Positions 1 through 64,000 of a stretch of 64,000 bases of DNA are shown in pieces. Where the stretch lies: positions 1,042 through 65,041 of the forward strand of contig JARRBB010000002.1 of assembly GCA_029981435.1 (NCBI GenBank). The letters run 5' to 3'. Both the position numbers and the translations under genes were made by a program. A model generated the notes under the pieces. It saw only the letters and a program-made list of their open reading frames with translations, was not told where the DNA came from and did not search any database. How positions within the stretch are numbered: position 1 is the first letter of the stretch; the number at the start of each line of letters is the position of its first letter. Origin of the DNA: Thermotogaceae bacterium. GTDB taxonomy: Bacteria; Thermotogota; Thermotogae; B21-G9; HyVt-16.

Positions 1-872
1 GAAAGTTTCGTGGAATAGAAAATGTAGATCTATCTATTGAAGAAGGAGAAATCTTCGGATTCATAGGCCCTAACGGTGCTGGTAAATCTACTACTATAAG
101 GTTATTATTGAATTTTCTTTATCCTACTTCAGGGACAGCCCGGATATTTGGTAAGGACTGTTTCAAGGAATCACATGAAATTAAAAAATTAGTTGGATAT
201 ATCCCTGGCGAGGTTAATTATTATGAGGATGTTAAAGTGAAGGATCTTCTCGAATATTCAATCACTTTTTATCACGGTAACAAAAGCGAATATAGAAAAA
301 GAATGATAGATCTCTCTGAAAGATTTGATTTAAACCTTGATAGAAAAATAGGAGATCTTTCCTTAGGGAATAAAAAGAAAGTATCCGTTGTTCAATCTTT
401 AATCCATAATCCAAAACTTCTGATATACGATGAACCAACAAATGGACTTGATCCACTCATACAAAATGTCCTCTTCGATTTGATTCGAGAAGAAAACAAA
501 AGGGGAGTTACGGTCTTTTTCTCTTCACATATTCTATCAGAAGTGCAAAAGCTCTGCACAAAAGTTGCGATAATTCGAGATGGAAAAATTGCAACTATTG
601 AAGATATTGAAAGTCTCAGAAAAAAACATTATAAAGTTGTCAAAGTAGAAGGTAGAATTGATGAGATAAATCTACCGGGAATTAAAAATCTCAAGAACGA
701 AAATAACACATTATCTTTTATGTTCTCTGGTGATATTAACGAACTACTTTTATTTTTAAGCAGAAAAAAGATCACAGATATTACAATAGAAGATCCATCA
801 CTCGAGGAAATATTCATGGATTATTACTCAAAGGAGGATGAAAACAATGAACATATTCAGATGGGAATTTAA
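1..872 (+). CDS. ABC transporter ATP-binding protein (ABC-2/bacitracin-export type), 5'-truncated by the window edge
   Basis: Reading frame 3 is open from nt 3 and encodes KFRGIENVDLSIEEGEIFGFIGPNGAGKSTT (Walker A). The signature LSLGNKKK, the Walker B motif LLIYDEP and an H-loop SSH are all present. The ORF-track Met at 108 is internal. Confidence 0.9.
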   Translation, partial: KFRGIENVDLSIEEGEIFGFIGPNGAGKSTTIRLLLNFLYPTSGTARIFGKDCFKESHEIKKLVGYIPGEVNYYEDVKVKDLLEYSITFYHGNKSEYRKRMIDLSERFDLNLDRKIGDLSLGNKKKVSVVQSLIHNPKLLIYDEPTNGLDPLIQNVLFDLIREENKRGVTVFFSSHILSEVQKLCTKVAIIRDGKIATIEDIESLRKKHYKVVKVEGRIDEINLPGIKNLKNENNTLSFMFSGDINELLLFLSRKKITDITIEDPSLEEIFMDYYSKEDENNEHIQMGI

Positions 873-1653
873 GAGATTAAGGAAGTTATTATTAGCCTGG
901 ACACTTGCATTTGTACTGCTTCAATTTATGTATTCATCGTTTTTCCCATCCATGGCATCAGAAGAAGGTGGTTTACTTTTAGCAAAACTCAACATGCTTC
1001 CGAAAGTATTTCTGAAAATGTTTGGACTGGAAAATTTAGATTTGACAAATATCTTGCATTATTATGCCATGCAGGGACAATTTATAGTAATACTCATTGG
1101 AAGTGTTTTCGCAGCTAAGATAGGTTCTAATATAGTCGTAAAGGAAGAAAGTGATAAAACAGCAGAATTCTTGCTGGCTAAACCAGTTACAAGAAGTAGG
1201 ATACTAACAGGTAAATTACTTTCGACCATTGTATGCATAGCTGTATTTGACATCATTATAATGATTGCTAATCTTGCATTTTTCAATATCTACAACACTT
1301 CTGATACATTTGATTTCGAATTGTTCTGGCTGCTTTCCATCGCTCCTTTAATGATTCATATTGTCGTTGGACTTTTAAGCTTTATGATTTCCGTATTACA
1401 GCGCAAAACTGGAAGAGCTGACATATTCTCGCTTGGTGTTGTTTTTTCGCTCTACGCTGCATCTGTACTGGCAAAACTCACAGAGAAATTAGAACTCCTT
1501 AAATTCTTTACCCCTTATTCTTATTTTGATCCATCGAATATAGTTAAAACAAGAAGCTTTGAAGCAACATATATCACGTTATTTTTCATAGAAATACTGG
1601 GATTGATTATTGTATCCTATATACACTTTAGAAAGAAGGATGTTTACATTTAA
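847..1653 (+). CDS. ABC-2 family transporter permease
   Basis: The product is a polytopic hydrophobic protein with about six predicted helices, sitting directly downstream of and overlapping the ATPase gene. The ATG at 838 abuts the AAGGAGG at 831-837, so the ATG at 847 has better Shine-Dalgarno spacing. Confidence 0.75.
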   Translation: MNIFRWEFKRLRKLLLAWTLAFVLLQFMYSSFFPSMASEEGGLLLAKLNMLPKVFLKMFGLENLDLTNILHYYAMQGQFIVILIGSVFAAKIGSNIVVKEESDKTAEFLLAKPVTRSRILTGKLLSTIVCIAVFDIIIMIANLAFFNIYNTSDTFDFELFWLLSIAPLMIHIVVGLLSFMISVLQRKTGRADIFSLGVVFSLYAASVLAKLTEKLELLKFFTPYSYFDPSNIVKTRSFEATYITLFFIEILGLIIVSYIHFRKKDVYI

Positions 1654-1672
1654 GACGATCCGAGGTGATCTT

Positions 1673-2305
1673 TTGAAAAAAAGAAGCGAAAAATATTTCA
1701 AAATAATAGATTCTGCAATAAGAGAATTTGCGGACAAGGGATATGAAGCAGCATCTACAAACAATATAGCGAAAATAGCGAACGTCTCTAAAGGTTTGAT
1801 ATTCAAATACTTTGGTAACAAAGAAAATTTGTATATAGAATCGCTAATCAGAGCAATTGAGATTGTAAAAGACGAGTTTGAAAATTTTCTGAGCAACTCA
1901 AATAAGGAAGATTTTTTCATCCTTTTGAAAGAATGGAGTTTAAGAAAAATTCAAATTTTTCATAAAAATCCTGTTCTTTCAAAATTTTTATTAACTATTC
2001 TTGATATACCTGAGGAACTTTTTAAAAAAATTCAATTCATTTATGAGGATTCACTGGAAATAAGCGCCTCTAAACTTTTTGATTCTTTCTTGAAATTGCC
2101 TATCAGAGATGACCTGCCGAAAGAAAAAGTTTTTGATTTTCTTATGATACTTTTTCAGTCTATTGGTAATAAATATATCAGAGAATTTTACAAACATTCT
2201 GATAGGTTTCTGGAAAAGAAGGAAGAACTTCTAAATGATTTCGATTTGTACCTTGAAATAATCAAAAATGGTATACTTTCAAAAACTAATTTTAAAAATT
2301 CTTAA
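1673..2305 (+). CDS. TetR/AcrR family transcriptional regulator
   Basis: The N-terminal helix-turn-helix (SAIREFADKGYEAASTNNIAKIANVSKGLIFKYFGNKENLY) is typical of TetR proteins. The ORF is open from 1610, but a TTG at 1673 follows GAGGTGA (1662-1668) and sits just past the permease stop at 1651-1653. The start is uncertain among 1610, 1640 and 1673. Confidence 0.8.
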   Translation: MKKRSEKYFKIIDSAIREFADKGYEAASTNNIAKIANVSKGLIFKYFGNKENLYIESLIRAIEIVKDEFENFLSNSNKEDFFILLKEWSLRKIQIFHKNPVLSKFLLTILDIPEELFKKIQFIYEDSLEISASKLFDSFLKLPIRDDLPKEKVFDFLMILFQSIGNKYIREFYKHSDRFLEKKEELLNDFDLYLEIIKNGILSKTNFKNS

Positions 2306-2360
2306 ATTGTAATCCGTCTTTTTTCAATTATAATATAAACAAAAATGAAAGGACAGCATC

Positions 2361-3257
2361 ATGAATTTAAAAGGCCTTTTGAGTTTGTTTGTTGTGTATA
2401 TTGTTTGGGGGAGTACTTATCTTGCCATAAGAATTGGAGTCAAAGAAGGTTCAGGAGTCCCGCCGTTTACCTTTGCTATGATAAGGCTTTTAGTCGCTTC
2501 TGGAATATTATTTTTGATGGCTTTTCTTATGAAAAAGAGAATTAGACCTACTAAAAAAGAGTTGATAATCCTTCTGTTTTCTGGTGTTTTGTTATGGAAT
2601 GGTGGTAACGGTATTGTAATGTGGGCTGAGCAAAAGGTTGATTCTGGTTATGCTGCTTTAATGATGGGTACGATGACCATATGGGTATCTCTGATAGAAC
2701 GATTGCTCGACAGGAAGAGAATCACCTTAACGCTTGTGATGTCTCTGATTAGTGGGTTTATAGGTATCGCCCTTTTGAATCTCAAAGCTCTAATTAAATT
2801 GGATGTTGAGAGTATCGTTTATCTCATATTTCTTCTTCTGGCTGCCATATCCTGGGGAAGTGGAACTCTTATTCAGGGGAGAAAAAAATCGAATTTGAAT
2901 CCTCTGGTGAGTTCTGCTTATCAGCAGCTTGCAGGTGGAATAGGCTTCGTAGTTATGAAACTTATCTTTAACGAACCTACTCCATATTTTTCTTTTGAAA
3001 CAGCTCTTGCATTGATTTATCTGATAATTTTTGGTTCAGTAATTGCATTCACAGCTTTTGTGGTAGCCTTGAAAACACTCCCTTCAGGTATTGTTATGAC
3101 ATATGCGTACGTAAACCCAGTGATAGCACTTTTACTTGGCTGGATTGTTCTTGATGAAAAGATAACCTTCCTGACCATCTCGGGTACCATATTGATTCTT
3201 TTAGGGGTGACAGGAATTTTTAAGGAAAGATATGGAAAAAAGGCAGGAAATGTATAA
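2361..3257 (+). CDS. EamA/DMT family transporter
   Basis: The protein has 10 predicted transmembrane segments in a duplicated EamA-like pattern (AIRIG..., WGSG...). There is an AAAGGA ribosome-binding site upstream. Confidence 0.75.
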   Translation: MNLKGLLSLFVVYIVWGSTYLAIRIGVKEGSGVPPFTFAMIRLLVASGILFLMAFLMKKRIRPTKKELIILLFSGVLLWNGGNGIVMWAEQKVDSGYAALMMGTMTIWVSLIERLLDRKRITLTLVMSLISGFIGIALLNLKALIKLDVESIVYLIFLLLAAISWGSGTLIQGRKKSNLNPLVSSAYQQLAGGIGFVVMKLIFNEPTPYFSFETALALIYLIIFGSVIAFTAFVVALKTLPSGIVMTYAYVNPVIALLLGWIVLDEKITFLTISGTILILLGVTGIFKERYGKKAGNV

Positions 3258-3290
3258 TATTGTAGAAAACTTTCAAAAGAGGTGAACAAC

Positions 3291-3968
3291 ATGAGTAAAT
3301 CTTTTGTTATGTTGATGATCTTAGTTTCCTTTATTGTAATAACTTTTTCCTTTTCAGCTGAAAGTCATACTATGAAAATGATACTGATTCCGACTGAAAC
3401 AAATATCGCAACTGAGACTTTTTCAATAAAGGATATCGGTTCAAAATCTTTTGAGGTGACTTCTCAAACTGTTATTGATATAAATTATCAGGGTACAGTC
3501 TATAAGGCAGAATATCTTACCGCAGGAAACTTTGATGATTTTAAAGTTGAGTCCTACAGTGCAACCATCACTGCAACTAATGGAAATTTCTATTATTTTC
3601 TAAATAAAGTCGAAAACGGTTTTGAAATTTATTATCAAACTCCAGTTGCTTCTAATAAAAAAGTATTCAATACTTCTGAAGATCTATACCTTCTCGACAA
3701 CAACATAATGTGGAACTGGTTTTTGATTATAAAAGTACTTGAAAAGAGCAAAGAAAACAATTTAAAAGTAGTTATACCCCAACTTTCAAGTCATCCGATG
3801 ATAGATATCCCAGTTTTCGATTTAAAAGTACTTGATGAGTATTCAGAGGATAATTATAAGTTTTATATACTCAGTCTTGTGAACTCGCAAATAATCGTTA
3901 AGATAGATGAAACTGGGAAAATAACAGAGATACTCCAAGGAGCCTTTAAAGTTACTCAGTCAAATTAA
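3291..3968 (+). CDS. hypothetical secreted protein (N-terminal signal peptide)
   Basis: The hydrophobic N-terminus LVSFIVITFSFSA looks like a signal peptide. An ATG at 3291 follows AGAGGTGA (3278-3285). I recognise no domain. Confidence 0.55.
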   Translation: MSKSFVMLMILVSFIVITFSFSAESHTMKMILIPTETNIATETFSIKDIGSKSFEVTSQTVIDINYQGTVYKAEYLTAGNFDDFKVESYSATITATNGNFYYFLNKVENGFEIYYQTPVASNKKVFNTSEDLYLLDNNIMWNWFLIIKVLEKSKENNLKVVIPQLSSHPMIDIPVFDLKVLDEYSEDNYKFYILSLVNSQIIVKIDETGKITEILQGAFKVTQSN

Positions 3969-3981
3969 AGAAGGTGAGACA

Positions 3982-4581
3982 ATGGAACACTACTTTATTG
4001 AAGAGCCAAAGTCACCTTTGAAAGTTGCAAATGTCGAATTAATTCTTAAAAACGGTCATAAATATGTCTTCAAGACCCCAAGCGGTGTGTTTTCCTTCAA
4101 ACGAATTGATAAGGCAACCAAAATACTGATAGAAAATTGCATAATTCATGGAAAAGATGTTCTTGATATTGGTTGTGGTTACGGTGTTATCGGAATAACG
4201 TTGAAACTTGAGAATCCAGACATAAACATCTATATGAGTGATATAAACAAAAGAGCTGTGGAATTTGCAAAAATAAATGCAAAAAACAATAACATAGTAG
4301 CTGAGATTCGACAGAGCGATCTATACAATTGCTGGAAAGAATACAAGTTTGATGTAATAATATCCAATCCACCAATAGTGGCAGGTAAAAGAATCTGGCA
4401 AAAACTGATAGAAGGAGCTTATGAACATTTAAAACCTGGAGGTTCATTACAGCTTGTAGCCTACCATAATAAAGGAGGAAAAAGCATATCAAAGTATATG
4501 GAAGATGTATTTGGCAACGTGGATTACCTTGCAAAAGAAGGAGGAATAAGAGTTTATATCTCTAAAAGGGAGTTAGATTGA
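3982..4581 (+). CDS. class I SAM-dependent methyltransferase (RsmC/RlmG small-domain type, N2-guanine rRNA methyltransferase-like)
   Basis: It carries SAM-binding motif I (VLDIGCGYGVIG), an acidic SDIN motif and motif IV (ISNPPI), which is the NPPF/Y-type amino-methyltransferase signature. There is a GAAGGTGAG ribosome-binding site upstream. Confidence 0.8.
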   Translation: MEHYFIEEPKSPLKVANVELILKNGHKYVFKTPSGVFSFKRIDKATKILIENCIIHGKDVLDIGCGYGVIGITLKLENPDINIYMSDINKRAVEFAKINAKNNNIVAEIRQSDLYNCWKEYKFDVIISNPPIVAGKRIWQKLIEGAYEHLKPGGSLQLVAYHNKGGKSISKYMEDVFGNVDYLAKEGGIRVYISKRELD

Positions 4582-5411
4582 TGATAGTATTGAAAGCTGT
4601 TAGCTTTTCATACGGAAAAGAAATGATTCTAAAAGATATAGATCTTAGAATAAATGAAGGCGAATTTGTTGGAATAATAGGACCGAATGGTTCAGGAAAA
4701 ACGACGCTTTTAAAATTGATGAATGGACTTTTAATCCCCAATGCTGGTGAGGTAGAAGTTGATGGAATGAAAACAAATATCCAGGAACAGAACTGGGAAA
4801 TAAAAAAAATAGCGGGTTATGTTTTTCAAAATCCAGAAAACCAGATCGTTGGTATCACCGTTGAAGAGGACTTAGTGTTTGGAATGGAAAATGTTGGCCT
4901 TCCTGTGGATGAAATGAAAAGAAGAATAAAAGAAGTTTTACAGTTTGTAGGACTGGAAGGTTTTGAAAAAAGGAGTGTCAATTCTTTATCGGGAGGACAG
5001 AAACAAAGGCTTGCTGTTGCATCGATACTTGCCATAGGTCCCAAGTATTTTTTGTTTGATGAGCCCACCTCAATGCTCGATCCCAATTCACGGAAAGATT
5101 TCCTGCAGGTTCTTAAAAAACTCAGAGAGTCGGGTAAAACAATTGTTATGATCTCACACGACCTTGAAGAACTAATAGAGTGCAACAGATTGTTGTTCAT
5201 CTATGATGGTAGGGTATTGTTAGATGATAAACCTGTGAAAGCTTTAAAAGACATTCTGGAAAATGGTGAGATGATTAAATATGTTGACATACCCGATTCC
5301 ATACGTTTCCAAATTCTTTTGGAAAAGTACGGACTTATAGATAAAAAGGACTACCTTTTGAAAAAAATTGAACTAATAAAGGTGGTTAAAGACCTTGTCA
5401 ATACTTTTTAA
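4578..5411 (+). CDS. ecfA1: energy-coupling factor (ECF) transporter ATPase EcfA1
   Basis: Walker A GPNGSGKTT, signature LSGGQKQR and Walker B FLFDEP are present, along with the C-terminal EcfA-type extension. Its start overlaps the upstream gene as ATGA. Confidence 0.85.
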   Translation: MMIVLKAVSFSYGKEMILKDIDLRINEGEFVGIIGPNGSGKTTLLKLMNGLLIPNAGEVEVDGMKTNIQEQNWEIKKIAGYVFQNPENQIVGITVEEDLVFGMENVGLPVDEMKRRIKEVLQFVGLEGFEKRSVNSLSGGQKQRLAVASILAIGPKYFLFDEPTSMLDPNSRKDFLQVLKKLRESGKTIVMISHDLEELIECNRLLFIYDGRVLLDDKPVKALKDILENGEMIKYVDIPDSIRFQILLEKYGLIDKKDYLLKKIELIKVVKDLVNTF

Positions 5412-6237
5412 AAATGTATTTTTCAACTATAAATTTGCGAAACAGGACATAAAGGCTCTTGAAAATATAAATCTTGAATTTAAGAAAAGTACGATATCTG
5501 TGATACTTGGTGAAACAGGTTCTGGTAAATCAACCCTTCTTCAGCTTGCAAGTGCTCTCCTTTTACCTTCCAGTGGTTCGGTGATCGTTGAAGGAATAGA
5601 TTCCAGCCTGTCTGAAACCAGTAGATATGAGATAAGAAAAAAGGTGGGTATTGTCTTTCAATATCCAGAATCACAATTTTTTCTTGATACAGTATTTGAT
5701 GAGATAACTTTTGCACCTAAAAACTATGGAATCAAAGAGAATCTGAAAGATATAGTCCTCAAAATCATAAAAGAATTAGGCATAGATGAAAAATTGTTAA
5801 AAGAATCTCCTTTCAACCTTTCCGGGGGTGAAAAAAGAAAAGTTGCAATAGCGTCTGTTTTATCTTTTTCACCAGATTACATTGCGATGGATGAACCCTT
5901 TGTAGGACTGGATAAAACAGGTAAAAACAGATTGGTTGATTTGATTCTAAAACTCAAAGATCAGGGAAAAGGATGTATCATTGTCACTCATTACCTTGAA
6001 TTATTAAAAGATATCGCCGATGAAGTTTTTGTATTAAAAAATGGTAAACTCATATCAAAGTTCGAGGGTAAAATTTTCTTTGAACTGTTGATGAATTTGA
6101 AAAGACTCAAATTTGAGATGCCAACTTTCTGGGAAATTCTTGAAGTATTCATGAGTTCGGATAACAAACTTGAAAACTATATTCCACCAGAAGAGCTGGT
6201 GGAACTTTTGATAGATTTCAAAAAAAGGGGGGCTTGA
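5395..6237 (+). CDS. ecfA2: ECF transporter ATPase EcfA2
   Basis: This is a second tandem ATPase with GETGSGKST, LSGGEKRK and a Walker B motif. A TTG start follows AAAGGTGG. The tandem A1/A2 pair is typical of the ECF module, but no EcfT gene follows. Confidence 0.85.
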   Translation: MSILFKNVFFNYKFAKQDIKALENINLEFKKSTISVILGETGSGKSTLLQLASALLLPSSGSVIVEGIDSSLSETSRYEIRKKVGIVFQYPESQFFLDTVFDEITFAPKNYGIKENLKDIVLKIIKELGIDEKLLKESPFNLSGGEKRKVAIASVLSFSPDYIAMDEPFVGLDKTGKNRLVDLILKLKDQGKGCIIVTHYLELLKDIADEVFVLKNGKLISKFEGKIFFELLMNLKRLKFEMPTFWEILEVFMSSDNKLENYIPPEELVELLIDFKKRGA

Positions 6238-6238
6238 T

Positions 6239-7126
6239 ATGAAGACGAACAAAGACCGTCTTGTAATGATTTCGGTTCAAGGAACGATAGTTAAACCAGA
6301 ACACAGTGGTCGACATTCTGTGGATCATATGGGAAGACCTTTTATGTTGCCTGGCACTGGCGGAATAACTTACAATGTTAAAGTTGGAGATTCTGCTTTT
6401 GGTTGGGAAGCAGATCATGTCGAACCAGGGGTTTCGACGATATTAGATCAGGCGAAAAGATATGACGGTCCAAACAAAGGATACCATTTTTATGCATGTA
6501 TAGGAAACGAAGCAAAGGTGGTAACCGGTGACGCTAAAGGTGCAAAGGGTGTTGTTACAGGTCATCACGGTGGAGCAGAACATGTGCTCGTAGATTTTCC
6601 TGATGAAGTCCTTGAAAATTTGAATATGGATGACAAAATACTTATAAAAGCTTTTGGACAAGGATTTAAACTTTTAGATCACCCTGATATATATTTTTAC
6701 AACCTTGATCCCAATCTCTTTGAGAAAATGAATGTAAAGGAAGAAGGAGATTCAATAGTGGTTCCTGTTGTTGCCAAAATACCTGGGATGCTCATGGGTT
6801 CTGGTATCGGCTCAACAACAATGGGAACGGGTGATTATGATATTATGACGGCAGATGAAAAAACTCTGAAAAAATACGGTCTTCAAAATCTGAGACTCGG
6901 AGACATTGTGGCAATTATGGATCACGATAATGTTTTTGGAAGATGTTATAGAAAAGGTGCGGTAACCATTGGTATAGTGATACACAGTGATTGTAAGTAT
7001 GCAGGCCACGGCCCTGGAGTTACAACTATCATTTCCTGTCAAAAGCCAAAAATAAAACCTGTCATAGACGAGGACGCAAACATTGCAAAAATACTTGGAA
7101 TTGGGAGATTCAGAGAACAAAATTAA
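6239..7126 (+). CDS. conserved hypothetical soluble protein (possibly DUF4438 family)
   Basis: A 295-aa non-membrane ORF starts 1 nt after the ecfA2 stop, suggesting co-transcription. The family assignment is from memory only. Confidence 0.5.
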
Positions 7127-7145
7127 AAAGGTGGTGAGTTGGAAA

Positions 7146-7466
7146 ATGCTGGTTTTAACCACACCAAACATAGAAGGGAAAAAAGTCACTAAATATTTAG
7201 GTATAGTCAGTGGTGAAGCAATAATGGGTGCAAATATACTCAAAGATTTTTTTGCAGGGATAAGAGATATTGTAGGTGGAAGAGCGGGAGCATACGAACG
7301 AGAATTAAAAAGAGCCAAGGAGATTGCAATAAGCGAAATGATTGAAGAAGCTAGAAAGCTTGGTGCAAATGCCATACTCAGTGTTGATATTGATTACGAA
7401 ACGATAGGTCAAAGTATGTTGATGGTAAGCACAAGCGGAACGGCGGTTGTTGTAGAGGAAAATTAA
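7146..7466 (+). CDS. YbjQ/UPF0145 (DUF74) family protein
   Basis: [14 protein letters not shown]...[42 protein letters not shown] is characteristic of the family. The ATG at 7146 follows AAAGGTGGTGA, and the ORF-track start at 7083 overlaps the upstream gene. Confidence 0.8.
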
Positions 7467-7467
7467 G

Positions 7468-7950
7468 ATGATCAGTAAAAAACATCTCGACGTCCTGAAA
7501 AAAATTTACAATCAGCTCAAAGATAAAAACATAAACTGGGTAGTAACAGGTAGCCTTGGTTTTGCACTTCAAGGTGTACCTGTTGAACCTAACGATATTG
7601 ATATTCAGACTGACAAAAAAGGTGCTTATGAGATTGAACACATTTTCTCAGAATTTACAACTAAAAGGGTTAGATTTTCTTCCACAGAGAAAATACGTTC
7701 ACATTTTGGTGAACTGGTCATTGATGGAATAAAAGTTGAAATTATGGGAGATATTCAAAAGCGATTGGAAGATGGAAATTGGGAAGACCCTGTGAATTTG
7801 GATTGTTACAAGCGATTTGTAGAAATAGAAAAAATGAAAATACCAGTGCTTTCTTTGGAATATGAATATCAAGCATATTTAAAATTAGGCAGAGTAGAAA
7901 AAGCAAAATTATTGAGAGATTGGCTAAATAAAAATCCGGAGGTGTCATGA
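7468..7950 (+). CDS. nucleotidyltransferase-fold protein (Pol-beta superfamily, minimal NTase)
   Basis: The GS motif and DxD (VTGSLGFALQGVPVEPNDIDIQTD) are present. The 160-aa size fits minimal nucleotidyltransferases or antibiotic nucleotidyltransferases. No cognate HEPN partner is seen. Confidence 0.6.
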   Translation: MISKKHLDVLKKIYNQLKDKNINWVVTGSLGFALQGVPVEPNDIDIQTDKKGAYEIEHIFSEFTTKRVRFSSTEKIRSHFGELVIDGIKVEIMGDIQKRLEDGNWEDPVNLDCYKRFVEIEKMKIPVLSLEYEYQAYLKLGRVEKAKLLRDWLNKNPEVS

Positions 7951-8688
7951 TTGTTAATCTATATTTTAGTCCTTTTAACAGGTGTAGCTGCTGGATTTTT
8001 AAATACAGTTGCTGGAGGCGGTTCTCTCTTGAGTCTTCCTATTTTGACATTTCTTGGACTTGGCATTGATGTTGCAAACGGTACTAACAGAATAGCAATA
8101 TTGATGCAAAATATAGCAGCAACATACAGATTCAGAAAAAGTGGTATCAACGTTTCAAAAGAAATCTTTCAACTTGGAATTCCTACTCTTTTCGGTGCTG
8201 CTCTCGGTGCTACAATTGCAATAAATTTGAATAAAGAGCTACTTGAAAAAGTTATTGCGGTAATATTGATAGTCCTTGCGATACTTCTGGTGTTCAGACC
8301 AAAAATGTGGTCTGGTAAAGAACCTAAAAAGGAAATACCTAAAATAGCTCAGTACCTTGTATTCTTTGGTCTTGGAGTATACGGCGGCTTTATACAGGCC
8401 GGAATAGGATTCTTTCTGATAACCGCAATAGTACTGGTAAAAGGATTTGATCTGGTGAGAACCAATGCAGTGAAGGTTGGAGTGATAGCACTGTATACCG
8501 TCTTATCACTGATAATTTTCTTTATCGGTGGAAAGGTAGATTTGCTTTTAGGGCTGGTTCTGGGCGTGGGAAATTCCTTAGGTGGCATTCTTGGCGCTCA
8601 ATTCAGTGTTAAAAAAGGCTCCAAATGGATAAGGATCATACTTTTTGCTACCGTGACTTTCAGTGCATTGAAAATGCTCTTATCCTGA
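7951..8688 (+). CDS. sulfite exporter TauE/SafE family membrane protein
   Basis: It has two Gly-rich repeats (AGGGSLLSLPIL; GLGVYGGFIQAGIGFF) and about eight transmembrane helices. The start is TTG. Confidence 0.8.
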   Translation: MLIYILVLLTGVAAGFLNTVAGGGSLLSLPILTFLGLGIDVANGTNRIAILMQNIAATYRFRKSGINVSKEIFQLGIPTLFGAALGATIAINLNKELLEKVIAVILIVLAILLVFRPKMWSGKEPKKEIPKIAQYLVFFGLGVYGGFIQAGIGFFLITAIVLVKGFDLVRTNAVKVGVIALYTVLSLIIFFIGGKVDLLLGLVLGVGNSLGGILGAQFSVKKGSKWIRIILFATVTFSALKMLLS

Positions 8689-8704
8689 AACGAGGTGAAA
8701 GGAT

Positions 8705-9835
8705 TTGAAAAGAAAAATTGCAGTTGTCTTTGGTACACGTCCTGAAGCAATTAAACTTGCTCCTGTTATCAAAAAAATTTTTGAATCAGATATTCTGGAA
8801 CCTGTTGTTATTTCAACAGGTCAGCACAGGGAAATGTTAAAGCAAGTACTTAAAACATTCGAAATAAAGGTGGATCATGATTTAGATGTAATGGTTGAAA
8901 AACAAACTCTACCTTTTCTTACCGCGAGATTACTTGAAAAGTTGGACAAGATATTTCAAGAAGTATCCATCGATTTTACACTTGTACAGGGTGACACAAC
9001 AACCACTTTTGCCGCAGCTCTGATATCCTTTTACCATAAAATTCCAATTGGTCACGTTGAAGCAGGTCTGAGAACTTTAGATATTTACAACCCTTTTCCG
9101 GAAGAAGCAAATAGAAGATTAACATCCGTTATCAGCACACTTCAATTTGCACCAACAGAAATCGCAAAACAGAATTTAATCGAAGAAGGATTCGATGTTT
9201 CAAGAATATTCGTTACCGGTAATACCGTTGTTGATTCACTGAAGTGGGTTATAAACAACAAATCTGATCTACTTGAAAAAAAGTTCCACGAACTTCTAAA
9301 TGGAAGGGAAATACAGGGTAAAAAGCTGATCCTTTTGACGATGCACAGAAGAGAAAATTGGGGAACTAATATGAAAAATGCACTTTTGGGAGTCAAAGAT
9401 GTTTTGGGAGAAAAAGACGATGTATTCGTTGTTTTTCCAGTACATTTGAATCCAATCGTTAGGGAAACGGTTTTCTCTGTTTTTGATAATTTCGAAAATA
9501 TAATGCTTACTGATCCAGTAGATTACATAACCATGATTTCATTAATGAAAAATTCTTATGCCATTCTCACCGATTCTGGTGGAATACAGGAAGAAGCTCC
9601 AACTTTTAGAAAGCCAGTATTAATACTTAGAACCACCACAGAAAGACCCGAAATAATAAAAGCAGGCTGCGGAAAATTAATAGGAACAGATAGAAAAGAA
9701 GTTTATGAGAATCTAAAAAGAATCCTTGAAGATCAGAACATGCATTCGAAAATGTCCAAATCCAAAAACCCTTTCGGTGATGGTAGAGCTTCTGAGAGGA
9801 TTATCAATCTGATTGAGGCTTTTTTCAAGAGGTGA
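8705..9835 (+). CDS. wecB: UDP-N-acetylglucosamine 2-epimerase (non-hydrolysing)
   Basis: The sequence KIAVVFGTRPEAIKLAPV...GQHREM...HVEAGLRT...DSGGIQEEAP is collinear with WecB/MnaA. The start is TTG. Confidence 0.85.
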   Translation: MKRKIAVVFGTRPEAIKLAPVIKKIFESDILEPVVISTGQHREMLKQVLKTFEIKVDHDLDVMVEKQTLPFLTARLLEKLDKIFQEVSIDFTLVQGDTTTTFAAALISFYHKIPIGHVEAGLRTLDIYNPFPEEANRRLTSVISTLQFAPTEIAKQNLIEEGFDVSRIFVTGNTVVDSLKWVINNKSDLLEKKFHELLNGREIQGKKLILLTMHRRENWGTNMKNALLGVKDVLGEKDDVFVVFPVHLNPIVRETVFSVFDNFENIMLTDPVDYITMISLMKNSYAILTDSGGIQEEAPTFRKPVLILRTTTERPEIIKAGCGKLIGTDRKEVYENLKRILEDQNMHSKMSKSKNPFGDGRASERIINLIEAFFKR

Positions 9836-9843
9836 ATAGTTAA

Positions 9844-10929
9844 ATGAAAAAACTTCTTTTGGGATTTATTTTTTTTATTTCATTCACCGCAGTTGCACTT
9901 TCAGTTGAATTAGAATTCAAACTTTTTGGAGCTCCTTGGTGCGAGTACTGCGCTCAAGAAAAAATGATACTCACTGAAGCTTTTCCAGAGGCTTCAATTC
10001 AATTCTTTGACTTAACTTCTACAAACACTGCCAGAGAATTCGAGGTCATCTATCAACAGGTTTTCCCCGCAAAACAGGAAAGGTATTATCCCCTAACCAT
10101 CGGAATTAAAAATGGTAGAATATTTGCAATAGCAGTTGGGGCTCAGAGTGAAGAATTCTGGAAAGAAGCTTTAAATAGAAAAGATGTAACAATAAAATTC
10201 ATGGGGGAAAAAGAGAATTTCGTTGAAAATATAGAACTTCGAGATGTTTCATTCTTCAAACCTAAAAGTCTGGGTGAAATCCTCGCAATCTGTATTACTT
10301 CGGCTCTCCTTGATGCCATAAATCCCTGCGCCATAAATGTTTTACTCGTTTTTTTGACACTGATGCTTGTAAACATTGGTTCGAAGAAAAAGATAATTCA
10401 ATCCGGGTTGAGTTTCACTTTAGCGACTTTTGTGGTTTATTATTTAATGGGATTAGGTTTGATAACAGTTATAAAAAGCCTTTGGTGGATAAAATATCCT
10501 CTGTATATCTTCGCAGGCTGGATTGGTTTTATGGAAATGTTTAATGGATTCAAAGGAAAAGACTGGTCGCCAATACCTAAGCGCTGGAAAAGTTCTGTTG
10601 AAAAAGGAATGAGGACTATATTATCCCCTCTTGGAGCTCTTATAATTGGTTTTTTTGTTGGGATCGTACTTCTTCCATGTACTTCTGGTCCATACGTAGT
10701 GGCACTATCGGTCTTGAGCGGGATGGATAGTTTTATAAAATTTTTCATACTTGTACTATACAATCTGATATTTGTTTCACCGTTTATTGCCTTAACTTTT
10801 CTTGTTCCATTTGGCTTGAGTACCATGAAATTGAAAAAACTGAAGAAAAGTTCAACTGAAGTGATGGAAATAATTACCGGTGGGGCATTACTCACTTTGG
10901 TAATTGTATCGATAATATTTGGTTTTTAA
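9844..10929 (+). CDS. thioredoxin-like domain fused to a CcdA/DsbD-type transmembrane thiol:disulfide electron-transfer domain
   Basis: A signal peptide precedes a CxxC (WCEYC) thioredoxin fold of about 130 aa. A six-transmembrane domain follows with conserved Cys pairs (AINPCAINVLL; LLPCTSGP), as in CcdA. Confidence 0.75.
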   Translation: MKKLLLGFIFFISFTAVALSVELEFKLFGAPWCEYCAQEKMILTEAFPEASIQFFDLTSTNTAREFEVIYQQVFPAKQERYYPLTIGIKNGRIFAIAVGAQSEEFWKEALNRKDVTIKFMGEKENFVENIELRDVSFFKPKSLGEILAICITSALLDAINPCAINVLLVFLTLMLVNIGSKKKIIQSGLSFTLATFVVYYLMGLGLITVIKSLWWIKYPLYIFAGWIGFMEMFNGFKGKDWSPIPKRWKSSVEKGMRTILSPLGALIIGFFVGIVLLPCTSGPYVVALSVLSGMDSFIKFFILVLYNLIFVSPFIALTFLVPFGLSTMKLKKLKKSSTEVMEIITGGALLTLVIVSIIFGF

Positions 10930-10941
10930 GGGGGAGTACAG

Positions 10942-12219
10942 ATGATTAAATTTGAAGAACTTTTGGGAAAGGAATTCGATTGTGAGTGTGGTAAAACTCA
11001 TAGAATCAAAGTTGAAAGAATGATATCGAAGGATATGATATCTAATAAAGACCTTGAGTTTGAATTAGAAAGATTGAAAGCTAAAAAACCTGTTTTTGTC
11101 TGTGATGAGAATACTCTTGAAGCTGTTAAAAAAGATATCTCACTTGAAGGTATGAGAGTTTTCATTTTAGAACCTCGAAATAGAGTTCTGGCTGATATTG
11201 AAAATTCTAAAAAGATCATAAATGACTCGAAGAACAGCGACCTGTTGGTGTCAATTGGATCAGGAACCATAAACGACATAACCAAATACGCTGCACAAGA
11301 ATTGGGGCTTAATTACATCTGTATACCAACTGCACCATCGGTTGATGGCTATACTTCACCTGTTACGGCTTTACTTGTGAATGGTTTTAAAGAAACTCTC
11401 AATGCAGAGCCTCCAAAAACCGTTCTGGTAAGCCTAAGAGTAATAAAAGAGAGTCCAATCGATCTTATTAAAGCAGGTATTGGTGATGCAATGGCTAAAA
11501 TAACAGCCCGAATGGATTGGCTACTATCAAAAGTAATTAATTCAGAGTATGTTTGTGATTTTACGTGGAAAATAATGGTTGATGACATAAAACAGATAAC
11601 AAAAAACATTGATTTAGCAATTGAAAGAGATGGAAAAACGCTCAATATTCTCATGAGATTATTGTCAAATTCAGGGATTGCAATGTCGATGGCGGGAAAT
11701 TCTCGACCTGCATCAGGTGCCGAACACATCGTTTCACACTTTATAGAAATGTACTATGAATTAAACAATGAACTTCCATTGTTCCATGGTATACAGGTAT
11801 CCCTGGGGACACTGATATCTCTAAAAGCCTACAATTATCTGTTCAATGGATTAGATTCCTTGAAGGTTATTGATATTGACATTGATGAAAGGAAGAAAAA
11901 TCTAACAAAATTGTTTGGTGAATCTCTGGGAAATCAATTGATGGAAATTTATAATATGAAAATGAAAAAACTTAAAAAGCCAGACAAAGCACTTATTGAG
12001 AAAGCAAAAAATGAAATATTGCCTGTCTATAGTGAGTTTGTTGAAAGTGCTGAAAAGGCCATTTCGAAATTAAACCTTGAATCAGAGTATTCCAAAATCG
12101 ATGAAGATCTAATCAGAAAAGCTGTAATGTTCTCTAATAGTCTCCGTGACAGATATACGATCTTCGATCTCTTTGATTCCCTTGGACTAATAAAAGATTT
12201 TTCATCAAAATGTTTATGA
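10942..12219 (+). CDS. glycerol-1-phosphate dehydrogenase [NAD(P)+]-like protein (AraM/EgsA family, Fe-ADH_2 fold) with a C-terminal extension
   Basis: The Gly-rich NAD motif GSGTINDITKYAA and the metal-site motif IPTAPSVDGYTSP closely match the G1PDH/AraM signature. The protein is about 425 aa, roughly 80 aa longer than typical members. Confidence 0.65.
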   Translation: MIKFEELLGKEFDCECGKTHRIKVERMISKDMISNKDLEFELERLKAKKPVFVCDENTLEAVKKDISLEGMRVFILEPRNRVLADIENSKKIINDSKNSDLLVSIGSGTINDITKYAAQELGLNYICIPTAPSVDGYTSPVTALLVNGFKETLNAEPPKTVLVSLRVIKESPIDLIKAGIGDAMAKITARMDWLLSKVINSEYVCDFTWKIMVDDIKQITKNIDLAIERDGKTLNILMRLLSNSGIAMSMAGNSRPASGAEHIVSHFIEMYYELNNELPLFHGIQVSLGTLISLKAYNYLFNGLDSLKVIDIDIDERKKNLTKLFGESLGNQLMEIYNMKMKKLKKPDKALIEKAKNEILPVYSEFVESAEKAISKLNLESEYSKIDEDLIRKAVMFSNSLRDRYTIFDLFDSLGLIKDFSSKCL

Positions 12220-12235
12220 AAATGGAGGGATTCAA

Positions 12236-12781
12236 ATGTCTATATTAGTTTTGAATGGCTCGCCTCGAATAGGTGGAAACACCGATGTGGTGCTTGAACA
12301 CCTTAGAGAAATGGCACCTGAAAACAGGAACTGGATTCATTTGAAGCTTGGAAGACTGAAGATATCACCATGTACTGCCTGCGATATGTGCTGGAATCCC
12401 GAACCCTGTGTCTTCAAAGATGATATGTCTAAAGTATTTGATATTTTACCAGAATCAAATTTGATAATATTCGCTTCACCAATATACTGGTGGAATGTGA
12501 CTTCATACTTGAAAATAGTTATAGATAGACTTTATCCGCTTGCTTCTGCAAAATCGCCGATAAATCTTTCAGGAAAGAAAGCAGCGATTGTATTTGTTTT
12601 TGCTGACGATGATCCAACAACCGCTGATTCAGCTAATATTATGTTCGATAGAATTTTCGAATATTTAAAACTTAAGGATGTGGGGAGATTAATTTTACCA
12701 GGTTTATGGAAAAAAGGTGAAGCAGAAAATGAAAAGGTTTTAGAGAAAATAAAAGATTTTTCGAAAAAAATATTTTCATAA
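12236..12781 (+). CDS. iron-sulfur flavoprotein / NADPH-dependent FMN reductase family
   Basis: A flavodoxin-like N-terminus ([16 protein letters not shown]) is followed by a compact Cys motif C-x2-C-x2-C-x5-C ([13 protein letters not shown]), as in the Isf family. Confidence 0.75.
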
Positions 12782-12795
12782 AATTGGGTGATAGC

Positions 12796-13209
12796 ATGAA
12801 ATCATATACTGAATATCTCTGGTTCAATACAAATAAAAAAAGAGAGCTAGTGCACATAACCGATAAAGTGAGAGAAATCGTTAAAAAAAGTGGGATAAAA
12901 GAAGGATTTTGCCTTGTTTCAGCCATGCATATAACAGCTGGAATAATTGTGAATGATTATGAACCTGGTTTATGGGAAGACATATGGCAGTGGCTCGAAA
13001 GACTCGCACCATACAGAGAAGACTATTTACACAATCAGACAGGTGAAATCAACGGTGATGCACATTTAAAAAGAATTTTAACCCATCACCAAGTCATCAT
13101 ACCGGTTACAAATGGAGATCTTGATCTTGGACCATGGGAAGAAATTTTTTATGCAGAATATGATGGTCAAAGAAGGAAAAGAGTAGTTATAAAAATAATA
13201 GGTGAATAA
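12796..13209 (+). CDS. YjbQ/UPF0047 family (secondary thiamine-phosphate synthase-like) protein
   Basis: [23 protein letters not shown]...[19 protein letters not shown] is typical of YjbQ. The ATG at 12796 is preferred over the TTG at 12784. Confidence 0.75.
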
Positions 13210-13325
13210 CTTAATAATTATTGAAGTTATAAAAACTAAAAGTTTTGAAATTATAAGTTTATATTTTTATGATAGAATATACTTATAAAAGTAAAATTAT
13301 TAAAACTTAGGAGGTTTATAACTTT

Positions 13326-13691
13326 ATGAGTGAAATACTTATTAAGTCAAATATTCCTTTAAGAATCGACCAACTTGATAGGCTGACTCATATAACTACA
13401 GCCATAACAGCACTGAGAGAGAAAAATCAGGATAATGAAAGAATCACAAAAGCCACCATAATAAGAGCTTTGATTGATAATTTTGATTTTGCAAAGCTCA
13501 AGCTGGAAAATATAAGAGATGAAGCAACCTTAAAGGAAAGAGTTGCTGAAGTGATGAAAAACAACATTTCTCTTGATAAGTTTGCCGAATTTGAAAAGCA
13601 GTTCAAAGATAAACTTGGTGAGGAAAATTTCAATGAGATTAAAAAATGGTTCGTGGATCAAGGAATATTGCAGAACGAAAATCAGCACTAA
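13326..13691 (+). CDS. hypothetical protein (121 aa, charged and helical, no recognised domain)
   Basis: An isolated gene with its own AT-rich promoter (TGATAGAAT extended -10 at about 13270-13278), a strong ribosome-binding site TAGGAGG and a downstream hairpin. Confidence 0.5.
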   Translation: MSEILIKSNIPLRIDQLDRLTHITTAITALREKNQDNERITKATIIRALIDNFDFAKLKLENIRDEATLKERVAEVMKNNISLDKFAEFEKQFKDKLGEENFNEIKKWFVDQGILQNENQH

Positions 13692-13718
13692 TAAACGATT
13701 ACGTTAATCACATTGAAT

Positions 13719-13751
13719 CAACGCAACAAAATTAATTATTTTGTTGCGTTG
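13719..13751 (+). terminator. stem-loop (caacgcaacaaaa/ttttgttgcgttg) downstream of the 13326 gene; weak U-tract
   Basis: A 13-bp inverted repeat read directly from the sequence. It is followed by gaaaaag rather than a clean T-run. Confidence 0.45.
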
Positions 13752-13774
13752 AAAAAGGGGGATACAACATTATC

Positions 13775-14650
13775 TTGAATGACCTGAATATAAAAGAAAG
13801 CATAAAAGCGACTATAGAGGATTATGTATTCGTTACGATCGGTTCGTTGATAACAGCTATAGCGCTCGATCTCTTTCTAATACCTAACCAGATTATCGCT
13901 GGTGGAGTTAGCGGACTTGCAACCATAATTTACTACATGCTCAAGTTGCCAGTAGGACTTCAGATGTTAGGCTATAACGTGATACTTTTTATACTTGGAT
14001 TTAAATTACTTGGCTTACATTTCGGCTTTAAAAGCATTTATTCAGCAATAATTCTCTCTGTCTTCGTGGATTTTTTCAGTTTTATTGTAAAACTTCCCGT
14101 ACCTGATCTTTCTTCGGAATCACTTTTAGCACCTATTTATGGCGGTGCTCTGGCTGGATTGGGTATGGGAATCGTATTCTGGCGTGGTGCTTCAACCGGT
14201 GGTACGGACATAATCGCTCTAATTATAAATAGATATACCAATATATCCAACGGTACAGCCTTAATGATAATTGACACCCTTATAACTGTTTTTGCCATTT
14301 TCATCTTTGGACCTATAAAAGCAATGTATGGAATTTTAACTATTTTTGTAACAAGTAAAATCATAGATAGCGTATTGGAAGGTGTTGAGAGTACAAGAAG
14401 TGTGATGATTATAAGCGAAAAAATCGATGAAATAAAAAAAATGATACTCGATGATCTGGAACGTGGAGCAACGATAATAAACGCAACAGGAGCTTATACA
14501 AACACTAAAAGACCCGTTTTATGGGCCGTTGTTAGAAGAAGAGAGTTGGCCGTCTTGCGTAGACATATTCACAAGATAGATCCAAAAGCCTTTATTGTGA
14601 TATTAAAAAACTCTGAAGTTTTTGGAGAAGGATTTAAGAAAATAAGTTAA
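13775..14650 (+). CDS. YitT family membrane protein (DUF161/DUF2179)
   Basis: An N-terminal transmembrane domain is followed by a C-terminal DUF2179-like soluble domain (ISEKIDEIKKMILDDLERGATII). The start is TTG. Confidence 0.75.
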   Translation: MNDLNIKESIKATIEDYVFVTIGSLITAIALDLFLIPNQIIAGGVSGLATIIYYMLKLPVGLQMLGYNVILFILGFKLLGLHFGFKSIYSAIILSVFVDFFSFIVKLPVPDLSSESLLAPIYGGALAGLGMGIVFWRGASTGGTDIIALIINRYTNISNGTALMIIDTLITVFAIFIFGPIKAMYGILTIFVTSKIIDSVLEGVESTRSVMIISEKIDEIKKMILDDLERGATIINATGAYTNTKRPVLWAVVRRRELAVLRRHIHKIDPKAFIVILKNSEVFGEGFKKIS

Positions 14651-14749
14651 TGAATTAAAAACTTAAATAGTAAATAACTTATAAATCTAAAGACTTATAT
14701 ACTTTTTAAATCAAAAGATTACAAACCTAATAATAAAGGAGGTATTTAA

Positions 14750-15976
14750 GTGAATAATCAATTAATAAAATCAGGAATTAATAAAATAAGCTGGGCAATG
14801 AAGTATATGGATGTACTTTACACTTTAAAAAAAGAACTCGAAAGCGAAAAACCATTAAAAGGTGCAAGAATAGCCATGTCAATTCATTTAGAAGCCAAAA
14901 CAGCTAATCTTGCACTCGTTTTAAAAGATATGGGAGCAGAGGTTATTTCCACGGGTTGTAATCCTCTTTCAACTCAGGATGATGTGGCACAGGCACTTGC
15001 AACCATGGGAATAAAGGTTTTTGCAAAGAGAACCCATGATGAAAACGAATATTTTGAGAATCTTTATAAAACACTTGATCAGAAGCCTAATTTGATACTT
15101 GACGATGGTGCAGATTTGACGACTATACTTCATACTCAAAGAATGGATCAACTCAATGAAATTGTTGGAGCTTGTGAGGAAACAACAACGGGTTTGAAAA
15201 GAATGCGTTCTCTCGAAAAGGAAGGTAAACTTTCTTATCCTGTAATAGCGGTAAATGATGCCCAGATGAAGCATCTTTTTGACAATAGATATGGTACCGG
15301 TCAATCAACCTGGGATGCAATAATGAGGAATACAAACTTATTGGTAGCTGGAAAAAATGTTCTGGTCTGTGGATATGGTTGGTGTGGTAGAGGAATTGCT
15401 ATGAGGGCAAAAGGATTGGGGGCAAATGTAATTGTTTCAGAAGTAAATCCAATTAAAGCAATTGAAGCAGCGATGGATGGTTTCAGAGTTATGAATTCCC
15501 TTGAAGCTGCAAAGATTGCAGATATAATAGTAACAGCAACAGGTAATAGAGACGTTATAACACATGAACATTTTAAGGTAATGAAAGATAAAGTGATCCT
15601 TGCAAACGCCGGACATTTTAACGTTGAAATTCCTTTTGAATTACTTGAAAAACTTGCAAAATCAAAGAAAGAAGTTAGAGAAAATGTCGTTGAATATGAA
15701 ATGGAAGATGGAAAAAGGTTTTATCTATTAGCCGAGGGAAGATTGGTTAATTTAGCCGCTGGTGATGGGCATCCTGTTGAAATAATGGACATGTCTTTCT
15801 CAATACAACTTTTATCTTTGATATATCTATGGCAAAACAGAGGAAAATTAGAAAACAAAGTTATAAAAGTACCAGAAGAGATTGATATGAAAGTTGCAAG
15901 AACAAAATTAGAAACTCTTGGAATAAAGATCGACGAATTAACAGAAGCACAAAAAAGATACCTCGATAGTATTTAA
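14750..15976 (+). CDS. ahcY: adenosylhomocysteinase
   Basis: [15 protein letters not shown], the NAD-binding [24 protein letters not shown] and a C-terminal YLDS-type tail are present. A GTG start follows AAGGAGG. Confidence 0.9.
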
Positions 15977-16085
15977 GGAGGCTTAGAAGATTACAATAAC
16001 TGTTGAATACGTAAGAGAAAAGCTCAAAAGTAAAATCGAAATTTTAGATAGGTATTTAGAACTTGTTAGAAACAGAAATAAAAAC

Positions 16086-16685
16086 ATGAACCTTGTCTCG
16101 TTCCCAGAAGCTGAATTTTTCCTGGAAATAGTTGTAGATTCTATAACTCCGTGGCTGGCAGGAATTATTAAAAATCAAAAAGATAAAAAAATTCTTGATA
16201 TAGGAACAGGAGCAGGGATCCCAGGAATTCCTTTAGCTATAGTATTAGATAGAATCTCATTCCATCTGTTAGATTCAAAAAAGAAAAAAATAGACTTCGT
16301 TCATCAGGTAAAACAAGAATTGAAACTTTCAAACGTTGAAACACATTGTGAAAGAGTTGAAGTATTTGCTCTTAAAAATTTAAGAAGCTTCGATATGGTC
16401 GTTTCACGAGCCGTTGGTGAAATAGTTGTTTTACTGGAGTATGCAGCACCATTATTAAAATTAGGTGGAAAATTAATACTATACAAAGGTGAAAAAACCG
16501 TTGAAGAATTAGAAAAGGCCAGAAAAGCTATTGACTTGCTGGGATTTAATGAACCAGATATTTTTAAATACGAGTTAAATGAACAAAAAAGAAGAACTCT
16601 ATTGGTTTTCAGTAAAATTTTTGAAACACCTGAAGGATTCCCAAGAAAGCCTGGTATGGCTACGAAGAAACCTCTGGTCAAATAG
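16086..16685 (+). CDS. rsmG: 16S rRNA (guanine527-N7)-methyltransferase RsmG (GidB); first ATG shown, true start probably upstream at about 15990
   Basis: ILDIGTGAGIPGIPLAI and FDMVVSRAV are GidB motifs. The frame is open back to the TAG at 15984-15986 and encodes KITITVEYVREKLKSKIEILDRYLELVRNRNKN, which is the conserved RsmG N-terminus. Confidence 0.85.
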   Translation: MNLVSFPEAEFFLEIVVDSITPWLAGIIKNQKDKKILDIGTGAGIPGIPLAIVLDRISFHLLDSKKKKIDFVHQVKQELKLSNVETHCERVEVFALKNLRSFDMVVSRAVGEIVVLLEYAAPLLKLGGKLILYKGEKTVEELEKARKAIDLLGFNEPDIFKYELNEQKRRTLLVFSKIFETPEGFPRKPGMATKKPLVK

Positions 16686-16693
16686 GAGTGATA

Positions 16694-17800
16694 ATGATAA
16701 AGTACCTTGCAACTTGTGCATCAGGTTTAGAAGGTGCTCTATGTAAAGAACTCAGAAATATGGATTATAAAATTCTTCATACAATTAGAGGAAGGGTCTT
16801 ATTTGAAGCTCCTATTGAGGATGTTTTTAAACTGAACTTATGGCTCAGAACGGCCGAAAGAGTCATAATGGTTTTGAAACAATTCAAAGCTGAAAATTTT
16901 GATGAATTGTTTGATGGAATATCTCAAATATCTTGGGGAGATTACATAAATAAAAAAGGTGCTTTTCCCATAGCAAAAGTAAAATCAAACAAATCTAAAC
17001 TCTTCAGTCTTTCGGATATACAGGCAGTTTCCAAAAAGGCAATTGTTGCGAGTTTATCCAGAAAATATAAGATAAAAACATTTGAGGAAAAAGGTCCTGT
17101 TTTTCCAGTGCATCTGTATATAAAAAAGGACATAGTAACAATCGGTATAGATACAACAGGTGAAAATGGTTTACATAAGCGTGGCTATCGTATATATGTT
17201 TCTGAAGCACCGTTGCGTGAAACTATTGCTGCTGCAATGGTACTACTGAGCAACTGGAATTCAGAAAATCCCCTTTGGGATCCATTTTGCGGTTCGGGTA
17301 CAATACCAATAGAAGCTTCTATGATAGCCTTAAATATTGCTCCAGGACTTTTCAGAAAATTCATTTGCAATTATTGGCCCTTTCTTGATTCAAACCTATG
17401 GAAATTCGAAGTTGAAAAGGCGAAAAGTTCTATAAAAAGTAATGATTTCTCAATAACTGGTAGTGACATATCGGCAAAAATGATAGAAATTGCAATCTTA
17501 AACGCTAAAAATCTAAAGCTCCACAAAAAAATAAAATTTGAAAATAAGAATTTTTTTGAAATTACCAAGATCCCACCAAAAAGTTGGATTATAACCAATC
17601 CACCATATGGTCGAAGGTTGCAAACACAAGAGTCTCAAATATTGAAACAATTTAAAAAGATATTTGAAGGCAGTGAAGATGTTTCTCTACATTTTTTGAG
17701 TAGCTCAGAAAAAATTCCTAAAGTCTTTGAAAAGAAACCACGGAAAACCATCACAATTTACAACAGCAGTTTGAAAACCTATCTATATCAGTACTGGTAA
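16694..17800 (+). CDS. THUMP-domain class I SAM-dependent RNA methyltransferase (RlmL/RlmK-N-like, N6-adenine/N2-guanine amino-MTase type)
   Basis: An N-terminal THUMP-like region is followed by FCGSGTIPIEA (motif I) and ITNPPYGRRL (motif IV). The ATG at 16694 follows AGGAG. Confidence 0.75.
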   Translation: MIKYLATCASGLEGALCKELRNMDYKILHTIRGRVLFEAPIEDVFKLNLWLRTAERVIMVLKQFKAENFDELFDGISQISWGDYINKKGAFPIAKVKSNKSKLFSLSDIQAVSKKAIVASLSRKYKIKTFEEKGPVFPVHLYIKKDIVTIGIDTTGENGLHKRGYRIYVSEAPLRETIAAAMVLLSNWNSENPLWDPFCGSGTIPIEASMIALNIAPGLFRKFICNYWPFLDSNLWKFEVEKAKSSIKSNDFSITGSDISAKMIEIAILNAKNLKLHKKIKFENKNFFEITKIPPKSWIITNPPYGRRLQTQESQILKQFKKIFEGSEDVSLHFLSSSEKIPKVFEKKPRKTITIYNSSLKTYLYQYW

Positions 17801-17845
17801 GTTTTGAATTTTGATATGATATTATTTTAAAGAGGTGAATTTAAA

Positions 17846-18781
17846 ATGTTAAAACTGATTGAATCAGTGCCAAATTTCAGTGAAGGAAGAAGAATAGAAG
17901 TTGTTGAGGAAATAATAAGGACCTGCGAAAAGTTCGACAAAGTTTGGGTTTTAGACTGGTCCATGGATTACGATCATAATAGGTCGGTTGTAACTTTAAT
18001 TGGAACACCTGAACAAATAAATGATGCTCTATTCGATATGACTAAGAAAGCTTCTGAACTGATTGATCTAAGAAAACACAAAGGCGAGCATCCACGTATG
18101 GGAGCAACGGATGTGATTCCGTTGGTTCCTATCTGGAATTGTAAAATGGAAGAGTGCATAGAGATTTCCAAGGAACTTGGAAAAAGAATTGGCGAAGAAC
18201 TTAACATCCCTGTTTATCTTTATGAAAAGTCTGCCACTAAACCAGTGAGAGAAAATCTTGCTGAAATAAGAAAAGGGGAATTCGAGCATTTTCATGAAAA
18301 AATATTACTCGAAGGTTGGGAACCGGATTTCGGTCCGAGAAAAGTTCATCCTACAGCGGGTGTAACAGCAGTTGGAGCTCGCGAACATCTTATCGCTTTG
18401 AATGTGAATCTCCGAACAGATAGAATCGATATTGCAAAAAACATTGCAAAAGCTGTCAGACACTCAAGTGGTGGATTTAGATATGTTAAAGCGATTGGAA
18501 TTGAACTTAAAGAGAAAGGGATAGTCCAGGTTTCTATGAATCTCACTAATTATAAAAGAAGTCCCATACACAGAGTCTTTGAATTGATAAAACTTGAAGC
18601 AGAAAGATATGGTGTACAAATTGCAGGTACTGAGGTAATCGGTTTGATACCCATGGATGCACTGGTAAAAGTTGCTGAATTTTATCTTAAGTTTGAAGAT
18701 TTCGAATCCTCAAGAATATTAGAGAAAAAATTGCTGGAAATTTTTTCAAAGGAACTTGTAAAAGAAAATGGAGAGGATTGA
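17846..18781 (+). CDS. glutamate formimidoyltransferase (FtcD N-terminal formiminotransferase domain)
   Basis: The opening MLKLIESVPNFSEGRR is the hallmark of the formiminotransferase family. Size is about 310 aa. Confidence 0.75.
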   Translation: MLKLIESVPNFSEGRRIEVVEEIIRTCEKFDKVWVLDWSMDYDHNRSVVTLIGTPEQINDALFDMTKKASELIDLRKHKGEHPRMGATDVIPLVPIWNCKMEECIEISKELGKRIGEELNIPVYLYEKSATKPVRENLAEIRKGEFEHFHEKILLEGWEPDFGPRKVHPTAGVTAVGAREHLIALNVNLRTDRIDIAKNIAKAVRHSSGGFRYVKAIGIELKEKGIVQVSMNLTNYKRSPIHRVFELIKLEAERYGVQIAGTEVIGLIPMDALVKVAEFYLKFEDFESSRILEKKLLEIFSKELVKENGED

Positions 18782-18784
18782 AGC

Positions 18785-19258
18785 TTGAAAATAATTATCC
18801 TATGTGTTGGGGGAATAAAAACTAATTTTTTGAAAATGGGTATAAAACAGTACGAAAAATGGTTGTCGAGATATATAAAAGTGGAGACACTCTATTTAAA
18901 AAGTGGGGGTGACATAAACAGGGTTCCAAAAGAAAAAGTACTTCACAACGAAGCAACTAAATTGATAAAATACATTAAGGATGATTATTACAATATTCTT
19001 CTGGACAAAGGTGGAGAGGAATTTTCCTCTGAAGATTTTGCAAAGTTTATAGATCAAACAATTGTTGATGGAAGCAAGTCTGCTATTTTATTTGTTGTTG
19101 GTGGTGTTCATGGAGTTTCAGAAAACATTAAAAATAAGGTTGACAAAAAAATATCTCTGTCAAGAATGACGTTTACCCATGAGTTATCTGTTTTTATTCT
19201 ACTTGAACAATTGTACAGGGCATTCAAAATTATCAACAACGAAAAATATCATTACTGA
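18785..19258 (+). CDS. rlmH: 23S rRNA (pseudouridine1915-N3)-methyltransferase RlmH (SPOUT)
   Basis: The 157-aa product starts at a TTG and is collinear with RlmH (ILFVVGGVHGVS...LSLSRMTFTHEL). Confidence 0.8.
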   Translation: MKIIILCVGGIKTNFLKMGIKQYEKWLSRYIKVETLYLKSGGDINRVPKEKVLHNEATKLIKYIKDDYYNILLDKGGEEFSSEDFAKFIDQTIVDGSKSAILFVVGGVHGVSENIKNKVDKKISLSRMTFTHELSVFILLEQLYRAFKIINNEKYHY

Positions 19259-19276
19259 TAAAGAGGTGAGAGTTTA

Positions 19277-20629
19277 GTGGAAAGTACTGAACCTTTAAGT
19301 ATTTCGTTAAAAACTTTCATAGATTTTCTTGTGTTGATATTTCTACTTTTTCTTTCTGGTGTATTCTCTGGCTCCGAAACAGCGCTTACCAGTATTGGAA
19401 GGTTAAAATTAAAGGAAATGCTTGACAAATCAGATAATCCAAACAAAAGGCAGATTATACATGATGCCCTCCACAAACCAAATTGGCTTTTAACAACTAT
19501 CTTGGTTTGCAACAATCTTGTCAATATACTTGCCTCATCCATAGCGACAGTAATTGCACTTGATTTATTACCAAAGAGAGCAGAAGGTATTGCAGTAGCA
19601 ATAGTTACAGGAATAATGACTTTTGCAATCTTAGTTTTCGGTGAGATAACACCAAAGATCTATGCCAAAGAAAATACTGAAAAAGTTTTTAAGAGAACAA
19701 TACAATTCATAAATTTCCTCGGAGTCATTTTAGGACCTGTAGTTTTTGTATTAATGAAGATAAGCAATTTGTTCATAAAAATGTTTGGCGGTGAAAAACT
19801 TGATGAGGCACCCTTTATCACGGAAGACGAGATAATATTTGCTGTTGAGGTTGGAAAGAAAGAAGGTATCCTTAAAAAAGAAGAAAGCGAGTTTGTTTCA
19901 CGAATATTGGAAATGAAAGACACCGATGTTCGTGAGATAATGGTTCCACGGGTAGATATGGTATGTGTTGAAGATGAAGATAATTTACTTGAACTCATAA
20001 AACTGATAAAAGAAGAAGGTTTTTCAAGAATACCTGTGTATCATGAGACAATAGATAATATAATAGGTATATGCTATGCAAAAGACATAATAAATATATT
20101 AGCTGAAGAATCTGATTTAAGAAATATTGAGAAAATAAAAGTCAGAGAATTAATGCATCAACCTTACTTTATACCCGAAACAAAAAAAATAAGTGATTTA
20201 TTATCTGAGTTCAGAAAAATGAAAATACATATGGCGATAGTTGTTGACGAGTTTGGAGGCACCTTAGGATTAGCAACTTTAGAAGATATACTGGAATACA
20301 TAGTTGGTGAAATTATGGATGAGTTTGATCATGACGAAAAGCTCGGGATAAAGCAAATTAAAGAAAATGTTTATATAATTGATGCCAAAACCCCAATTGC
20401 TGATTTAGAAAGAGAATTAAATATCGAATTTCCTGAAACAGAGTTTGAAACAATAGGAGGATATCTATTAGAGGTTTTTGAAAAAGTCCCAAGTGTTGGT
20501 GAAGAAATAGATGTAAATGGATTCAATTTTAAAATTCTTGCCGCAAGTAAGAGTAGAATTGACAAGATTCAGATGGAGATAAAGCACAAATTAAAGCAAG
20601 AAGATTTAAGTATAGAAAGTGAGGAATGA
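19277..20629 (+). CDS. CNNM/CorC-HlyC family protein (DUF21 transmembrane domain, tandem CBS, CorC_HlyC domain)
   Basis: An N-terminal four-transmembrane DUF21 domain, a CBS pair and a C-terminal transporter-associated domain are present. A GTG start follows AAAGAGGTGA. Confidence 0.8.
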   Translation: MESTEPLSISLKTFIDFLVLIFLLFLSGVFSGSETALTSIGRLKLKEMLDKSDNPNKRQIIHDALHKPNWLLTTILVCNNLVNILASSIATVIALDLLPKRAEGIAVAIVTGIMTFAILVFGEITPKIYAKENTEKVFKRTIQFINFLGVILGPVVFVLMKISNLFIKMFGGEKLDEAPFITEDEIIFAVEVGKKEGILKKEESEFVSRILEMKDTDVREIMVPRVDMVCVEDEDNLLELIKLIKEEGFSRIPVYHETIDNIIGICYAKDIINILAEESDLRNIEKIKVRELMHQPYFIPETKKISDLLSEFRKMKIHMAIVVDEFGGTLGLATLEDILEYIVGEIMDEFDHDEKLGIKQIKENVYIIDAKTPIADLERELNIEFPETEFETIGGYLLEVFEKVPSVGEEIDVNGFNFKILAASKSRIDKIQMEIKHKLKQEDLSIESEE

Positions 20630-20631
20630 AC

Positions 20632-21030
20632 ATGGATGATAAACATTTAATTGAAATAGCACGCAAAGCAAAAGAGAATGCTTATTCACCTTATTCAAAA
20701 TTCAAAGTAGGAGCGGCTCTTTTGACTAAAAATGGAAAAGTATACACCGGCTGTAATATTGAAAATTCTTCTTTCGGTCTTTCAATTTGTGCTGAAAGAG
20801 TCGCGATTTTCAAAGCAATTTCGGAAGGAGAAAAAGATTTTGAAAAAATCGTAATAGTGGCTGACACTACCGAATCAATAAGGCCTTGCGGTGCTTGCAG
20901 ACAGGTGATGTCTGAATTCGGAGATTTTGAGATTGTAATGGTTTCAAAAAAGAATGAAATAGCTAAATCCTCTGTTAGAAAGCTTTTACCTTTCAACTTC
21001 AATGGTAGTTTTTTAGAAATTCAACACTGA
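20632..21030 (+). CDS. cdd: cytidine deaminase
   Basis: CAERVAI (C/H-A-E zinc site) and PCGACRQ are present, and the N-terminus matches Cdd (AYSPYSKFKVGAALL). The second ATG at 20632 has better ribosome-binding-site spacing. Confidence 0.9.
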   Translation: MDDKHLIEIARKAKENAYSPYSKFKVGAALLTKNGKVYTGCNIENSSFGLSICAERVAIFKAISEGEKDFEKIVIVADTTESIRPCGACRQVMSEFGDFEIVMVSKKNEIAKSSVRKLLPFNFNGSFLEIQH

Positions 21031-21031
21031 A

Positions 21032-21637
21032 TCACTCAGAATATTTGAGATATGCATAAGGTATCCATAGACTAACTAAAAAGCTTCCTAGTACTGAGCC
21101 TATGAATGGGATAAATGATATCAATATTCCTATAACAACTATTAGAAAAATTATCCAGAAATTTCCCTGCGAATATGTGAAATTGATGCTTTCTTTCATG
21201 GAATCTATAATTCCAAGTTTCTTTTTGACAATAGCAGGTACAGAAACAGCAAAACTTATCATTATTATTATTCCGGGTATGATGAACAAAATCAGCCCGA
21301 TTGAAGTAAGAATTGATATTATGAAACTTGTAATTAAAAGATTTCCAATCTGTTCGACAACTCTAAACCAGCTTTTTCTCAAATCAACGGTTCCTTGAGT
21401 GAGTATCTCATCCAGAATAGCAACAAGCCATCCTTGCATTAGTAAAACTACTATCCATTCGAAAATTGAAAGAATGAAAAATCTGAATCCAGATAAGAAG
21501 ATACCACCTCTAAAAGTGACAAGAATCACAATCAGTGATACCAGCGCTGACAACAATGGTGGAATTCCTACTATAGGATATTTTTTGAGTAATTCGAATG
21601 GAGCTTTTAAGGTGTCGGTAACATTAACTTTCGCCAT
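21032..21637 (-). CDS. hypothetical integral membrane protein
   Basis: The 201-aa product has about five transmembrane helices and lies last in the minus-strand ABC operon. I recognise no domain. Confidence 0.5.
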   Translation of the reverse strand: MAKVNVTDTLKAPFELLKKYPIVGIPPLLSALVSLIVILVTFRGGIFLSGFRFFILSIFEWIVVLLMQGWLVAILDEILTQGTVDLRKSWFRVVEQIGNLLITSFIISILTSIGLILFIIPGIIIMISFAVSVPAIVKKKLGIIDSMKESINFTYSQGNFWIIFLIVVIGILISFIPFIGSVLGSFLVSLWIPYAYLKYSE

Positions 21638-22862
21638 GGGTTCCCCTCCTTAAAACTTTTCTTTTAGCTTTTCCAACTATTATTCTATCTGAATTAAATA
21701 ATTTACTTATAATAGCTATCATTAATACAGCGAAGAAAGCTGTATAAGTTATACTCCAGGAAATCATGCTGTGATCTCCAATCATCAAATTGCGGATGGC
21801 AAGCATAGGGTGAATGAATGGGATCAAAAAAGTTATGATTTTCAATGCAAATGGGAGTGTGCTAAAATCCTTAAACATGGTTATTATCATACTAAATATT
21901 GCAAGAGCAATCAACGGAAAGTTCATACTTTGAGCACTTTTAAAATCACGAGAAAATATGCCAAGCAACATCGAAATTGATATTCCTGACAGTAAAGCTG
22001 TGAAAAGTAAAATTCCTATTAGAAAATAATCATAAAATCCAAGGCCTATATTTATCAAATTTGAAGAGTCTATTGCGAAAGATTTCATGTAAAAACTGAA
22101 GCCGATCATATATATTGCAGCCATTATCAAGCCAGAAATAGCTGATGATAGTATTTTCGAAAAAACTATTTGTGTTCTTTTAACAGGCATTGTTAAGAGT
22201 GTTTCAAGGGTTTTGTTTTCCTTCTCTAAACCCATCGAAGATATTACAGAACCTCCAGCCATAAGAATCAACATCATTATGATTACTGTAGTTATTGTTG
22301 ATTGAGAAGAAATTTTACTCATCAGTTGACTTGGTGAAATTCCCGCTAAATTTTTTTCTTTCAAAAAGGTTGTATCACTTTTTAGAACAGGGTTCAAAAT
22401 AAAATCAGGATCTTTCGTTCCCATTTTTACTAACAATGATTTCGATATTTCGTTTTTTAAATAATTCAACAAATTTTCCACGACTCCTGAAGAAACTGAA
22501 TCCATTATCCCCAGACCTTTTAAAAACCAAAAAACTTTTATCTCTGGTTGAATCCCACTGTTTATTTGAAGAGTAAAATCTTCAGGAATTACTAAAAATG
22601 CTATTCCCTTGTTATTAGTCTTTGCAATACCTTCATCTACGTTTTTCCCTTCGTACAAAACTATAGATATATTTCTCAAAATATTCACTATCAAAGCTCC
22701 AAGCTCTCCATTATCGAGATTTACAACTCCTATCGATGGTTTTTTTGAAATTTCATTCTCGATATTGCCAATACTTTGTCCAATAAGTGCGTACATGAAA
22801 GACAAAGAAGCAACTATTATTATGCTTGACAGGGTAAGTTGTTCTTTTAATTCTTTCTTCAA
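21624..22862 (-). CDS. ABC-2 family transporter permease
   Basis: A large extracytoplasmic loop is followed by six C-terminal transmembrane helices. The likely start is a TTG overlapping the ATPase stop as TTGA (22862), not the ORF-track 22916. Confidence 0.7.
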   Translation of the reverse strand: MKKELKEQLTLSSIIIVASLSFMYALIGQSIGNIENEISKKPSIGVVNLDNGELGALIVNILRNISIVLYEGKNVDEGIAKTNNKGIAFLVIPEDFTLQINSGIQPEIKVFWFLKGLGIMDSVSSGVVENLLNYLKNEISKSLLVKMGTKDPDFILNPVLKSDTTFLKEKNLAGISPSQLMSKISSQSTITTVIIMMLILMAGGSVISSMGLEKENKTLETLLTMPVKRTQIVFSKILSSAISGLIMAAIYMIGFSFYMKSFAIDSSNLINIGLGFYDYFLIGILLFTALLSGISISMLLGIFSRDFKSAQSMNFPLIALAIFSMIITMFKDFSTLPFALKIITFLIPFIHPMLAIRNLMIGDHSMISWSITYTAFFAVLMIAIISKLFNSDRIIVGKAKRKVLRRGTHGES

Positions 22863-23590
22863 AAGGTTCCAGAACACTTTATCACCTCTGTAAAAACTTC
22901 TTCTATGTTTCGACAATTGTATTTCTCTATGAGTTCTTTTGGTGAACCCATTTCAACTATCTTTCCATTATTTATAAGAGCGATTCTATCACATAAAAAT
23001 TCCACTTCCAGCATATTATGAGATGATAACAAGACGGTAATTCCATGTCTTGTTGAATCCTTTATTATCTTTCTTACTTCTTGTGCATTTAAAACGTCAA
23101 GACCTGATGTGGGTTCATCGAGTATGGCAAGTTTAGGAGATATCATCAGTGTACGTGCGACTAACAATCTTCTAATCATTCCTTTGCTGTAAGTATCCAC
23201 CTTATCGTTTATTCGATCTCCTAAATTGGCTATTTCAACACCCCTATTGACGATTTCTTTCATTTTGACACCTTTTGCGAAAAATCTTGCTATAAAAACA
23301 AGATAATCAATTCCTGTGAAGTTTTTGTATGCTCCAGCATCTTCGGGAAGGTAACTTATTATTTTTCTGACTTTATCTGATTCTCTCACAATATCATAAT
23401 CAAGAATTTTAATAATTCCAGCTGTTGGTTTCAGAAGAGTTGAAATTATTCTCAAAGTAGTGGTTTTTCCAGCACCATTCGGACCTATTAATCCAAATAT
23501 TTCCCCCTCTTCTATATTAAAATTTATTCCTTTAACAGCCTCAAAAGAGTCATATGATTTTTTCAAATCAATTACTTCAACAATTGGCAA
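22859..23590 (-). CDS. ABC transporter ATP-binding protein
   Basis: Walker A GPNGAGKTT, the Q-loop, an ABC signature (YSKGMIRRL) and the Walker B motif LAILDEPTSGLD are present. Confidence 0.9.
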   Translation of the reverse strand: MPIVEVIDLKKSYDSFEAVKGINFNIEEGEIFGLIGPNGAGKTTTLRIISTLLKPTAGIIKILDYDIVRESDKVRKIISYLPEDAGAYKNFTGIDYLVFIARFFAKGVKMKEIVNRGVEIANLGDRINDKVDTYSKGMIRRLLVARTLMISPKLAILDEPTSGLDVLNAQEVRKIIKDSTRHGITVLLSSHNMLEVEFLCDRIALINNGKIVEMGSPKELIEKYNCRNIEEVFTEVIKCSGTF

Positions 23591-23638
23591 ATTCGTTCTC
23601 CTCCTCTTATTGGTATATTGTCATTATACAACAAAAAA

Positions 23639-23656
23639 GAGCCCATTTCTGGGCTC
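23639..23656 (-). terminator. rho-independent terminator downstream of tRNA-Val (also reads as a hairpin on the + strand)
   Basis: On the minus strand the stem gagccca/tgggctc (loop gaaa) is followed by TTTTTTG. Confidence 0.65.
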
Positions 23657-23668
23657 CTTTATATTTGT

Positions 23669-23743
23669 TGGTGGGTGCGGCAGGGATTGAACCTGCGACC
23701 TCTTCCGCGTCAAGGAAGCGCTCTCCCGCTGAGCTACGCACCC
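23669..23743 (-). tRNA. tRNA-Val (anticodon GAC), 75 nt with encoded CCA
   Basis: The reverse complement is GGGTGCGTAGCTCAGCGGGAGAGCGCTTCCTTGACGCGGAAGAGGTCGCAGGTTCAATCCCTGCCGCACCCACCA. A full cloverleaf can be drawn by hand, with anticodon loop TTGACGC. Confidence 0.9.
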
Positions 23744-23801
23744 AACAAGCAATTTATATGATACCTAAAATATCATAAAGTGTCAAGAGTCTCAAATGAA
23801 A

Positions 23802-24848
23802 TTAAACCTTCTCAAAGTGAATTACATCTGTTCTTTTCCTGCTTCCAAAACCTGTTCCAACCTTTCGATTTAGATTTGTTATCATCTTTTTCATACAGGG
23901 AATACATCTCATGTCTGATTCAAAAACACATATTTTATTCGGATACAATTGATAAAGTGGTTTGTATTTAGCGGGTGTTAAATTGGGCATTATAACATTT
24001 GCACCTACTTTCAGCGCAAGTTCTCTACCATTTGGATGAATGGATCCCATAGCGGTTGTTGCTGGTATATTGCTGTCGGGTATTAGAAGTCTGGTCAAAG
24101 CTATCATCTTTAAGCACATTTTTAAATCACCTGCTTTTTCTTTTCCAAGCGGTGTATCCTGATGAGGTATAAAAGGTCCTATTCCAACCATATCAGCGTC
24201 CAATTCTCTTAAAAAAATCAGGTCCAATGCCAATTCTTTTGGGCCTTGGCCAGGCAATCCAACCATACAGCCTGCACCTGTTTCATATCCAAGTTTTTTA
24301 AGAGTTTTTAAATGTTTTACTCTCATCTCAAAAGAACTATCTGGATGTAAAAAGTTGTAAAGTTTTTCACTTGCGGTTTCGTGCCTCATTAAATATCTAT
24401 CAGCACCTGATTCTTTCCAAAGTTCATAATCCTTCTCTTCTCTTTCACCAAGGCTTAGTGTAACTGCTACATTCATTTTTTTTATACTTTTTACGATATC
24501 TGCTATCATTTCTGCGGTGTAATATGGATCTTCTCCAGATTGAAGTACTATAGTTTTTATACCACGCTCAGTTATTCTTTTTGCTCTTTCGATAATTTCT
24601 TCTTTTGTCATTCTGTATCTATCTATATTCTTATTTTCACTTCTTATACCACAATAAAGACAATGTCTTCTGCAATAATTTGAAAATTCTATTATCCCTC
24701 TCAAATGAACCTCATCACCAACATATCTTTTTCTAACTTCATCCGCAGCTTCGAAAAGTTTCTCAGTATAGTCATCTTTCTCAAGTAGATAAACTAATTC
24801 CTCATAAGTTACAGTATCAGGTTTTTGAACCAGTTTTTCTATCAACAA
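23802..24848 (-). CDS. hydE: [FeFe]-hydrogenase maturase HydE (radical SAM, BioB-like)
   Basis: The CxxxCxxC motif CRRHCLYCGIRSEN and a biotin-synthase-like TIM barrel of about 350 aa are present. It sits in a cluster with hydG. Confidence 0.85.
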   Translation of the reverse strand: MLIEKLVQKPDTVTYEELVYLLEKDDYTEKLFEAADEVRKRYVGDEVHLRGIIEFSNYCRRHCLYCGIRSENKNIDRYRMTKEEIIERAKRITERGIKTIVLQSGEDPYYTAEMIADIVKSIKKMNVAVTLSLGEREEKDYELWKESGADRYLMRHETASEKLYNFLHPDSSFEMRVKHLKTLKKLGYETGAGCMVGLPGQGPKELALDLIFLRELDADMVGIGPFIPHQDTPLGKEKAGDLKMCLKMIALTRLLIPDSNIPATTAMGSIHPNGRELALKVGANVIMPNLTPAKYKPLYQLYPNKICVFESDMRCIPCMKKMITNLNRKVGTGFGSRKRTDVIHFEKV

Positions 24849-25161
24849 AGTTTTGCACCACCTTCTCTAAAATTTCTAATATTTCAGAATTCAAAGTATC
24901 TAATCCTTCTGAGAAAACAACTATATCGTCTCTTTCATATACTTTGTTAGCCGGTAAGAATTTTTCTTCTCCTGCCTTCATTTCACTAATATACGCCAGT
25001 CTCTTTCCAATTCTTTTTGTCAGCCAGATTTTACAATCATATTTTTTAGCTATGTAAGCCAGTAATTTTTTTGCTTCAGAATCTGACATCTCTTTCACCT
25101 CTATCAAGGCGTTCCAACCCTTCCAAGATTGTTTTTCTATTCTTTTCATCAAATTTTTCAA
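24817..25161 (-). CDS. small conserved hypothetical protein between hydG and hydE
   Basis: A 90-114-aa ORF overlaps both neighbours. The start may be the internal Met at 25089. From memory, Thermotoga has a small ORF in the same position. Confidence 0.45.
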   Translation of the reverse strand: MKNLMKRIEKQSWKGWNALIEVKEMSDSEAKKLLAYIAKKYDCKIWLTKRIGKRLAYISEMKAGEEKFLPANKVYERDDIVVFSEGLDTLNSEILEILEKVVQNFVDRKTGSKT

Positions 25162-26488
25162 GCTCTTTGTTTATCAACTTCTCACCCAGTGCTTTTGTTT
25201 CAGGACTTGCATAATCATTTAGATATTCTTTCAACGTGAATAAAGCATTAGGTGTACAGAAACGTTTCACAAAACCAGGAATAGCGAACTCCATAAAATG
25301 TTCTCCCGTTCTTCCAGCTCTGTAGCATGCGGTACAGAAGGAAGGTATATAACCATCTTTCAACAATTCGTATATGACCTCGTCCAGACTTCTTCTGTCT
25401 CCAAGCAGGAATTGACTCTTCTTTATAACCTCTTCATCTGTAGATGAATATGAGCCTACTCCTATGCTTGACCCTGCGTCAATCTGTGAAACCCCAAGTT
25501 TTATAACTTCATCTCTGAGTTCAGGTCTTTCGCGTGCGGTCAATATCAAACCGGTGTAAGGAACAGATAACCTGAGTATCGCAACCAGCTTCTTGAACTC
25601 TTTATCGCTGACAGGTTTAGGTGGATTTTCAGAAAAAGGTGTACCAACTGCAGGCTCGATTCTCGGAAAGGAAATAGTATGAGGTCCAACTCCAAATCTT
25701 TCTTCAAGATGTATTGTATGATGCAACAGGCCCATGACTTCATATTTCCAGTCGTACAAACCAAATAAAGCACCTATTCCAACATCATCAATTCCTGCAA
25801 TCATTGCCCTGTCGAGCCCATAAAGTCTCCAGGCAAAATTTGATTTAGGTCCTCTTGGATGAAGTTTCCTGTATGTGGGCATGTGATAGGTTTCCTGAAA
25901 TATTTGAAAAGTACCAATTCCAACTTCTTTAATTATTTTGTATCCTTCAACTGTTTGAGGAGCGGCATTAACGTTTACTCTTCTTATCTCACCATTGTCG
26001 AACTTTGTGCTATAAATAAGATCTATAGTATGTGCTATAAATTCTGGGGAATACTTTGGATGCTCGCCGTATACTACTATAAGTCTTTTATGTCCTTTAC
26101 TAACAAGAGCTTTTACTTCTTCTTTCAACTCTTCATCTGTAAGTGTTTTTCTCAAAACCTCTCTGTTCGAGACTCTGAAACCGCAGTAAACACAATCATT
26201 ACAGCATTCATTACCAATGTATAGTGGCGCAAATAAAACAATTCTATTACCATAAATGATCGTTTTCAATTTACGTGCGGCTTCGAATATTTCTTCCAGA
26301 ATTTCTTCATCCTCAACATTTAGAAGTGTTGCCGTTTCTTCTGGTTCTAATCTCTGTTTAGAAAGAGATTTTGCCAGAATATCTCTAACTTTTTTAGGAT
26401 CTGGAGTAGCACTTTCAAGCTGTTTCTTTATCTTTTCTTCAGAAATAAAAGTTTTTTCATCTACCCTTTCTTTAGCAAATACAAACAT
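25076..26488 (-). CDS. hydG: [FeFe]-hydrogenase maturase HydG (radical SAM tyrosine lyase, ThiH-like)
   Basis: An N-terminal CxxxCxxC (CCNDCVYCGF) is present. The roughly 470-aa length and the C-terminal Cys-containing region (SFCTACYRAGRTGEHF) are typical of HydG rather than ThiH. Confidence 0.85.
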   Translation of the reverse strand: MFVFAKERVDEKTFISEEKIKKQLESATPDPKKVRDILAKSLSKQRLEPEETATLLNVEDEEILEEIFEAARKLKTIIYGNRIVLFAPLYIGNECCNDCVYCGFRVSNREVLRKTLTDEELKEEVKALVSKGHKRLIVVYGEHPKYSPEFIAHTIDLIYSTKFDNGEIRRVNVNAAPQTVEGYKIIKEVGIGTFQIFQETYHMPTYRKLHPRGPKSNFAWRLYGLDRAMIAGIDDVGIGALFGLYDWKYEVMGLLHHTIHLEERFGVGPHTISFPRIEPAVGTPFSENPPKPVSDKEFKKLVAILRLSVPYTGLILTARERPELRDEVIKLGVSQIDAGSSIGVGSYSSTDEEVIKKSQFLLGDRRSLDEVIYELLKDGYIPSFCTACYRAGRTGEHFMEFAIPGFVKRFCTPNALFTLKEYLNDYASPETKALGEKLINKELEKFDEKNRKTILEGLERLDRGERDVRF

Positions 26489-26501
26489 TATCTCACCACC
26501 C

Positions 26502-26741
26502 TTAACGTTTTATCATGATCGATTTGACACGTATCCCCTTTATTTGTCCTAATTTTCCACTAAAAGCACCCATCGTATCGTTATCAGCTTTGATAATTAA
26601 AATTATTATTCCAACATCTTCTTCCTTGACTGGATACCCTACTCTCAATTCAATGTATTTAGCGTACTGATGGAGTAGTTCATTCACCTCACGATATACA
26701 GCTTCTCTGTTCTCTACAAGGATATTCAAAAGATAGTACAA
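26502..26741 (-). CDS. putative iron-only hydrogenase system regulator (small ACT/NikR-C-like protein, TM1266-type)
   Basis: A 79-aa protein is encoded as the first gene of the hydG/hydE operon. The start is TTG. Confidence 0.6.
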   Translation of the reverse strand: MYYLLNILVENREAVYREVNELLHQYAKYIELRVGYPVKEEDVGIIILIIKADNDTMGAFSGKLGQIKGIRVKSIMIKR

Positions 26742-26745
26742 AAAA

Positions 26746-26779
26746 ATCCCCTCCCTTTTTCTACACCAAGGGAGGGGAT
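26746..26779 (-). terminator. intrinsic terminator / ribosome-binding-site sequestering hairpin in the 5' leader of the hyd maturase operon
   Basis: The minus-strand RNA reads AUCCCCUCCCUU-GGUGUAGAAA-AAGGGAGGGGAU-UUUUUUUG. The 12-bp perfect stem contains the GGAGG ribosome-binding site, and its U7 tract overlaps the UUG start. Confidence 0.7.
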
Positions 26780-26835
26780 CATAATATCTGTTACTACTTC
26801 TTTATATAATGAAAGCCACTTATTTCTCATTTACT

Positions 26836-26855
26836 GATCCCTCTCCCTTGGTGTC
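26836..26855 (-). promoter_or_regulatory. upstream leader element complementary to the 5' arm of the terminator (candidate antiterminator strand)
   Basis: Minus-strand GACACCAAGGGAGAGGGAUC can pair with GAUCCCCUCCCUUGGUGUAG (26761-26780) over about 18 bp with one bulge. Confidence 0.5.
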
Positions 26856-26976
26856 AGGTTTTTTAACCCTTCACCTCAGGAATTAGAGAAAAAATTCACA
26901 ACTCCATTTTAAATTATATCATATCCTTATTTTATATAAAAAGAATTTAACCTACACTAAAAATTCCTGATATAAT

Positions 26977-27005
26977 TTGACATTTCAATACAAAATGACT
27001 ATAAT
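26977..27005 (+). promoter_or_regulatory. consensus sigma-A promoter (TTGACA-17 nt-TATAAT) for the + strand gene at 27028
   Basis: TTGACA at 26977-26982 and TATAAT at 27000-27005 with a 17-nt spacer. Confidence 0.7.
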
Positions 27006-27027
27006 TATGGTCAGAGGTGATTGGAAC

Positions 27028-27318
27028 TTGAAAATATCAGATTTGGAATTCTATTCGTTAGCCGAGGCAAAAAAGAATTTTGCAAAGGTTGTGAAAAAAT
27101 CCGAAACAAATGATGTAGTCATAACCAGAAATGGTAAGCCCTCAGTAGTAATGGTTAACTATTCCAAATATGTAAAATTAATGGATTTCATATCTAATGT
27201 GTATGAACTTTATTTAATTGATGTTGGTGAGAAAGAATTTCCTCTAATAAAGGATATTAAAAAAATCATATTTGAATCAAGTGAGGAGGTAAGTGAAGAT
27301 GGCACAGGTACTTCTTGA
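27028..27318 (+). CDS. Phd/YefM-family antitoxin-like protein (solo)
   Basis: LAEAKKNFAKVVKKSETNDVVITRNGKPSVVMVNYSKY is the Phd/YefM N-terminal fold. The ORF-track start at 26977 overlaps the promoter. A TTG at 27028 follows GGTGA. No toxin gene follows. Confidence 0.55.
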   Translation: MKISDLEFYSLAEAKKNFAKVVKKSETNDVVITRNGKPSVVMVNYSKYVKLMDFISNVYELYLIDVGEKEFPLIKDIKKIIFESSEEVSEDGTGTS

Positions 27319-28402
27319 AAATGTTACAAAGATCTATGATAACAAGGTGGTCGCTGTTAAAGATGCAAATTTAGTTGTTGAAGATAAGGAGTTCGTGGTT
27401 CTTCTTGGACCATCTGGCTGTGGAAAAACTACAACTCTCAGGATGATAGCAGGATTAGAAGAAATAACAAAAGGTACTATCAAGATTGATGGAAGAGTTG
27501 TAAACGATGTTGAACCAAAGGACAGAGACATTGCTATGGTTTTCCAGAACTACGCATTGTATCCTCATATGACGGTTTATCAAAATATGGCTTTTGGTTT
27601 AAAACTAAGGAAGTATCCTAAAGACGAGATTGATAGAAGAGTAAAAGAAGCCGCAAAAATACTTGGAATAGAAGAGCTTCTTGACAGAAAACCTAAACAG
27701 CTTTCAGGTGGTCAAAGACAAAGGGTGGCAGTTGGAAGAGCCATTGTTAGAAATCCTAAAGTTTTCTTGTTCGATGAACCACTTTCGAACCTCGATGCAA
27801 AGTTAAGAGTGCAGATGAGAGCAGAACTTAAAAAATTACACAGTAGACTACAGGCTACCATTGTTTATGTTACGCATGATCAGGTTGAAGCAATGACTAT
27901 GGCAGATAAAATAGTCATAATGAAAGACGGGGTCATTCAGCAAATTGGTGACCCACATCAGATATACAACAAACCAGCTAATATTTTCGTTGCTGGTTTC
28001 ATTGGGAGTCCTGCTATGAACTTCATAAAAGCAAAAATCGTTAGAGGTGAAGGTGGTCTTTGGGTACAGGCAAGCGGATTCAAAGTCAAGTTAGTAAAAG
28101 AACACGAAGATTTGTTAGCAAACTATGTAGATAAAGATGTTATTTTCGGGATAAGACCTGAGAATGTATTTGATAAAGTTTTTGCGCTCGCACCAAGTTC
28201 TGAAAATACAATATCTGCACAAGTAGATATTGTCGAACCATTAGGAAATGCGACAATCCTTCATTTAAGATCTGGTGAAGATTCTATAGTAGCCAGTGTT
28301 GATCCAAGAACTAAAGCGAAAGAAGGAATGGAAATGGACGTTGTATTCGATATGTCAACAATTCATATTTTTGATCCTGAAACTGAAAAGGCCATTATCT
28401 AA
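27299..28402 (+). CDS. sugar ABC transporter ATP-binding protein (MalK/MsmX/UgpC family, CUT1 energiser)
   Basis: Walker A GPSGCGKTT, signature LSGGQRQR, Walker B LFDEPLSNLD and a C-terminal TOBE/regulatory domain are present. The ATG at 27299 follows GAGGAGG. Confidence 0.9.
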   Translation: MAQVLLENVTKIYDNKVVAVKDANLVVEDKEFVVLLGPSGCGKTTTLRMIAGLEEITKGTIKIDGRVVNDVEPKDRDIAMVFQNYALYPHMTVYQNMAFGLKLRKYPKDEIDRRVKEAAKILGIEELLDRKPKQLSGGQRQRVAVGRAIVRNPKVFLFDEPLSNLDAKLRVQMRAELKKLHSRLQATIVYVTHDQVEAMTMADKIVIMKDGVIQQIGDPHQIYNKPANIFVAGFIGSPAMNFIKAKIVRGEGGLWVQASGFKVKLVKEHEDLLANYVDKDVIFGIRPENVFDKVFALAPSSENTISAQVDIVEPLGNATILHLRSGEDSIVASVDPRTKAKEGMEMDVVFDMSTIHIFDPETEKAII

Positions 28403-28437
28403 AGAATTGCATCCTCAAAATAAAGTAGAAAATTTTA

Positions 28438-28461
28438 AAGCCGGGAGCATACCCGGCTTTC
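28438..28461. terminator. bidirectional hairpin terminator between convergent genes
   Basis: The stem aaagccggg/cccggcttt (loop agcata) has T-rich flanks on both strands. Confidence 0.6.
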
Positions 28462-28462
28462 T

Positions 28463-29899
28463 TTATACAGCCTCAGATAAAGTTTGTATTTTAAGCAAGT
28501 TAGTGGTTCCAGGTAGCCCCCATGGAATTCCAGCGGTTATTATTATTTGTTCTCCCTTTCTTGCTAAACCAAGTGTTAATATCAATTCTTCAATAGCATC
28601 GAGCATTTCGTCAGTATTTGTTGTTTTTCCAACCAATATTGGATATACCCCCCATACTAAACCAAGCTTTTGATATGTAGAAAACTCAGGGGTTATACCA
28701 ACTATAAGTGCTTTAGGTCTATACTTTGAAACACGTCTTGAAGTACTTCCACTTGTGGTTGGTGTCACAATAACATTTAAATCAAGGTCGTTTGAAATCT
28801 CCCAGCAAGCCTTCGCGATTGCTTCGTTGGTATCTTTTATCAAAGGATATTCACGTAAAGTATCAAGAAAATTTCTCTTGAATTCTTCATATCTTTCTTC
28901 CGTGACTCTTGCAACTTTATCCATCACCTGAACGGATTCGATCGGATAATAACCGATGGCTGTTTCACCCGATAACATTATTGCATCGGTTCCATCAAGT
29001 ATAGAATTTGTAATGTCTGCGACCTCAGCTCTTGTTGGAGTTGGCTTTGAGATCATTGATTCAAGCATTTGAGTTGCTGTTATAACCGGCTTAGAATAAA
29101 GATTGGCCAACTGGATAATTCGTTTCTGTTCTATAGCCACTCTTTCTATTGGCAGTTCAACACCTAAATCTCCTCTTGCTACAAGTATTCCATCTGAAAC
29201 TCTAACTATATCGTCTAAGTTTTTTAGAGCCTGAGGAGTTTCTATCTTTGCAATAACATCTATATCGGAATTTAATTCGTGTAGTATCCTTTTCAGTTCA
29301 AGTACATCAACAGCTTTTCTAACATAAGATTGTGCTATGAATTCTATATTTTCCTCTACAGCCAGAGCCACGAAGTCTCTATCTTTTTCAGATAAAGGTG
29401 GAAGATCAAAATCAATTCCAGGTACGCTCAATCCTTTCTTTGACCTTAATTTGCCGGAATTAAGGGCAACACATTTGAGTCTATCTTTTAGTTTATTCAA
29501 AACTTTCAGTTTTATGTTTCCGTCATCTATTAAAATTACATCGTCTATATTCAGATATTCTAAAACTTTTTCTCCACAGGTTGTTGCAAAACCTTTATCA
29601 TGAATTTGTTCAGAAGAAGCATAAATACTCAACTCTTCGCCTTTTTTTACATCAATCTCGTTTTCAATGCCGACTATTCTAACCTTAGGTCCTTCAAGAT
29701 CAAGAATTATAGGGAGTGAAATATTTAAACTTTCTCTCAAGGATTTAAGTAATTTGATCATTTTTCTATGTTCTTCTATAGTGCCATGTGAGGTATTCAA
29801 CCTCACAACGTTCATCCCTGCATTTATTAGCTTTTCCAGCATATCCTTGGAACTTGTTTGAGGTCCTAAAGTACATACTATCTTCGTTTTTCTAAGCAT
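28463..29899 (-). CDS. pyk: pyruvate kinase
   Basis: MLRKTKIVCTLGPQT... and the active-site region MVARGDLGVE are typical. The likely start is the internal Met at 29899. Confidence 0.9.
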   Translation of the reverse strand: MLRKTKIVCTLGPQTSSKDMLEKLINAGMNVVRLNTSHGTIEEHRKMIKLLKSLRESLNISLPIILDLEGPKVRIVGIENEIDVKKGEELSIYASSEQIHDKGFATTCGEKVLEYLNIDDVILIDDGNIKLKVLNKLKDRLKCVALNSGKLRSKKGLSVPGIDFDLPPLSEKDRDFVALAVEENIEFIAQSYVRKAVDVLELKRILHELNSDIDVIAKIETPQALKNLDDIVRVSDGILVARGDLGVELPIERVAIEQKRIIQLANLYSKPVITATQMLESMISKPTPTRAEVADITNSILDGTDAIMLSGETAIGYYPIESVQVMDKVARVTEERYEEFKRNFLDTLREYPLIKDTNEAIAKACWEISNDLDLNVIVTPTTSGSTSRRVSKYRPKALIVGITPEFSTYQKLGLVWGVYPILVGKTTNTDEMLDAIEELILTLGLARKGEQIIITAGIPWGLPGTTNLLKIQTLSEAV

Positions 29900-29925
29900 T
29901 TTATAACCTTCTTCCAAAAACAATT

Positions 29926-30888
29926 TTAAGATAAAACATTTGCAAGCTCATAGAGTGATAAGTCTAGTCTCTTTCTTTCTCTTAGAACCTCTTCAAATGG
30001 TGTGCGTACTATTTTATTTCCTTGCAAACCTGACATAACGCCATACTCACCATCAATGAGTGACTGAACAGCATCTGTACCAAGCCTTGAAGCAAGCAAT
30101 CTATCAAAAGATGTAGGACTTCCACCTCTTTGAATGTGACCGAGGATTGTTATTCGTGTTTCGTAACCAATTTTGTACTCCAGATATCTTGCGACTGTGT
30201 ACGCGCTTGCTGCACCTTCCGCAACCACGACTATGCTGTTTATTTTCCCTCGCTTTCTACCCATGAGTAATTTGTCCGCCACCGCCTGATAATCCACGGG
30301 AATCTCTGGAATTATAACAGCTTCAGAACCTGTTACTATGCCTGATATGAGTGCTATATATCCTGAATTTCTCCCCATAACTTCAACAATGAAAGCTCTT
30401 TCATGCGAAGAAGCTGTATCCTTTAACTTCTGTATAGCATCCATGACGGTATTCAAACAGGTATCCACACCTATGCACATATCTGTACCGTTTATATCAT
30501 TATCTATGCTTGCTGGCACACCAACGGTTGGAAAATCAAATAACTGTGAAAGTACAGCAGCGCCTGTTAAACTACCATCTCCTCCTATAACTACAAGACC
30601 CTCTATACCATGCTTTTCAAGATTCTGAAGCCCTTTCTTTCTTCCGCTCTCAACCTTAAACTCTTCACATCGAGCAGTTCTAAGAATCGTCCCACCTTTT
30701 TCCATTATTCCGCCAACATCTTTAAAAGTTAAAGGAACAAATTCATCATCAATTAAACCTGCATAACCTCTCATAATCCCGTAAACCTCTATTCCTTTTG
30801 TTGAAGCATATCTAACAACTGCTCTTATTGCTGCATTCATACCAGGTGCATCTCCACCACTTGTCATAACAGCTATTCTTTTCATCAC
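29926..30888 (-). CDS. pfkA: ATP-dependent 6-phosphofructokinase
   Basis: [23 protein letters not shown] and GGDGSLTGA are present. Confidence 0.9.
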
Positions 30889-30898
30889 ATTTACCTCC

Positions 30899-33388
30899 TT
30901 ATAAATTAAATAATCTTAATTGTTCGTTTGAAAATATTTTTTTCTTATTTCGCGTTTTTCTTTTTAATTCTTCTAATTCTTTATCACCTATGCTTTTTAC
31001 TCTTTTATCTATTTGACTTTCTTTTGAAATTATTTCCAGGATTTCCTTCGCTCTTTCCACTATTTCATCATCAATTCCAGCTATTTTAGCAACCTCTATA
31101 CCATAACTTCTCTCGGAAACACCGTCGATTAGCTTATGAAGAAAAATTATCCCTTCATCACTTTTCTTCACCAGAAATGTTTTGTTGAAAATGCCTTCGT
31201 AGAGATTTGACAACTCTGTCAGTTCAGTGTAATGAGTTGCAAAAATAACATAAGGATTTATAACTTTGTATAGATATTCCGAAACAGCCCAGGCTATACT
31301 TATACCATCGAAAGTACTTGTTCCTCGGCCAACTTCGTCAAGAATAACAAGACTGTTCTCAGTCGCATACCTCAAAATCAGAGCAGTTTCGCTCATTTCG
31401 ACCAAAAAAGTGCTTTTTCCTCCAGCAACATCGTCTCTCGCACCTATTCTGGTAAAAACTCTATCAAATATTGGTAAAATGGCTTCTTCCGCTGGAACAA
31501 AAGAACCAATCTGTGCCATTACAGCTATCAAAGCAACTTGGCGTATAAAAGTGGATTTTCCTGACATGTTAGGACCGGTTAATATCATAAATTTGTTTAC
31601 TGAATCCATTTTCAAATCATTTTTTATAAAATCTCTCTCGAATTTTTCGACTATAGGATGTCTTGAATTTTTTAAAATTATCATATCTGAAAATGAAGGT
31701 CTAACGTAGTTATTTTCAAGTGCACAAAGAGCTAATGAAGTTATAGCATCTATTTTCGACAGTGCATAGGCATTTGACTGAATATCACGGAGATAAGCCT
31801 GAACTTCAAGACATATTCTTGCAAAAAGTTCCTTCTCAAGTTCTTCTACGATTTCTCTGGAATGCAAAACTTTAGTTTCAAATGCTTTTAGTTCTTCTGT
31901 TATAAATCTCTCAGAATTGACAAGCGTTTGTTTTCTAATGTAATCATCAGGAACTTTCGATAAATTTCCTTTACTGACTTCGATATAATATCCAAATACT
32001 TTGTTATATCCTATTTTCAGATTACTTATGCCTGTTCTCTGACGTTCAATTTTTTCCATTTCTTTTATTCTTTCTTCGCTATGCTCTAACAATTCAACAT
32101 ACTCATCCAATTCTTTGCTAAATCCACGCTTTATAACATTGCCCGTTCCAAGTTGAGACGCAGGATCATCCCCTATAGATTCTTCTAAAAGCTTCGTGAG
32201 ATTATCAAGAACGATCAAAGCTTCTCCAAGTTTTGAAAGATTTGGATTGGTGAATAAAGCAGATTGAACATAAGGGATTATTCTCAAGGTTTCTCTCAGT
32301 GAAACCAGATCTCTGACAGTAGCTCTATTCAGTGAAACCCTTGTAATTATTCTTTCAAGGTCATACACACTTTTTAAGTATTCTCTGATTTCGTTTAGAA
32401 GTATTCTATCATTTATAAAAGCTTCCACAAAATCCAGGCGTTCCTCTATTTCTTTTAAGTTCAAAAGTGGTGTGACTATCCAATTTTTTAAAAGCCGACT
32501 CCCCATACTTGTAACACATTTGTCCAGCACTCCAAAAAGCGTCTTTGCTTTTTCTTTACCTTTAACTGGGATTAAATCGATATTATCTATCGTGGAAAAA
32601 TCTATCACCATGTAGTCACTTGTTGAAAGTTTTATTGGTATTTTAAGACTTTTAACAACTGTTTTTTGCATTAACTCGATGTACTCAAGTATAGCTCCTA
32701 TAAGCGGGATATAATCTTCCTCAAATCCAAAAGAATCTGTGGTTGAAATCGAATAAAAGTTCTTGACCTTTTCCAGAGCGTTATTTTTGTCATAGTACCA
32801 ATCATCAAGATATTCTAAAAACATTTCTTGGATAAGTTTGGTATAGATCTCAAATTTCTCCTGAAAACTTCTTGGTATTAGAAGTTGAGAAGCTGAGATT
32901 TTTTGTGCATGCTCTACGAATGACTCAACACTGTCAAACTCAAATACATAAAAATCACCAGTTGAAAAATCAATTTGAGCTGTTAAGATCTTTCCGCTTT
33001 TTTCAATCATTGCAAGGATATAATTGTTATGCTCTTCAAGAATAGTGTCTTCAAACACTACGCCAGGTGTAACAACTCTGGTAACTTCCCTTCTAACTAT
33101 TCCCTTTGCCTGCTTAGGATCTTCAACCTGATCACATATGGCGACTTTATAACCTTTTCTTATGAGCTTCTTTAGATAATTATCCAGAGAATGATGTGGA
33201 ATTCCTGCCATTGGAGCACCATTTCGCGAAGTTAAAACTATCTGTAGTTCTTTCGAAACTATTTTAGCGTCATCAAAAAAGGCTTCATAAAAATCACCAA
33301 GTCTGAAAAGCAAAATAGCATCTTTATAGTTGGACTTTATTTCTTTATATTGTTTCATCATAGGTGTAAGTAAGGTATCTTTGCTCAA
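30899..33388 (-). CDS. mutS: DNA mismatch repair protein MutS
   Basis: The N-terminal mismatch-binding domain ([30 protein letters not shown]), the Walker A motif GPNMSGKST and the motif [12 protein letters not shown] are all present. Confidence 0.9.
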
Positions 33389-33389
33389 T

Positions 33390-34712
33390 TTACACCTTTA
33401 CCTCCTGTTTTGTGATTTCACCGTAAAGAGGACCTGCTGTTGTTCGACAGATCTTAATATGTACTTTTTGTCCTATGAGTTCTCTTGAACCCTCAAATAT
33501 AACTATTTTATTATTTATTGTTCTACCGTAAAGAAATCCTGGTGTTTTTTCCAAAGTATTTTCGACTATTACTTCAACTTCTTTGTTTAGATACTCTTTG
33601 TTTATATCGCGATTTATTCGCTTCTGAAGTTCAAGCAGCTTTTGCAACCTTCTTGATTTTTCAGATTGAGCTATTTCATCTATAAAATGTTTAGCTGCGT
33701 AAGTTCCTTCTCGTGGTGAATAAACTGCTAAATTCACTCTTTCAAACCTCAAATTTTCCACTAATTCAATTGTTTCATAGAAATCTTCTTCCGACTCTCC
33801 AGGAAAACCAACTATTATGTCGGTACTTATTGAAACATCGGGGATTGCTTTCCTTATTTTTTGAATCAACTCAACAAAAAATTCTTTTGTGTACCCCCTA
33901 TTCATTAGTTTCAAAATCTTGTTGCTCCCTGATTGAACGGGCAAGTGAATAGAGCGCGCTATCTTGTTGGAGCGAGCTATAACTTCTATTAACTCATCTG
34001 AAAAATCTTTGGGATAAGATGTTAAAAACCACAAACGTTCTATACCTTCTATTTTTTCAGTTTCACTCAAAAGTTTGGCCAAACTACTACCATCTTTCAA
34101 ATCCTTGCCATATGAATCGACATTCTGACCCAAAAAGGTTATTTCGATGTAACCTTGAGAAGCAAGTGAACTCACTTCCTTCAATATATCAGGCATCGGT
34201 CTACTTTTCTCTCGACCTCTTGTATAAGGAACAATGCAGTAAGAGCAGAACTTATTGCAGCCATATATTATAGTAACCCAAGCGTGATGTTTACTATCCC
34301 TAATGCGCGGAAAACTTCCATCCAATTCCTCGATATGATCTTCCATATAAACGAATCTTTTCCCCTTCAAAGCTTCATCTATTATTTGATCTATCCGTGG
34401 TATCGAACGAGTTCCAAAAACAAAATCTACGACGTTATTTTCTAGGAGTTTCTCTTTTTCTTTCTCTGCAACACATCCACAAACACCCACAACCAAATTT
34501 TTCTTGCGCTTTTTCACTCTGTTTATTTCTCCAAGCTTTCCATAAAACTTATCTTCTGCCTTTTTTCTGACTGCGCAAGTGTTCACTATTATTATATCTG
34601 CCTCAGTAATGTCTTCCACTGGTGTAAAACCTTTAAGCTTCAAAATACCTTTTATAGCCTCAGAGTCGTTCATATTCATTTGACAACCAAAGGTTTTTAT
34701 ATGAAATTTCAA
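33390..34712 (-). CDS. miaB: tRNA (N6-isopentenyl adenosine(37)-C2)-methylthiotransferase MiaB
   Basis: An N-terminal MTTase domain (FGCQMN), a radical-SAM CxxxCxxC (CNKFCSYC) and a C-terminal TRAM domain are present. Confidence 0.85.
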
Positions 34713-34713
34713 A

Positions 34714-35994
34714 TTAATCCTCCTTTCTCACTATTTTTGGAATGGTTGTTAAACTGAATTCTGTGTCCAAACCCCTAAAAATCAGTTCTGCAAAGTAGCA
34801 GATGTTTTTATCAGACTCCGGTACTTCAAATTTCCAACAACCATTTTTTACCTTTTCAGGTTTTTCCATTTTCCAGATCGAATATCTGAAATCAAGGTTA
34901 TCAGAGAATGATATCCATATTTTACAATCAACAGCATCCTGAGATTCAACGAATATTTTCCTTTCATTTCCTTCAAAATACCAATTATATTTTACAAAAT
35001 TCCCTTTATGGACAAGAGCTTTAAAAAATTCTGAAATACTTCTAATTAGTAAACTCAAATTCTTTATACTGTGTTTTTCATTTGGAACGAAAAGGAGATA
35101 ATTTTCTCCTTTCAAATCATAGAAATAAAACTGCGAAGCATCTATAGTCCAGTATTCATCGTTAGTTGATTGAATTATTAACTTCGGCATATCAAGCCTT
35201 TCAATATAACTGTGAGGATCCACTATTTCCAGTAACTTTTTACCCAAATTTGTCCCAAATTTCTCTTGAAGCTTTAAATTAGTATAAGGAGATATTTTCT
35301 TGCTGTAATCTCCCCAATTTTCGAGCTGATGGTTAAGTTGCTTTTCGAAATTCAAATTATCAAAAACTATGGGGGCAATTGCAAATACTCGTTCATCAAC
35401 AGTGGCTGTTAACCAGGTAGTCCAACCTCTTTTGGAAGCACCTGAAACCAAAAATCTTTTCAATTCCATTCCTTTTATTTTTAGTATACTTTGTGTAACA
35501 TCCATTGCAGCTACAACGGATTGTACCATGGGTAATAAAAGCGCCCAGTCTTCTTCACCAGTTTCAAAAAATCTTTGGAAAGAATATGCTATCAATTCGT
35601 CTTCATATAGATTTCCAAAAAGCGGCTGATTAGGAATATCGCCTAATATTATAAATGGTGCAGCGAAAAAATCGGCTATCCAGCTCATTTTATCGGGATC
35701 TTCAAAGTTACCGGTTATGTAAATTACAGCTGCATCCGTTGTCTTCAAGTTTTTGGGTAATATTATTCCTAACCTGTGTTGCCAGCTTATTCCTTTCCAG
35801 ATTTGACTGTGAAGAGATACTGATATGAATAAATCATCATTTTTTAATCGCTTCTCACTTAATATGTGGTAATTTATCTCAGACGAATGCAAATCGATAT
35901 ATTCTTTCAAAGTAACCGGGAAAATCGTTACGGAGAATAAAATAATGATCACAAACAAATAACTTCTTTTGAAGAACATAATCACCACCTCCAA
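34714..35994 (-). CDS. secreted PhoPQ-activated pathogenicity-related (PqaA-like) family protein, alpha/beta-hydrolase-like
   Basis: A signal peptide is present, and [32 protein letters not shown] resembles the PqaA family. The family assignment is from memory only. The likely start is the Met at 35979. Confidence 0.5.
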
Positions 35995-36084
35995 GGCCTA
36001 TATTATTGTATCACCATTCCTGAAGTTGATCCCAATCAATATGTTAAAATATATCTTGTAAAAATATTAAGAGGGGGTGTTAGA

Positions 36085-37353
36085 GTGAAGAAACTTTCCT
36101 TTATATTGTCAATTTTACTTATTTTCGTTGTCTCATTTCTCTCAGCTGAAGAGGTTACCCTAAAAATGATTCAAGTTTTTACAAGTCCTCTTCGAACTAA
36201 AATAATAGAAGAGATCATCGAAAAATTCGAAGAACAAAACCCCGGTGTTAAAATCGAGCTAATATCACCACCTTACGAAACAGCATATCAAAAAATCTAT
36301 CTTATGGTTAGTACCAATCAGCCACTCGATATTGTAGAAGTCGGCGATTGGTCTTTAAGTGCACTCGCAAGCATGGGAAAACTTGAAAACCTTGAACCTT
36401 ATATTTCAAAATCTCCTTTAAAAGATTACTTTATAAATGGGATCATCGACGCAGCAAGAATATATAAGAATACCGCATATTTGCTCCCAAATGCTGTGTA
36501 CGTAAAAACACTTTTTTATAGACCGGATATCCTTGAAAAATACGGTATAAGAAGTGTTCCAAAAACAATGGACGAGCTTATGGCTTTCTGCAAATACATA
36601 ACAGATCCTAAAAATAACCAATATGGGTTTGACTTCAGAGGAAAGGGATTCCCAACCGCTTTTATCGATTTGGTAGTTACCTCGTTCTTCGATGATATTG
36701 ATCCTAACAACATGTATCTTACCAAAGATGGCAAATTAATATTCGAAGATCCAAGGGCAAAAGAAGGATTGAAATTTTACGTGGAATTTTATGAGAAAAC
36801 AGCCCCAAAAGATTCCATAAACTGGGGGTTTGATGAACAAGTAAATGCTTTTGTTGCAGGAATAACTCCTTATCTTTTCCAGGATCCTGACACCACAGGA
36901 TTGTTAAACGAGTTGCTAAAAAATGGCGTTTACAAGACAGCACCTCTACCGATTGGAAGAGGTGGTAAGGCCTATCCAACATTTGGATTTGCAGGTTGGG
37001 GCATAACAAGTTATTCCAAGCATAAGGATATAGCATGGAAATTCATAGAGTTCTTCAATTCTCCGGAGAATAACGCCTATTGGTGTAAGATGTACGGAGC
37101 CCTTCCCGTGGATAAAAGAGTTTACGAGAATGATCCTTATTTCAGCAGCGAAATATTCAAAGGATGGGCTGAAATGTTCAACGATCCAGAACATTATCAA
37201 TTCACTAAATATCCACTCGATAACGAAGCCTGGAGTAACTGGAATCAATTCCATGAAGAAACCATGCAAAAGGTCCTTCTCGGAAAAATGTCGATAGACG
37301 AAGCTTTAAAAGAGTGGGCTAAGTTCTGGAAAGAAGCCGGACTTGTAAAATAG
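36085..37353 (+). CDS. ABC transporter substrate-binding protein (CUT1 sugar family)
   Basis: A signal peptide is followed by a roughly 420-aa SBP_bac_1-like protein placed upstream of two CUT1 permeases. The start is GTG. Confidence 0.8.
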   Translation: MKKLSFILSILLIFVVSFLSAEEVTLKMIQVFTSPLRTKIIEEIIEKFEEQNPGVKIELISPPYETAYQKIYLMVSTNQPLDIVEVGDWSLSALASMGKLENLEPYISKSPLKDYFINGIIDAARIYKNTAYLLPNAVYVKTLFYRPDILEKYGIRSVPKTMDELMAFCKYITDPKNNQYGFDFRGKGFPTAFIDLVVTSFFDDIDPNNMYLTKDGKLIFEDPRAKEGLKFYVEFYEKTAPKDSINWGFDEQVNAFVAGITPYLFQDPDTTGLLNELLKNGVYKTAPLPIGRGGKAYPTFGFAGWGITSYSKHKDIAWKFIEFFNSPENNAYWCKMYGALPVDKRVYENDPYFSSEIFKGWAEMFNDPEHYQFTKYPLDNEAWSNWNQFHEETMQKVLLGKMSIDEALKEWAKFWKEAGLVK

Positions 37354-37358
37354 ATTTT

Positions 37359-37387
37359 AACCAGGTGGGGTTTGACCTCACCTGGTT
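37359..37387 (+). promoter_or_regulatory. intercistronic stem-loop between the binding-protein and permease genes
   Basis: aaccaggtg-gggtttgacct-cacctggtt forms a 9-bp stem. Confidence 0.55.
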
Positions 37388-37406
37388 AAATAATTTTTAT
37401 GGTGGG

Positions 37407-38294
37407 ATGATGGTGAAGAGTAAAAAGGTTCTTTTTATATTTTTTATGCTTTTTCCAACTTTTTTCATAATCTCTACGCTGAATATTTATCCCACAATCA
37501 AGGGGATTATTTTGTCCTTTCAGAACTTTACACTTTTCAATTTCAACAGAATAAAATTTATTGGCTTGAAAAATTATATCGATATTCTGACTGATCCAGA
37601 ATTCCCAAGTATTTTACTGAACACTTTACTTTGGATTGTTTGTTCAGTTATATTCCAATTCCTGTTGGGATTTGGACTGGCAATTTTGATGAAACGTCCT
37701 TTTAAAGGAAGATCTATATATGCTGGACTGGTATTCTATCCCTGGGCATTATCAGGTTTTGCAATAGGTTTACTCTGGTCCTGGTTATTGAATGGACAGT
37801 TTGGAATAATAAACGACATACTTTTACGCTTAGGGTTAATAGATTCAGGGATAAATTTTCTTTCCGATCCTAAACTGGCGATGTTCTCGGTTATAATAGT
37901 GAATATATGGTATGGGATACCCTTTTTCGCTATAATGTTGCTTGCAGCTTTGCAGTCAATTCCAGACTCTCTTTACGAAGCAGCAGAAATAGATGGTGCC
38001 GGACCAGTTAAAAAACTGATCTATATAACGATACCTTACATAAAGCCAACTATAATTAACACAATACTTTTAAGATCCATATGGATAATGAATTTTCCAG
38101 ATATAATCTATGGAATGACTCGGGGTGGCCCTGCAGGAAGTACTAATATTCTCGCCGTTCATATGATAAACATCGTGTACTATAAAAACGACTACAGTAA
38201 GGCATCTACTGTCGGAGTTATAATATTAACAATACTCATGATTTACACAATAATATATTTGCGAATTACCGAAAGTGGAGTTGTAGAAATATGA
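37407..38294 (+). CDS. sugar ABC transporter permease (MalF/UgpA-like)
   Basis: Six transmembrane helices and the EAA motif (SLYEAAEIDGAGPVKKLIYITIPYIKP) are present. The start is placed after the hairpin. Confidence 0.8.
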   Translation: MMVKSKKVLFIFFMLFPTFFIISTLNIYPTIKGIILSFQNFTLFNFNRIKFIGLKNYIDILTDPEFPSILLNTLLWIVCSVIFQFLLGFGLAILMKRPFKGRSIYAGLVFYPWALSGFAIGLLWSWLLNGQFGIINDILLRLGLIDSGINFLSDPKLAMFSVIIVNIWYGIPFFAIMLLAALQSIPDSLYEAAEIDGAGPVKKLIYITIPYIKPTIINTILLRSIWIMNFPDIIYGMTRGGPAGSTNILAVHMINIVYYKNDYSKASTVGVIILTILMIYTIIYLRITESGVVEI

Positions 38295-39121
38295 ATAGAA
38301 AAGGTCTTATATCAATTTTTCGTTGGATTGGTCTACTTTTCTATTTATTGATAGCCGTTTTTCCACTGTTCTGGATATTCATAACATCGATAAAACCGTC
38401 ACAGGAAGTTTACACCTTTCCAATAAAATATTTTCCAAGTAAACCAACTCTTGAAGCTTACAAATACCTGTTTAATTTCGCCAAATTTTCCATCTATTTT
38501 AAAAACAGTATAATAGTCTCTCTCAGTGCATCTTCGATTTCTACAATTTTTGCACTCTTGAGTGGTTATGTACTGGCTAAAACGAACTTCAAAGGCAAGT
38601 ATTTTTTAATCTTATTTCTGTTTTTTGTTCAGATGATACCTGCTTATCTTCTAATGGTACCTCAGTTTTCTATGTTTTCGAAATTGGGGTTGATAAATAG
38701 ATTAACCGGTATAACTTTTGTATACGTAGGTATCGGTGTGTCTTTTAGTACTATAATGGCAAGGGGATTTTTTTTAAGAATTCCAACAGCTTTAGAAGAG
38801 GCAGCCTTGATAGATGGGTGCACAAGACTACAAGCAATTGCCAAAATAATACTTCCCTTAATGCTTCCAGGAATAGCCGCCGTTTTCATCTTCTCATTCG
38901 TTAACAACTGGAATGAACTGTTTACTGCGGTACTGTTTTTAAACTCAGAGGAAAAATTAACAGTCCCGGTTGCGCTTTATTCATTTATTTCAAAAGCTGG
39001 AATTCAGTGGAACGTTCTTGCTGCAGGAATTGTGACAGCTCTTTTTCCAACGATAGTTGCTTTTGCCTTTGCACAAAAATACATAGTACAGGGTTTAACA
39101 AAAGGAGCTTTGAAGGAGTAA
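38291..39121 (+). CDS. sugar ABC transporter permease (MalG/UgpE-like)
   Basis: The EAA motif (LEEAALIDGCTRLQAIAKIILPLMLPG) is present. Its start overlaps the upstream gene as ATGA. Confidence 0.8.
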   Translation: MNRKGLISIFRWIGLLFYLLIAVFPLFWIFITSIKPSQEVYTFPIKYFPSKPTLEAYKYLFNFAKFSIYFKNSIIVSLSASSISTIFALLSGYVLAKTNFKGKYFLILFLFFVQMIPAYLLMVPQFSMFSKLGLINRLTGITFVYVGIGVSFSTIMARGFFLRIPTALEEAALIDGCTRLQAIAKIILPLMLPGIAAVFIFSFVNNWNELFTAVLFLNSEEKLTVPVALYSFISKAGIQWNVLAAGIVTALFPTIVAFAFAQKYIVQGLTKGALKE

Positions 39122-39164
39122 ATTACGTTTCTATACTAACGTTCTAAAGCTTCTAATTACTCGT

Positions 39165-39193
39165 TTGCATACAATTCGGGGGTATGGTATAAT
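39165..39193 (+). promoter_or_regulatory. candidate promoter of the Mbx/Ehr-like operon (TTGCAT-17 nt-TATAAT, extended TG)
   Basis: TTGCAT at 39165-39170 and TGgTATAAT at 39185-39193 with a 17-nt spacer. Confidence 0.55.
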
Positions 39194-39257
39194 TTTGGCG
39201 AATTATTGTTAATTATTTCACCTTATATGTACATAAATATTTTGAAGGGGTGATTTT

Positions 39258-39740
39258 ATGTTTTTTTCGGTGTTTATTGTGACATTTTTCACTTGGCTAA
39301 TTTTGACTAACAGTCTTGAGCCATCTGAAGTTGTAATCGGTTTGATAGTTTCGATAGTTGTTTCCACTACTTTTACCAGATATTATTCGATAAAATTTGA
39401 TTGGAAACTTCCAGTTAGAATTTTGAGGTTCGTTTTCATTTATCTACCAGTTTTTATATGGGAAATGATAAAAGCAAATCTTGATGTTGCAGTAAGAGTA
39501 CTTAATCCCTCTCTACCTCTTAACCCAGGATTTGTAAAAGTAAAAACATCTTTAAAAGGTAAGAATTCTAAGCTTGCACTTGCAAATTCTATCACACTAA
39601 CTCCCGGAACTCTGACTCTTGACGTGAAAGATGAAGAATTATACATTCATTGGGTCGATGTAAAAGCAACTTCTGAAGAGCAGAAACAAAAACACATAAC
39701 AACGAAATTTGAAAAGATTTTAAAGAAAATCTTTGAATAA
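39258..39740 (+). CDS. Na+/H+ antiporter subunit E-like (MrpE/MnhE; MbxA-like)
   Basis: A 160-aa protein with MnhE-like N-terminal transmembrane helices. It is the first gene of the operon. Confidence 0.75.
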   Translation: MFFSVFIVTFFTWLILTNSLEPSEVVIGLIVSIVVSTTFTRYYSIKFDWKLPVRILRFVFIYLPVFIWEMIKANLDVAVRVLNPSLPLNPGFVKVKTSLKGKNSKLALANSITLTPGTLTLDVKDEELYIHWVDVKATSEEQKQKHITTKFEKILKKIFE

Positions 39741-39791
39741 CTCAGATTTGAAGGGAGGTGTAGTTGTTCCTAAGAGGAACAACATTGAGCC

Positions 39792-40049
39792 ATGAGTATT
39801 TTAAGCTACCTGTTTTTTGGCCTAATTGGCTTGGGAGTAATTTTAGCATTTTTACGCATGATACTTGGTCCTACGAGTGCCGATAGATTAGCAGCTTTAG
39901 ATATGCTGAATATTATACTAACAGGAACAATAGCAATCCTTGCTTTGACTTTCAACAATGGTTTGTATCTGGACATTGCATTGGTGTATGGACTATTATC
40001 TTTCGTTGAAACTATCGTGATAGCAAGATATCTGGAGGCGAAAAAATGA
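39792..40049 (+). CDS. MrpF/MnhF-like subunit (MbxB-like)
   Basis: An 85-aa protein with three transmembrane helices, in the MrpF position. Confidence 0.7.
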   Translation: MSILSYLFFGLIGLGVILAFLRMILGPTSADRLAALDMLNIILTGTIAILALTFNNGLYLDIALVYGLLSFVETIVIARYLEAKK

Positions 40050-40384
40050 GTATAATCGGCTATTTACTGATAATCATCGGAGCTTTTTTTTATTTTCTTG
40101 GTGGTCTCGGTATGTTTAGAATGCCAGATGTATACAACAGGCTTCAGGCTGGTACCAAAGCAACAACCCTCGGAAGTTTTTCAACGCTGTTAGGAGTTGG
40201 ACTGGTCAATCCAGCATTTCTCGGAAAGGCTTTACTCATAATAGCTTTTATAGCTTTAACAAATCCCGTTGGAAGTTCGGTACTTGCCAGAGCAGCTTAT
40301 CTTAAAGGTGTAAAACCAACCTCCAAAACCGTTGTTGATGAATATGCCGACGAAGCAACAAAAAAGGCAGGTGAAGAACAATGA
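40046..40384 (+). CDS. MrpG/MnhG-like subunit (MbxC-like)
   Basis: A 112-aa MnhG-like protein (GGLGMFRMPDVYNRLQAGTKATTLG). Its start overlaps the upstream gene as ATGA. Confidence 0.75.
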   Translation: MSIIGYLLIIIGAFFYFLGGLGMFRMPDVYNRLQAGTKATTLGSFSTLLGVGLVNPAFLGKALLIIAFIALTNPVGSSVLARAAYLKGVKPTSKTVVDEYADEATKKAGEEQ

Positions 40385-40620
40385 CGGCAGCAACGATATT
40401 CGTGGGAATACTTATGGTGATTTCAGGTATACTTGCCATTGAATCAAAAAAGCTTCTTGACTCTTTCATATTCCTCTCTCTTTTAAGCCTTTTATCGGTT
40501 TTCTTATTCATTGTCCTGAAAGCTCCAGATGTTGCCATAACTGAGGCTTCGGTTGGTGCTGGTCTTGTGACAGCTGTGTTAATACTCGCCCTTAGAAAAA
40601 TAGGGGGGGATGAAAAGTGA
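40381..40620 (+). CDS. small membrane subunit (MbxD/MbhD-like, MrpB-N/DUF4040-like)
   Basis: A 79-aa protein with two to three transmembrane helices, overlap-coupled to its neighbours. Confidence 0.6.
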   Translation: MTAATIFVGILMVISGILAIESKKLLDSFIFLSLLSLLSVFLFIVLKAPDVAITEASVGAGLVTAVLILALRKIGGDEK

Positions 40621-41345
40621 GAAGATTTCTTTCAGCGTTGATTGCCCTTGGTTTAATAATAATTCTCCTGGAATTTTTGAATCTTATACCTGATTTTGGA
40701 AATGTTGACCTTTCAAAACGTGTTTCAAATAGTTTTATCAACAAATCTGTCGATGGAAATAACGAAACGATAGAATTTAAAAAATCCAAAGATCTGGAAG
40801 ACGGTTCTGCAAATGTTGTCACATCTATTGTTGTTAATTACAGATCTTTTGATACTCTTGGAGAAGTGACGGTACTTTTTACGGCAGCCTTGGGTGTTGG
40901 GTTGATTCTTAAAGGCCTAAGAAGAAAAAGATTTTACCGAGAACCTAATTTTATCCTTAAAACGGCAAATGGAATACTTTTACCCCTGATATTTTTGTTT
41001 GGTGCATATATTTTCATACACGGGCATTTAACACCTGGGGGCGGATTCCCTGGTGGAACTATTATTGCTGCCGGAATATTAGTTTTATACCTTTCAAATG
41101 AAAAGTTCGAACTCTCTCATAGAGCTAAAATCCTTGAAAGTGGCATGGGAACAGTTTACGTACTGTTTGGATTAGTTGGGTTGATATTGAGTGGGATATT
41201 CTTAAGGAATTTTCTCCCAACAGGTGTTATTGGTGAATTGTTCAGTGCGGGTATCGTTCCTCTGATCTATGTGGCTATAGGCTTTAAAGTTGGTGCAGAG
41301 TTATCCAACTTGATTTCCGAGTTTCAAAAGGAGGGACAACAGTGA
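40617..41345 (+). CDS. MrpB/MnhB-domain membrane subunit (MbxF-like)
   Basis: A 242-aa protein with a GTG start and a MnhB-like C-terminal transmembrane domain. Confidence 0.65.
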   Translation: MRRFLSALIALGLIIILLEFLNLIPDFGNVDLSKRVSNSFINKSVDGNNETIEFKKSKDLEDGSANVVTSIVVNYRSFDTLGEVTVLFTAALGVGLILKGLRRKRFYREPNFILKTANGILLPLIFLFGAYIFIHGHLTPGGGFPGGTIIAAGILVLYLSNEKFELSHRAKILESGMGTVYVLFGLVGLILSGIFLRNFLPTGVIGELFSAGIVPLIYVAIGFKVGAELSNLISEFQKEGQQ

Positions 41346-41677
41346 TTTACTATATATCTATAATACTCATTGGTATTGGAGTTTATGGTTTACTTTCCCA
41401 AAAAAATCTTTTTAAGCATTTGATTTCTCTGGCTTTGATCGATACTGCGATTAATCTTTTTATAGTTTCTACAGGATACATTAATGGAAAAGAGGCACCT
41501 ATATATTCTGAATTTACTCCGATAGCTAATTTTGTTGATCCTCTACCTCAGGCTCTTGTTTTGACTGCGATAGTCATAGGTGTTGGAGTTTTAGCACTTG
41601 GAGCTGCGATGCTTATAAAAATCAAAGAAAAATATGGAACATTGAACGTGGAAGAGATAAGGAGGGGAGATAAATGA
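41342..41677 (+). CDS. MrpC/NuoK-like subunit (MbxG-like)
   Basis: A 111-aa protein with three transmembrane helices and a NuoK/MnhC pattern. Confidence 0.7.
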   Translation: MIYYISIILIGIGVYGLLSQKNLFKHLISLALIDTAINLFIVSTGYINGKEAPIYSEFTPIANFVDPLPQALVLTAIVIGVGVLALGAAMLIKIKEKYGTLNVEEIRRGDK

Positions 41678-43026
41678 TCTCTCTTATGATAGCAATTCCG
41701 CTTTTATTCGCATTTGTATCTATAGTTTTTAAAGGGTTGGCAAAATATGCTTTGCCTTTTATAGTTCTGCTGAACATATTGATTCTATTGATAGCATCAA
41801 CTCCCGTTGTTGAAAACATAGGTGGTTGGAAGGCACCTTTTGGTATTTCACTCGTTCTTGATGACGCGAGTTACTACGTGGTTTTGGTTGTTAATCTGAT
41901 TTTTCTTTTACTCTCTTTAATTCCTCAGATAATTGACAAAGGATATGACACGATTATTCTTTTACTTCTGACATCGACGAATGGTTTGGTACTAACTGGT
42001 GATCTTTTCAATTCTTTTGTTTTTATTGAAATCACAGCCGCAGCTGCTTACATTCTTGCGTATCACAGAAACAACCCTTACGGTGCTTTCAAATACCTTA
42101 TCATAGGTGGAATATCGGGAAGTTTTTATCTCCTTGGAACGATCTTTTCATATGTAGGTGCTGGCTCTTTAAACATGGCACATATATCCAATAATTCTTT
42201 TGGACAGTTAACAGCTGCCATCGCGATCTTGTTTATACTTGGGCTTGGAGTAGAGGCAAAATTGTTTCCATTGGCTGGATGGGTCCCAGATGTATACGCT
42301 TCAGGTTCATCATTAACTCCAACAATACTCGGAACAGCTATTACTTTTGCGATAATGTATCTAACAGGAAGAATATTCATAACAGTTTTACACGGTACCT
42401 TCTTGGATGTGCTGTATATCCTTGGACTTTTAACCGTGATAGTTGGTGAAGTTGCCGCTTTGAGACAAGATAAACTTTTAAGAGCTCTTGCTTACTCGTC
42501 TATCGCACAAGCAGGTTTAGTTGTTGCAGCTATTTCTTTAAACAACATTGATAGTCTAACAGGTGCGTATTTTCATTCGATGAACGACTTAACAGCTAAA
42601 TTCATCTTATTCCCAATAGCAACTGTTGTTATAAAAGGATTTGAAAAAGATAGATTAGCTGGGTTTGCATTTTCTGTCGCATCTTTTTCATTGATAGGTT
42701 TTCCTCTTTTTGCTGGATTTAGAAGTAAACTGTTGATAATCTCCAGTGCTTTTTCGGCAGGAAATTATATACTTCCAGCAGTACTGTTTTTTGCAAGTAT
42801 AGTGGAAGCAGCTTACTTGCTGAAATGGAACATAAAACTATGGTTCGAAAAATCCGATACTTCCAACAACATTCCCTGGAATTTAAAAACAATCGTTCTT
42901 GTACTTTCAATTCTGCTGCTAATTATTGGCATATATCCTGATCTGTATCTTGATGCATCAAGAAAAATAGCACAGTCAATTCTCGATACACAGGGTTACA
43001 TTAACTCTGTACTGGGAGGGATATAA
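41674..43026 (+). CDS. MrpD/NuoN-like proton-conducting antiporter subunit (MbxH-like)
   Basis: A 450-aa protein with about 14 transmembrane helices in the NADH-ubiquinone/plastoquinone complex I antiporter-like family. Confidence 0.75.
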   Translation: MISLMIAIPLLFAFVSIVFKGLAKYALPFIVLLNILILLIASTPVVENIGGWKAPFGISLVLDDASYYVVLVVNLIFLLLSLIPQIIDKGYDTIILLLLTSTNGLVLTGDLFNSFVFIEITAAAAYILAYHRNNPYGAFKYLIIGGISGSFYLLGTIFSYVGAGSLNMAHISNNSFGQLTAAIAILFILGLGVEAKLFPLAGWVPDVYASGSSLTPTILGTAITFAIMYLTGRIFITVLHGTFLDVLYILGLLTVIVGEVAALRQDKLLRALAYSSIAQAGLVVAAISLNNIDSLTGAYFHSMNDLTAKFILFPIATVVIKGFEKDRLAGFAFSVASFSLIGFPLFAGFRSKLLIISSAFSAGNYILPAVLFFASIVEAAYLLKWNIKLWFEKSDTSNNIPWNLKTIVLVLSILLLIIGIYPDLYLDASRKIAQSILDTQGYINSVLGGI

Positions 43027-44856
43027 ATGAGCCAACTTTTGTTGATATTATTTATAGGTAGTTTTCTTGTGTATCTTTTAACACGAATGAACTGGATTAT
43101 TGGAGTACTTGCTAACATTGGATTAGCTATCTATTCTTTTTATAGACTTTTCACATTTAAAGTTGGAACTTCGGAAAGTATCTTTTCTTTGATAGTCAAT
43201 CAAAATGGTACTCTTGTCTACTCAGAGCTTTCAAAGTTCTTTGGAATAATTAGTTTGATAGTCGCTATATCAGTATATTTTTTCCTTATAAACTGGTTGG
43301 AAAAACAAAAAAATCGTGCGGTATTTAATTTCTTTTTAGCCCTTATAACTGCTTCAACGCTCGGGGTTTTTTTCTCGGGAGATTTGCTAACATTATATAT
43401 TTTCTGGGAAATAATGCTTCTCTTCTCTGTTCTATTAGTTCAAATGGGGAAAGAAGATTCAAAAAAAGCAGCACTAAATTATCTAACTATAAGCTTAATA
43501 GGAAGCTACATGTATCTATACGCTGTTTTCATGCTTTGGAATAGATATGGAACATTGGTTATAAAGGACATCGTTCAAAAGATTTCAGTTGAAACATCAA
43601 TTTTCAAGTGGGCAGTACTAATTCTCATAGCTGCTGCTGGAATTGCGAAAAGTGGTATCTTTCCTCTTCATACGTGGCTTCGAACAACTCAAGGTTCTTC
43701 TCCTGATGCATTTAGTGCTATCCTGGCTGGTCAGTTAGAAAAACTCGGGGCTTATATGCTTGTACTTACAGTTGCAGTATTTCCAAGTCTGAAAATGTTC
43801 CCAGTCTTGTACGGTGGAATACCTGTATTCAATTATGTGTTAATTGTTTTAGGTATGATATCTATCTTAATAGGAACACTTATGGCAATAAAACAAAATG
43901 ACATGAAAATGCTTATTGCATACTCGACTGTTTCCAACAGTGGCTACATACTTATAGGGTTAGCTACCATGGATAAAATTGGATTCGCTGGCGGATTATT
44001 TCATGCGTTTAATCACGCTATTGCGTCAGTAATGATTTTTCTATCTTTTGCGGCGGTAATTTACAGAACAAAAACATCCAAAATCGATGAGATGGGCGGA
44101 TTGATTTGGAAAATGCCTTTGACCTTTATAACCTACTTGGTTGGAATAATCTCCCTCGCTGGTATCCCGCCTATGAGTGGATTTATTTCCAAATGGATGA
44201 TATTCGTTGTGCTGGTTAAAAAAGGCATGTTTTTGACTGCAGCTGCTGCATTCATAGGTAGTGTTGGATCTTTCTTGTATGTCTTTAGACCGCTCGCAGG
44301 TGTCTTTTTAGGACAATTGAAGAGTAAACATAAAGATGTCAAAGAAGTTCCAATATTCATGTTGATACCGATGCTCGTATTGGTAGTAATAACAGTATTT
44401 TTTGGAGTTATTCCTGGACCTGTTCTTAACATGATAACTGCCGTAGAGAAAGAGCTTAACATTCAACCACTTGAACACACCATGACAGTTATAAAATCCT
44501 CCGTTGGGCAATGGAATACATTAACCGTATTCACAATGTTTGCTGTTGGCTTCATAATTGCTTTCATACTCTATATGGTGTTTCCAAAAGCTAAGAGAAT
44601 ACCTCTTACAAATCAATATACAGCTGGCGAGTTTCTCTATAACTACGATTTGTATCATTATTCAACCAGATTTTATGCCTTTTTTGAACGACTATATGAA
44701 AAACACCCTTCAGTTGAAAAACTTTACGAAATGTTTGGAAAATTTTTCAAAGATATTGGAGAATTTCTGAATAGATGGTTTTATTCCGCAAGTCCAAGCG
44801 CTTATCTGTTGTGGTTTTCAATAGTACTATTAGCAATATTCTGGGTGAGGTGGTAA
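43027..44856 (+). CDS. MrpA/NuoL-like antiporter-type subunit (MbxH'-like)
   Basis: A 609-aa second antiporter-like subunit (WLRTTQGSSPDAFSAI... TFITYLVGIISLAGIPPMSGFISKW). Confidence 0.75.
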   Translation: MSQLLLILFIGSFLVYLLTRMNWIIGVLANIGLAIYSFYRLFTFKVGTSESIFSLIVNQNGTLVYSELSKFFGIISLIVAISVYFFLINWLEKQKNRAVFNFFLALITASTLGVFFSGDLLTLYIFWEIMLLFSVLLVQMGKEDSKKAALNYLTISLIGSYMYLYAVFMLWNRYGTLVIKDIVQKISVETSIFKWAVLILIAAAGIAKSGIFPLHTWLRTTQGSSPDAFSAILAGQLEKLGAYMLVLTVAVFPSLKMFPVLYGGIPVFNYVLIVLGMISILIGTLMAIKQNDMKMLIAYSTVSNSGYILIGLATMDKIGFAGGLFHAFNHAIASVMIFLSFAAVIYRTKTSKIDEMGGLIWKMPLTFITYLVGIISLAGIPPMSGFISKWMIFVVLVKKGMFLTAAAAFIGSVGSFLYVFRPLAGVFLGQLKSKHKDVKEVPIFMLIPMLVLVVITVFFGVIPGPVLNMITAVEKELNIQPLEHTMTVIKSSVGQWNTLTVFTMFAVGFIIAFILYMVFPKAKRIPLTNQYTAGEFLYNYDLYHYSTRFYAFFERLYEKHPSVEKLYEMFGKFFKDIGEFLNRWFYSASPSAYLLWFSIVLLAIFWVRW

Positions 44857-44858
44857 GA

Positions 44859-45740
44859 ATGACCATATTTAAAGTCGCAGCGGTATTGTTAACTGGTTTC
44901 TTTGTTGGTTTGACTCTTGAAGGAATTGCAAGAAAAATAATCGCCAGAGTTCAGAGAAGGTATGGACCGCCTTGGTATCAGAATTTCATAGATGTGTTCA
45001 AAGCACTTTCAAAACATGGGTTTTCACATGGATGGATATTCGATTTTGGAGTCTTGATGGCTCTTGGTGGGGTTATAGCAACTCTTTCTTTCGTGCCGCT
45101 TGGAAATCTTGTTGCATTTCCAGGACTTGATAATGTTTTTGTAGTATTGTATTTGTTTGCTGTTGGAGCACTTGGTATGGCTATGGGAATGGTCGGTTCG
45201 GGCAATCCCAATGCCTCGATAGGTGTTGCAAGAGCACTTACCCAGATGCTTGGATACGAAGTCCCTTACCTTGTAAGCTTAGCGGCAATTATTTTCTATT
45301 ACAAAACTTCTTCTATAAGTAATCTTATGAACCTGCAAGCTGATAGTTGGAACCTTTTTAAGATGCCAATAGGTGCAGCGGTTGCTTTCATATCTTTAAT
45401 GGGAATGCTCGGAAAAAAACCTTTCGACACACCAATTGCTCCGGCTGAAATAGCTTCAGGGCCGATGGTAGAATTGTCCTCAAAGTACATGGGACTTTTA
45501 ATGTTGATGCATACGTTTTCAATATTCGTAGAAATTTCCCTGTTTGTTGACATATTTCTTGGCGGTGGAAGTTATTTAGTATTTCTTTTAAAGTTCACAG
45601 TAGTGTGGATCATAGCAACGTTGATATCGGCTGTACTGCCACGTTTTAGAATAGAACAGGTTGTAAAATTCTACTGGCGTGTTCCTCTTGGCTTAGCATT
45701 TCTACAAGCATTTTTTGTGTTAATAGGATGGGTCTTTTAG
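44859..45740 (+). CDS. NuoH/MbhM-like membrane subunit (MbxM-like)
   Basis: A NuoH-family membrane subunit (KIIARVQRRYGPPWYQNF... ). The ATG at 44859 follows GAGGTGG. The ORF-track start at 44775 lies inside the upstream gene. Confidence 0.75.
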   Translation: MTIFKVAAVLLTGFFVGLTLEGIARKIIARVQRRYGPPWYQNFIDVFKALSKHGFSHGWIFDFGVLMALGGVIATLSFVPLGNLVAFPGLDNVFVVLYLFAVGALGMAMGMVGSGNPNASIGVARALTQMLGYEVPYLVSLAAIIFYYKTSSISNLMNLQADSWNLFKMPIGAAVAFISLMGMLGKKPFDTPIAPAEIASGPMVELSSKYMGLLMLMHTFSIFVEISLFVDIFLGGGSYLVFLLKFTVVWIIATLISAVLPRFRIEQVVKFYWRVPLGLAFLQAFFVLIGWVF

Positions 45741-45752
45741 GAGGTGCCTGTG

Positions 45753-46292
45753 ATGAGCTATGAAAGAACTATTTGGGAGAAGATAGCTGACAATCTTAGA
45801 AGCAGATCTATGTGGATGCTTCATTATTGTACTGGATGTGGTGCTGTTGAACTACCACCTTCCATGACTTCAAGGTTCGATATGGAAAGGCTTGGTATGG
45901 GCCCAATGGCCACTCCAAGACAAGCTGACATATTTTTAATAACCGGATACCTAAGCGTTAAAACTTTACGAAGAGTTATATACACTTACGAACAAATGCC
46001 AGATCCAAAATACGTTGTTGGTTTTGGTTCATGTACAATCAACGGAGGAATTTACTATGATTCTTATGCAACGATAAATAGAGTAGATTATTACATACCA
46101 GTGGATCTATACATTGCGGGTTGTATGCCAAGACCTGAAGCAATTTTTGAAGCATTTACAGAACTTATGAGAATGATAAGAAAAGGTGAGGCAATAGGCT
46201 GGAAAAAATACAAGGAAAACTACGAATGGTATAAGCAAAATCAGCTTAAGTCCCTCGGGGAGGTGTATGTCCATGATGAATTCCATGAATGA
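45753..46292 (+). CDS. NuoB / [NiFe]-hydrogenase small-subunit-like protein (MbxJ-like) retaining four Cys for a [4Fe-4S] cluster
   Basis: Four Cys residues (HYCTGCGAVE...GFGSCTINGG...YIAGCMPRPE) can coordinate a [4Fe-4S] cluster. The ATG at 45753 follows AGGAGG. Confidence 0.8.
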   Translation: MSYERTIWEKIADNLRSRSMWMLHYCTGCGAVELPPSMTSRFDMERLGMGPMATPRQADIFLITGYLSVKTLRRVIYTYEQMPDPKYVVGFGSCTINGGIYYDSYATINRVDYYIPVDLYIAGCMPRPEAIFEAFTELMRMIRKGEAIGWKKYKENYEWYKQNQLKSLGEVYVHDEFHE

Positions 46293-46803
46293 CTTGTTGG
46301 AAGAACTTAAAAAACTGTTTGGAAACTTCGAAGTACAGGAAATAGATGAAAGAGAAGTAAAAATAGACGTTGAATCAGATAAAGTGGTTGGAATATTAAC
46401 AACCTTAAAAAGCAAAGGATACTCCCATTTATCACTCTTGACATGTGTTGACTGGATTAATGAGAACAAATTCGAACTTATTTATATCCTTTATTCTTGG
46501 CAAAATGGTTGCAAATTCATTGTTGCTACATGGATAGAAAGAAAGAACCCGAAATTTGTAACCGTTATGAATTTATGGCCAGTTGCAAGATTTTACGAAA
46601 GGGAAATACACGAATTTTTTGGTGTTGAATTTGAAGGTAACGATGATATGAAACCACTTATACTGGAACTTTGGGACGACATACCACCTTTGAGGAAAGA
46701 TTTTGACCCGCTTGAATATTCTAAAAAGAAATTCCCTGGAAGACAGTATGATAAAGATGTGATTCAAGAAGCTTTGATCTTCAGAGGTGATAAAAATGGG
46801 TGA
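46267..46803 (+). CDS. NuoC-like 30-kDa subunit (MbxK-like)
   Basis: LSLLTCVDW...WPVARFYEREIHEFFGVEFEG is characteristic of NuoC. Confidence 0.75.
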   Translation: MSMMNSMNDLLEELKKLFGNFEVQEIDEREVKIDVESDKVVGILTTLKSKGYSHLSLLTCVDWINENKFELIYILYSWQNGCKFIVATWIERKNPKFVTVMNLWPVARFYEREIHEFFGVEFEGNDDMKPLILELWDDIPPLRKDFDPLEYSKKKFPGRQYDKDVIQEALIFRGDKNG

Positions 46804-47899
46804 AGTGAAACTTTTCTTTGGTCCAAATCATCCAGGGATGCATGGTAATTTTTCGGTTCATCTGTATGTTGAAGGAGATACAGTTGTAAAGGCAAAACCA
46901 CTTCCTGGTTTTCTTCATAGAGGTTTTGAAAAACTTATGGAAAGAAGAACATGGTTTCAAAACGTTGCACTTATACCTCGTATATGCGTCCCAGAACCTG
47001 ATATAAATGAAGTTTGCTATTCAATGGCAATTGAAAAAATAGCAAAAATTGATGTTCCAGAAAGAGCCCAGTGGATAAGGATGATCGTACTTGAACTTGC
47101 CAGAATAGCCAACCACCTTTGGAGTTTTGCAGGAATAGGAGGCCCCTTAGGACTGTATACTGGCCCATTTTGGGGTGTCGCTGATAGAGATAGAATACTG
47201 GACATCTTTGAACAGCTCACCGGTGCGCGTATTTATCATATGTACATAATACCTGGCGGAGTTAGAAAAGAAATGCCATCAAAGATACAGGATATGATAT
47301 CTCAAACTCTTGATTATATTGAATCAAGGCTACCCGATTACGAAAACTTGATTCTTAGAAACAGGATAGTTCAAACTCGTTTAAAAGGTATTGCACTTCT
47401 TGATAGAGAATCCGCACTTACAATGGGAGTAACCGGCATAGGTTTGAGAGCTACAGGTGTTCCATATGACCTAAGAAAGGTTGACCCATATCTTTACTAT
47501 AACTATGTTGATTTTGAGGTGCCAACAGCCACAGAAGGAGATGCTTATTCAAGGATTAAACTGAAATACTTGGAGATAAAGCAAAGCATAAGGATAATTA
47601 GACAAGTTCTGGAGAAGATGCCAGAAGGTCCAATCAACACGAAATTCAGTGATGGGAATGCTCTGAGATATAGAGTACCCAAAGGTTATGCATATGTCCA
47701 TGTCGAGGCTACAAGAGGTGAATACGGTTACTTCGTTGTTTCGAATGGTGAAGATAAACCATATAGGGTTACTGTAAGAGGCGCATCGTATCCTCAAGGA
47801 CTGTATGGTATAGAAAAGTATTTACCAGGCACAAGAATAGAAGATGTACCGATTTGGCTTGATACTATGGGTGTTTGTGCTCCTGAAATAGACAGATAA
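46796..47899 (+). CDS. NuoD / [NiFe]-hydrogenase large-subunit-like protein lacking both CxxC Ni-Fe ligand pairs (MbxL/Ehr-type)
   Basis: The N-terminal motif is RICVPE instead of RxCGxC, and the C-terminal motif is DTMGVCAPEIDR instead of DPCxxCxxH/R. Each motif therefore has one Cys plus Glu (CxxE). The ATG at 46796 follows GAGGTGA. Confidence 0.75.
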   Translation: MGEVKLFFGPNHPGMHGNFSVHLYVEGDTVVKAKPLPGFLHRGFEKLMERRTWFQNVALIPRICVPEPDINEVCYSMAIEKIAKIDVPERAQWIRMIVLELARIANHLWSFAGIGGPLGLYTGPFWGVADRDRILDIFEQLTGARIYHMYIIPGGVRKEMPSKIQDMISQTLDYIESRLPDYENLILRNRIVQTRLKGIALLDRESALTMGVTGIGLRATGVPYDLRKVDPYLYYNYVDFEVPTATEGDAYSRIKLKYLEIKQSIRIIRQVLEKMPEGPINTKFSDGNALRYRVPKGYAYVHVEATRGEYGYFVVSNGEDKPYRVTVRGASYPQGLYGIEKYLPGTRIEDVPIWLDTMGVCAPEIDR

Positions 47900-47914
47900 C
47901 GGAGGTGCTGTGAA

Positions 47915-49729
47915 ATGGAAAAAAGTTTTTTTGCCCCGGTTAAAGCATGGAAATTTCTATTTGAAAAACCAGTTACTATAAAAGTACCGAAAGAAAAAAG
48001 AAAGGCGAGTGAAAGGTATAGAGGTTTCCACATAAACGATTGGGACAAGTGTATAGGCTGCGGAACCTGTTCAAAAGTTTGTCCTACCGATGCAATACAG
48101 ATGGTAGAAGTTCCCGTTCTGGAAAAAAAGTTTGGTGAAAAACCTCAAAGACCCTCGATAGATTATGGACGTTGTTCATTCTGTGCAATGTGTGTTGATA
48201 TATGTACAACTGGTTCTTTGCAGATGACACGTGAATATGTTCATCTATCATCTCAACCAGAAGCCTTCATTTTCGTACCAACTGAAAAAGGAATAAAAAA
48301 TGTTGAGAACGTTGAAATAGGCTGGATAAAAGACGAAGATTCTGAATTGCTTGAACTTGAACGTGTCGAAATGGAAATGATAGAAGCAGAGGAAAGAGTG
48401 AAGTCGTTTATAGAATACGTAAAAGGTTACAGCAAAGAACAGGCAATACATGAAGCTGCAAGGTGCGTTGAGTGTGGAATATGTACTGATAGATGTCCTG
48501 AACATATGGATATCCCTGAATACATAAAATCCATCTGGCTTGATGATCTTGAAGAAGGCTTAAGATGGCTTTACAAAACAAACCCATTGTCATCTGTTTG
48601 TGGAAGAGTTTGTACCCATAGATGTGAAGAAGTATGTGCTATATCCAACAGAGGAGAGGCAGTGGCAATAAGATGGTTGAAAAGATACATAGTTGATAAT
48701 GTACCCTCTGAAGATTATATGAAGATTTTGAATTTTAATCCCAAGCCGAAAGAAGAAAGAATAGCTATCGTCGGTTCTGGACCAGCGGGACTTTCTGCGG
48801 CATATTTTCTGGCAACTATGGGATACAAAGTTGATATTTTCGAATCCTTGGCAAAACCTGGTGGTGTTATGAGATACGGTATCCCAAGGTACAGACTTCC
48901 TGATGAAGCACTCGATAAAGATATTGCTTTAATACAGGCACTTGGGGTTAGAATATTCACAAACACAACAATTGGAAAAGATATAAAGTTGGAAGAATTA
49001 AAAGAAAAATATGATGCAATTTTTGTCTCCACTGGATTCACACTTGGTCGTTCAACTGGTGTTCCTGGCACTGACCATCCTAAGGTTGTACAAGCACTTC
49101 CGTTGCTAAAAGATATAAGAGATTACTTGAGAGGCGAAGCTCCAAAGCCTGAAATACCAGAAACTCTTGTGGTAATAGGTGGAGGAAATGTTGCAATGGA
49201 TGTGGCGAGAAGTGTTGCAAGACTTCAGAAGATGGAATATGGAAAGGTCAATGTAAAACTTGCATGTCTTGAAAGAAATTTTGAAGAAATGCCAGCGGAT
49301 ATGGAAGAAATTATTGAAGGAAAAGAAGAAGGTGTAGAATTTTATCCCGGTTGGGGTCCTATAAGAATCATGATAGAAAAAGATGAAATAAAAGGTGTCG
49401 AATTTCAAAAGTGCCTGGAAGTTTTCGATTCAGATGGTAAGTTCAACCCAAAATTCGATGCTAATAACAAGATGATACTCCAAGGCGACATGGTTGTTGA
49501 AGCAATTGGACAGGCACCTGATTACTCTTATCTTCCAGAGGAAATAAAGTCTAAATTGCAATTTATAAGAGGAAGAATCCTGACAAACGAATACAGGCAA
49601 ACAGATATTCCATGGTTGTTTGCGGGAGGTGATATTGTTAACGGCCCAGATATCATACATGGCGTTGCAGATGGCTACTGGGCTGCTCGAGGTATAGATG
49701 ATTATTTATCAAGTAAAGAAAGGAGTTGA
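47915..49729 (+). CDS. fusion protein: 2x[4Fe-4S] ferredoxin (NuoI/MbhN-like) plus GltD/NfnB/SudA-like NAD(P)H-dependent FAD oxidoreductase
   Basis: Residues 1-130 carry CIGCGTCSKVCP and CSFCAMCVDICT. These are followed by RCVECGICTDRCPE and CGRVCTHRCEEVC, an FAD-binding IAIVGSGPAGLSAAYFLA and an NAD(P)H-binding VVIGGGNVAMDVARS. Confidence 0.8.
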   Translation: MEKSFFAPVKAWKFLFEKPVTIKVPKEKRKASERYRGFHINDWDKCIGCGTCSKVCPTDAIQMVEVPVLEKKFGEKPQRPSIDYGRCSFCAMCVDICTTGSLQMTREYVHLSSQPEAFIFVPTEKGIKNVENVEIGWIKDEDSELLELERVEMEMIEAEERVKSFIEYVKGYSKEQAIHEAARCVECGICTDRCPEHMDIPEYIKSIWLDDLEEGLRWLYKTNPLSSVCGRVCTHRCEEVCAISNRGEAVAIRWLKRYIVDNVPSEDYMKILNFNPKPKEERIAIVGSGPAGLSAAYFLATMGYKVDIFESLAKPGGVMRYGIPRYRLPDEALDKDIALIQALGVRIFTNTTIGKDIKLEELKEKYDAIFVSTGFTLGRSTGVPGTDHPKVVQALPLLKDIRDYLRGEAPKPEIPETLVVIGGGNVAMDVARSVARLQKMEYGKVNVKLACLERNFEEMPADMEEIIEGKEEGVEFYPGWGPIRIMIEKDEIKGVEFQKCLEVFDSDGKFNPKFDANNKMILQGDMVVEAIGQAPDYSYLPEEIKSKLQFIRGRILTNEYRQTDIPWLFAGGDIVNGPDIIHGVADGYWAARGIDDYLSSKERS

Positions 49730-49733
49730 TATC

Positions 49734-50231
49734 ATGGCTTTAAGTGATATTCTCGATATTGCTGAAAAATTTGAGATAGAAGGCTATAACTTCTATAAAT
49801 CAAAGAGAGATGAAATAAGAAGTTCCACAGCAAAAGAAACGTTTGATTTTCTTGCTAATATGGAAAAAGAACATACCGAATACATAAGAAGAGTAAAAGA
49901 AAAAATTGAAAATGTTGAAGTAGTTGAAACCAATGACTCTGAAACTACAGAAGAGTTTTTTGAAAAAAGGTTAAAATCTCAAAAGCTCGATGAATCTTTT
50001 TCGAAAGAAAACGATCTCGCTGACCTATCCATTTTAAGAATGGCGCTTTTGATTGAAAAAGATTTCGTAAATTATTACGCCAAAGCATATGAAACTACCG
50101 TTGACGAAAAGGCAAAAAAAATCTTCAAAATGTTGAAAAACTGGGAAGAACAGCATGTAAAATTGGTAGAAGAACTCATAAAAGAAATTTATGACAGAAA
50201 CAGACTTGACTTAGGTTTTTATCCTTTCTAA
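49734..50231 (+). CDS. ferritin-like/rubrerythrin-like diiron-fold protein (no rubredoxin domain)
   Basis: E-x-x-H-like helices (NMEKEHTEYI; NWEEQHVKLVEE) are present. The ATG at 49734 follows AGGAG. It is the last gene of the operon, just before a terminator. Confidence 0.55.
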   Translation: MALSDILDIAEKFEIEGYNFYKSKRDEIRSSTAKETFDFLANMEKEHTEYIRRVKEKIENVEVVETNDSETTEEFFEKRLKSQKLDESFSKENDLADLSILRMALLIEKDFVNYYAKAYETTVDEKAKKIFKMLKNWEEQHVKLVEELIKEIYDRNRLDLGFYPF

Positions 50232-50253
50232 TTTAAACCTGATTGAATATTTT

Positions 50254-50286
50254 GGCGGGCATCACGAGATGCCCGCTTTATTTTTT
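50254..50286 (+). terminator. rho-independent terminator
   Basis: The stem ggcgggcatc/gatgcccgc (loop acga) is followed by TTTATTTTTT. Confidence 0.8.
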
Positions 50287-50427
50287 ATGAATTATCTTGA
50301 GGGGTTGATTCCATATCTGTACAAGCTTGAAAAATAGATTGCCACTTTCTGTTTACTTTTTTGAAAATTTGCTTTATAATTTCTTTAATAAAGTTCGAAC
50401 TCTTTCAAATTTCAAGGAGGACTGTTT

Positions 50428-52200
50428 ATGAAAAAAATTCTTATTTTTTTGCTGCTTGTTGGCACTTTTTTTGTTATTTCTTTAATTTCAGAAGAACCCT
50501 ATATCAACTGGTTTTTAAATTCGAAATTTGAGATTGCTTCAGCGAGAATAGAGCAGATAATGGATAAAGATGGTACTTTCAAAGTTCATGAAATCATAAC
50601 CTATAATATGAGAAAACCTTTTAGAGGAGTTTATAGATATATACCACCGGAAAGATCTGTTGAAATAAGTGATATTAAAGTCTGGACAGAGGGAATAGAA
50701 ACCAAACACGTTGAACTTGAAAAAACTAACAAATCTTTCAGTGCCAGAGTATGGCTCGTACCCTTTGGCAGCAGCCAACAGCTTGATCCAAAAGAATACA
50801 GCAAGGTTGTCTTGCATGTTTCTTACACTGCAAGATATATTTTTGAAACTGGTGAAGATGTTGCCCAGGTTTTTAGACAATTCTGGGGTTCAGATTGGGA
50901 ATCACCCGTAAAAAACATTGAGGGAGTCTTTGTTTTTCCAGAAGATATAAAGCCATTGAAAATTTACACACATCCGAAAACGAAGGTGGAATCCAGTGGA
51001 AATACCTACAAAATTTCAATTTCTAAATTTCCTCCGTATTCATTCGCAGAAGCAAGGTTCATATTTAACCCTGTTAACTTGAAGTATTCTGTTAAATCGG
51101 AATTCACTATGAATGAGATCGAAAGAATAGAGCAAAGTTACTTATCAGGATATCTAATTAGAAAGATTTTACTTATAACAATATATGTTGTTTTTATTCT
51201 GATGCTGATAATGATTTACGCGTTCCTTGGAAAGGAACACAGTATATCTTATCAGGGTATCTATGAACGCGAAATTCCGTTTAGAGATTCACCAGATATT
51301 GTGAACAGCATGGTAAAAAACCTTACCGGGAAAGTTGATCAGGATGGAATGGCATCGATTATAATGAGTCTGTACAAAAAGAATTATATAGACTTCATTC
51401 AAAAAAATAAAAATAAGAGATCTATATTCATCAAAAAAGAGATCGCTGATAATGATCTCGCACATTCAGAAAAGGTGTTTTTAGAATTACTGGTGGAATT
51501 TTCAAGAGACAAAGTATTTGATTTTGAACAGTTAAAAAAAGAATTCAAAAGATCAACTACTAAAGCCCGGCGATTCACTTCGAAACTACGGAAATACGAA
51601 AATACTGTTGCAAGGGAAGTTAAAAAAAGGAAATATCTATCGAATACGGGTAATGTTCTCGCAAAGATAGTAGCCGTGATAATAATGCTTCTTGCAGTTG
51701 TTTTGAAAGAGTTCGTTCCAAAATTTCCGTACAATGATATGTACGATTTCTATTTCATAATGTCAATGATTTACTGGATAAGTGGTTCTTTTGTTTTAGT
51801 ACTTCCAAGAAGTGTCTTCGGAAGGTGGACAAAAATCGGAAGAGAATACTATTTAAAATGGAAGAATTTCGCAAAGTTTCTTACAGATTTTTCAACGCTA
51901 TCACAACATCCACCAGAATCAATCATCTTGTGGGAAGATTATTTGATCTATGCTACTGCACTTGGTATAGCTGATAAAGTTGAAAAGAACCTTAAAAAAC
52001 TCGTACCCGAGGAAATCTGGGAGCAGGAAAGTGAACATCCATACATATATTACATGCCAATGAGTTATTTAAGAAGCGAATTCTCCTCCCTTCGAAGTGT
52101 AGCAGTCTCCTCGACTTCAAGTACTTCCTCTGGTAGCGGTGGAAGCAGTGCTGGTGGAGCTGGTGGAGGTTCTGGAGGTGGAGGAGGTGGAGCATTTTAA
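50428..52200 (+). CDS. DUF2207-domain membrane protein with C-terminal Gly/Ser-rich tail
   Basis: A signal peptide, a roughly 200-aa extracytoplasmic domain and two transmembrane helices are followed by the tail SSTSSTSSGSGGSSAGGAGGGSGGGGGGAF. Confidence 0.6.
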   Translation: MKKILIFLLLVGTFFVISLISEEPYINWFLNSKFEIASARIEQIMDKDGTFKVHEIITYNMRKPFRGVYRYIPPERSVEISDIKVWTEGIETKHVELEKTNKSFSARVWLVPFGSSQQLDPKEYSKVVLHVSYTARYIFETGEDVAQVFRQFWGSDWESPVKNIEGVFVFPEDIKPLKIYTHPKTKVESSGNTYKISISKFPPYSFAEARFIFNPVNLKYSVKSEFTMNEIERIEQSYLSGYLIRKILLITIYVVFILMLIMIYAFLGKEHSISYQGIYEREIPFRDSPDIVNSMVKNLTGKVDQDGMASIIMSLYKKNYIDFIQKNKNKRSIFIKKEIADNDLAHSEKVFLELLVEFSRDKVFDFEQLKKEFKRSTTKARRFTSKLRKYENTVAREVKKRKYLSNTGNVLAKIVAVIIMLLAVVLKEFVPKFPYNDMYDFYFIMSMIYWISGSFVLVLPRSVFGRWTKIGREYYLKWKNFAKFLTDFSTLSQHPPESIILWEDYLIYATALGIADKVEKNLKKLVPEEIWEQESEHPYIYYMPMSYLRSEFSSLRSVAVSSTSSTSSGSGGSSAGGAGGGSGGGGGGAF

Positions 52201-52214
52201 AAAGAAGCCTGATT

Positions 52215-53135
52215 TTGTTTTCAGTAATCCTGATAACAAGTATTTTTATATTAATCCAGAGTTTGAGTAGAGTTGAAATAAGTTTCTATCCTCCAAAACA
52301 TTATTATGTGAATGAAATTGTAGAGATAAAAATAAGTCCGATTCGTTTAGCTTTTTCAGTAAGAGTTTTCAACGGGAACAAAATAGAGGAAAAAGTGAAA
52401 AATGGAAAACTTGATTTGTTTGTTAGAGTTTATCGAAAAACGGAGATTCTGATTTTCAGCTTGATACCTTTGAAGTTAATAAAATTCGAAATACCCTATC
52501 ATGAGGATTACACCGATGATAATTCAAATGGGTTCCCTGATGTATTAGAACTAGATTACAGTGATTCAATTAATTTCAGAAACTGGTTCCTTGAGATTTC
52601 GAAAAGTCAATTTGCAAAGAAATCAAATTTGTGGAAAGATAGGGATTGTTCTGGTTTAATAAGGTTTGCCTATAAAGAAGCCTTAAAAAAACATGATGAA
52701 AACTGGGAAAAAAACTCCGATTTCGTACATCATTCTTCTATTCAGAAACCAGATGTAAAAAAATACAATTATCCCGATATTCCACTCATCGGTACTAAGA
52801 TTTTCAAAATATTGGACTTTGAGTTCGGAGTTTTTGCTGATGCATATCATCTTTTGAAATACAACGTTGATTTTGTTTCAAAAGACTACAAAAAGGCAAA
52901 ATCGGGAGATATTCTTTTTTTCTATCATCCTTCATCTGTAGATATGCCATATCATTCGATGATATATACCGGAGATGGTTTGCTTTATCATACAGGACCT
53001 ATAGAAGATAAAGAAGGCGAATTACGTTATTTAAAGCTCGAGGATGTACTCAAAAATTTTCCTCTGGATTGGCAACCATTGCCATCGAACAACAAATTTC
53101 TCGGTTTTTTCAAATTTAAAATATTGAGTTACTGA
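52215..53135 (+). CDS. hypothetical exported protein, possibly DUF1175/YfaT-like (Cys/His-containing)
   Basis: It has an N-terminal signal anchor, and the motifs DCSGLIRFAYKEAL and YHSMIYTGDGLLYHTGP. The TTG start has no clear ribosome-binding site. The family assignment is from memory. Confidence 0.4.
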   Translation: MFSVILITSIFILIQSLSRVEISFYPPKHYYVNEIVEIKISPIRLAFSVRVFNGNKIEEKVKNGKLDLFVRVYRKTEILIFSLIPLKLIKFEIPYHEDYTDDNSNGFPDVLELDYSDSINFRNWFLEISKSQFAKKSNLWKDRDCSGLIRFAYKEALKKHDENWEKNSDFVHHSSIQKPDVKKYNYPDIPLIGTKIFKILDFEFGVFADAYHLLKYNVDFVSKDYKKAKSGDILFFYHPSSVDMPYHSMIYTGDGLLYHTGPIEDKEGELRYLKLEDVLKNFPLDWQPLPSNNKFLGFFKFKILSY

Positions 53136-53146
53136 GAGGTGAAAAT

Positions 53147-56100
53147 ATGACATTTAAGAGAGGAATATCTATATTCTTTTTCCTGTTTTTGTTTTGTACT
53201 CTTTCATATTCAAATGTTTATTTGCAATCTTTCATAACAATTCATGGAGAAGGCAGCTTTAATTTCTATCAAAGTTCTGAAAAGGCAGAAAAAGTTGAAA
53301 TGGTTATGTATAAAATCACGCTTCAAGAGATGATTAGATATTTCAAAGATGGCAAACTACCATTTTCGTGGTTTAATAAACCTTTTCTTAAAAAGATCTG
53401 GAACGTTGAAGGTAAAAAATGGAATTCAATAAGAGTGAATACCGATAAGCTGGATTATGGTATTTACATGGTCATTGTGAAATCCGATGAAGATACAGCA
53501 ATATCAATACTTTCAAAAACAAGAATCTTGGGGAAAATAATCTATCTTGAGGACTCAGCTTTTTTGAAATTTTACGACATAATAACAGGGGAATTTTTGA
53601 AAGATACCACCATTTATGCTTTGGATCAAGATGGTGAAGTTGAAGTCATTGGTAAGACTGATTCAAAAGGTGAAATTGTGATTGAAAAGGAAAACAACGA
53701 GGGTAAACTCATTTTTATAGAATATGAAGGAGCACTTTTCAGCTTTTTGGACTGGCCATATTATTTCGAAAACAATCATACCCTCTCATTTTTTACTGAT
53801 AGGCCCATATACAAACCAGGAGATACCATAAAATTCGGTGGAATCATCAGGGAAAAATCAGACAATAATCAAACCAAAGTACCTGCGGGCAAAAAAATCA
53901 GGATTGAAATAACTGATTCAAACGATAGAAAATTTTATGATAAAGAACTTCAATTAGATGATTTCGGAATTTTTGAAGATTCTTTCGAAACCTTTCAGGA
54001 GATAAAGCGCGGAAGTTATTCGGTAAAAATTACCGTCGATGATTCAAGCTTTTGGAGAACATTCAGAATCGAGGACTATGTGAAACCGAAATTCGAGGTG
54101 AAATTGTTCGGGAAAGAACGGTTCAAGGCAGAAAACTTAGCAAAGTTCAAGGTTGTTGCGAAATACTATTATGGTTCACCATTAAATAATGTTGATTTTG
54201 GATATACCGTATACATGTTGAAAAATTACGAAAAGGTTTTTTATGATAGTGGAATAGCAAGATTGAATTCAAACGGAGAAGCGGAGATACCAATTCAATT
54301 TTCTGATATTACGACTCCAACCAAGTTTGTTATTTCCGTAAAAATAAGTGATGAAAGTGGTGCAGAAGTTGAAGAAGAGAAAGAATTCACCGTCTATCCT
54401 TATGATTTCTATGTAGAATCTGAATATGACTTCTATGTGAAACTTGGAGAAAAATTTCAGCTGGATCTTTCCGTAAAAGATTTGAATTCCACTCCTGTAT
54501 CGACGGATTTGTTGATACTTATAAAGTCGGATTCGACAACATCTCTTCGAGTCTTAGCAAAGAGTGATGAAAATGGGAAGGCATTTTTCGAGTATCTTCC
54601 AAATAAATCTGGAAGATATGAGTTTGAGATCTGGACTCTGGGCGAAAAGAAAGCAAGGTTATTCAAAGGAAATTTCCTAGTCTACAAATCCTACTATCAA
54701 ACCGTTCTTAAGGAACAATTTAGAATCAATCTTCTATCCGAAAAGATAATTCCTGGAAATTTCTTAACTCTCGAGTTGTTTGCACCATTTGAAGAGTTGA
54801 GTGCGAAACTGGTTATATTTGCAGACAACTGGACGAAATTTCTGGATGTTGATTTCAAAGATGGCAAAGCGTTGATAAAGCAACTTCTGCCAGATGAGAT
54901 ACTATCCAACAATATTTCGATTTTAGTTTTTGCTGCAAAAGCCGGTAGGAAACTGGAGCTGTATCGAAGTTATGGAATTTCAAAAGAAGCACTAACATTT
55001 GAGCTTGAAATTAAAACCGACAAAGAAATCTATTTACCTGGCAAAGAAGTACAATTATCCATTGTCAGTGAGGAAAAAGAAGCCGAGTTCTTTGCTGCGA
55101 TTGTAGACAAAGCTGTTCTCGATTTAACAGGTTTAGAGAACTTCTGGTTACAAGAAATCCAGCGGATATACGATTATTATTCTGGCCGAGTTTTTAGAGA
55201 TTTTGAATCTTATTCATGGGAATTGAGAGAATTTTTTAGCTTAATGACGGATGAAAAAGCTCAAGAATTGCTTGCACAAATTAAGAGTTCAGGAGTAGCA
55301 TTGAGATCGAACTTCAACGATACTGCACTTTGGTTTCCTAAATTAAGAACAGCTAAGAATGGGAAAGCAACTGTGCGGTTTAAACTACCTGATAATCTTA
55401 CAACATGGAAAATCCTGGTGGTTGGTATAAATAAAGAAGGCAAATACGGCTACAACGATAAAGAAATAAGAACTACAAAGGATATCGTTCTAACCCCAAT
55501 ACTGCCTGAATACCTTCTGGAAAAAGATGTAGTGAACATTGGAATGATGATAAACAACAATACTGAAGAAGGACAAAATTTTGAACTATTATGCCAGGCA
55601 GATGAATATGAATTTTATGATGATTTGTTCGTTCCAGAGAATTCGCGTGGAGTAATAAATTTTGTTTACGAAGTGCCATCGAACGAATCAAAGGTTAGTT
55701 TTAAAATGATCGCAGAATCGACCTCAACAGGCTTGGGAGATGGTGTTGTCGTTTCAAGAGAAATAAAACCACTCGTATTTGTAAAAAATTCAAAAAGATC
55801 AGGTGTGCTAAACAATCAAACAAACCAAATAGATCTTCCATCTGGTAAGTTCAACGGTGTTCTTTCAATATCTTCTGATATACTTGGAATGCTTGTTGAT
55901 TCTATAGAACAGCTTGTCGGTTATCCATATGGTTGTGTTGAACAAACCATGAGTAAATTTTTACCGACAATAATATACAAAAAACTATTGAGAAAAAGCC
56001 AGAGAGATTTTGTTGTTTCAATGGCATCAGAAGAAATAGATAAAATGATAGAGAGTTCTCTAAAAAGACTTTACAGTTTTCAACACTCTGATGGTGGATG

Positions 56101-57547
56101 GGGATGGTGGAAAAACGATGATACCTCATCTTTCATGACTGCTTATGTACTCCACGGGTTTCATATAGCCATAAAAGAAGGATACAAAATAAACGAAGAT
56201 GTTTTAAAAGAGGGATTGAACGCTTTGAAAAAGCTTCTAACCGAAAAAGACGACTCTTTCTTCTATTACATGCTATATGTACTCAGTATATATGGGAAAA
56301 ATAGTTTGAAACAGATAACTTTAAAAGACATTGAAAAAGATTATGAGAAAGTACTATATCTTTTGGTGCAATTAAGAACAAGCACAGAAAAAGAACCAAT
56401 CTTCAAGAATTTACTCGAAAAGGCAGGCAACTACGATCATATAAAATTGGACGAGACTCCATATTTTCTTGATGAAGTACAACTGAACGCTTTGGTTTTA
56501 CAGGAACTTTTCAGTATTGAAAAACCAACCGATGAAATAGCAAAATTTCGCGAACTATTGACAAATTACCTTATCAATAAACGAGTAGGAAGAACCTGGA
56601 AAAACACCAAACAATCGGCTTTCTGTGTTTTAGCATTGTCTAATTTAAACCTAACTACTCAGAACGGAGTTTATGCAGAAATAAAAATCAACAGCACAGA
56701 AAAATTCAAAGGTAAAATAACGGGAATTCTTCAAATACCTGTTGAAGCAGAAAATGTGTCTATTTACATGAATACAGATGAAATTCTTTTCTGGGGTCTG
56801 GATGGTGGCATGCCGATACCACTTGAAACTTATAAACCAATTTCTTCAAAATTTGCAATGACAAGAGAAATACAGAAAAGAACAAAGGTTAAAATAGATA
56901 AACAAGATATCTCTGTTTTTGTTCCGATAAAAAATAGATTCGTTGTTGAAAGTATTGAAACAATAAAAGCACCTGTATCCGAAGCAACTGTTTCTCATTT
57001 TTATCTTAACAATATGAATTCAAATGCCTTCATACTTCCAGATGGATCACTGATTTTCAACAACGAATACACAGGGCTAAAATTAAAAGGAGGTTTGATA
57101 GAACTCGACGAAGATAGTCTGACAATTTTAGGATCAATTTTTAGAGACAATATACAATTAACTGATAAAGGCATTTACAAATTGAAATTCACGGAAAATT
57201 CTCCAATAAAAATTGGCGATATATTGAGAAGCCAGATAAAATTTTTTGGTTCGGGAGATTACATTGTGGTTGAAGACCCGATACCATCAGCAGCTATCCC
57301 AATAAGAAATTATAGAGAAAGGGTCTTGAGAAAATTTTTTACAGATGATTTCCGATATTCAGAAAAAGAATTACGAAAAGATGGAACTCTAATATTTTTA
57401 CAGAGAATGCAGAACCACGTTTTGTACAATTATTATAGAATAATGTTATCTGGTAAATTCACTATCCTCCCTGCCAAAGCATGGGAAATGTATGAACCTG
57501 AGAATTTAGTAAGTTCCGAAATTGAAACGATAGAGGTGGAATTTTGA
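53147..57547 (+). CDS. bacterial alpha-2-macroglobulin family protein with intact thioester motif (GCVEQ)
   Basis: A signal peptide precedes a 1466-aa protein with MG-domain-like beta repeats. The thioester motif GYPYGCVEQTM lies at about nt 55918-55950, and an A2M_comp-like region follows. Confidence 0.8.
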   Translation: MTFKRGISIFFFLFLFCTLSYSNVYLQSFITIHGEGSFNFYQSSEKAEKVEMVMYKITLQEMIRYFKDGKLPFSWFNKPFLKKIWNVEGKKWNSIRVNTDKLDYGIYMVIVKSDEDTAISILSKTRILGKIIYLEDSAFLKFYDIITGEFLKDTTIYALDQDGEVEVIGKTDSKGEIVIEKENNEGKLIFIEYEGALFSFLDWPYYFENNHTLSFFTDRPIYKPGDTIKFGGIIREKSDNNQTKVPAGKKIRIEITDSNDRKFYDKELQLDDFGIFEDSFETFQEIKRGSYSVKITVDDSSFWRTFRIEDYVKPKFEVKLFGKERFKAENLAKFKVVAKYYYGSPLNNVDFGYTVYMLKNYEKVFYDSGIARLNSNGEAEIPIQFSDITTPTKFVISVKISDESGAEVEEEKEFTVYPYDFYVESEYDFYVKLGEKFQLDLSVKDLNSTPVSTDLLILIKSDSTTSLRVLAKSDENGKAFFEYLPNKSGRYEFEIWTLGEKKARLFKGNFLVYKSYYQTVLKEQFRINLLSEKIIPGNFLTLELFAPFEELSAKLVIFADNWTKFLDVDFKDGKALIKQLLPDEILSNNISILVFAAKAGRKLELYRSYGISKEALTFELEIKTDKEIYLPGKEVQLSIVSEEKEAEFFAAIVDKAVLDLTGLENFWLQEIQRIYDYYSGRVFRDFESYSWELREFFSLMTDEKAQELLAQIKSSGVALRSNFNDTALWFPKLRTAKNGKATVRFKLPDNLTTWKILVVGINKEGKYGYNDKEIRTTKDIVLTPILPEYLLEKDVVNIGMMINNNTEEGQNFELLCQADEYEFYDDLFVPENSRGVINFVYEVPSNESKVSFKMIAESTSTGLGDGVVVSREIKPLVFVKNSKRSGVLNNQTNQIDLPSGKFNGVLSISSDILGMLVDSIEQLVGYPYGCVEQTMSKFLPTIIYKKLLRKSQRDFVVSMASEEIDKMIESSLKRLYSFQHSDGGWGWWKNDDTSSFMTAYVLHGFHIAIKEGYKINEDVLKEGLNALKKLLTEKDDSFFYYMLYVLSIYGKNSLKQITLKDIEKDYEKVLYLLVQLRTSTEKEPIFKNLLEKAGNYDHIKLDETPYFLDEVQLNALVLQELFSIEKPTDEIAKFRELLTNYLINKRVGRTWKNTKQSAFCVLALSNLNLTTQNGVYAEIKINSTEKFKGKITGILQIPVEAENVSIYMNTDEILFWGLDGGMPIPLETYKPISSKFAMTREIQKRTKVKIDKQDISVFVPIKNRFVVESIETIKAPVSEATVSHFYLNNMNSNAFILPDGSLIFNNEYTGLKLKGGLIELDEDSLTILGSIFRDNIQLTDKGIYKLKFTENSPIKIGDILRSQIKFFGSGDYIVVEDPIPSAAIPIRNYRERVLRKFFTDDFRYSEKELRKDGTLIFLQRMQNHVLYNYYRIMLSGKFTILPAKAWEMYEPENLVSSEIETIEVEF

Positions 57548-58056
57548 GAATCTTTCCAATATCCGTATTTTTGATTTTAATAGCGATAATCAATTTTGGT
57601 TTCAGATCTTTTGAAATAAATCCTTTTGATTATCTGAATGAAAGAGATTTGAAAATTCTAAAAGCTTTGGGTTTGAATCTTGAAAATATTCCAGAACAGA
57701 TTTTGGTAATAGAAACTGATAACTTATCAGAATTTGTCAATATTTCGAATGCTCCACATTTTTTATCGGCAATAACCAGAGACGGTAAGATATTTATTCA
57801 GAATAAGAATTATCTTTTAAAGAAATTTGATAAAACTTTGAAACATGAGGTTCTTCATGTAATATTGCATGCACTGGATTTGCCATATTTTTTAGAGGAA
57901 GGACTGGTGTGCGAATTAACTGAGGAATGGAAAGGTAGAAAGAGAAGTATAATAAATGTAGAGAACACAAACTACACTGAACTTAGAACACTGTGGGAGT
58001 TGGAATCTTATTCTTATTCTTGTTGGATAAAAATTAAAGAGATCTTTGGATTCTAA
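57544..58056 (+). CDS. small exported protein with HExxH motif (putative mini zinc-metallopeptidase-like)
   Basis: A TTG start overlaps the A2M stop as TTGA. A signal peptide and the motif KHEVLHVILH are present. Confidence 0.5.
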   Translation: MRIFPISVFLILIAIINFGFRSFEINPFDYLNERDLKILKALGLNLENIPEQILVIETDNLSEFVNISNAPHFLSAITRDGKIFIQNKNYLLKKFDKTLKHEVLHVILHALDLPYFLEEGLVCELTEEWKGRKRSIINVENTNYTELRTLWELESYSYSCWIKIKEIFGF

Positions 58057-58094
58057 ATTTCTTGAATTACTTTTTGGTTATGTAAAACTTATCG

Positions 58095-58115
58095 TGATAT
58101 ACTTTCAATTGAAAG
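58095..58115 (+). promoter_or_regulatory. extended -10 element (TGaTATACT) overlapping a perfect 14-bp palindrome CTTTCAATTGAAAG (candidate operator)
   Basis: The extended -10 element lies at 58095-58103 and the palindrome at 58102-58115, upstream of the lipoprotein gene at 58154. Confidence 0.45.
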
Positions 58116-58153
58116 TGATTTCTATACAAGTAATTTTAAGGAGGTAAAGGAGG

Positions 58154-59746
58154 ATGCATAAAAAGAAATTCCTTGTTTTGATTCTAACTATTTTTATCGT
58201 AGTGGCTTTTGTAGTAACCTCGTGTGACCTTATAAAAAAAGAAACACCTAAACAAACGAATACTGCTCCCAATGAGCCTTCCTCTCCTGTTCCAGCAGAT
58301 GGTGCTACCAGCGTTTCAATAAACACATTGCTCAGCTGGGTTTGTTCTGATCCCGATGGTGATGTCTTAAGTTACGATTTGTATTTCGGCGAAAATGAAC
58401 AGAATCTTGTTTTGAAGGCATCAAATTTGACTTCAAACAGTTATCAACTGAGCAATCTTGAGTATTCAAAAACATATTACTGGAAAGTAGTCGCAAAGGA
58501 TACCGATGGTAAATCAGCCATCGGACCGGTATGGTCTTTCACTACAGAACCTCATCCAAACAGAGCGCCTAAATTTTCAACGCTTTCGCCATTGAACAAT
58601 TCAAACAACGTTCCTTTGGATGTCTTTTTGTCTTGGAATGCATATGATGAAGATGGTGATACTGTAACTTACGATATATACTTTGGAACCAATCCAAACC
58701 CATCGCTCATAAAACAGAATGTCCCAGTTGAAACCTTCCAACCTATAACGGAATTTGAGCTCAGTTACAACACTTATTATTACTGGAAAGTTGTGGCAAA
58801 AGACACAAAAGGTGCTCAAACAAGTAGCGATGTGATGGTTTTCAAAACTCAAATGCCGCCTAACAATCCGCCTGTAACTCCTTCTAACGGTTGGCCCTCG
58901 AATGTCACAAATATGCCACTTGATTTAACACTTTCTTGGACATGTTCAGATCCCGATGGTGATAACCTAACGTATGATCTGTATTTTGGTACAAGCTCAA
59001 ATCCATCAAAGATTTTGAATAATTACAGTGGTAATAGTTACACACTTCACAGTCTCAATGGTAACACAACATATTACTGGAAAGTTGTGGCGAAAGATGG
59101 AAAAGGTGGGGTAACATCAGGACCTGTATGGTCTTTTACAACCTTAGGAAATAATTCTCCAAATGCTTTTAATTTAATTAATCCATCAAATGGCCAGACA
59201 AATGTGCCGGTGAACGGAGTAACTTTGCAATGGAATCCATCGACAGATCAAGATGGTGACTCGGTATATTATGATCTGTATTTCGGCACCAATCCTAACC
59301 CACCTCTTTACGCAGGACATCTTTACGGCACAAGTTATGCATTACCAAGATTGAATTACAGCACAACTTATTACTGGAAAGTAATCGCAAGGGATGGAAA
59401 GGGTGGCAGTACAAGTTCTGGCGTGAGTAGCTTCACAACTGATGCAAACCAGGCTCCACAAATAAACTCCATGCAACCTTCAAATAATTCAAACAATCAA
59501 TTGAGAGCCAATTTAGCTTTGAACTGGAGTGTAACTGACCCCAACAACGATAACTGGACAGTTGATGTTTACCTTGGGACTAATCCGGTTAACCTCCAGA
59601 AAATAGCGGATGGTTTGACTGGTAACAGTTACGTTATAAAAGATGTTTTGGCAGCTAATACCACTTATTACTGGCAAATCGTTGTGAAGGATCAAGGAGG
59701 TCTTTCAACGACATCTTCTTTATATAATTTCACGACTGGAAAATAA
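58154..59746 (+). CDS. lipoprotein with five tandem FN3-like repeats of about 100 aa
   Basis: A signal peptide with a lipobox-like VTSC is followed by five repeats, each carrying DPDGD..YDLYFGTNPNP...TYYWKVVAKD...SFTT. Confidence 0.7.
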   Translation: MHKKKFLVLILTIFIVVAFVVTSCDLIKKETPKQTNTAPNEPSSPVPADGATSVSINTLLSWVCSDPDGDVLSYDLYFGENEQNLVLKASNLTSNSYQLSNLEYSKTYYWKVVAKDTDGKSAIGPVWSFTTEPHPNRAPKFSTLSPLNNSNNVPLDVFLSWNAYDEDGDTVTYDIYFGTNPNPSLIKQNVPVETFQPITEFELSYNTYYYWKVVAKDTKGAQTSSDVMVFKTQMPPNNPPVTPSNGWPSNVTNMPLDLTLSWTCSDPDGDNLTYDLYFGTSSNPSKILNNYSGNSYTLHSLNGNTTYYWKVVAKDGKGGVTSGPVWSFTTLGNNSPNAFNLINPSNGQTNVPVNGVTLQWNPSTDQDGDSVYYDLYFGTNPNPPLYAGHLYGTSYALPRLNYSTTYYWKVIARDGKGGSTSSGVSSFTTDANQAPQINSMQPSNNSNNQLRANLALNWSVTDPNNDNWTVDVYLGTNPVNLQKIADGLTGNSYVIKDVLAANTTYYWQIVVKDQGGLSTTSSLYNFTTGK

Positions 59747-59772
59747 TCTTTCAACAAGAAACTTTTTAATTT

Positions 59773-59808
59773 AATATCCCCCGATTTTCGGGGGATATTT
59801 TATTTTTT
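59773..59808. terminator. bidirectional rho-independent terminator between convergent genes
   Basis: The stem atatccccc/gggggatat (loop gattttc) is followed by TTTATTTTTT on the + strand and is T-rich on the minus side. Confidence 0.75.
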
Positions 59809-61513
59809 AAAGGTTTTTCTTTATCAAAACGGCTAGTTTTTCGCTCTTCACAACTTCTTTTATTTCATTTATGCTCGCATTCCTTACTTTCTCAACACTT
59901 CCAAATCTTTTCAAAAGTGCCTTCTTCCTTTTTGGACCTATTCCAGGTATATTGTCAAGTTTGGACTCCACAATTCTTTTATCTCTTAATTTTGAGTGGA
60001 AAGAGTTTGCAAATCGATGTGATTCATCCCTTACCTTTATAAGCAGTCTCAAAGCAATATCATCAAGGGGTAATTTTAAATCTGTTTTGGCACCAGGGAA
60101 AACTATTCTTTCATCTTCTTTTGCAATACCAACAACCGGACAACTTTTTCCAATACTTTTCAAAGCCTCAACTGCAGAATTGACCTGTCCTTTTCCACCA
60201 TCTATGAATAGAAGATCTGGTAGATCATATTTCTGATATCTGCGAATTACAACCTTTTTTATAGAAAGAAAATCGTCAGGGCTGTTTATACTATCAAATC
60301 TATACCGCCTGTATTCATTTTTCATCGGTTTACCATCTACAAAGACCACCAAAGATGCTACCGTAAAAAGCCCCTGCGTATGTGATATATCTATTCCTTC
60401 TATCCGACGTGGAAGATGAGGAAGTTCGAGTATTTCCTTTAACCTGTTAAGGGCATTTTCAGTATCTTCTATTTTTCTGTACTCTTCCTCCCAGTTCAGT
60501 CTGGATAGTTCGAGAATTTTAATCTCAAAATCATTCCTTGGTTTACCTACATAATTAGTGCCAAACGTTTTAGAGATTTCAGATTCAGTTTTAAAATTTG
60601 TCAAAATAATTTCTGGAATAGAGAGTTTCAAACCAAAATACAGCTGTCTTAAAAAATCTTCAGGTTCTCCATTGAATTCAAAAGAAAGTTTCCCCAGAAG
60701 ATTTCCATTCCTTATTCTGAGAACTTCTCCGACACCTTTTTTGAAAAATATACCATCGACATCTAAATTTTCATTAAAAACAACGAACTGTGGTTCGAAT
60801 ATATTCCTTATTCCAAAAATCAGGTCCCTTATGTTTGCTGCTTTCTCAAATTCCAACAATTCTGATAGTCTTTTCATCTCTTTTTCAAGTTCTTCTATGA
60901 GTTGTTTGATTTCACCATTCAAAAATTCTTTGAACTTTCTAACCTGCTTATTGTATTCCTCTGCTGTTATTTTACCGGCACATGGTGCTGAACACATATT
61001 TAGATGGTACTCAAGACAAGGCTTTCGGGATTTATCAGGTTTTATATCGATTGAACAGCTTCTTATCTTGAATAACTTGTATGATAAATTCAGAAGTCTT
61101 CTCACAAAACCTATATCTGTATAAGGACCGTAATACTCTCCTTCTTCTTTCTTTTCTCTAACAATTTTAATAGTCGGAAACTTTTCGTTGGATATGAATA
61201 TATAAGGATACCATCTTGTTTCCTTTAACATAGCATTGTAAACTGGTTTTTCTTTAAAAATCAGATTGGCTTCCAGCAGGAGAGCTTCTTTTTCTGAATT
61301 TACAACTATATAGTCAAGTTCATCTGCTTCATTCACAATTTTTTCAGCTTTTGAACCAGCATTTTTACTGAAATAGGAGAGAACTCGTTTTTTCAAATTT
61401 TTGGCCTTTCCTATGTATATCACCTTGCTGGAGTTTTTAAAAATATAAACTCCAGGAGTTTCAGGAAATTCATTCTTTACCTTTTCATACAATTTCAAAC
61501 TACTTTTTTTCAT
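59807..61513 (-). CDS. uvrC: excinuclease ABC subunit C
   Basis: An N-terminal GIY-YIG domain (PGVYIFKNSSKVIYIGKAKNLKKRVLSYF), a UvrBC-interaction region and a C-terminal RNaseH-like/HhH region are present. Confidence 0.85.
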   Translation of the reverse strand: MKKSSLKLYEKVKNEFPETPGVYIFKNSSKVIYIGKAKNLKKRVLSYFSKNAGSKAEKIVNEADELDYIVVNSEKEALLLEANLIFKEKPVYNAMLKETRWYPYIFISNEKFPTIKIVREKKEEGEYYGPYTDIGFVRRLLNLSYKLFKIRSCSIDIKPDKSRKPCLEYHLNMCSAPCAGKITAEEYNKQVRKFKEFLNGEIKQLIEELEKEMKRLSELLEFEKAANIRDLIFGIRNIFEPQFVVFNENLDVDGIFFKKGVGEVLRIRNGNLLGKLSFEFNGEPEDFLRQLYFGLKLSIPEIILTNFKTESEISKTFGTNYVGKPRNDFEIKILELSRLNWEEEYRKIEDTENALNRLKEILELPHLPRRIEGIDISHTQGLFTVASLVVFVDGKPMKNEYRRYRFDSINSPDDFLSIKKVVIRRYQKYDLPDLLFIDGGKGQVNSAVEALKSIGKSCPVVGIAKEDERIVFPGAKTDLKLPLDDIALRLLIKVRDESHRFANSFHSKLRDKRIVESKLDNIPGIGPKRKKALLKRFGSVEKVRNASINEIKEVVKSEKLAVLIKKNL

Positions 61514-62819
61514 AATTTTTCATACCCTGCCATAGATCTTCAAGACGTTTTTTTATGTTTTTTTCTGTTCCACGATCGTTTGGATAATAGAAAACCATAC
61601 CTTTCAACTTTTCAGGTAGATAATTATCCACAACAAATCCATTCTCAAAATCGTGGACATATTTGTAACCTTTTCCATATCCCATATTTTTCATGAGTTC
61701 TGTTACTGGATTTCTCAGCTTAAAAGGAACATCTTCATTGGCAGTTTTTCGAGCTATATCGGCTGCTTTTTCATAAGCTTCGTAAACTGAGTTACTTTTG
61801 GGACAGACAGAAAGATATATCACAGCTTCTGCGAGTGCAGTTGTACATTCAGGCATTCCTATGAATTGAGTCGCCTGATAAGCAGCTACAGCTATTAAAA
61901 GTGCTTTAGGATCAGCAAGTCCTACATCTTCGCTTGCAAACCTGACGATTCTTCTGGCTATGTAAAGTGGATCTTCACCTGCTTCAAGCATACGTGCCAT
62001 GTAGTACAATGCAGCGTCTGGGTCACTGCCACGCATACTTTTGTGAAAAGCCGAGATCAAGTCGAAATGCTCATCGCCTTTTTTTCTATATTTCGCAACG
62101 TTTCTTACAAGAAGTCTATCCAGAGATTCTAGATCTATATTTTTATTTCCAAAACTAAGAGAGCTTCTCACAACAAGTTCAAGGTAATTCAAAGCAGAAC
62201 GTGCATCGCCTTCAGAAACTTTTGAGATAACCTCAAGAACATCAGAAGATATTTCAAAATCATGAGATTTTTTCAAAAAATCCACCGCATTGGATAAAAT
62301 CTTAAGTATTTCTTCATCTTTGAGTTTTCTAAAAACAATAATTTCACATCTTGATAAAAGTGCTGGATTGACTTCAAAACTTGGATTTTCAGTTGTAGAA
62401 CCAATCAACACAACTTTCCCTTCTTCTACGTATGGGAGAAGAATATCCTGCTGCAACCTATTGAACCTATGAATTTCATCGAGAAAAATTATTGCTCCTC
62501 TTCCAGTTGTCTGAAAATACGTGTTCGCCTTTTCAAGAATAGGTCTAAGGTCAGACAGACCACTTGTTGCTGCACTGAATCTGTAAAGAGGTCTTTTAGT
62601 GTATTTTTCTATCAAATTCGCCACAGAGGTTTTACCGCAACCAGGTGGCCCGTACAGAATGCACGAAAAGAGCCGGTCTTCCTCAATAGCCTTTCTCAAT
62701 GTACCATTTTTACCTAATATATGTTCCTGTCCAATGAATTCGTCAAAAGTATTGGGCCTTAATTTTGAAGCCAATGGTTCATTGGAGTTATTATCATTCC
62801 AAAGTCCCTTTTGAAACAT
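61500..62819 (-). CDS. rarA: replication-associated recombination protein A (AAA+ ATPase RarA/MgsA)
   Basis: Walker A GPPGCGKTS, Walker B IIFLDEIHR, sensor regions and a C-terminal MgsA domain are present. Confidence 0.85.
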   Translation of the reverse strand: MFQKGLWNDNNSNEPLASKLRPNTFDEFIGQEHILGKNGTLRKAIEEDRLFSCILYGPPGCGKTSVANLIEKYTKRPLYRFSAATSGLSDLRPILEKANTYFQTTGRGAIIFLDEIHRFNRLQQDILLPYVEEGKVVLIGSTTENPSFEVNPALLSRCEIIVFRKLKDEEILKILSNAVDFLKKSHDFEISSDVLEVISKVSEGDARSALNYLELVVRSSLSFGNKNIDLESLDRLLVRNVAKYRKKGDEHFDLISAFHKSMRGSDPDAALYYMARMLEAGEDPLYIARRIVRFASEDVGLADPKALLIAVAAYQATQFIGMPECTTALAEAVIYLSVCPKSNSVYEAYEKAADIARKTANEDVPFKLRNPVTELMKNMGYGKGYKYVHDFENGFVVDNYLPEKLKGMVFYYPNDRGTEKNIKKRLEDLWQGMKNYEKK

Positions 62820-62822
62820 ATT

Positions 62823-63764
62823 TCAACTGTTCCCTCTAAACCATTCGACAGTTTCTCTTAAACCTTCTTCAAGATTCCACGATGGCTTCCAATCAAGTAT
62901 CTCAGCCGCGAGTGAATTGTCTAAAATGCTTTTCCTCAAATCTCCAGGTCTTGGAGGACCATAAACAGGTTCAAGATTGTATTCTGGTATTAATTGATGT
63001 ATCTTTTTGAAAAGCTCATTAACAGTTGTACCTAAACCAGTACTTATGTTCAAAGAGACATTCTTAGCTTTTTTCATAGCTTCCATATTCGCACTTACAA
63101 CATCTTTTACATAAATATAATCTCTTATATTCTCACCATCACCAAAAATTGTAACTTCCTTCCCTTCAAGCATTCGTTTTGTAAAAATAGCAACCACACC
63201 TGCTTCACCATGAGGATTCTGCCTGGGACCATAAACATTAGAGTATCTCAAAGCAACGTATTCCAAACCATGTTCTAAAGAGTAAAATTTCAGATATTTT
63301 TCCCCAGCCAGTTTTGAAATTCCGTAAGGTGATACGGGATCTTCTTTACACGACTCAGGTGTTGGTATTTTATCAGGGTTATCACCATACATAACTCCAC
63401 CAGAAGAACTGAATATGAATTTCTTAACACCATATTTTGCTGAAAGCATCAGTAAATTCAACATACCTATTATATTTATATCTGCATCTTTTTTTGGATC
63501 TCTCGTAGACTCAGAAACACTTATCTGTGCTGCCAGATGAAAAACATATGACGGTTTATGTATTTGGAAGAGCTTTTCAAGGGAATTGAATTCTCTGATG
63601 TCCCAACTATATAACAATGCACTTGGATCAAGATTCTCTACATTCCCTGTGGACAGATTATCAACAACCACCACACCATACTCTTGCTTTAATAGTTCAT
63701 CGACCAGATGGGATCCTATGAATCCAGCTCCACCTGTTACCAGTACCGTATCCAACTTCCTCAC
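62823..63764 (-). CDS. SDR-family NAD-dependent epimerase/dehydratase (GalE/UDP-sugar 4-epimerase-like)
   Basis: VLVTGGAGFIGSHLV at the N-terminus, the catalytic motif YGISK and a size of about 313 aa fit this family. Confidence 0.75.
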   Translation of the reverse strand: MRKLDTVLVTGGAGFIGSHLVDELLKQEYGVVVVDNLSTGNVENLDPSALLYSWDIREFNSLEKLFQIHKPSYVFHLAAQISVSESTRDPKKDADINIIGMLNLLMLSAKYGVKKFIFSSSGGVMYGDNPDKIPTPESCKEDPVSPYGISKLAGEKYLKFYSLEHGLEYVALRYSNVYGPRQNPHGEAGVVAIFTKRMLEGKEVTIFGDGENIRDYIYVKDVVSANMEAMKKAKNVSLNISTGLGTTVNELFKKIHQLIPEYNLEPVYGPPRPGDLRKSILDNSLAAEILDWKPSWNLEEGLRETVEWFRGNS

Positions 63765-63768
63765 CCTT

Positions 63769-64000
63769 TCAGATGCTTTTATTTTCTCTCAAAAATTTGT
63801 ACAGTTCATCGCAGCCTTCCTCGGGAACTTTCTTGAGTATCCCAACGAACTTTTCAAATCTTTCCTGAATTTTTGAGTCAATAAAATGTTCAATCTGGCA
63901 TGATATTTTCTCGGAAAGATGCTCTGGTATACCAATTATTTCAGTAAAGAAATCCAGTATTTCAGAATGAATTTTTTCCAAATCTTTTGCTCTATCTTTA
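63769..64000 (-). CDS. hypothetical protein, 5'-truncated by the window edge
   Basis: The minus-strand frame stays open to the window edge (...KDRAKDLEKIHSEIL...). Only about 77 C-terminal codons are visible, which is too little to assign a function. Confidence 0.4.
   Translation of the reverse strand, partial: KDRAKDLEKIHSEILDFFTEIIGIPEHLSEKISCQIEHFIDSKIQERFEKFVGILKKVPEEGCDELYKFLRENKSI

Follow-up and report, generated by a model that had tools for sequence, protein, structure and literature searches.

On the minus strand of the window, by which we mean the whole 64-kb stretch of Thermotogaceae DNA that was analysed, lies the operon TM1266-HydG-HydE. Its first gene (26502..26741) encodes a 79-aa ACT-like protein, annotated as 'putative iron-only hydrogenase system regulator', which falls into the TM1266 family (TIGR03959 / PF21699) with an HMM score above the curated cut-off and is homologous to PDB 2NZC. 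Downstream, also on the minus strand, are the genes of two radical-SAM H-cluster maturases, HydG (25076..26488; TIGR03955, 532 bits) and, as the last gene of the operon, HydE (23802..24848; TIGR03956, 386 bits). The minus-strand ORF of 114 aa between them (24817..25161) has no family match and is weakly conserved in Thermotogota, with counterparts at the same position in loci L088, L129, L174, L188, and L194 (29-38% identity, tblastn).

To our knowledge, the TM1266 family is known solely through a structural-genomics structure of 2006, the annotation as an iron-only hydrogenase system regulator has had no mechanism behind it so far, and the control of HydG and HydE synthesis in bacteria is essentially unknown apart from Rex-type redox control. 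The fold is common to the oligomeric C-terminal domain of NikR and to RNA-contacting ferredoxin-like domains (RelA ACT/RRM, S6). The family protein has no DNA-binding domain; unlike NikR, TM1266 (2NZC) does not possess the ribbon-helix-helix. It is not strikingly basic, and its His24 is invariant in the LRVGYP subgroup only.

The leader of the operon ends in an intrinsic terminator (26740..26779, minus strand) with a perfect stem of 12 bp, a loop of 10 nt, and a U7 tract at 26746..26740, the first U of which closes the stem. The arms, 26779..26768 (AUCCCCUCCCUU) and 26757..26746 (AAGGGAGGGGAU), are complementary at 12/12 positions, and the stem energy in the window fold is -22 kcal/mol; the 181-nt leader as a whole folds with z = -4.5. 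The Shine-Dalgarno sequence GGAGGGG (26753..26747, minus strand) lies within the 3' arm, and the TTG start codon of the TM1266-family gene (26741..26739) lies within the U tract; this start is backed by homologues and by PDB 2NZC, whose alignments begin at residue 2. An earlier note, made on the letters of the window, had described just such a hairpin abutting the start codon, with the Shine-Dalgarno sequence in its 3' arm and the U tract running over the TTG, and all of this was confirmed. A generic terminator scan that allows loops of up to 8 nt passed over the structure, presumably because of its 10-nt loop.

Each of the 16 Thermotogota leaders tested has an equivalent terminator, placed downstream of the promoter and ahead of the first start codon. 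The immediate contact with the start codon is seen in the window and in L001, L003, L056, and L206-L208, but not in the Fervidobacterium leaders, which possess a separate ribosome-binding site 35-110 nt 3' of the terminator.

A promoter-like site (26913..26940, minus strand) consists of TTTATA, a 16-nt spacer, and TATAAT, matches the consensus at 10/12 positions with a TG-extended -10 box, and holds the same place with respect to the leader in L103 and L208. It would imply a transcription start near 26906. Between the -10 box and the hairpin described below is a box, TTGTGAATTTTTTCTCTA (26884..26901, minus strand), that resembles TTGTGAA-N4-TTCACAA, which we take to be the consensus of the Rex operator. 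It is the top match in the 64-kb window and the sole one with two mismatches, though sites with three mismatches or fewer number 18 in the window against 10.4 expected; similar boxes occupy the equivalent place in relatives. Rex control of hydG and a TM1266-like gene is listed for C. thermocellum (PMC8457756). The box is thus a possible second, redox-dependent control acting on initiation.

Three mutually exclusive structures

The leader can be sub-divided into three mutually exclusive structures, namely a sensor hairpin, an antiterminator, and the terminator. The sensor hairpin, which would act as an anti-antiterminator, spans 26838..26889 on the minus strand (core 26882..26843) and is identified by folding, by covariance model, and by covariation. 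From the base upward, the core comprises P1 (UUCCU/GGGAG), a 2x2 loop (GA/AA), P2 (GGUG/CACC), a second 2x2 loop (AA/GA), and P3 (GGGUU-AAAA-AACCU), with a lower extension in which UCUCU (26889..26885) pairs with AGGGA (26842..26838). The hairpin is quasi-symmetric, in that CUGA-N4-RAGG is read on both strands with a pseudo-two-fold relation, and it has no 3-nt bulge of the kind a K-turn needs. It scores 65 bits with covariance model R1 and 46.7 bits (E about 1e-10) with model R2, and the 64-kb window holds no further copy, the next-best score being 11.5 bits.

Covariation is present in P1, P2, and P3. In a set of 10 sequences, the pairs are 99% paired; in a set of 61 sequences, they are 88% paired, with both-sided changes at 7 pairs and a covariation score of 0.216 against 0.131 when shuffled, a value reached in 0/500 shuffles. 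The internal-loop purines G15, A44, A45, and G38 are nearly invariant.

The 5' strand of the antiterminator (GACACCAAGGGAGAGGGAUC, 26836..26855, minus strand) overlaps the 3' half of the hairpin, and its 3' strand (GAUCCCCUCCCUUGGUGU, 26763..26780, minus strand) overlaps the 5' arm and loop of the terminator. By sequence, GACACCAAGGGAGAGGGAUC is 93% complementary over 15 nt to 26777..26763; in the fold, 26855..26836 and 26780..26763 form 12 + 6 = 18 bp with one bulge, as the earlier note had proposed for this upstream complement of the terminator's 5' arm. Compensatory changes include CACCGAGG with CUCGGU or CCGGUG (L007, L008, L205) and CAUCAAAGG with CCUUUGA (L056). The complementarity of antiterminator and terminator is maintained by compensatory change in all Thermotogota leaders examined, and each Thermotogota relative examined has the three-structure leader. 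Conservation upstream of orthologous operons, which the note had named as a check, is therefore found, and its terminator/antiterminator alternative is real, conserved, and covarying. What it overlooked is the sensor hairpin, and with it the third structure; because this conserved hairpin supplies, as its 3' half, the 5' strand for the antiterminator, the pair of alternatives becomes a three-state, factor-dependent switch. The leader thus holds the three elements of a PyrR-type architecture: an in-leader terminator, an exclusive and conserved antiterminator, and an upstream sequestering hairpin.

In the window, the antiterminator state is computed at -47.9 kcal/mol versus -33.8 kcal/mol for the hairpin state. 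When the 16 Thermotogota leaders were cut immediately 5' of the terminator 3' arm, the free minimum-energy fold was without the hairpin in 15/16 at 37 C and in 16/16 at 70 C, and imposing the hairpin cost 3.5-16.5 kcal/mol and 2.5-8.4 kcal/mol, respectively. At equilibrium, the full-length leader adopts hairpin plus terminator with no factor needed; the argument for a default-ON leader therefore rests on co-transcriptional kinetics. Folding predicts read-through as the default state, and if read-through is the default, then some factor must stabilise the hairpin.

Expression platforms in other lineages

Terminators accompany the hairpin in Thermotogota and Verrucomicrobiota, and in the latter it is the hairpin's 5' strand (CUGCGGCG) that finds its partner in the terminator 5' arm (CGCCGCAG). 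Most Cloacimonadota leaders have no terminator; in an unconstrained fold, both hairpin strands find partners further downstream, adjoining the ribosome-binding site. The exposure of this site in terminator-less Cloacimonadota leaders did not differ significantly between 'hairpin enforced' and '5' strand blocked' folds (Wilcoxon p = 0.29), and blocking the 5' strand is the wrong alternative state for these leaders because both strands have downstream partners. For the window itself, the Shine-Dalgarno region is predicted to be 0% unpaired with hairpin and terminator formed versus 36% with the hairpin 5' strand blocked. Across the lineages the wiring varies and the logic is constant, in that the folded hairpin means expression off.

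Distribution of the motif and its link to the TM1266 gene

In Thermotogota, Cloacimonadota, Verrucomicrobiota/Kiritimatiellales, and Fermentibacteria, TM1266-family operons are preceded by the covarying hairpin. Firmicutes have a variant of it, there in front of an ABC-transporter operon with no hyd genes; in Oscillospiraceae, for example, a covarying variant hairpin accompanies an operon of TM1266 and an NMT1-type ABC transporter. At least five bacterial phyla carry the hairpin ahead of a TM1266-type regulator gene. Model R2 (class A) is blind to the variants of Verrucomicrobiota, Fermentibacteria, and Firmicutes, which, the Pontiella loci L077 and L078 apart, were picked up with a regular expression and by visual inspection.

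Among evaluable HydG loci, about 69 of 71 carry the motif in front of TM1266 or of the operon that includes it. A motif-first scan of metagenomes gave 58 strong matches (at least 44 bits). Downstream of 56 of these lies a TM1266 gene, at a distance of no more than about 215 nt in 55 and behind a hydA-like gene in one (L173); the remaining two are truncated by the end of the contig. The motif lies 48-211 nt upstream of start codons. In L157 TM1266 comes next, and after it an ORF whose N-terminal domain is CarboxypepD_reg-like, which makes a further operon without hyd genes. The TM1266-family gene is the sole gene common to the hyd maturase, hydA-first, ABC-transporter, and L157 operons. The earlier note had seen here a switch for the hydrogenase maturases; the leader does precede TM1266-HydG-HydE and does bury the ribosome-binding site, but its tie is to the TM1266 gene, non-hyd operons included.

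The subtype of the RNA tracks that of the protein (LRVGYP with a 4-bp P2, ARMGVP with a 3-bp P2), although this may reflect phylogeny alone. There are exceptions that one should keep in mind. In L012, the motif is immediately 5' of hydG, with no TM1266 gene in the 4 kb of sequence covered, and in L215/L216 a TM1266 gene with a short leader has no motif. L161/L094, with an intermediate score of 36.6 bits, places a candidate in the 5' UTR of an operon for an ECF S-component and a class-V aminotransferase, and no TM1266 gene is encoded within 1.4 kb; that this might be a TPP riboswitch was not confirmed by Rfam.

Rfam 15 returned no family at the window leader or at 6 Firmicutes loci with a permissive E-value, and no leader match at the gathering score in 14 HydG loci, L161, L157, or L012. 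Weak scores for PyrR, PyrG, L10-leader, and LhrC were set aside as terminator or architecture noise. In the literature we located nothing on the leader RNA or on the function of the TM1266 protein, though subscription-only papers may differ. The motif is apparently a cis-regulatory RNA family undescribed until now.

Favoured mechanism and its rivals

We favour autoregulation by TM1266, a possibility that the earlier note had raised, because the motif follows the TM1266 gene and not the hyd genes. The leader would be a factor-dependent transcription attenuator, controlled in PyrR-like fashion by the TM1266-family ACT-fold protein, a proposal drawn from sequence and folding models to which we give an even chance of being correct. 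The quasi-symmetric hairpin (26882..26843) would be transcribed first. Unheld, it would lose its 3' strand to the more stable 18-bp antiterminator formed with 26780..26763; no terminator could then form, RNA polymerase would enter TM1266-HydG-HydE, and the ribosome-binding site would be free. Were a factor to lock the hairpin, the antiterminator would be prevented, and the 12-bp terminator with its U7 would stop transcription at the start codon; any read-through transcripts in the locked state would have the ribosome-binding site buried, which would amount to a translational switch in the window. The likeliest factor would be the first product of the operon, an oligomeric TM1266-family protein that probably carries a small effector, and the outcome would be negative autoregulation of H-cluster maturase synthesis. 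Termination in vivo, stabilisation of the hairpin through binding, and TM1266 as the binder are the parts of this scheme that we infer from sequence and models. The two-fold pseudo-symmetry of the RNA suggests an oligomeric protein partner.

The most serious rival, which we hold to be unlikely though by no means negligible, keeps the same attenuator and makes the hairpin the aptamer of an OFF-riboswitch for a small molecule or ion, with a ligand from H-cluster, sulfur, or iron metabolism and with TM1266 merely the gene most frequently regulated. A short hairpin with covarying helices and two highly conserved purine-rich internal loops would suit an aptamer, and hairpins with internal loops are known as such from the NMT1/xanthine and THF-II riboswitches. 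The element is a covarying, structured part of the 5' UTR, and one sensor serving transcriptional and translational platforms by lineage is a riboswitch hallmark; a match to a described class in Rfam 15, on the other hand, is missing. The L012 motif with no adjacent TM1266 gene, and the L161 candidate ahead of an ECF transporter component and a cysteine-desulfurase-like class-V aminotransferase, again with no TM1266, also speak for a ligand. HydG uses cysteine, and a sulfur/cysteine theme could link HydG, the NMT1/SsuA-like binding proteins, and the desulfurase-like aminotransferase. Against this stands the TM1266 family as the only gene that all operon types share, which is typical of autoregulatory protein-binding leaders, together with its presence downstream of every strong match, contig ends aside, and the pseudo-symmetry that suggests a protein. 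One might also imagine some other trans factor, or a hairpin that needs no ligand (an RNA-binding, ribosomal, or K-turn-type protein, an sRNA, a kinetic or temperature attenuator, or an element of RNA stability or processing). Tandem G.A/A.A loops are generic protein- and metal-binding motifs, and the global folds of the window leader are nearly iso-energetic at 70 C (-19.5 versus -18.1 kcal/mol), so temperature or polymerase speed could tip the balance. Strict co-occurrence with one small gene family over five phyla, mesophiles included, would be unexpected of such a factor or thermometer, however; the motif occurs nowhere else in the window, and the missing bulge argues against a K-turn-type protein. 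We consider this family of explanations improbable.

Two further explanations carry very little weight. Were the complementarity incidental, a plain constitutive terminator, or an insulator separating two divergent genes, would account for a canonical hairpin and U7 in a divergent intergenic region, but the structure follows the promoter and precedes the start codon of the operon itself, and both the complementarity and the upstream hairpin are kept with compensatory changes across phyla. There is no minus-strand gene upstream of the leader, the neighbour at 26977..27318 being on the plus strand, which rules out a terminator of an upstream gene, as the earlier note had expected; we regard the constitutive reading as very improbable. 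We give still less credence to ribosome-mediated attenuation through a leader peptide. The 34-codon ORF on which the note had built (26830..26726) does exist, follows a purine-rich stretch, and spans the terminator, but it is rejected because it is unconserved even in the closest relatives: in L208, whose TM1266 protein is ~99% identical, the ORF has 4 codons and the linker is unrelated and cannot be aligned, and L103/L201 (~89% identical) have 6 codons and a 24-nt deletion. Linkers across Thermotogota vary from about 20 to 100 nt with no shared frame, and the peptide has no protein-family match. Leader-peptide attenuation is effectively refuted.

The parallels for autoregulation by TM1266 are instructive. 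PyrR of the Bacillus pyr operon (RF00515) likewise works through an overlapping anti-antiterminator, antiterminator, and terminator, its binding to the anti-antiterminator leads to termination, the direction proposed for the window hairpin, and it controls an operon that begins with its own gene, as the window operon begins with TM1266. Of the Rfam families, RF00515 gives one of the best-scoring hits on the window leader, yet at 24.4 bits (E about 0.6) it stays short of significance and of its gathering score, 54; the likeness is one of architecture only. PyrR has a PRTase fold, the candidate protein one of 80 aa that is ACT/NikR-C-like, and the window hairpin differs from the PyrR site in its pseudo-symmetry and its two 2x2 purine loops. 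The RAT of LicT/SacY (BglG family), also short and quasi-symmetric, is a hairpin that has two internal loops, overlaps a terminator, and is read by a homodimer of the CAT domain. Binding to the RAT stabilises the antiterminator (ON), whereas the window hairpin competes with the antiterminator (OFF); the LicT/SacY fold is unrelated to that of TM1266, and the window shows no PTS link. TRAP resembles the proposed factor as a small, oligomeric, ligand-activated RNA binder that prevents the antiterminator and sequesters the ribosome-binding site, but its fold differs from that of TM1266, and it winds 11 single-stranded (G/U)AG repeats round an 11-mer ring where here there is a structured hairpin. 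Like the window motif, the NMT1/xanthine and THF-II/folE riboswitches are hairpins of about 45-55 nt in which internal loops are conserved and stems covary, and their output is likewise a terminator or an occluded ribosome-binding site. In contrast to these small OFF riboswitches, the motif has no Rfam 15 match in the version of any lineage, and what it accompanies is a small regulator gene, not the genes of one coherent metabolic pathway.

Extended to the whole family, the proposal is that TM1266-family (PF21699) ACT-fold proteins act in attenuation by binding RNA in response to a ligand, and that they form a class not recognised before. Their oligomers would clamp the hairpin (CUGA-N4-RAGG on both strands) and autoregulate, by termination or by ribosome-binding-site occlusion, the H-cluster maturase operons of Thermotogota, Cloacimonadota, Verrucomicrobiota, and Fermentibacteria and the ABC-transporter operons of gut Firmicutes; we put this forward tentatively, as slightly more apt to fail than to hold. 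If true, it would give a function to the TM1266 'putative regulator' family and to a widespread RNA motif. The leader offers a concrete mechanism, a sensor RNA of 45 nt for which ON and OFF structures are defined, in carriers that include cultivable thermophiles (Thermosipho, Fervidobacterium, Pseudothermotoga, and Marinitoga), and the RNA family reaches abundant lineages of anaerobic digesters and the human gut. Should the binder be TM1266, the ACT fold would have a new RNA-binding use; should it be a metabolite, there would be a new riboswitch class and a new signal in hydrogen metabolism. Either would be of use in engineering hydrogenase expression.

Alternative structures of the leader

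The minimum-energy fold of the window leader reveals an upstream hairpin (26882..26843, minus strand) that the earlier note overlooked: UUCCU - GA - GGUG - AA - [GGGUU AAAA AACCU] - GA - CACC - AA - GGGAG. It consists of three short helices with two symmetric 2x2 purine loops between them, and is pseudo-two-fold symmetric because CUGA-N4-RAGG reads 5' to 3' on both strands. Its 3' half doubles as the 5' strand of the antiterminator; the leader is therefore three-state, with an anti-antiterminator (the hairpin), an antiterminator and a terminator.

The latter two were described in the earlier note, whose observation is confirmed and whose interpretation is supported in part. The terminator stem pairs 26779..26768 with 26757..26746 at 12/12 positions around a loop of 10 nt, the ribosome-binding site, GGAGGGG, lies in the 3' arm, and the TTG start (26741..26739) falls within the seven U that follow the stem. 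The upstream element at 26855..26836 (a repeat of 15 nt at 93% according to the repeat finder) pairs with 26780..26763, the proposed antiterminator of about 18 bp folding as 12 + 6 bp across one bulge. As a whole, the leader is far more stable than its shuffles (z = -4.5). That the terminator abuts the start codon is true in the window but lineage-specific, as in Fervidobacterium the ribosome-binding site is a distinct one that follows the terminator by 35-110 nt. The 34-codon leader ORF is present (26830..26726), but a regulatory role for it was rejected, since it is not conserved: L208, a ~99%-identical relative, has four codons and an unrelated linker, and a further locus, L103, has six codons and a 24-nt deletion. 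The reading of the hairpin and U-tract as the terminator of an upstream minus-strand gene fails, there being no such gene in the window.

The decision falls when transcription has come to just before the terminator 3' arm; cut at this point, the window leader folds to -47.9 kcal/mol with the antiterminator and to -33.8 kcal/mol if the hairpin is enforced. Of 16 Thermotogota leaders cut in this way, 15 fold freely without the hairpin at 37 C and all 16 do so at 70 C, the hairpin costing 3.5-16.5 and 2.5-8.4 kcal/mol, respectively. The complete leader favours the hairpin plus terminator, and the outcome should thus be kinetic: an unaided hairpin would be invaded and the polymerase would read through, whereas a hairpin held by a factor would lead to termination. 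For the window's ribosome-binding site, the predicted unpaired fraction is 0% in the OFF state, compared with 36% when the hairpin 5' strand is blocked. We are highly confident that this three-structure attenuator is real and regulatory.

Conservation and covariation of the motif

Scanning genomes for HydG gave 80 loci, 72 with a TM1266-family gene, for 71 of which upstream sequence was available. All Thermotogota loci among them possess the hairpin followed by the antiterminator/terminator pair, as do 4/4 additional loci (Pseudothermotoga profunda, Marinitoga, Thermosipho atlanticus and L208). The covariance model R1, built from ten Thermotogota loci, gave about 40 weak matches in Cloacimonadota, Verrucomicrobiota/Kiritimatiellales and others, all on the coding strand 60-130 nt 5' of the TM1266 gene; by eye, the remaining HydG/TM1266 loci also carry the motif, with Pontiella L077 and L078 being ambiguous. 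Variants include ACCUG(A/C)GAUGRGRGA...YCYGNCAUCAAGGG in Cloacimonadota, CUGCGGCRAGGGG...CCCUGACCCAAGGC with a 3-bp P2 helix in Verrucomicrobiota, and CUGAGGUAAGGG...CCUGAUCCGGGGC in Fermentibacteria.

The logic is the same among these phyla and the wiring different. In Thermotogota the hairpin 3' strand is paired by the terminator 5' arm, whereas the Verrucomicrobiota terminator, GCUCCGCCGCAG-AAAU-GCGGCGGAGC-U8, pairs via CGCCGCAG with the hairpin 5' strand CUGCGGCG; most Cloacimonadota leaders have no terminator, and downstream partners for both hairpin strands adjoin the ribosome-binding site.

In an alignment of 61 sequences, helix pairing is 88% and both partners are altered in seven pairs (e.g., 18-42 G-C/A-U, 12-48 C-G/U-A, 11-49 A-U/U-A, and 23-37 G.U/A-U/G-C). 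Covariation scores 0.216 versus 0.131 for shuffled alignments (0/500) and 0.04-0.12 for slid partners. No version of the motif matches a family in Rfam 15, and among the papers of the searchable library none treats the motif or TM1266 function.

The operon and its promoter region

The four ORFs of the operon (26741..23802, minus strand) encode, in order, a TM1266-family protein, HydG (532 bits), a 114-aa product and HydE (386 bits). The first product, of 79 aa, matches TIGR03959 (96 bits) and PF21699 (95 bits) and is homologous to the structural-genomics structure 2NZC (E = 2e-29). The 114-aa ORF (24817-25161, minus strand) overlaps both hydG and hydE and matches no family in Pfam or NCBIfam. 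Other Thermotogota loci have a weakly conserved counterpart (29-38% identity) in this position, and the product may be an accessory maturation protein not yet characterised. A tRNA-Val (GAC) gene (23669-23743, minus strand) lies about 60 nt 3' of the hydE stop codon.

Because the neighbouring Phd/YefM-family antitoxin gene (26977..27318) is on the plus strand, the 235-nt gap is a divergent promoter region. This gene, beside which no toxin gene was noticed in the window, extends into the beginning of a gene for a MalK-like ABC ATPase (27293-28402, plus strand), and the pair also adjoins the hyd operon in the relatives L201 and L208. The minus strand carries a promoter-like site, TTTATA-16-TATAAT with an extended -10 (26940..26913), and, between the -10 box and the hairpin, TTGTGAATTTTTTCTCTA (26884-26901), the window's best match to TTGTGAA-N4-TTCACAA, which we take to be the Rex operator consensus. 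Rex-like boxes are similarly placed in Fervidobacterium and Thermosipho relatives. As a sequence match, the box suggests that redox control of initiation may be added to the attenuator.

The candidate binder of the hairpin

It is the TM1266-family gene, and not the hyd genes, that the motif tracks. It precedes TM1266-hydG(-hydE), hydE-TM1266-hydG (L002), and a hydA-like gene followed by TM1266-hydG (L005, L173). On a 2.3-Mb metagenome contig (L157, motif at 848-877), the TM1266-family gene is directly followed, in hydG's place, by an ORF whose N-terminal domain is CarboxypepD_reg-like, of the sort that many TonB-dependent receptors carry at their N terminus. In Oscillospiraceae (gut Firmicutes; L203, L209-L214, L217-L220), the gene is the first of an operon for an ABC transporter of the NMT1/phosphonate-binding type and has no hyd genes in its vicinity, so the family name "iron-only hydrogenase system regulator" is too narrow. 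Their leader variant keeps the architecture (CUGA - CGYC - RA - AAN...NUU - GM - GRCG - GA - AG), with 96% pairing and both sides changed in five of nine pairs (six sequences, including Monoglobus). Two riboswitches were seen on these contigs: a c-di-GMP-I riboswitch (L218 1489-1577, 63 bits), about 220 nt 5' of the variant hairpin, with which it shares the intergenic region preceding the TM1266-family gene and ABC transporter and may form a tandem arrangement, and, in Vescimonas and unrelated to the attenuator, a THF riboswitch (L203 65-168, 83.5 bits) before the S component of a folate-family ECF transporter.

Metagenomes were also scanned with a degenerate pattern and the matches scored with R2, the class A model; the scores are cleanly bimodal. 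A TM1266 gene lies downstream in 56 of the 58 matches of at least 44 bits (55 within about 215 nt, and L173 after the hydA-like gene), and the other two run into the contig end. The rest score at most 30 bits within GC-rich coding sequence, save one intermediate (36.6 bits), L094 = L161. This motif-like hairpin (L161 384-441, a metagenome contig), with a terminator downstream, lies in the 5' UTR of an operon for an ECF transporter S-component and a class-V (cysteine-desulfurase-like) aminotransferase. It has no match in Rfam and no TM1266 gene inside 1.4 kb; it belongs either to the motif family, as a member without the protein, or to some other type of leader outside described families.

Such tracking, as in the autoregulatory leaders of PyrR, whose gene is likewise first in its own operon, favours TM1266 as the hairpin-binding factor, and RNA and protein subtypes shift together. 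A PyrR site itself was rejected (24 bits, where the gathering score is 54). The TM1266 protein lacks a DNA-binding domain; the structures nearest to its AlphaFold2 model (pLDDT 93.8) are 2NZC and the tetrameric C-terminal domain of NikR, with further resemblance to ACT domains, ribosomal protein S6 and the RelA ACT/RRM domain, which contacts the ribosome. Against TM1266 stand L012, where the motif directly precedes hydG with no TM1266 gene within the 4 kb examined, L215/L216, where the gene is present and the motif absent, and L161, as a possible member without the gene. A metabolite riboswitch instead of a protein-bound hairpin is a serious rival, and we give TM1266 an even chance, on circumstantial grounds, of being the binder, in which case it would probably be loaded with an effector.

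The attenuator is genuine and conserved, and mechanistically of a known kind; its sensor is an RNA motif, apparently undescribed, of wide phylogenetic range, and the likely partner of that RNA is a functionally uncharacterised protein family.

What the first reader, a model, noticed from the sequence alone, without database searches (positions are those of the whole stretch)
39165..50286. Thirteen-gene Mbx/Ehr-type Mrp–complex-I-like operon whose catalytic subunit has lost the NiFe cysteine ligands
One promoter (39165-39193) and one terminator (50254-50286) bracket tightly overlap-coupled genes in the order MrpE, F and G, a MbhD-like gene, MrpB-, C-, D- and A-like genes, then NuoH-, NuoB-, NuoC- and NuoD-like genes, the NuoI–GltD fusion, and finally a ferritin-like gene. 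Placing NuoH (M) before the NuoB, NuoC and NuoD homologues (J, K, L), together with two antiporter-like subunits, is the archaeal Mbx/MBS order rather than the Mbh hydrogenase order. The NuoD-like subunit has RICVPE and MGVCAPEIDR in place of the two CxxC pairs, so each site is CxxE. A canonical [NiFe] centre is therefore impossible. The NuoB-like subunit keeps four Cys for its [4Fe-4S] cluster. This points to an ion-translocating oxidoreductase that is neither a hydrogenase nor complex I, with unknown substrate. I cannot check how the CxxE pattern compares with archaeal MbxL or MbsL.
Basis: partly seen in the sequence, partly recalled or inferred. Interest (0 to 1): 0.75.

Follow-up and report, generated by a model that had tools for sequence, protein, structure and literature searches.

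The report
Bacterial MBX/MBS-type ion-pumping sulfur reductase operon
This is a real 13-gene operon (plus a ferritin-like 14th gene) for the membrane complex called MBX/MBS, a known evolutionary intermediate between hydrogenases and respiratory complex I. The same operon, with the same oddities, has already been described in Thermotoga and other bacteria, so it is an ordinary member of a known family.

Summary
Fourteen co-directional, mostly overlapping ORFs (39258-50231, + strand) lie between a good promoter-like site (39164-39193) and a strong terminator hairpin (50254-50277).

Every large subunit matches its counterpart in the Pyrococcus furiosus MBS structure (6U8Y) far better than MBH or complex I. 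The 'CxxE' sites are the MbsL signature: C67 and C364 correspond to MbsL C85 and C385, the two vestigial [NiFe] ligands. The NuoB-like subunit has the shortened MbsJ CxxC motif, which in MBS leaves one Fe of the proximal [4Fe-4S] open as the polysulfide-reducing site.

The same 13 genes occur in the same order in Thermotoga maritima, where mbxA is S0-induced, and in Thermosipho, Fervidobacterium and Izemoplasma; a Spirochaetales MAG has them in two swapped blocks. A 2015 paper already noted the NuoI-GltD fusion, the trailing rubrerythrin and the vestigial cysteines.

One question remains open: what the fused NfnB/GltD-like flavoprotein and the ferritin-like protein do. I favour an ion-translocating sulfane-sulfur reductase with a built-in NAD(P)H port. 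No biochemistry exists for the bacterial form.

The parts
39164..39193 (+). sigma-70-type promoter-like site, TTTGCA-18 nt-TGnTATAAT
   Evidence: 10/12 match with an extended -10 TG. It lies in the 136-nt gap after the upstream ABC permease gene. This is a consensus match only; region-wide counts equal the shuffles.
39258..39740 (+). mbxA (MrpE/MnhE-like membrane subunit)
   Evidence: Pfam PF01899 MNHE, 4.7e-43. Syntenic in 10 related loci.
39792..40049 (+). mbxB (MrpF-like)
   Evidence: PF04066, 7.4e-18.
40046..40384 (+). mbxC (MrpG-like)
   Evidence: PF03334, 9.5e-27. Overlaps its neighbours by 4 nt.
40381..40620 (+). mbxD (MbhD-like)
   Evidence: PF13244 MbhD, 1.2e-18.
40617..41345 (+). mbxE (MbhE + MnhB/MrpB-like domains)
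   Evidence: PF20501 MbhE, 1.1e-8, and PF04039 MnhB, 1.1e-21.
41342..41677 (+). mbxG (NuoK/MrpC-like)
   Evidence: PF00420, 9.5e-27.
41674..43026 (+). mbxH, antiporter-like subunit (MrpD-like, 450 aa)
   Evidence: PF00361. Best PDB hit is 6U8Y_H, 5e-61, over the full length.
43027..44856 (+). mbxH', second antiporter-like subunit with C-terminal extension (609 aa)
   Evidence: PF00361. Best PDB hit is 6U8Y_X (618 aa), 4.6e-72, residues 4-604 against 7-613. NCBIfam NF006419 scores 800.6 bits against a cut-off of 617.
44859..45740 (+). mbxM (NuoH-like membrane anchor of the peripheral arm). The mechanical ORF starts at 44775; the likely start is the ATG at 44859.
   Evidence: PF00146, 2.1e-60. 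6U8Y_M scores 2.8e-55 against 6e-21 for 6CFW_M. The sequence GGTGAGGTGG lies just upstream of 44859. Public gene calls give 293 aa.
45744..46292 (+). mbxJ (NuoB-like, proximal [4Fe-4S] subunit) with Cys29, 32, 97 and 127
   Evidence: 6U8Y_J, 1.9e-70, gap-free alignment. The motif YCTGC--GAVELPP has the same length as MbsJ FCTGC--GGIEMPP. It is 3 residues shorter than HycG DCGGCNGCEIEIF and differs from NuoB GLSC--CYVEM.
46267..46803 (+). mbxK (NuoC-like)
   Evidence: PF00329, 6.4e-29.
46787..47899 (+). mbxL (NuoD / [NiFe]-large-subunit-like; likely start ATG 46796). The vestigial NiFe sites are RIC67VPE70 (nt 46979-46996) and GVC364APE367IDR (nt 47870-47896).
   Evidence: 6U8Y_L, 7.1e-114. Aligned against HycE, NuoCD and MbsL. 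The C[DE]C[DE] pattern marks the closest 50%-identity cluster representatives.
47915..49729 (+). mbxN fused to an NfnB/GltD-like flavoprotein. Residues 3-114 (nt 47921-48256) are MbsN-like with 2x[4Fe-4S]. Residues ~154-601 (nt 48374-49717) carry two more 4-Cys motifs, an FAD GSGPAGL motif and an NAD(P)H GGGNVA motif.
   Evidence: PDB hits: 6U8Y_N 7e-30 for residues 3-114; 4YLF_B (T. maritima NfnB) 4.7e-79 for residues 154-600. The AlphaFold model has pLDDT 84.9 and pTM 0.80. Foldseek to NfnI-L 5JCA_L gives TM(target) 0.88. NCBIfam equivalog NF010590 scores 1157 bits against a cut-off of 946. There are 16 Fe-S-region Cys.
49698..50231 (+). ferritin/rubrerythrin-like four-helix-bundle gene with two ExxH motifs (E56xxH59, E150xxH153) and no rubredoxin domain. 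An alternative start lies at 49734.
   Evidence: PF02915, 1.1e-9. Best PDB hit is 1VJX, the T. maritima TM1526 ferritin-like diiron-carboxylate protein, 2.6e-7. The gene is present after N in Thermosipho and Fervidobacterium loci, absent in T. maritima, and fused to the C-terminus of N in ~750-aa homologues such as P0093.
50254..50287 (+). intrinsic terminator: 10-bp stem with 7 G-C pairs, then a T-run
   Evidence: Fold energy is -19.4 kcal/mol, z = -5.16, and 0 of 200 shuffles fold as well.

Best explanation
Identity. The operon encodes a bacterial member of the MBX/MBS family and is orthologous to Thermotoga maritima mbx.

Architecture. It combines an Mrp-derived membrane arm (A, B, C, D, E, G, H, H') with a complex-I-like peripheral module (M, J, K, L, N).

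Proposed mechanism, by analogy with the solved P. furiosus MBS.
1. Electrons pass down a chain of [4Fe-4S] clusters to the proximal cluster in subunit J.
2. The shortened CxxC motif leaves that cluster ligated by only three cysteines.
3. The open iron reduces sulfane sulfur (polysulfide) inside the hydrophobic L/J/M chamber.
4. The reaction is coupled, through the conserved loops, to H+ pumping and Na+/H+ exchange in the membrane arm.
5. The two cysteines left in L (C67, C364) are evolutionary vestiges of the [NiFe] site, not the catalytic centre.

The bacterial difference. Subunit N is fused to an NfnB/GltD-like FAD and 2x[4Fe-4S] flavoprotein. I read this as a built-in pyridine-nucleotide port. 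It would let NAD(P)H, possibly NADH, feed electrons into the same cluster chain, or drain them from it, alongside ferredoxin. That is the role such modules play in glutamate synthase and dihydropyrimidine dehydrogenase. The ferritin-like 14th protein is an accessory partner of that flavoprotein, and its role is unknown (perhaps peroxide or oxygen protection).

What is shown: identity, architecture, motif conservation and synteny. What is inferred: the substrate, the electron donor, the direction of flow and the ion specificity.
For: - One-to-one best matches to MBS chains L, J, M, H, H' and N, far above MBH and, for J, M, H, H' and N, far above complex I (L: 7e-114 against 1.9e-74).
- The MbsL-type C-x-x-E/D pairs are present. 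This pattern characterises the nearest cluster representatives among 10,151 homologues.
- The MbsJ-specific short CxxC motif is conserved without gaps here and in 7 bacterial loci. In MBS this motif creates the catalytic 3-Cys cluster, and the L cysteines are dispensable there (PMC7684303). One bacterial locus (L011) has lost both L cysteines yet keeps the J motif.
- The same 13 genes occur in the same order in T. maritima MSB8 and RQ2 and in 9 other loci from Thermotogota, Mycoplasmatota (Izemoplasma) and other MAGs.
- T. maritima mbxA is induced 4.4-fold by S0 (PMC9431562). A bacterial 13-gene MBS is S0-induced in Zhurongbacter 3DAC (PMC10356935).
- The fused domain has the NfnB/GltD fold, intact FAD and NAD(P)H glycine motifs and 16 cluster cysteines. 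No NfnA-like partner is found in the window.
- GltD-like modules serve as plain NAD(P)H/Fe-S adaptors in GltS (PMC8097209) and, from my own knowledge of the enzyme, in DPD; both are among the closest folds.
Against: - No enzyme assay exists for any bacterial MBX.
- NAD(P)H to polysulfide offers little driving force: roughly 0-100 mV by textbook potentials, against about 210 mV for ferredoxin. An NAD(P)H-only enzyme could hardly drive two pump modules.
- Earlier authors assigned the opposite role, ferredoxin:NAD(P)+ oxidoreductase (PMC4758237; bioRxiv 10.1101/322537).
- The window's L subunit keeps the complex-I-type HPGMHG loop. His19 is equivalent to Nqo4 H38, which P. furiosus MbsL lacks, so the chamber is not identical to the MBS chamber.
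- In Mesotoga, mbx expression was low during growth on thiosulfate.
- The flavoprotein's cluster ligands differ from those of every characterised relative, so its redox properties cannot be transferred from them.
Confidence: 0.6

Rival explanations
1. Ion-translocating ferredoxin:NAD(P)+ oxidoreductase, an Rnf-like role. Reduced ferredoxin donates electrons and the fused flavoprotein reduces NAD(P)+. Nothing is reduced in the L/J/M chamber.
For: - This is the model stated for Thermotoga-type mbx in PMC4758237 and used for Mesotoga.
- The fused NfnB-like domain has intact FAD and NAD(P)H motifs.
- By textbook potentials, Fd to NAD+ gives enough energy (about 170-220 mV) for ion pumping.
- The invariant Glu453 of the conserved 'LE' (where NfnB and GltD have 'YRR') after the nucleotide-binding glycine motif hints at NAD rather than NADP. 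This is an inference from the general Rossmann-fold rule.
Against: - The model dates from before MBS was shown to be a sulfane reductase (PMC7684303).
- Electrons going from Fd through the N clusters to FAD would bypass the J cluster and the three-loop coupling site. Every structurally characterised member of this superfamily uses that site to drive ion translocation.
- The J motif and the L/M chamber subunits are among the most conserved parts of the operon, at 59-90% (J) and 48-81% (L) identity across phyla.
- T. maritima already has a purified Na+-Rnf doing this job (PMC7414866).
- mbxA responds to S0.
Confidence: 0.2
2. Flavin-based electron bifurcation or confurcation on a respiratory complex. 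The NfnB-like FAD splits or merges electron pairs between NAD(P)H, ferredoxin and the high-potential acceptor in the chamber. For example, NADH plus reduced Fd would jointly reduce sulfur, mirroring the confurcating [FeFe] hydrogenase of these organisms.
For: - The closest solved relatives of the fused domain are the bifurcating subunits NfnB (4YLF_B, 4.7e-79) and NfnI-L (TM 0.88).
- Fermenting Thermotogota must dispose of both NADH and reduced Fd. [FeFe]-hydrogenase maturases HydE and HydG lie in the same window.
Against: - No NfnA-like [2Fe-2S]/FAD partner is present in the operon or the window.
- The Glu of the Glu(Cys)3 cluster typical of NfnB and GltD is replaced. All 116 full-length homologues have IRWLKR[YF], where NfnB has IGRLERF and GltD has IGNIERY.
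- Both cluster motifs are two residues shorter, with a conserved His (CTH).
- The same fold is a non-bifurcating NAD(P)H adaptor in GltS and DPD (fold matches; GltS role PMC8097209; DPD role from my own knowledge).
Confidence: 0.1
3. A minimal NADH:menaquinone oxidoreductase: a complex-I analogue with an alternative NADH-input module.
For: - The L subunit keeps HPGMHG, with a His at the position of Nqo4 H38, as in complex I.
- By textbook potentials, NADH to menaquinone would supply ample energy for two pump modules.
- T. maritima EtfABCX is reported to use menaquinone (PMC10734219).
Against: - The Tyr87 equivalent is Val68.
- J has the MBS CxxC motif, not the tandem Cys-Cys of NuoB.
- L and J are much closer to MBS than to any complex I (7e-114 against 2e-74; 2e-70 against 1e-30 or weaker).
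- The menaquinone seen in EtfABCX came from the E. coli expression host.
Confidence: 0.06
4. A cryptic hydrogenase: the membrane and Fe-S subunits assemble with a separate, canonical [NiFe] large subunit encoded elsewhere.
For: None found. Only the window, not the whole genome, could be inspected.
Against: - L is encoded in the operon, is translationally coupled, and is conserved at 48-81% identity across phyla in the same position.
- It lacks the second Cys of both pairs and the C-terminal extension that HycE has for maturation.
- No hyp genes or NiFe subunits are in the window. The hydrogenase maturases present, HydE and HydG, are for [FeFe] enzymes.
Confidence: 0.01

Closest known systems
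Pyrococcus furiosus MBS (formerly MBX), membrane-bound sulfane sulfur reductase, cryo-EM structure 6U8Y
   Same: - The subunit set is the same: A, B, C, D, E, G, H, H', M, J, K, L, N.
- There are two antiporter-like subunits.
- L keeps the same two vestigial NiFe cysteines, each followed by x-x-acidic.
- J has the same shortened CxxC motif and all four Cys, aligned without gaps.
- Best PDB hit for every subunit tested.
   Different: - N is fused to a ~450-residue NfnB/GltD-like flavoprotein and lacks the C-terminal ~85 residues of MbsN.
- A ferritin-like gene follows the operon.
- L retains the complex-I-like HPGMHG loop where MbsL has HMATE.
- The host is bacterial.
- Activity is untested.
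Thermotoga maritima MBX operon (mbxA = THEMA_RS08165; the 13 genes next to malE)
   Same: - The 13 genes are in identical order, including the 615-aa N-NfnB-like fusion (69% identical).
- Both belong to the same phylum-level lineage.
- The operon is described in the literature and is S0-induced (PMC9431562; PMC4758237).
   Different: - T. maritima has no ferritin-like gene after N.
- The window's lineage is an uncultured Thermotogaceae MAG, with 100% protein identity to a deposited MAG protein.
Group 4 membrane-bound [NiFe] hydrogenases (P. furiosus MBH 6CFW; E. coli Hyc/FHL 7Z0S)
   Same: - The ancestry of L, J, K, M, N and the Mrp-like membrane subunits is shared.
- The first Cys of each NiFe pair is retained.
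   Different: - The second Cys of each pair is Glu.
- L has no C-terminal maturation extension.
- The J motif is 3 residues shorter.
- There are two antiporter-like subunits instead of one.
- M precedes J-K-L.
Respiratory complex I (Nuo/Nqo) and cyanobacterial/plastid NDH-1
   Same: - It has homologues of NuoB, C, D, H, I and K and of the antiporter-like subunits.
- It has the HPxxHG loop with the H38-equivalent His.
- The peripheral arm carries a nucleotide-oxidising flavoprotein. This is functionally reminiscent of the N-module but unrelated to NuoEFG.
   Different: - NuoE, F, G, A and J are absent.
- It has MrpE/F/G-type subunits.
- The Tyr87 equivalent is missing.
- NuoB's tandem cysteines are missing.
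- The two NiFe-derived cysteines are still present.
NfnAB / NfnI (NADH-dependent ferredoxin:NADP+ oxidoreductase) large subunit, and the GltD family
   Same: - The fold matches, with TM 0.88 to 5JCA_L.
- It has FAD and NAD(P)H motifs and two N-terminal Fe-S cluster sites.
   Different: - There is no NfnA partner.
- The cluster motifs are CxxCxxCxxxCP and CGRxCTHxCxxxC, each two residues shorter.
- Lys stands in place of the conserved Glu.
- 'LE' stands where NfnB and GltD have 'YRR' after the NAD(P)H glycine motif.
- It is covalently joined to a NuoI/MbsN-type di-cluster domain.

Membership tests
[quoted passage not shown] | Thirteen subunits A, B, C, D, E, G, H, H', M, J, K, L, N encoded in one operon, with M ahead of J-K-L | tested here: met
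   The order is identical in T. maritima and in 9 other loci. The P. furiosus gene order itself is from my own knowledge; its subunit list is in PMC7684303 and PMC10356935.
[quoted passage not shown] | Two antiporter-like subunits (H, and H' with a C-terminal extension carrying the lateral helix) | tested here: met
   The 450-aa protein matches 6U8Y_H at 5e-61. The 609-aa protein matches 6U8Y_X at 4.6e-72 over residues 4-604 against 7-613. The helix HL itself was not modelled.
[quoted passage not shown] | The L subunit retains only two of the four [NiFe] cysteines (MbsL C85 and C385) | tested here: met
   C67 and C364 are kept; E70 and E367 replace the partner cysteines. Alignment with HycE (CCCC), MbsL (CECD) and NuoCD (none) is. 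Literature.
[quoted passage not shown] | [quoted passage not shown] | tested here: met
   The sequence length and all four Cys match MbsJ without gaps. The actual ligation state cannot be tested with these tools.
[quoted passage not shown] | The L subunit lacks the Nqo4 H38 and Y87 equivalents and the MbhL E21 equivalent | tested here: inconclusive
   The Y87 equivalent is V68 and no Glu stands at the E21-type position. The H38 equivalent (H19 in HPGMHG) is present, unlike P. furiosus MbsL. This position varies among C[DE]C[DE]-type sequences.
[quoted passage not shown] | N is a free-standing 2x[4Fe-4S] subunit that takes electrons from ferredoxin | tested here: not met
   N is fused to an NfnB/GltD-like flavoprotein. 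This defines the bacterial 'mbx-like' variant already noted in PMC4758237.
[quoted passage not shown] | Ferredoxin-dependent polysulfide/DMTS reduction coupled to ion translocation; induction by S0 | not testable with these tools
   The only evidence is literature on orthologues: T. maritima mbxA rises 4.4-fold with S0, and Zhurongbacter MBS is S0-induced.
Group 4 [NiFe] hydrogenase (Mbh/Ech/Hyc) | Two CxxC pairs (RxCGxC and DPCxxC) ligating Ni-Fe | tested here: not met
   The window has RICVPE and VCAPE where HycE has RVCGIC and DPCYSC.
Group 4 [NiFe] hydrogenase (Mbh/Ech/Hyc) | Maturation apparatus: a C-terminal extension on the large subunit, plus hyp genes or an endopeptidase | tested here: not met
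   L ends at ...EIDR, with no extension like the one in HycE. No hyp or hycI-like genes are in the 64-kb window. The rest of the genome was not seen.
Respiratory complex I (NDH-1) | NuoEFG NADH-dehydrogenase module, NuoA and NuoJ, and three antiporter-like subunits | tested here: not met
   None of these domains is among the 14 ORFs. There are two antiporter-like subunits plus MrpE/F/G-type subunits.
Respiratory complex I (NDH-1) | Tandem cysteines in NuoB, and the His38/Tyr87 quinone-binding pair in NuoD | tested here: not met
   J has CTGC, not the adjacent Cys pair. The Tyr87 equivalent is Val68, although the His is present.
NfnAB-type bifurcating transhydrogenase (for the C-terminal domain of N) | NfnB-like fold with FAD, an NAD(P)H site and two [4Fe-4S] clusters | tested here: met
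   4YLF_B 4.7e-79. Foldseek TM(target) is 0.86-0.88. GSGPAGL and GGGNVA motifs and 8 Cys are present.
NfnAB-type bifurcating transhydrogenase (for the C-terminal domain of N) | An NfnA partner ([2Fe-2S] + FAD) providing the high-potential branch | tested here: not met
   No such gene is in the operon or elsewhere in the window. It is also absent from the T. maritima operon.
NfnAB-type bifurcating transhydrogenase (for the C-terminal domain of N) | A Glu(Cys)3-ligated [4Fe-4S] cluster (motif ...Cx3Cx13Gx2ER) | tested here: not met
   The window has IRWLK256RY where NfnB has IGRLERF and GltD has IGNIERY. The PQE/PQD stretch is also replaced by TH. All 116 full-length homologues show the same change. 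The motif is from PMC6405883 and the Glu(Cys)3 ligation from PMC8097209. Which Glu is the ligand is my inference; both candidates are absent.

The most novel reading that the evidence does not exclude
The fused NfnB-like flavoprotein may make the bacterial MBX a different enzyme from archaeal MBS. It would be a respiratory complex in which a complex-I ancestor independently acquired a pyridine-nucleotide module unrelated to NuoEFG. It would use that module to merge or split electrons between NADH, ferredoxin and the chamber acceptor (flavin-based con/bifurcation on an ion pump). The ferritin-like protein would be a dedicated partner. The clade-specific cluster ligands (Lys for Glu, a conserved His, shortened motifs) would then be adaptations to this role.
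Probability: 0.1. Interest if true: 0.75.

Novelty: already known. Interest (0 to 1): 0.25.

Why it matters
MBX/MBS complexes are the accepted intermediate between energy-converting hydrogenases and complex I, so a correct identification is useful for annotation. Public records label these genes 'NADH dehydrogenase subunit D' and 'glutamate synthase small chain', which hides a likely sulfur-respiration system in an uncultured Thermotogaceae lineage.

The locus adds no new kind of system. The residual value lies in the uncharacterised bacterial variant. It is widespread across Thermotogota, Izemoplasma/Mycoplasmatota, Spirochaetales-type and other MAGs. It is the only member of the family with a covalently attached NAD(P)H-binding flavoprotein. 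It has never been purified. Knowing its donor and acceptor would settle how these fermenters couple S0 reduction to ion gradients.

Tried and rejected
Rejected readings
- Hydrogenase: both CxxC pairs are broken, there is no maturation extension, and no hyp genes are in the window.
- Complex I: there are no NuoEFG/A/J genes, no tandem Cys and no Tyr87 equivalent.
- A sequencing or assembly artefact behind the CxxE sites: the same residues occur in independent genomes and metagenomes from several phyla and in the solved MbsL.

Searches that led nowhere
- An Rfam scan of the whole window found only one tRNA, and no riboswitch or leader in the 5' region.
- Schut et al. 2013 (FEMS Microbiol Rev), the usual source for Mbx in Thermotogales, is not held.
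- Searching by T. maritima locus tags (TM1204-TM1217) gave only a mal-operon table.
- Searching MbxN/NfnB/GltD/SudA combinations found only PMC4758237 as relevant.

Limits of the analyses
- The promoter scan is not enriched over shuffles, so the promoter is only a plausible consensus match.
- A first large MAFFT run timed out and was repeated with faster settings.
- The AlphaFold model of the fusion confirmed the fold, but no coordinates are returned. The distance between the N clusters and the NfnB-like clusters could therefore not be measured.
- The genome scan did not return the window's own genome. The organism is known only as a Thermotogaceae MAG, from a 100%-identical protein.

Full report
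**1. What is in the sequence**

Between 39258 and 50231 the + strand carries 14 ORFs with no intervening genes on either strand. Pfam assigns them as follows:

| # | Assignment | Size |
|---|---|---|
| 1 | MNHE/MrpE | |
| 2 | MrpF | |
| 3 | MrpG | |
| 4 | MbhD | |
| 5 | MbhE+MnhB | |
| 6 | NuoK/MrpC-like | |
| 7, 8 | two Proton_antipo_M subunits | 450 and 609 aa |
| 9 | NuoH-like | |
| 10 | NuoB-like | |
| 11 | NuoC-like | |
| 12 | NuoD-like | |
| 13 | two ferredoxin-type [4Fe-4S] motifs plus Fer4_20 and Pyr_redox_2 (GltD/NfnB-like) | 604 aa |
| 14 | rubrerythrin/ferritin-like | 177 aa |

- **Spacing.** Five consecutive junctions overlap by 4 nt and one abuts exactly. The rest are small gaps or overlaps, and only the first junction has 51 nt.
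- **True starts.** Shine-Dalgarno sequences and independent public gene calls place them at 44859 (M, 293 aa), 45753 (J, 179 aa) and 46796 (L, 367 aa).
- **Promoter.** It sits in the 136-nt gap after an upstream sugar ABC transporter. Promoter-like hits overall are no more frequent than in shuffles, so it remains a plausible site only.
- **Terminator.** It is convincing: a 10-bp stem with 7 G-C pairs, -19.4 kcal/mol, z = -5.2.
- **Leader.** Rfam finds no RNA element there.

**2. The catalytic-subunit observation**

Aligned with E. coli HycE (a true group-4 [NiFe] large subunit), E. coli NuoCD and P. furiosus MbsL, the window's L subunit reads as follows:

| Site | Window L | HycE | MbsL |
|---|---|---|---|
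| N-terminal pair | R-I-C67-V-P-E70 | R-V-C-G-I-C | R-I-C-V-P-E |
| C-terminal pair | V-C364-A-P-E367-I-D-R (end of protein) | P-C-Y-S-C-T-D-R + extension | N-C-P-P-D-I-D-R |

The first Cys of each pair is kept and the second is an acidic residue, exactly as in MbsL. The literature identifies the two retained residues as MbsL C85 and C385. It also shows that the C85A/C385A enzyme is fully active (PMC7684303).

A search of 1.84 billion cluster representatives found 10,151 homologues. Among the best 150, the C[D/E]C[D/E] pattern is shared by the closest representatives. Nine are CCCC hydrogenases and most of the rest are NuoD-like. The pattern is a family signature, not a local oddity or a sequencing error.

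**3. Subunit-by-subunit identity**

Each large subunit has the corresponding chain of the MBS structure 6U8Y as its best solved relative:

| Subunit | 6U8Y match | Comparison |
|---|---|---|
| L | 7e-114 | complex I about 2e-74, MBH 3e-43 |
| J | 2e-70, gap-free | |
| M | 3e-55 | MBH 6e-21 |
| H | 5e-61 | |
| H' | 5e-72, full length | |
| N, residues 3-114 | 7e-30 | |

The most informative detail is in J. Its cluster motif YCTGC--GAVELPP has the same length as MbsJ FCTGC--GGIEMPP. It is three residues shorter than HycG, and it differs from the tandem cysteines of NuoB. In MBS this shortening removes one Cys from the proximal [4Fe-4S]. The resulting open iron is the proposed site of polysulfide reduction (PMC7684303, PMC8165549).

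One difference from P. furiosus MbsL stands out. The window's L has HPGMHG, with a His at the position of complex-I Nqo4 H38, while the Tyr87 equivalent is Val68. This loop varies among Mbx-type sequences.

**4. Distribution and prior description**

- The fused N protein is 100% identical to a deposited protein of a Thermotogaceae MAG. It is 69-77% identical to proteins of Thermosipho, Fervidobacterium and T. maritima.
- Homologues at 43-63% identity occur in Petrotoga, Mesotoga, Izemoplasma and Spirochaetales-type MAGs, with further named hits at 53-58% in Tepiditoga, Haliovirga, Anaerolineales and Clostridia MAGs.
- NCBIfam has a dedicated equivalog model for it, NF010590, which scores 1157 bits against a cut-off of 946.
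- tblastn with all 14 proteins shows the same 13 genes in the same order in 9 fetched loci from several phyla. A tenth, from a Spirochaetales MAG, has the two halves swapped.
- T. maritima MSB8 and Thermotoga sp. RQ2 have the identical 13-gene operon.

The literature already covers the finding:

[quoted passage not shown] It adds that the operon often ends with rubrerythrin, and that the NuoD homologues keep vestigial NiFe cysteines.
- PMC9431562 describes the 13-subunit T. maritima MBX as an MBS homologue whose mbxA is induced 4.4-fold by S0.
- PMC10356935 reports an S0-induced bacterial MBS and an MbsL phylogeny that includes Thermotogota.

**5. The two bacterial additions**

*The fused flavoprotein (residues ~154-601 of N)*

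- It is closest to the large subunit of Nfn: T. maritima NfnB 4YLF_B at 5e-79, and P. furiosus NfnI-L at TM 0.88 on the AlphaFold model (pLDDT 84.9, pTM 0.80).
- It keeps the FAD motif (GSGPAGL), the NAD(P)H motif (GGGNVA) and eight cysteines. Together with the eight in the MbsN-like part, this allows four [4Fe-4S] clusters ahead of the J cluster.
- It differs from NfnB and from E. coli GltD in ways conserved in nearly all of the 116 full-length homologues (the Lys-for-Glu change in every one):
  - both cluster motifs are two residues shorter (RCxxCxxCxxxCP; CGRxCTH[K/R]CxxxC);
  - the family's conserved Glu (NfnB IGRLERF, GltD IGNIERY) is Lys (IRWLKRY);
  - a His appears in CTH.
- One cluster of NfnB/GltD has Glu(Cys)3 ligation (PMC8097209; motif in PMC6405883). 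The homologous ligand is therefore missing here.
- After the NAD(P)H glycine motif the clade has 'LE' where NfnB and GltD have 'YRR'. By the general Rossmann-fold rule this suggests a preference for NADH; this is inference only.
- No NfnA-like partner is encoded in the operon or the window.

*The ferritin-like protein*

- It has two ExxH motifs and resembles T. maritima TM1526, a diiron-carboxylate protein.
- It follows N in the window's lineage, Thermosipho and Fervidobacterium, and is absent in Thermotoga.
- It is fused in frame to the C-terminus of N in ~750-aa homologues such as P0093, on the L005 contig.
- That fusion argues that it works with the flavoprotein, as an accessory part rather than a core part.

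**6. Mechanism**

The best-supported reading is an MBS-type enzyme. Electrons reach the three-Cys proximal cluster in J and reduce sulfane sulfur in the L/J/M chamber, and this drives the Mrp-derived membrane arm.

I read the fused flavoprotein as a pyridine-nucleotide port on the distal end of the cluster chain. The same fold acts as a plain NAD(P)H/Fe-S adaptor in glutamate synthase and dihydropyrimidine dehydrogenase.

The weak point is energetics. By textbook potentials, NAD(P)H to polysulfide yields little energy, whereas ferredoxin yields about 41 kJ per two electrons (PMC8165549). Ferredoxin is therefore probably still a donor, and the port may balance the NAD(P)H pool.

| Rival | Probability | Main argument for or against |
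|---|---|---|
| Older ferredoxin:NAD(P)+ oxidoreductase model | 0.2 | Would bypass the conserved coupling site; duplicates Rnf |
| Flavin-based con/bifurcation | 0.1 | No NfnA, altered cluster ligands |
| NADH:menaquinone reduction | 0.06 | His present, Tyr absent, MBS-type J |
| Hidden hydrogenase | 0.01 | See section 2 and the membership tests |

None of these can be decided without enzyme assays.

**7. Verdict**

The system is already known and structurally characterised in its archaeal form, and the bacterial variant with all the features listed has been described. Interest is low (0.25). What remains open is the untested function of the fused flavoprotein and the ferritin-like partner.

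Noticed in passing
window 23802-24848 (-) and 25076-26488 (-): These are the [FeFe]-hydrogenase H-cluster maturases HydE (TIGR03956, 386 bits) and HydG (TIGR03955, 532 bits). The organism therefore matures [FeFe] hydrogenases. No [NiFe] maturation genes were seen in the window.
   Followed up: partly
window 23669-23743 (-): A single tRNA-Val (GAC) lies just downstream of hydE. It is the only Rfam/ARAGORN hit in the 64 kb.
   Followed up: yes
window 50428-57547 (+): Immediately downstream of the operon lies a bacterial alpha-2-macroglobulin cluster. It has a DUF2207 membrane protein (50428-52200), a DUF1175/MagC-like NlpC/P60 protein (52215-53135) and a 1466-aa alpha-2-macroglobulin (53147-57547). 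It resembles a mag-type operon.
   Followed up: no
L011 (MAG contig CAYUAG010000017.1), L subunit 8866-9966: This mbx-type locus has lost both vestigial NiFe cysteines (RINVVE and VVAPEIDR) while keeping the MbsJ-type CTGC motif and the N-flavoprotein fusion. This fits the reported dispensability of MbsL C85 and C385.
   Followed up: partly
window 46829-46846 (L residues 15-20, HPGMHG): The Thermotogota and Izemoplasma L subunits keep the complex-I-type HPxxHG loop, with the His equivalent to Nqo4 H38. P. furiosus MbsL has HMATE, and other bacterial loci have HPGIEG or HAGISG. The functional meaning is unknown.
   Followed up: partly
window 48464-48688 and 49178-49276 (N residues 184-258 and 422-454): The flavoprotein shows clade-wide signatures: cluster motifs two residues shorter than in NfnB/GltD, a conserved His235, Lys256 in place of the family's conserved Glu, and 'LE' instead of 'YRR' after the NAD(P)H motif. 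The Lys-for-Glu change is in all 116 full-length homologues and the other signatures in nearly all. I found no paper that mentions these features.
   Followed up: partly
L010 (Spirochaetales MAG) 6850-17939, and L005 10001-12260: In L010 the operon is rearranged: M-J-K-L-N comes first and A-H' follows. In L005, and in ~750-aa proteins such as P0093, the ferritin-like domain is fused in frame to the end of N.
   Followed up: partly
window 36085-39121 (+); L018 1-963: A sugar-type ABC transporter (SBP_bac_1 plus two permeases) lies directly upstream of the operon. In T. maritima an SBP_bac_1 gene (the mal region) also abuts mbxA, but on the opposite strand. This may be a conserved neighbourhood or coincidence.
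   Followed up: no
window 7951-8688 (+): A TauE/SafE-family sulfite/organosulfonate exporter-like gene lies in the same window. It was not examined for any link to sulfur metabolism.
   Followed up: no

What the first reader, a model, noticed from the sequence alone, without database searches (positions are those of the whole stretch)
47915..49729. The ferredoxin subunit of the complex is fused to a GltD/NfnB/SudA-like NAD(P)H flavoprotein
A single 604-aa ORF joins the 2x[4Fe-4S] NuoI/MbxN-type module to a full glutamate-synthase-small-subunit-like module with two further Cys clusters plus FAD and NAD(P)H Rossmann motifs. A covalent link between the peripheral arm and a pyridine-nucleotide-dependent flavoprotein suggests NAD(P)H is the direct soluble electron donor or acceptor. 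This would be a different way of coupling pyridine nucleotides to ion pumping than Rnf or the NuoEFG module. I vaguely recall similar fusions being noted in Thermotogae, so it may not be new, but the function has not been tested.
Basis: seen in the sequence. Interest (0 to 1): 0.65.

Follow-up and report, generated by a model that had tools for sequence, protein, structure and literature searches.

The report
Flavoprotein-fused subunit of bacterial sulfur-reductase-type complex
The 604-residue gene is real and intact: it is the known, widespread but biochemically untested bacterial form of the last subunit of an MBS/Mbx-type ion-pumping membrane complex, in which the iron-sulfur 'wire' subunit is permanently fused to an NADH-type flavoprotein.

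Summary
Observation confirmed. Window 47915-49729 (+) is one uninterrupted 604-aa ORF. It joins a MbsN/NuoI-like 2x[4Fe-4S] module, a conserved 35-residue linker, and an NfnB/GltD-like module with 2x[4Fe-4S], FAD and a NAD(H) site.

It is the 13th gene of a 14-gene MBS/Mbx-type operon (39258-50231). Its L and J subunits carry the sequence signatures of the Pyrococcus sulfane-sulfur reductase MBS.

The fusion is not new. It matches the curated NCBIfam equivalog NF010590/PRK13984 end to end. It is 69% identical to the Thermotoga maritima protein. The substitution was described in print in 2015. At least 598 matching stretches were found in genomes of more than ten phyla, nearly always in the same operon position.

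This analysis adds three points.
- All 16 cluster cysteines are invariant in 86 sequences.
- The NADPH 'YRR' motif is replaced by a near-invariant Leu-Glu, as in NADH-dependent PreT, so NADH is predicted rather than NADPH.
- A diiron ferritin-like protein is a recurrent 14th partner, either encoded downstream or fused.

The most likely function is a reversible NADH-linked sulfane-sulfur reductase that pumps ions. This is inferred, not shown. No biochemical study was found.

The parts
39164..39193 (+). promoter-like site upstream of the first operon gene (TTTGCA-18-TATAAT with TG)
   Evidence: Best-scoring sigma-70-like match in the region. This is a consensus match only; the overall count did not exceed the shuffles.
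39258..39740 (+). mbxA, MrpE/MnhE-like membrane subunit
   Evidence: NCBIfam TIGR00942 1.4e-46. A PF01899 gene holds the same position in related loci.
39792..40049 (+). mbxB, MrpF-like
   Evidence: NF009246 at 134.8 bits, above its cut-off of 92.
40046..40384 (+). mbxC, MrpG-like
   Evidence: NF009314 and TIGR01300, both above cut-off.
40381..40620 (+). mbxD, MbhD-like small membrane subunit (79 aa)
   Evidence: A hydrophobic ORF fills the gap. A PF13244 MbhD gene holds the same position in L003-L005. There are tblastn hits in many loci.
40617..41345 (+). mbxF, MbhE + MnhB domains
   Evidence: Pfam PF20501 and PF04039; NF009217 6.4e-53.
41342..41677 (+). mbxG, MrpC/NuoK-like
   Evidence: NF005621 2.5e-28.
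41674..43026 (+). mbxH, MrpD/NuoN-like antiporter-type subunit
   Evidence: NF006241 1.7e-77.
43027..44856 (+). mbxH', second MrpD/NuoM-like antiporter-type subunit (609 aa)
   Evidence: NF006419 at 800.6 bits, above its cut-off of 617, over the full length.
44775..45740 (+). mbxM, NuoH-like. The listed start overlaps mbxH' by 82 nt, so the true start may lie further downstream.
   Evidence: NF004741 1.3e-32. A PF00146 gene holds the same position in related loci.
45744..46292 (+). mbxJ, NuoB-like subunit carrying the proximal [4Fe-4S] cluster, of the MBS type
   Evidence: Best PDB hit is MbsJ 6u8y_J at 1.9e-70, against MbhJ at 1.2e-29. The alignment is gapless through the CxxC loop, C97 and C127. 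The three ligand Cys are conserved 60/60; the fourth Cys only 51/60.
46267..46803 (+). mbxK, NuoC-like
   Evidence: NF004736 3.4e-29.
46787..47899 (+). mbxL, NuoD-like subunit descended from a [NiFe]-hydrogenase large subunit, without the Ni-binding CxxC pairs
   Evidence: Best PDB hit is MbsL 6u8y_L at 7.1e-114 over the full length, against MbhL at 2.7e-43. It keeps only the two vestigial Cys, in RICVPEPD and C-A-P-E-I-D-R.
47915..48256 (+). fusion protein aa 1-114: MbsN/NuoI-like 2x[4Fe-4S] module
   Evidence: Best PDB hit is MbsN 6u8y_N at 7.2e-30 (aa 3-114), against MbhN at 1.7e-12. Pfam finds Fer4 twice. The 8 Cys are invariant.
48257..48364 (+). fusion protein aa 115-150: conserved linker
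   Evidence: No stop or frameshift. P122, L146, L148 and R150 are invariant across phyla. Block-mean pLDDT over aa 111-150 is 83-90 in a model with pTM 0.84.
48365..48706 (+). fusion protein aa 151-264: Fer4_20 domain with two further [4Fe-4S] sites
   Evidence: PF14691 2.7e-29. It aligns to NfnB 4ylf_B from aa 154. The 8 Cys are invariant.
48707..49729 (+). fusion protein aa 265-604 plus stop: FAD and NAD(H) Rossmann domains
   Evidence: PF07992. Foldseek best hit is NfnI-L 5jca_L, with TM 0.89 normalised to the target. E453 replaces the Arg of the NADPH motif.
49734..50231 (+). ferritin/rubrerythrin-like protein with two ExxH motifs and no rubredoxin domain; probable 14th subunit
   Evidence: PF02915 1.1e-9. 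AAGGAG lies 8 nt before the ATG at 49734. The homologue is downstream or fused in 38 of the 78 loci with room.
50254..50287 (+). intrinsic-terminator-like hairpin with T-tract ending the operon
   Evidence: 10-bp stem with 7 GC pairs, followed by TTATTTTTTA.

Best explanation
The ORF encodes the N subunit of a bacterial MBS/Mbx-type membrane complex. The complex has 13 core genes plus a ferritin-like 14th gene. Its membrane arm is derived from an Mrp antiporter, and its peripheral arm resembles that of complex I.

In this lineage the 2x[4Fe-4S] 'wire' subunit (MbsN/NuoI-like) is permanently fused, through a conserved and structured linker, to an NfnB/GltD-type flavoprotein. That flavoprotein carries FAD, two more [4Fe-4S] clusters and a dinucleotide site whose signature is of the NADH type.

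**Proposed mechanism.**
1. NADH gives a hydride to FAD.
2. FAD feeds single electrons into the two Fer4_20 clusters.
3. The electrons pass to the two MbsN-type clusters.
4. They reach the proximal cluster of MbxJ, which appears from sequence to have only three Cys ligands, as in MBS.
5. A sulfane-sulfur/polysulfide S-S bond is reduced at the J/L/M interface.
6. That redox step drives Na+/H+ translocation by the H, H' and Mrp-like subunits.

The reaction is probably reversible.

**Shown.** The ORF is intact. The domain and motif content is as stated. The gene order and its conservation are established. The L and J subunits carry MBS-type sequence features.

**Inferred.** Cofactor occupancy, NADH as substrate, electron continuity between the two halves, the sulfur acceptor and ion pumping.
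For: **Architecture and integrity.**

**The fusion is an ancient fixed architecture.** The full-length match to NF010590 scores 1157 bits. Full-length homologues occur in Thermotogota, Fusobacteriota, Chloroflexota, Spirochaetota and Bacillota. A genome scan found at least 598 confirmed stretches. The best 80 loci span Mycoplasmatota, Bacteroidota, Bipolaricaulota, WOR-3, Marinimicrobia and alpha-, gamma- and delta-proteobacteria.

**Synteny.** The gene lies about 1.1 kb after the start of the NuoD-like gene, with the full A-L gene set upstream, in nearly every locus with enough flank.

**MBS type.**
- MbxL matches MbsL at 7e-114 and keeps the two vestigial Cys.
- MbxJ matches MbsJ at 1.9e-70 without gaps through the shortened CxxC loop.
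- Across 60 family members the three MbsJ ligand Cys are invariant. The Cys equivalent to the non-ligand C25 is replaced by Gly in 9.
- This is what the MBS structure paper reports for a 3-Cys catalytic cluster (PMC7684303).

**NADH.**
- E453 lies three residues after the strand 447-450 that follows GGGNVA and is Glu in 84 of 86 sequences.
- It aligns with an Arg of the 'YRR' motif in NfnB, NfnA, StnA, Xfn and E. coli GltD, which are NADPH-type or annotated as such where characterised.
- The NAD+-dependent E. coli PreT has Glu in that column.

**Physiology.** T. maritima mbxA is induced 4.4-fold by elemental sulfur (PMC9431562).
Against: - No enzyme assay exists for any member of this family in the library searched.
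- The NADH-to-polysulfide span is only about 50-60 mV (textbook midpoint potentials). That is small for a complex with two antiporter-type pumps, although P. furiosus MBH conserves energy with about 12 kJ per 2 e- (PMC8165549).
The distance between the Fer4_20 clusters and the MbsN-type clusters could not be measured.
- Many hosts (Izemoplasmatales, Christensenellaceae, Bacteroidales) are not known sulfur reducers.
- The flavoprotein is closest to bifurcating Nfn large subunits, so a simple two-electron to one-electron converter role is not the only option.
- Three gammaproteobacterial loci carry the fusion without mbx genes within 10 kb.
Confidence: 0.55

Rival explanations
1. Ferredoxin:NAD(P)+ oxidoreductase. 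This is the older 'Mbx' model. Reduced ferredoxin enters at an Fe-S cluster, and the flavoprotein is the exit where NAD(P)+ is reduced. The membrane arm pumps ions, so the complex is a functional analogue of Rnf.
For: Genome papers assume this reading (Mesotoga preprint; Caldanaerobacter paper). [quoted passage not shown] The ferredoxin-to-NAD+ span is larger than the NADH-to-sulfur span. Nfn-type large subunits do exchange electrons with ferredoxin through the same two clusters (PDB relatives).
Against: Electrons would run only within the distal part of the peripheral arm. They would never reach the J/L/M interface, which is the coupling site in all complex-I relatives (PMC7684303, PMC8165549). 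Yet the catalytic-site signatures of MbxJ and MbxL are strictly conserved. The P. furiosus enzyme on which the model was based turned out to be a sulfane-sulfur reductase. Many hosts also have Rnf.
Confidence: 0.2
2. Flavin-based electron bifurcation or confurcation. The NfnB-like FAD splits the NADH electron pair. One electron goes down the chain to the membrane-arm acceptor. The other goes to a second partner, either ferredoxin or the diiron ferritin-like subunit. Run in reverse, the enzyme would combine ferredoxin and a second donor.
For: The closest solved relatives by sequence and fold are all large subunits of bifurcating Nfn/Stn enzymes: 4ylf_B, 5jca_L, 9n5u_A and 8oh5_C. A second redox protein, the ferritin-like one, is genetically tied to the flavoprotein and is fused to it in spirochaetes.
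Against: No NfnA/S-type [2Fe-2S]-FAD partner is encoded in the operon. About half of the loci lack the ferritin-like gene. The fused versions have lost its metal ligands. GltD, DPD and PreT have the same fold and do not bifurcate. No sequence feature diagnostic of bifurcation was tested.
Confidence: 0.12
3. NADH-dependent peroxide/oxygen detoxification module. The flavoprotein plus the diiron rubrerythrin-like protein reduce H2O2 or O2, either protecting the complex or acting on their own. The link to the membrane complex is secondary.
For: The rubrerythrin family match and the two conserved ExxH motifs. The two-gene unit occurs without neighbouring mbx genes in L071 and L083. Degli Esposti suggested a radical-quenching role.
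Against: The ferritin-like gene is absent from about half of the loci, including the Thermotoga locus examined (L005, Thermotoga sp. CP000969). The flavoprotein always retains the MbsN-type module and its position after mbxL. This reading does not explain the fusion itself.
Confidence: 0.08
4. Artefact or mis-annotation. Either the ORF is two genes joined by a sequencing error, or it is an ordinary soluble glutamate-synthase small subunit, as several databases name it.
For: JGI and NCBI source names read 'glutamate synthase (NADPH/NADH) small chain'.
Against: An identical sequence is on record on 17 contigs. The 86 sequences aligned (the window protein plus relatives from the 85 loci examined) keep all 16 cluster cysteines, which span both modules. 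The linker is conserved. GltD models score far below cut-off: TIGR01317 at 200 against 447.7, and TIGR01318 at 260.5 against 482.95. There is no gltB neighbour.
Confidence: 0.01

Closest known systems
Thermotoga maritima Mbx 'N' subunit (P0027, 'oxidoreductase'; NCBIfam NF010590 / PRK13984 'putative oxidoreductase')
   Same: It has the same fused architecture end to end and is 69% identical. It holds the same position as the last core gene of the mbx operon, next to a sugar ABC transporter.
   Different: The Thermotoga locus examined (L005) lacks the ferritin-like gene that follows here. Neither protein has been characterised biochemically.
Pyrococcus furiosus MBS (membrane-bound sulfane-sulfur reductase, PDB 6U8Y)
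   Same: It has the same 13-gene set in the same order (mbxA-D, F-H, H', M, J-L, N). The L, J and N subunits are the best PDB matches (7e-114, 1.9e-70 and 7e-30). The vestigial Cys pair in L and the shortened CxxC loop in J are shared.
   Different: MbsN is a stand-alone 208-aa protein, and ferredoxin is the donor. Here N is fused to a 450-residue FAD/NAD(H) flavoprotein with two extra clusters. Only MbsN residues 18-123 align. A ferritin-like 14th gene is present here.
NfnB / NfnI-L, large subunit of NADH-dependent ferredoxin:NADP+ oxidoreductase (PDB 4YLF_B, 5JCA_L)
   Same: It is the best sequence match (4.7e-79) and the best fold match (TM 0.89 normalised to the target, rmsd 2.4 Å) for aa 150-604. 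It has the same 2x[4Fe-4S] + FAD + dinucleotide layout.
   Different: No NfnA/S partner is encoded here. The 'YRR' NADPH motif is replaced by 'LE'. The N-terminus is fused to a complex-I-type ferredoxin subunit.
NuoEFG (N-module) of respiratory complex I
   Same: In function, both would attach a flavin-based NADH dehydrogenase to the NuoI-NuoB cluster chain of a complex-I-type enzyme.
   Different: The proteins are unrelated. NuoF uses FMN and has a different fold. No NuoE, NuoF or NuoG homologue is in this operon. Here the flavoprotein is FAD-dependent, of the GltD family, and covalently fused to the NuoI homologue.
E. coli PreT (NAD+-dependent dihydropyrimidine dehydrogenase subunit) and GltD
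   Same: They belong to the same flavoprotein family. PreT shares the Glu in the column of E453.
   Different: They are soluble partners of PreA and GltB respectively. They have no NuoI-type module, and GltD has Arg at that column.
Rnf complex
   Same: Both could couple pyridine-nucleotide redox chemistry to Na+/H+ translocation in the same organisms.
   Different: The subunits are unrelated, and Rnf couples ferredoxin to NAD+ through flavins in membrane subunits. The comparison rests on function only.

Membership tests
NCBIfam NF010590 (PRK13984, 'putative oxidoreductase', equivalog) | Whole-protein score above the curated cut-off (946 bits) with end-to-end coverage of the model | tested here: met
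   1157.1 bits; protein 2-601 against model positions 8-609 of 611.
MBS/Mbx-type complex (P. furiosus MBS, 6U8Y) | Thirteen-gene cluster mbxA-D, F-H, H', M, J-L, N: Mrp-like genes followed by NuoH/B/C/D/I-like genes | tested here: met
   Genes at 39258-49729 lie in that order. The same order is found in L003-L005 and most of the 80 genome loci.
MBS/Mbx-type complex (P. furiosus MBS, 6U8Y) | The L subunit lacks the two Ni-binding CxxC pairs but keeps two vestigial Cys (MbsL C85, C385) | tested here: met
   The alignment to 6u8y_L shows a single Cys in RICVPEPD and a single Cys in C-A-P-E-I-D-R. The feature definition comes from PMC7684303.
MBS/Mbx-type complex (P. furiosus MBS, 6U8Y) | The proximal [4Fe-4S] of the J subunit is held by three Cys, because the CxxC loop is shortened and the first Cys is not a ligand | tested here: inconclusive
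   The sequence is consistent. The alignment with MbsJ is gapless through the loop. The three ligand Cys are conserved 60/60 and the fourth only 51/60. The actual coordination needs a structure or spectroscopy.
MBS/Mbx-type complex (P. furiosus MBS, 6U8Y) | Stand-alone N subunit that accepts electrons from ferredoxin | tested here: not met
   Here N is fused to a flavoprotein. Ferredoxin use cannot be tested. On this point the protein is a variant of the family.
MBS/Mbx-type complex (P. furiosus MBS, 6U8Y) | Polysulfide/sulfane-sulfur reductase activity coupled to ion translocation | not testable with these tools
   The only indirect evidence is induction of T. maritima mbxA by S0 (PMC9431562).
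NfnAB / NfnSL bifurcating transhydrogenase, large subunit | 2x[4Fe-4S] + FAD + dinucleotide fold of the large subunit | tested here: met
   4ylf_B at 4.7e-79. 5jca_L with TM 0.89 normalised to the target.
NfnAB / NfnSL bifurcating transhydrogenase, large subunit | Partner small subunit (NfnA/S, [2Fe-2S] + FAD) encoded alongside | tested here: not met
   No such gene lies in 36085-53135. The rest of the genome was not available.
NfnAB / NfnSL bifurcating transhydrogenase, large subunit | NADPH site with the Tyr-Arg-Arg motif after the second strand | tested here: not met
   The motif is replaced by Leu-Glu (L452, E453), with Glu in 84 of 86 sequences.
Glutamate synthase small subunit (GltD; TIGR01317/TIGR01318) | Score above the curated cut-off, and a gltB partner gene | tested here: not met
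   TIGR01317 scores 200.0 bits against a cut-off of 447.7, and TIGR01318 scores 260.5 against 482.95. No gltB neighbour is present.
NuoI of NADH:quinone oxidoreductase (TIGR01971) | Score above the cut-off, within an operon that has NuoA/J/K/L/M/N and (in NUO14) NuoEFG | tested here: not met
   91 bits against a cut-off of 113.05, and NF004543 at 121.9 against 243. The operon has Mrp-type subunits and no NuoE/F/G.

The most novel reading that the evidence does not exclude
The family is a quinone-independent, reversible NADH:sulfane-sulfur oxidoreductase. It would be a second, independently invented 'NADH input module' on a complex-I ancestor, with a diiron ferritin-like 14th subunit.

In fermenters such as this Thermotogaceae bacterium it would dispose of NADH on sulfur while pumping ions. 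In sulfur-storing chemoautotrophs (Thiodiazotropha, Sedimenticola, Thiomargarita, Chromatiaceae) it would run backwards. There the ion gradient would push electrons from sulfide/polysulfide up to NAD+ for CO2 fixation.
Probability: 0.12. Interest if true: 0.8.

Novelty: already known. Interest (0 to 1): 0.4.

Why it matters
The fusion is old news as a sequence feature. The enzyme it belongs to, however, is a widespread respiratory complex with no biochemistry behind it. At least 598 matching stretches were found in a scan of one genome per species, and the best 80 span more than ten phyla.

If the flavoprotein really delivers NADH electrons to an MBS-type catalytic cluster, three things would follow.
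- It would be an independent solution to the step that turned ferredoxin-driven ancestors into NADH-driven complex I.
- It would change energy budgets drawn for Thermotogota, Izemoplasmatales, spirochaetes and sulfur symbionts. In those groups the complex is currently drawn either as Fd:NADP+ oxidoreductase or as a ferredoxin-dependent sulfur reductase.
- The NADH-versus-NADPH prediction and the ferritin-like partner give concrete and inexpensive experiments.

Tried and rejected
**Frameshift or stop at the junction.** Rejected: the frame is continuous, identical copies exist and homologues are collinear.

**Ordinary GltD or NuoI.** Rejected: both score below the curated cut-offs and the partner genes are missing.

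**Inter-cluster distances from the AlphaFold model.** Not possible. The model coordinates are not exposed to the script sandbox. Only pLDDT, pTM and secondary structure could be used.

**Literature on TM1217.** Only a gene table in a paper on the mal operon was found. Schut et al. 2013 is cited by others for bacterial Mbx but was not found among the search results from the library.

**Search for the closest unfused N subunits.**
- Of 29 clusters at E <= 1e-30, 13 are of fusion length.
- Several 'short' hits (P0121, P0124, P0139) proved to be truncated fusions.
- The ratio of fused to unfused forms could therefore not be quantified.
- P0122 and P0154 look like genuine stand-alone N subunits.

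**Start of the ferritin-like gene.** The ORF-finder start at 49698, which overlaps the fusion by 32 nt, was replaced by ATG 49734, which has a perfect AAGGAG 8 nt upstream.

**Diiron ligands of the ferritin-like family.** A test by column identity failed because of alignment offsets. Motif counting was used instead.

**Promoter scan.** The number of sites did not exceed the shuffles, so the promoter assignment is weak.
Full report
**1. The observation**

The window has one ATG-to-stop ORF at 47915-49729 on the + strand, 604 aa. The DNA across the proposed junction (48200-48460) reads through in one frame with no stop.

Pfam finds four features:
- two Fer4 motifs at aa 42-100;
- Fer4_20 at aa 161-264 (2.7e-29);
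- Pyr_redox_2 at aa 282-582 (5.6e-27);
- NAD_binding_8 at aa 285-320.

A protein identical over all 604 residues is on record from 17 contigs, named 'MAG: Thermotogaceae bacterium'. Homologues of 53-87% identity cover 99-100% of the length. The ORF is therefore real and is not a sequencing artefact.

**2. Anatomy of the protein**

*N-module.* Residues 3-114 match the stand-alone N subunit of the Pyrococcus furiosus sulfane-sulfur reductase MBS best (6u8y_N, 7.2e-30). The hydrogenase MbhN (1.7e-12) and complex-I NuoI (about 1e-11 to 1e-16) match less well.

*Flavoprotein module.* Residues about 150-604 match the large subunits of Nfn-type transhydrogenases best. The hits are T. maritima NfnB 4ylf_B (4.7e-79), NfnA of NfnABC and P. 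furiosus NfnI-L, followed by GltD (1.7e-53) and dihydropyrimidine dehydrogenase.

*Model.* An AlphaFold2 model built on 64 family members has mean pLDDT 89.6 and pTM 0.84. Block-mean pLDDT over aa 111-150, which covers the linker, is 83-90. By Foldseek its best solved match is NfnI-L 5jca_L, with TM 0.89 normalised to the target and rmsd 2.4 Å.

*Linker.* Aa 115-150 contain residues invariant across phyla: P122, L146, L148 and R150. The linker is a structured part of the protein, not a loose tether.

*Conservation.* I aligned the window protein with 85 relatives taken from the genome and metagenome loci.
- All 16 cluster cysteines are invariant, 86 of 86.
- The glycines of the FAD motif (GSGPAG) and of the NAD motif (GGGNVA) are conserved: G287, G289, G422 and G424 in 86 of 86, and G292 in 80 of 86.
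- The Glu that closes the FAD Rossmann strand (E310) is conserved in 83 of 86.
- The GD of the C-terminal FAD motif is conserved in 84 of 86.

**3. NADH or NADPH**

In every solved relative that aligned over this stretch (NfnB, NfnA, StnA, the Caldicellulosiruptor NfnABC large subunit, Xfn), the strand after the GxGxxA motif ends in Tyr-Arg-Arg. By the usual Rossmann-fold rule, which is my own knowledge, these arginines hold the 2'-phosphate of NADPH.

The window protein has Cys-Leu-Glu-Arg there. The model places a strand at 447-450, immediately before it. L452 is conserved in 82 of 86 sequences and E453 in 84 of 86. The next position is variable and rarely basic.

In a direct alignment the E453 column holds Arg in NADPH-dependent E. 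coli GltD ('YRR'). It holds Glu in E. coli PreT ('ARE'), which RefSeq annotates as the NAD+-dependent dihydropyrimidine dehydrogenase subunit.

I therefore predict NADH rather than NADPH. This is an inference from sequence.

**4. The surrounding genes**

The ORF is gene 13 of a co-directional, tightly packed cluster at 39258-50231. The order is:
- MrpE-, MrpF- and MrpG-like genes;
- a 79-aa MbhD-like ORF;
- MbhE/MnhB;
- MrpC/NuoK-like;
- two MrpD/NuoN/M-like antiporter subunits;
- NuoH-, NuoB-, NuoC- and NuoD-like genes;
- the fusion;
- a ferritin/rubrerythrin-like gene.

No NuoE, NuoF or NuoG homologue is present.

A strong terminator-like hairpin follows at 50254-50277. The best promoter-like match lies at 39164-39193, but promoter-like sites were no more frequent than in shuffled sequence.

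The NuoD-like subunit matches MbsL at 7.1e-114 over its whole length, against 2.7e-43 for MbhL. It has a single Cys in each of the two places where hydrogenases have CxxC pairs. These are the positions of MbsL C85 and C385.

The NuoB-like subunit matches MbsJ at 1.9e-70 without a gap through the shortened CxxC loop. According to the MBS structure paper, that loop leaves the proximal cluster with three Cys ligands and one open, catalytic iron.

Across the family the three ligand cysteines are conserved in 60 of 60 sequences. The Cys equivalent to the non-ligand MbsJ C25 is Gly in 9 of 60. This is the pattern expected if that Cys is not a ligand here either.

By sequence, then, this is an MBS-type complex. 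The cluster coordination itself cannot be tested with these tools.

**5. Distribution**

The whole fusion is a curated NCBIfam equivalog, NF010590/PRK13984 'putative oxidoreductase'. The score is 1157 bits against a cut-off of 946, with end-to-end coverage.

Full-length homologues occur in the following:
- Thermosipho, Fervidobacterium, Petrotoga, Mesotoga and Tepiditoga;
- Thermotoga maritima MSB8 (69% identity);
- Haliovirga;
- MAGs labelled Anaerolineales, Clostridia and Spirochaetales.

The best 80 all match residues about 2-603. Their record titles add these groups:
- Kosmotogaceae, Mcinerneyibacterium, Izemoplasmatales, Halanaerobiales, Christensenellaceae and Peptococcaceae;
- Bacteroidales, Prolixibacteraceae, Marinimicrobia, WOR-3, Bipolaricaulota and Polyangiaceae;
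- Tropicimonas;
- many sulfur-oxidising gammaproteobacteria (Thiodiazotropha, Sedimenticola, Thiomargarita, Chromatiaceae).

In nearly every locus with enough upstream sequence, the gene starts about 1.1 kb after the start of the NuoD-like gene, with the whole A-L set upstream. In spirochaete-type loci the two halves of the operon are swapped.

There are three exceptions, L071, L075 and L083, with no mbx gene within 10 kb.

**6. What the literature says**

[quoted passage not shown] The paper proposed that this protein is the site of NAD(P)+ reduction, and noted that the operon 'often terminates with rubrerythrin' (PMC4758237).
- The T. maritima operon has long been discussed as a transfer from Thermococcales, and it lies next to mal1 (PMC2246101). 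A sugar ABC transporter lies next to the operon here too.
- Genome papers draw the bacterial complex as Fd:NADP+ oxidoreductase or as a ferredoxin-dependent sulfur reductase (PMC9431562).
- T. maritima mbxA rises 4.4-fold on sulfur.
- In the Riftia symbiont a 'putative Mrp-Mbx complex' is listed among complexes of unknown function or direction (PMC11636981).
- I found no enzymology or structure for any fused member. The PDB holds no full-length relative.

**7. Mechanism**

The best-supported reading is a single wire. It runs from NADH to FAD, then through two Fer4_20 clusters, two MbsN-type clusters and the proximal MbxJ cluster, to an S-S bond of polysulfide at the J/L/M interface. That last step drives the Mrp-type pumps.

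Reasons for preferring this to the Fd:NAD+ model:
- In complex-I relatives the coupling site is at the proximal cluster.
- The proximal-cluster signatures are strictly conserved in this family.
- The archaeal enzyme on which the Fd:NADP+ model was based is now known to reduce sulfane sulfur.

Weak points:
- The driving force from NADH to sulfur is small (textbook potentials), comparable to the roughly 12 kJ per 2 e- on which MBH runs.
- Continuity between the two cluster pairs could not be measured.
- Many hosts are not known sulfur reducers.
- The flavoprotein's closest relatives bifurcate electrons.

Ferredoxin may remain a second donor. I put the main reading at 0.55, Fd:NAD+ oxidoreductase at 0.2, bifurcation at 0.12 and a peroxide-detoxifying role for the flavoprotein/ferritin pair at 0.08.

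**8. The ferritin-like gene**

The ORF after the fusion matches Pfam Rubrerythrin (1.1e-9). It has two ExxH motifs 94 residues apart and no rubredoxin domain. Its likely start is ATG 49734, eight bases after a perfect AAGGAG and four bases after the fusion's stop.

An iterative profile search of the downstream ORFs and C-terminal tails covered the 78 related loci with room downstream.
- A homologue lies directly downstream in 28 loci.
- A homologue is fused to the C-terminus of the flavoprotein in 10 loci, mostly spirochaete-type.

All 29 separate copies, counting the window's, keep two or more ExxH motifs. Only 1 of the 10 fused tails does.

The recurrent adjacency and the gene fusion argue that this protein binds the flavoprotein. 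Its role is open.

**9. Verdict**

As a sequence feature the fusion is already known: it is curated, annotated in model organisms and described in print.

This analysis adds the NADH prediction, the family-wide MBS-type catalytic signatures, the breadth of distribution and the ferritin-like partner. The biological question of what this abundant complex does remains open and is now easy to test. I score interest at 0.4.

Noticed in passing
window 49734-50231 (ORF finder: 49698-50231): A ferritin/rubrerythrin-like gene with two ExxH motifs follows the fusion. It has its own Shine-Dalgarno sequence, and the operon terminator comes directly after it. Among the 78 related loci with room downstream, a homologue is encoded directly downstream in 28 and fused to the flavoprotein's C-terminus in 10. 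Separate copies always keep the metal-ligand motifs. Fused copies have almost always lost them.
   Followed up: partly
L071 9998-12298; also L075 and L083: In three gammaproteobacterial MAG loci (Thiotrichaceae, Thiomargarita and an unclassified one) the fusion gene has no mbx genes within 10 kb. In L071 and L083 the ferritin-like gene follows it directly. In L071 the neighbours are a polyprenyl synthetase, DUF945 and Mla transporter genes. The complex genes may lie elsewhere in the genome, or the pair may work alone.
   Followed up: partly
L001 4492-15691, L002, L011: In spirochaete-type loci the operon is permuted. The NuoH/B/C/D-like genes and the fusion come first, and the Mrp-like genes follow. 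The fusion protein is about 750 aa because of the degenerate ferritin-like tail.
   Followed up: partly
window 45744-46292 (MbxJ residue C29): The first Cys of the CxxC loop of the NuoB-like subunit is replaced by Gly in 9 of 60 family members. The other three Cys are invariant. This fits a three-Cys proximal cluster as in MBS.
   Followed up: yes
window 44775-44856: The listed start of the NuoH-like ORF overlaps the end of the preceding antiporter-like gene by 82 nt. The true start is probably further downstream.
   Followed up: no
window 36085-39121: A sugar ABC transporter (binding protein and two permeases) lies directly upstream of the operon. This recalls the mal1-mbx adjacency described for Thermotoga maritima.
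   Followed up: partly
window 50428-57547: Downstream of the operon lies an unrelated cluster: a DUF2207 membrane protein, a DUF1175/NlpC-P60 protein and a 1466-aa bacterial alpha-2-macroglobulin with MG2, A2M, TED and bMG10 domains.
   Followed up: no
P0121, P0124, P0139: Several database proteins of 175-228 aa look like stand-alone N subunits but are truncated copies of the fusion. They end inside the linker or the Fer4_20 domain. Counts of 'unfused' forms taken from protein lengths alone would be inflated.
   Followed up: partly
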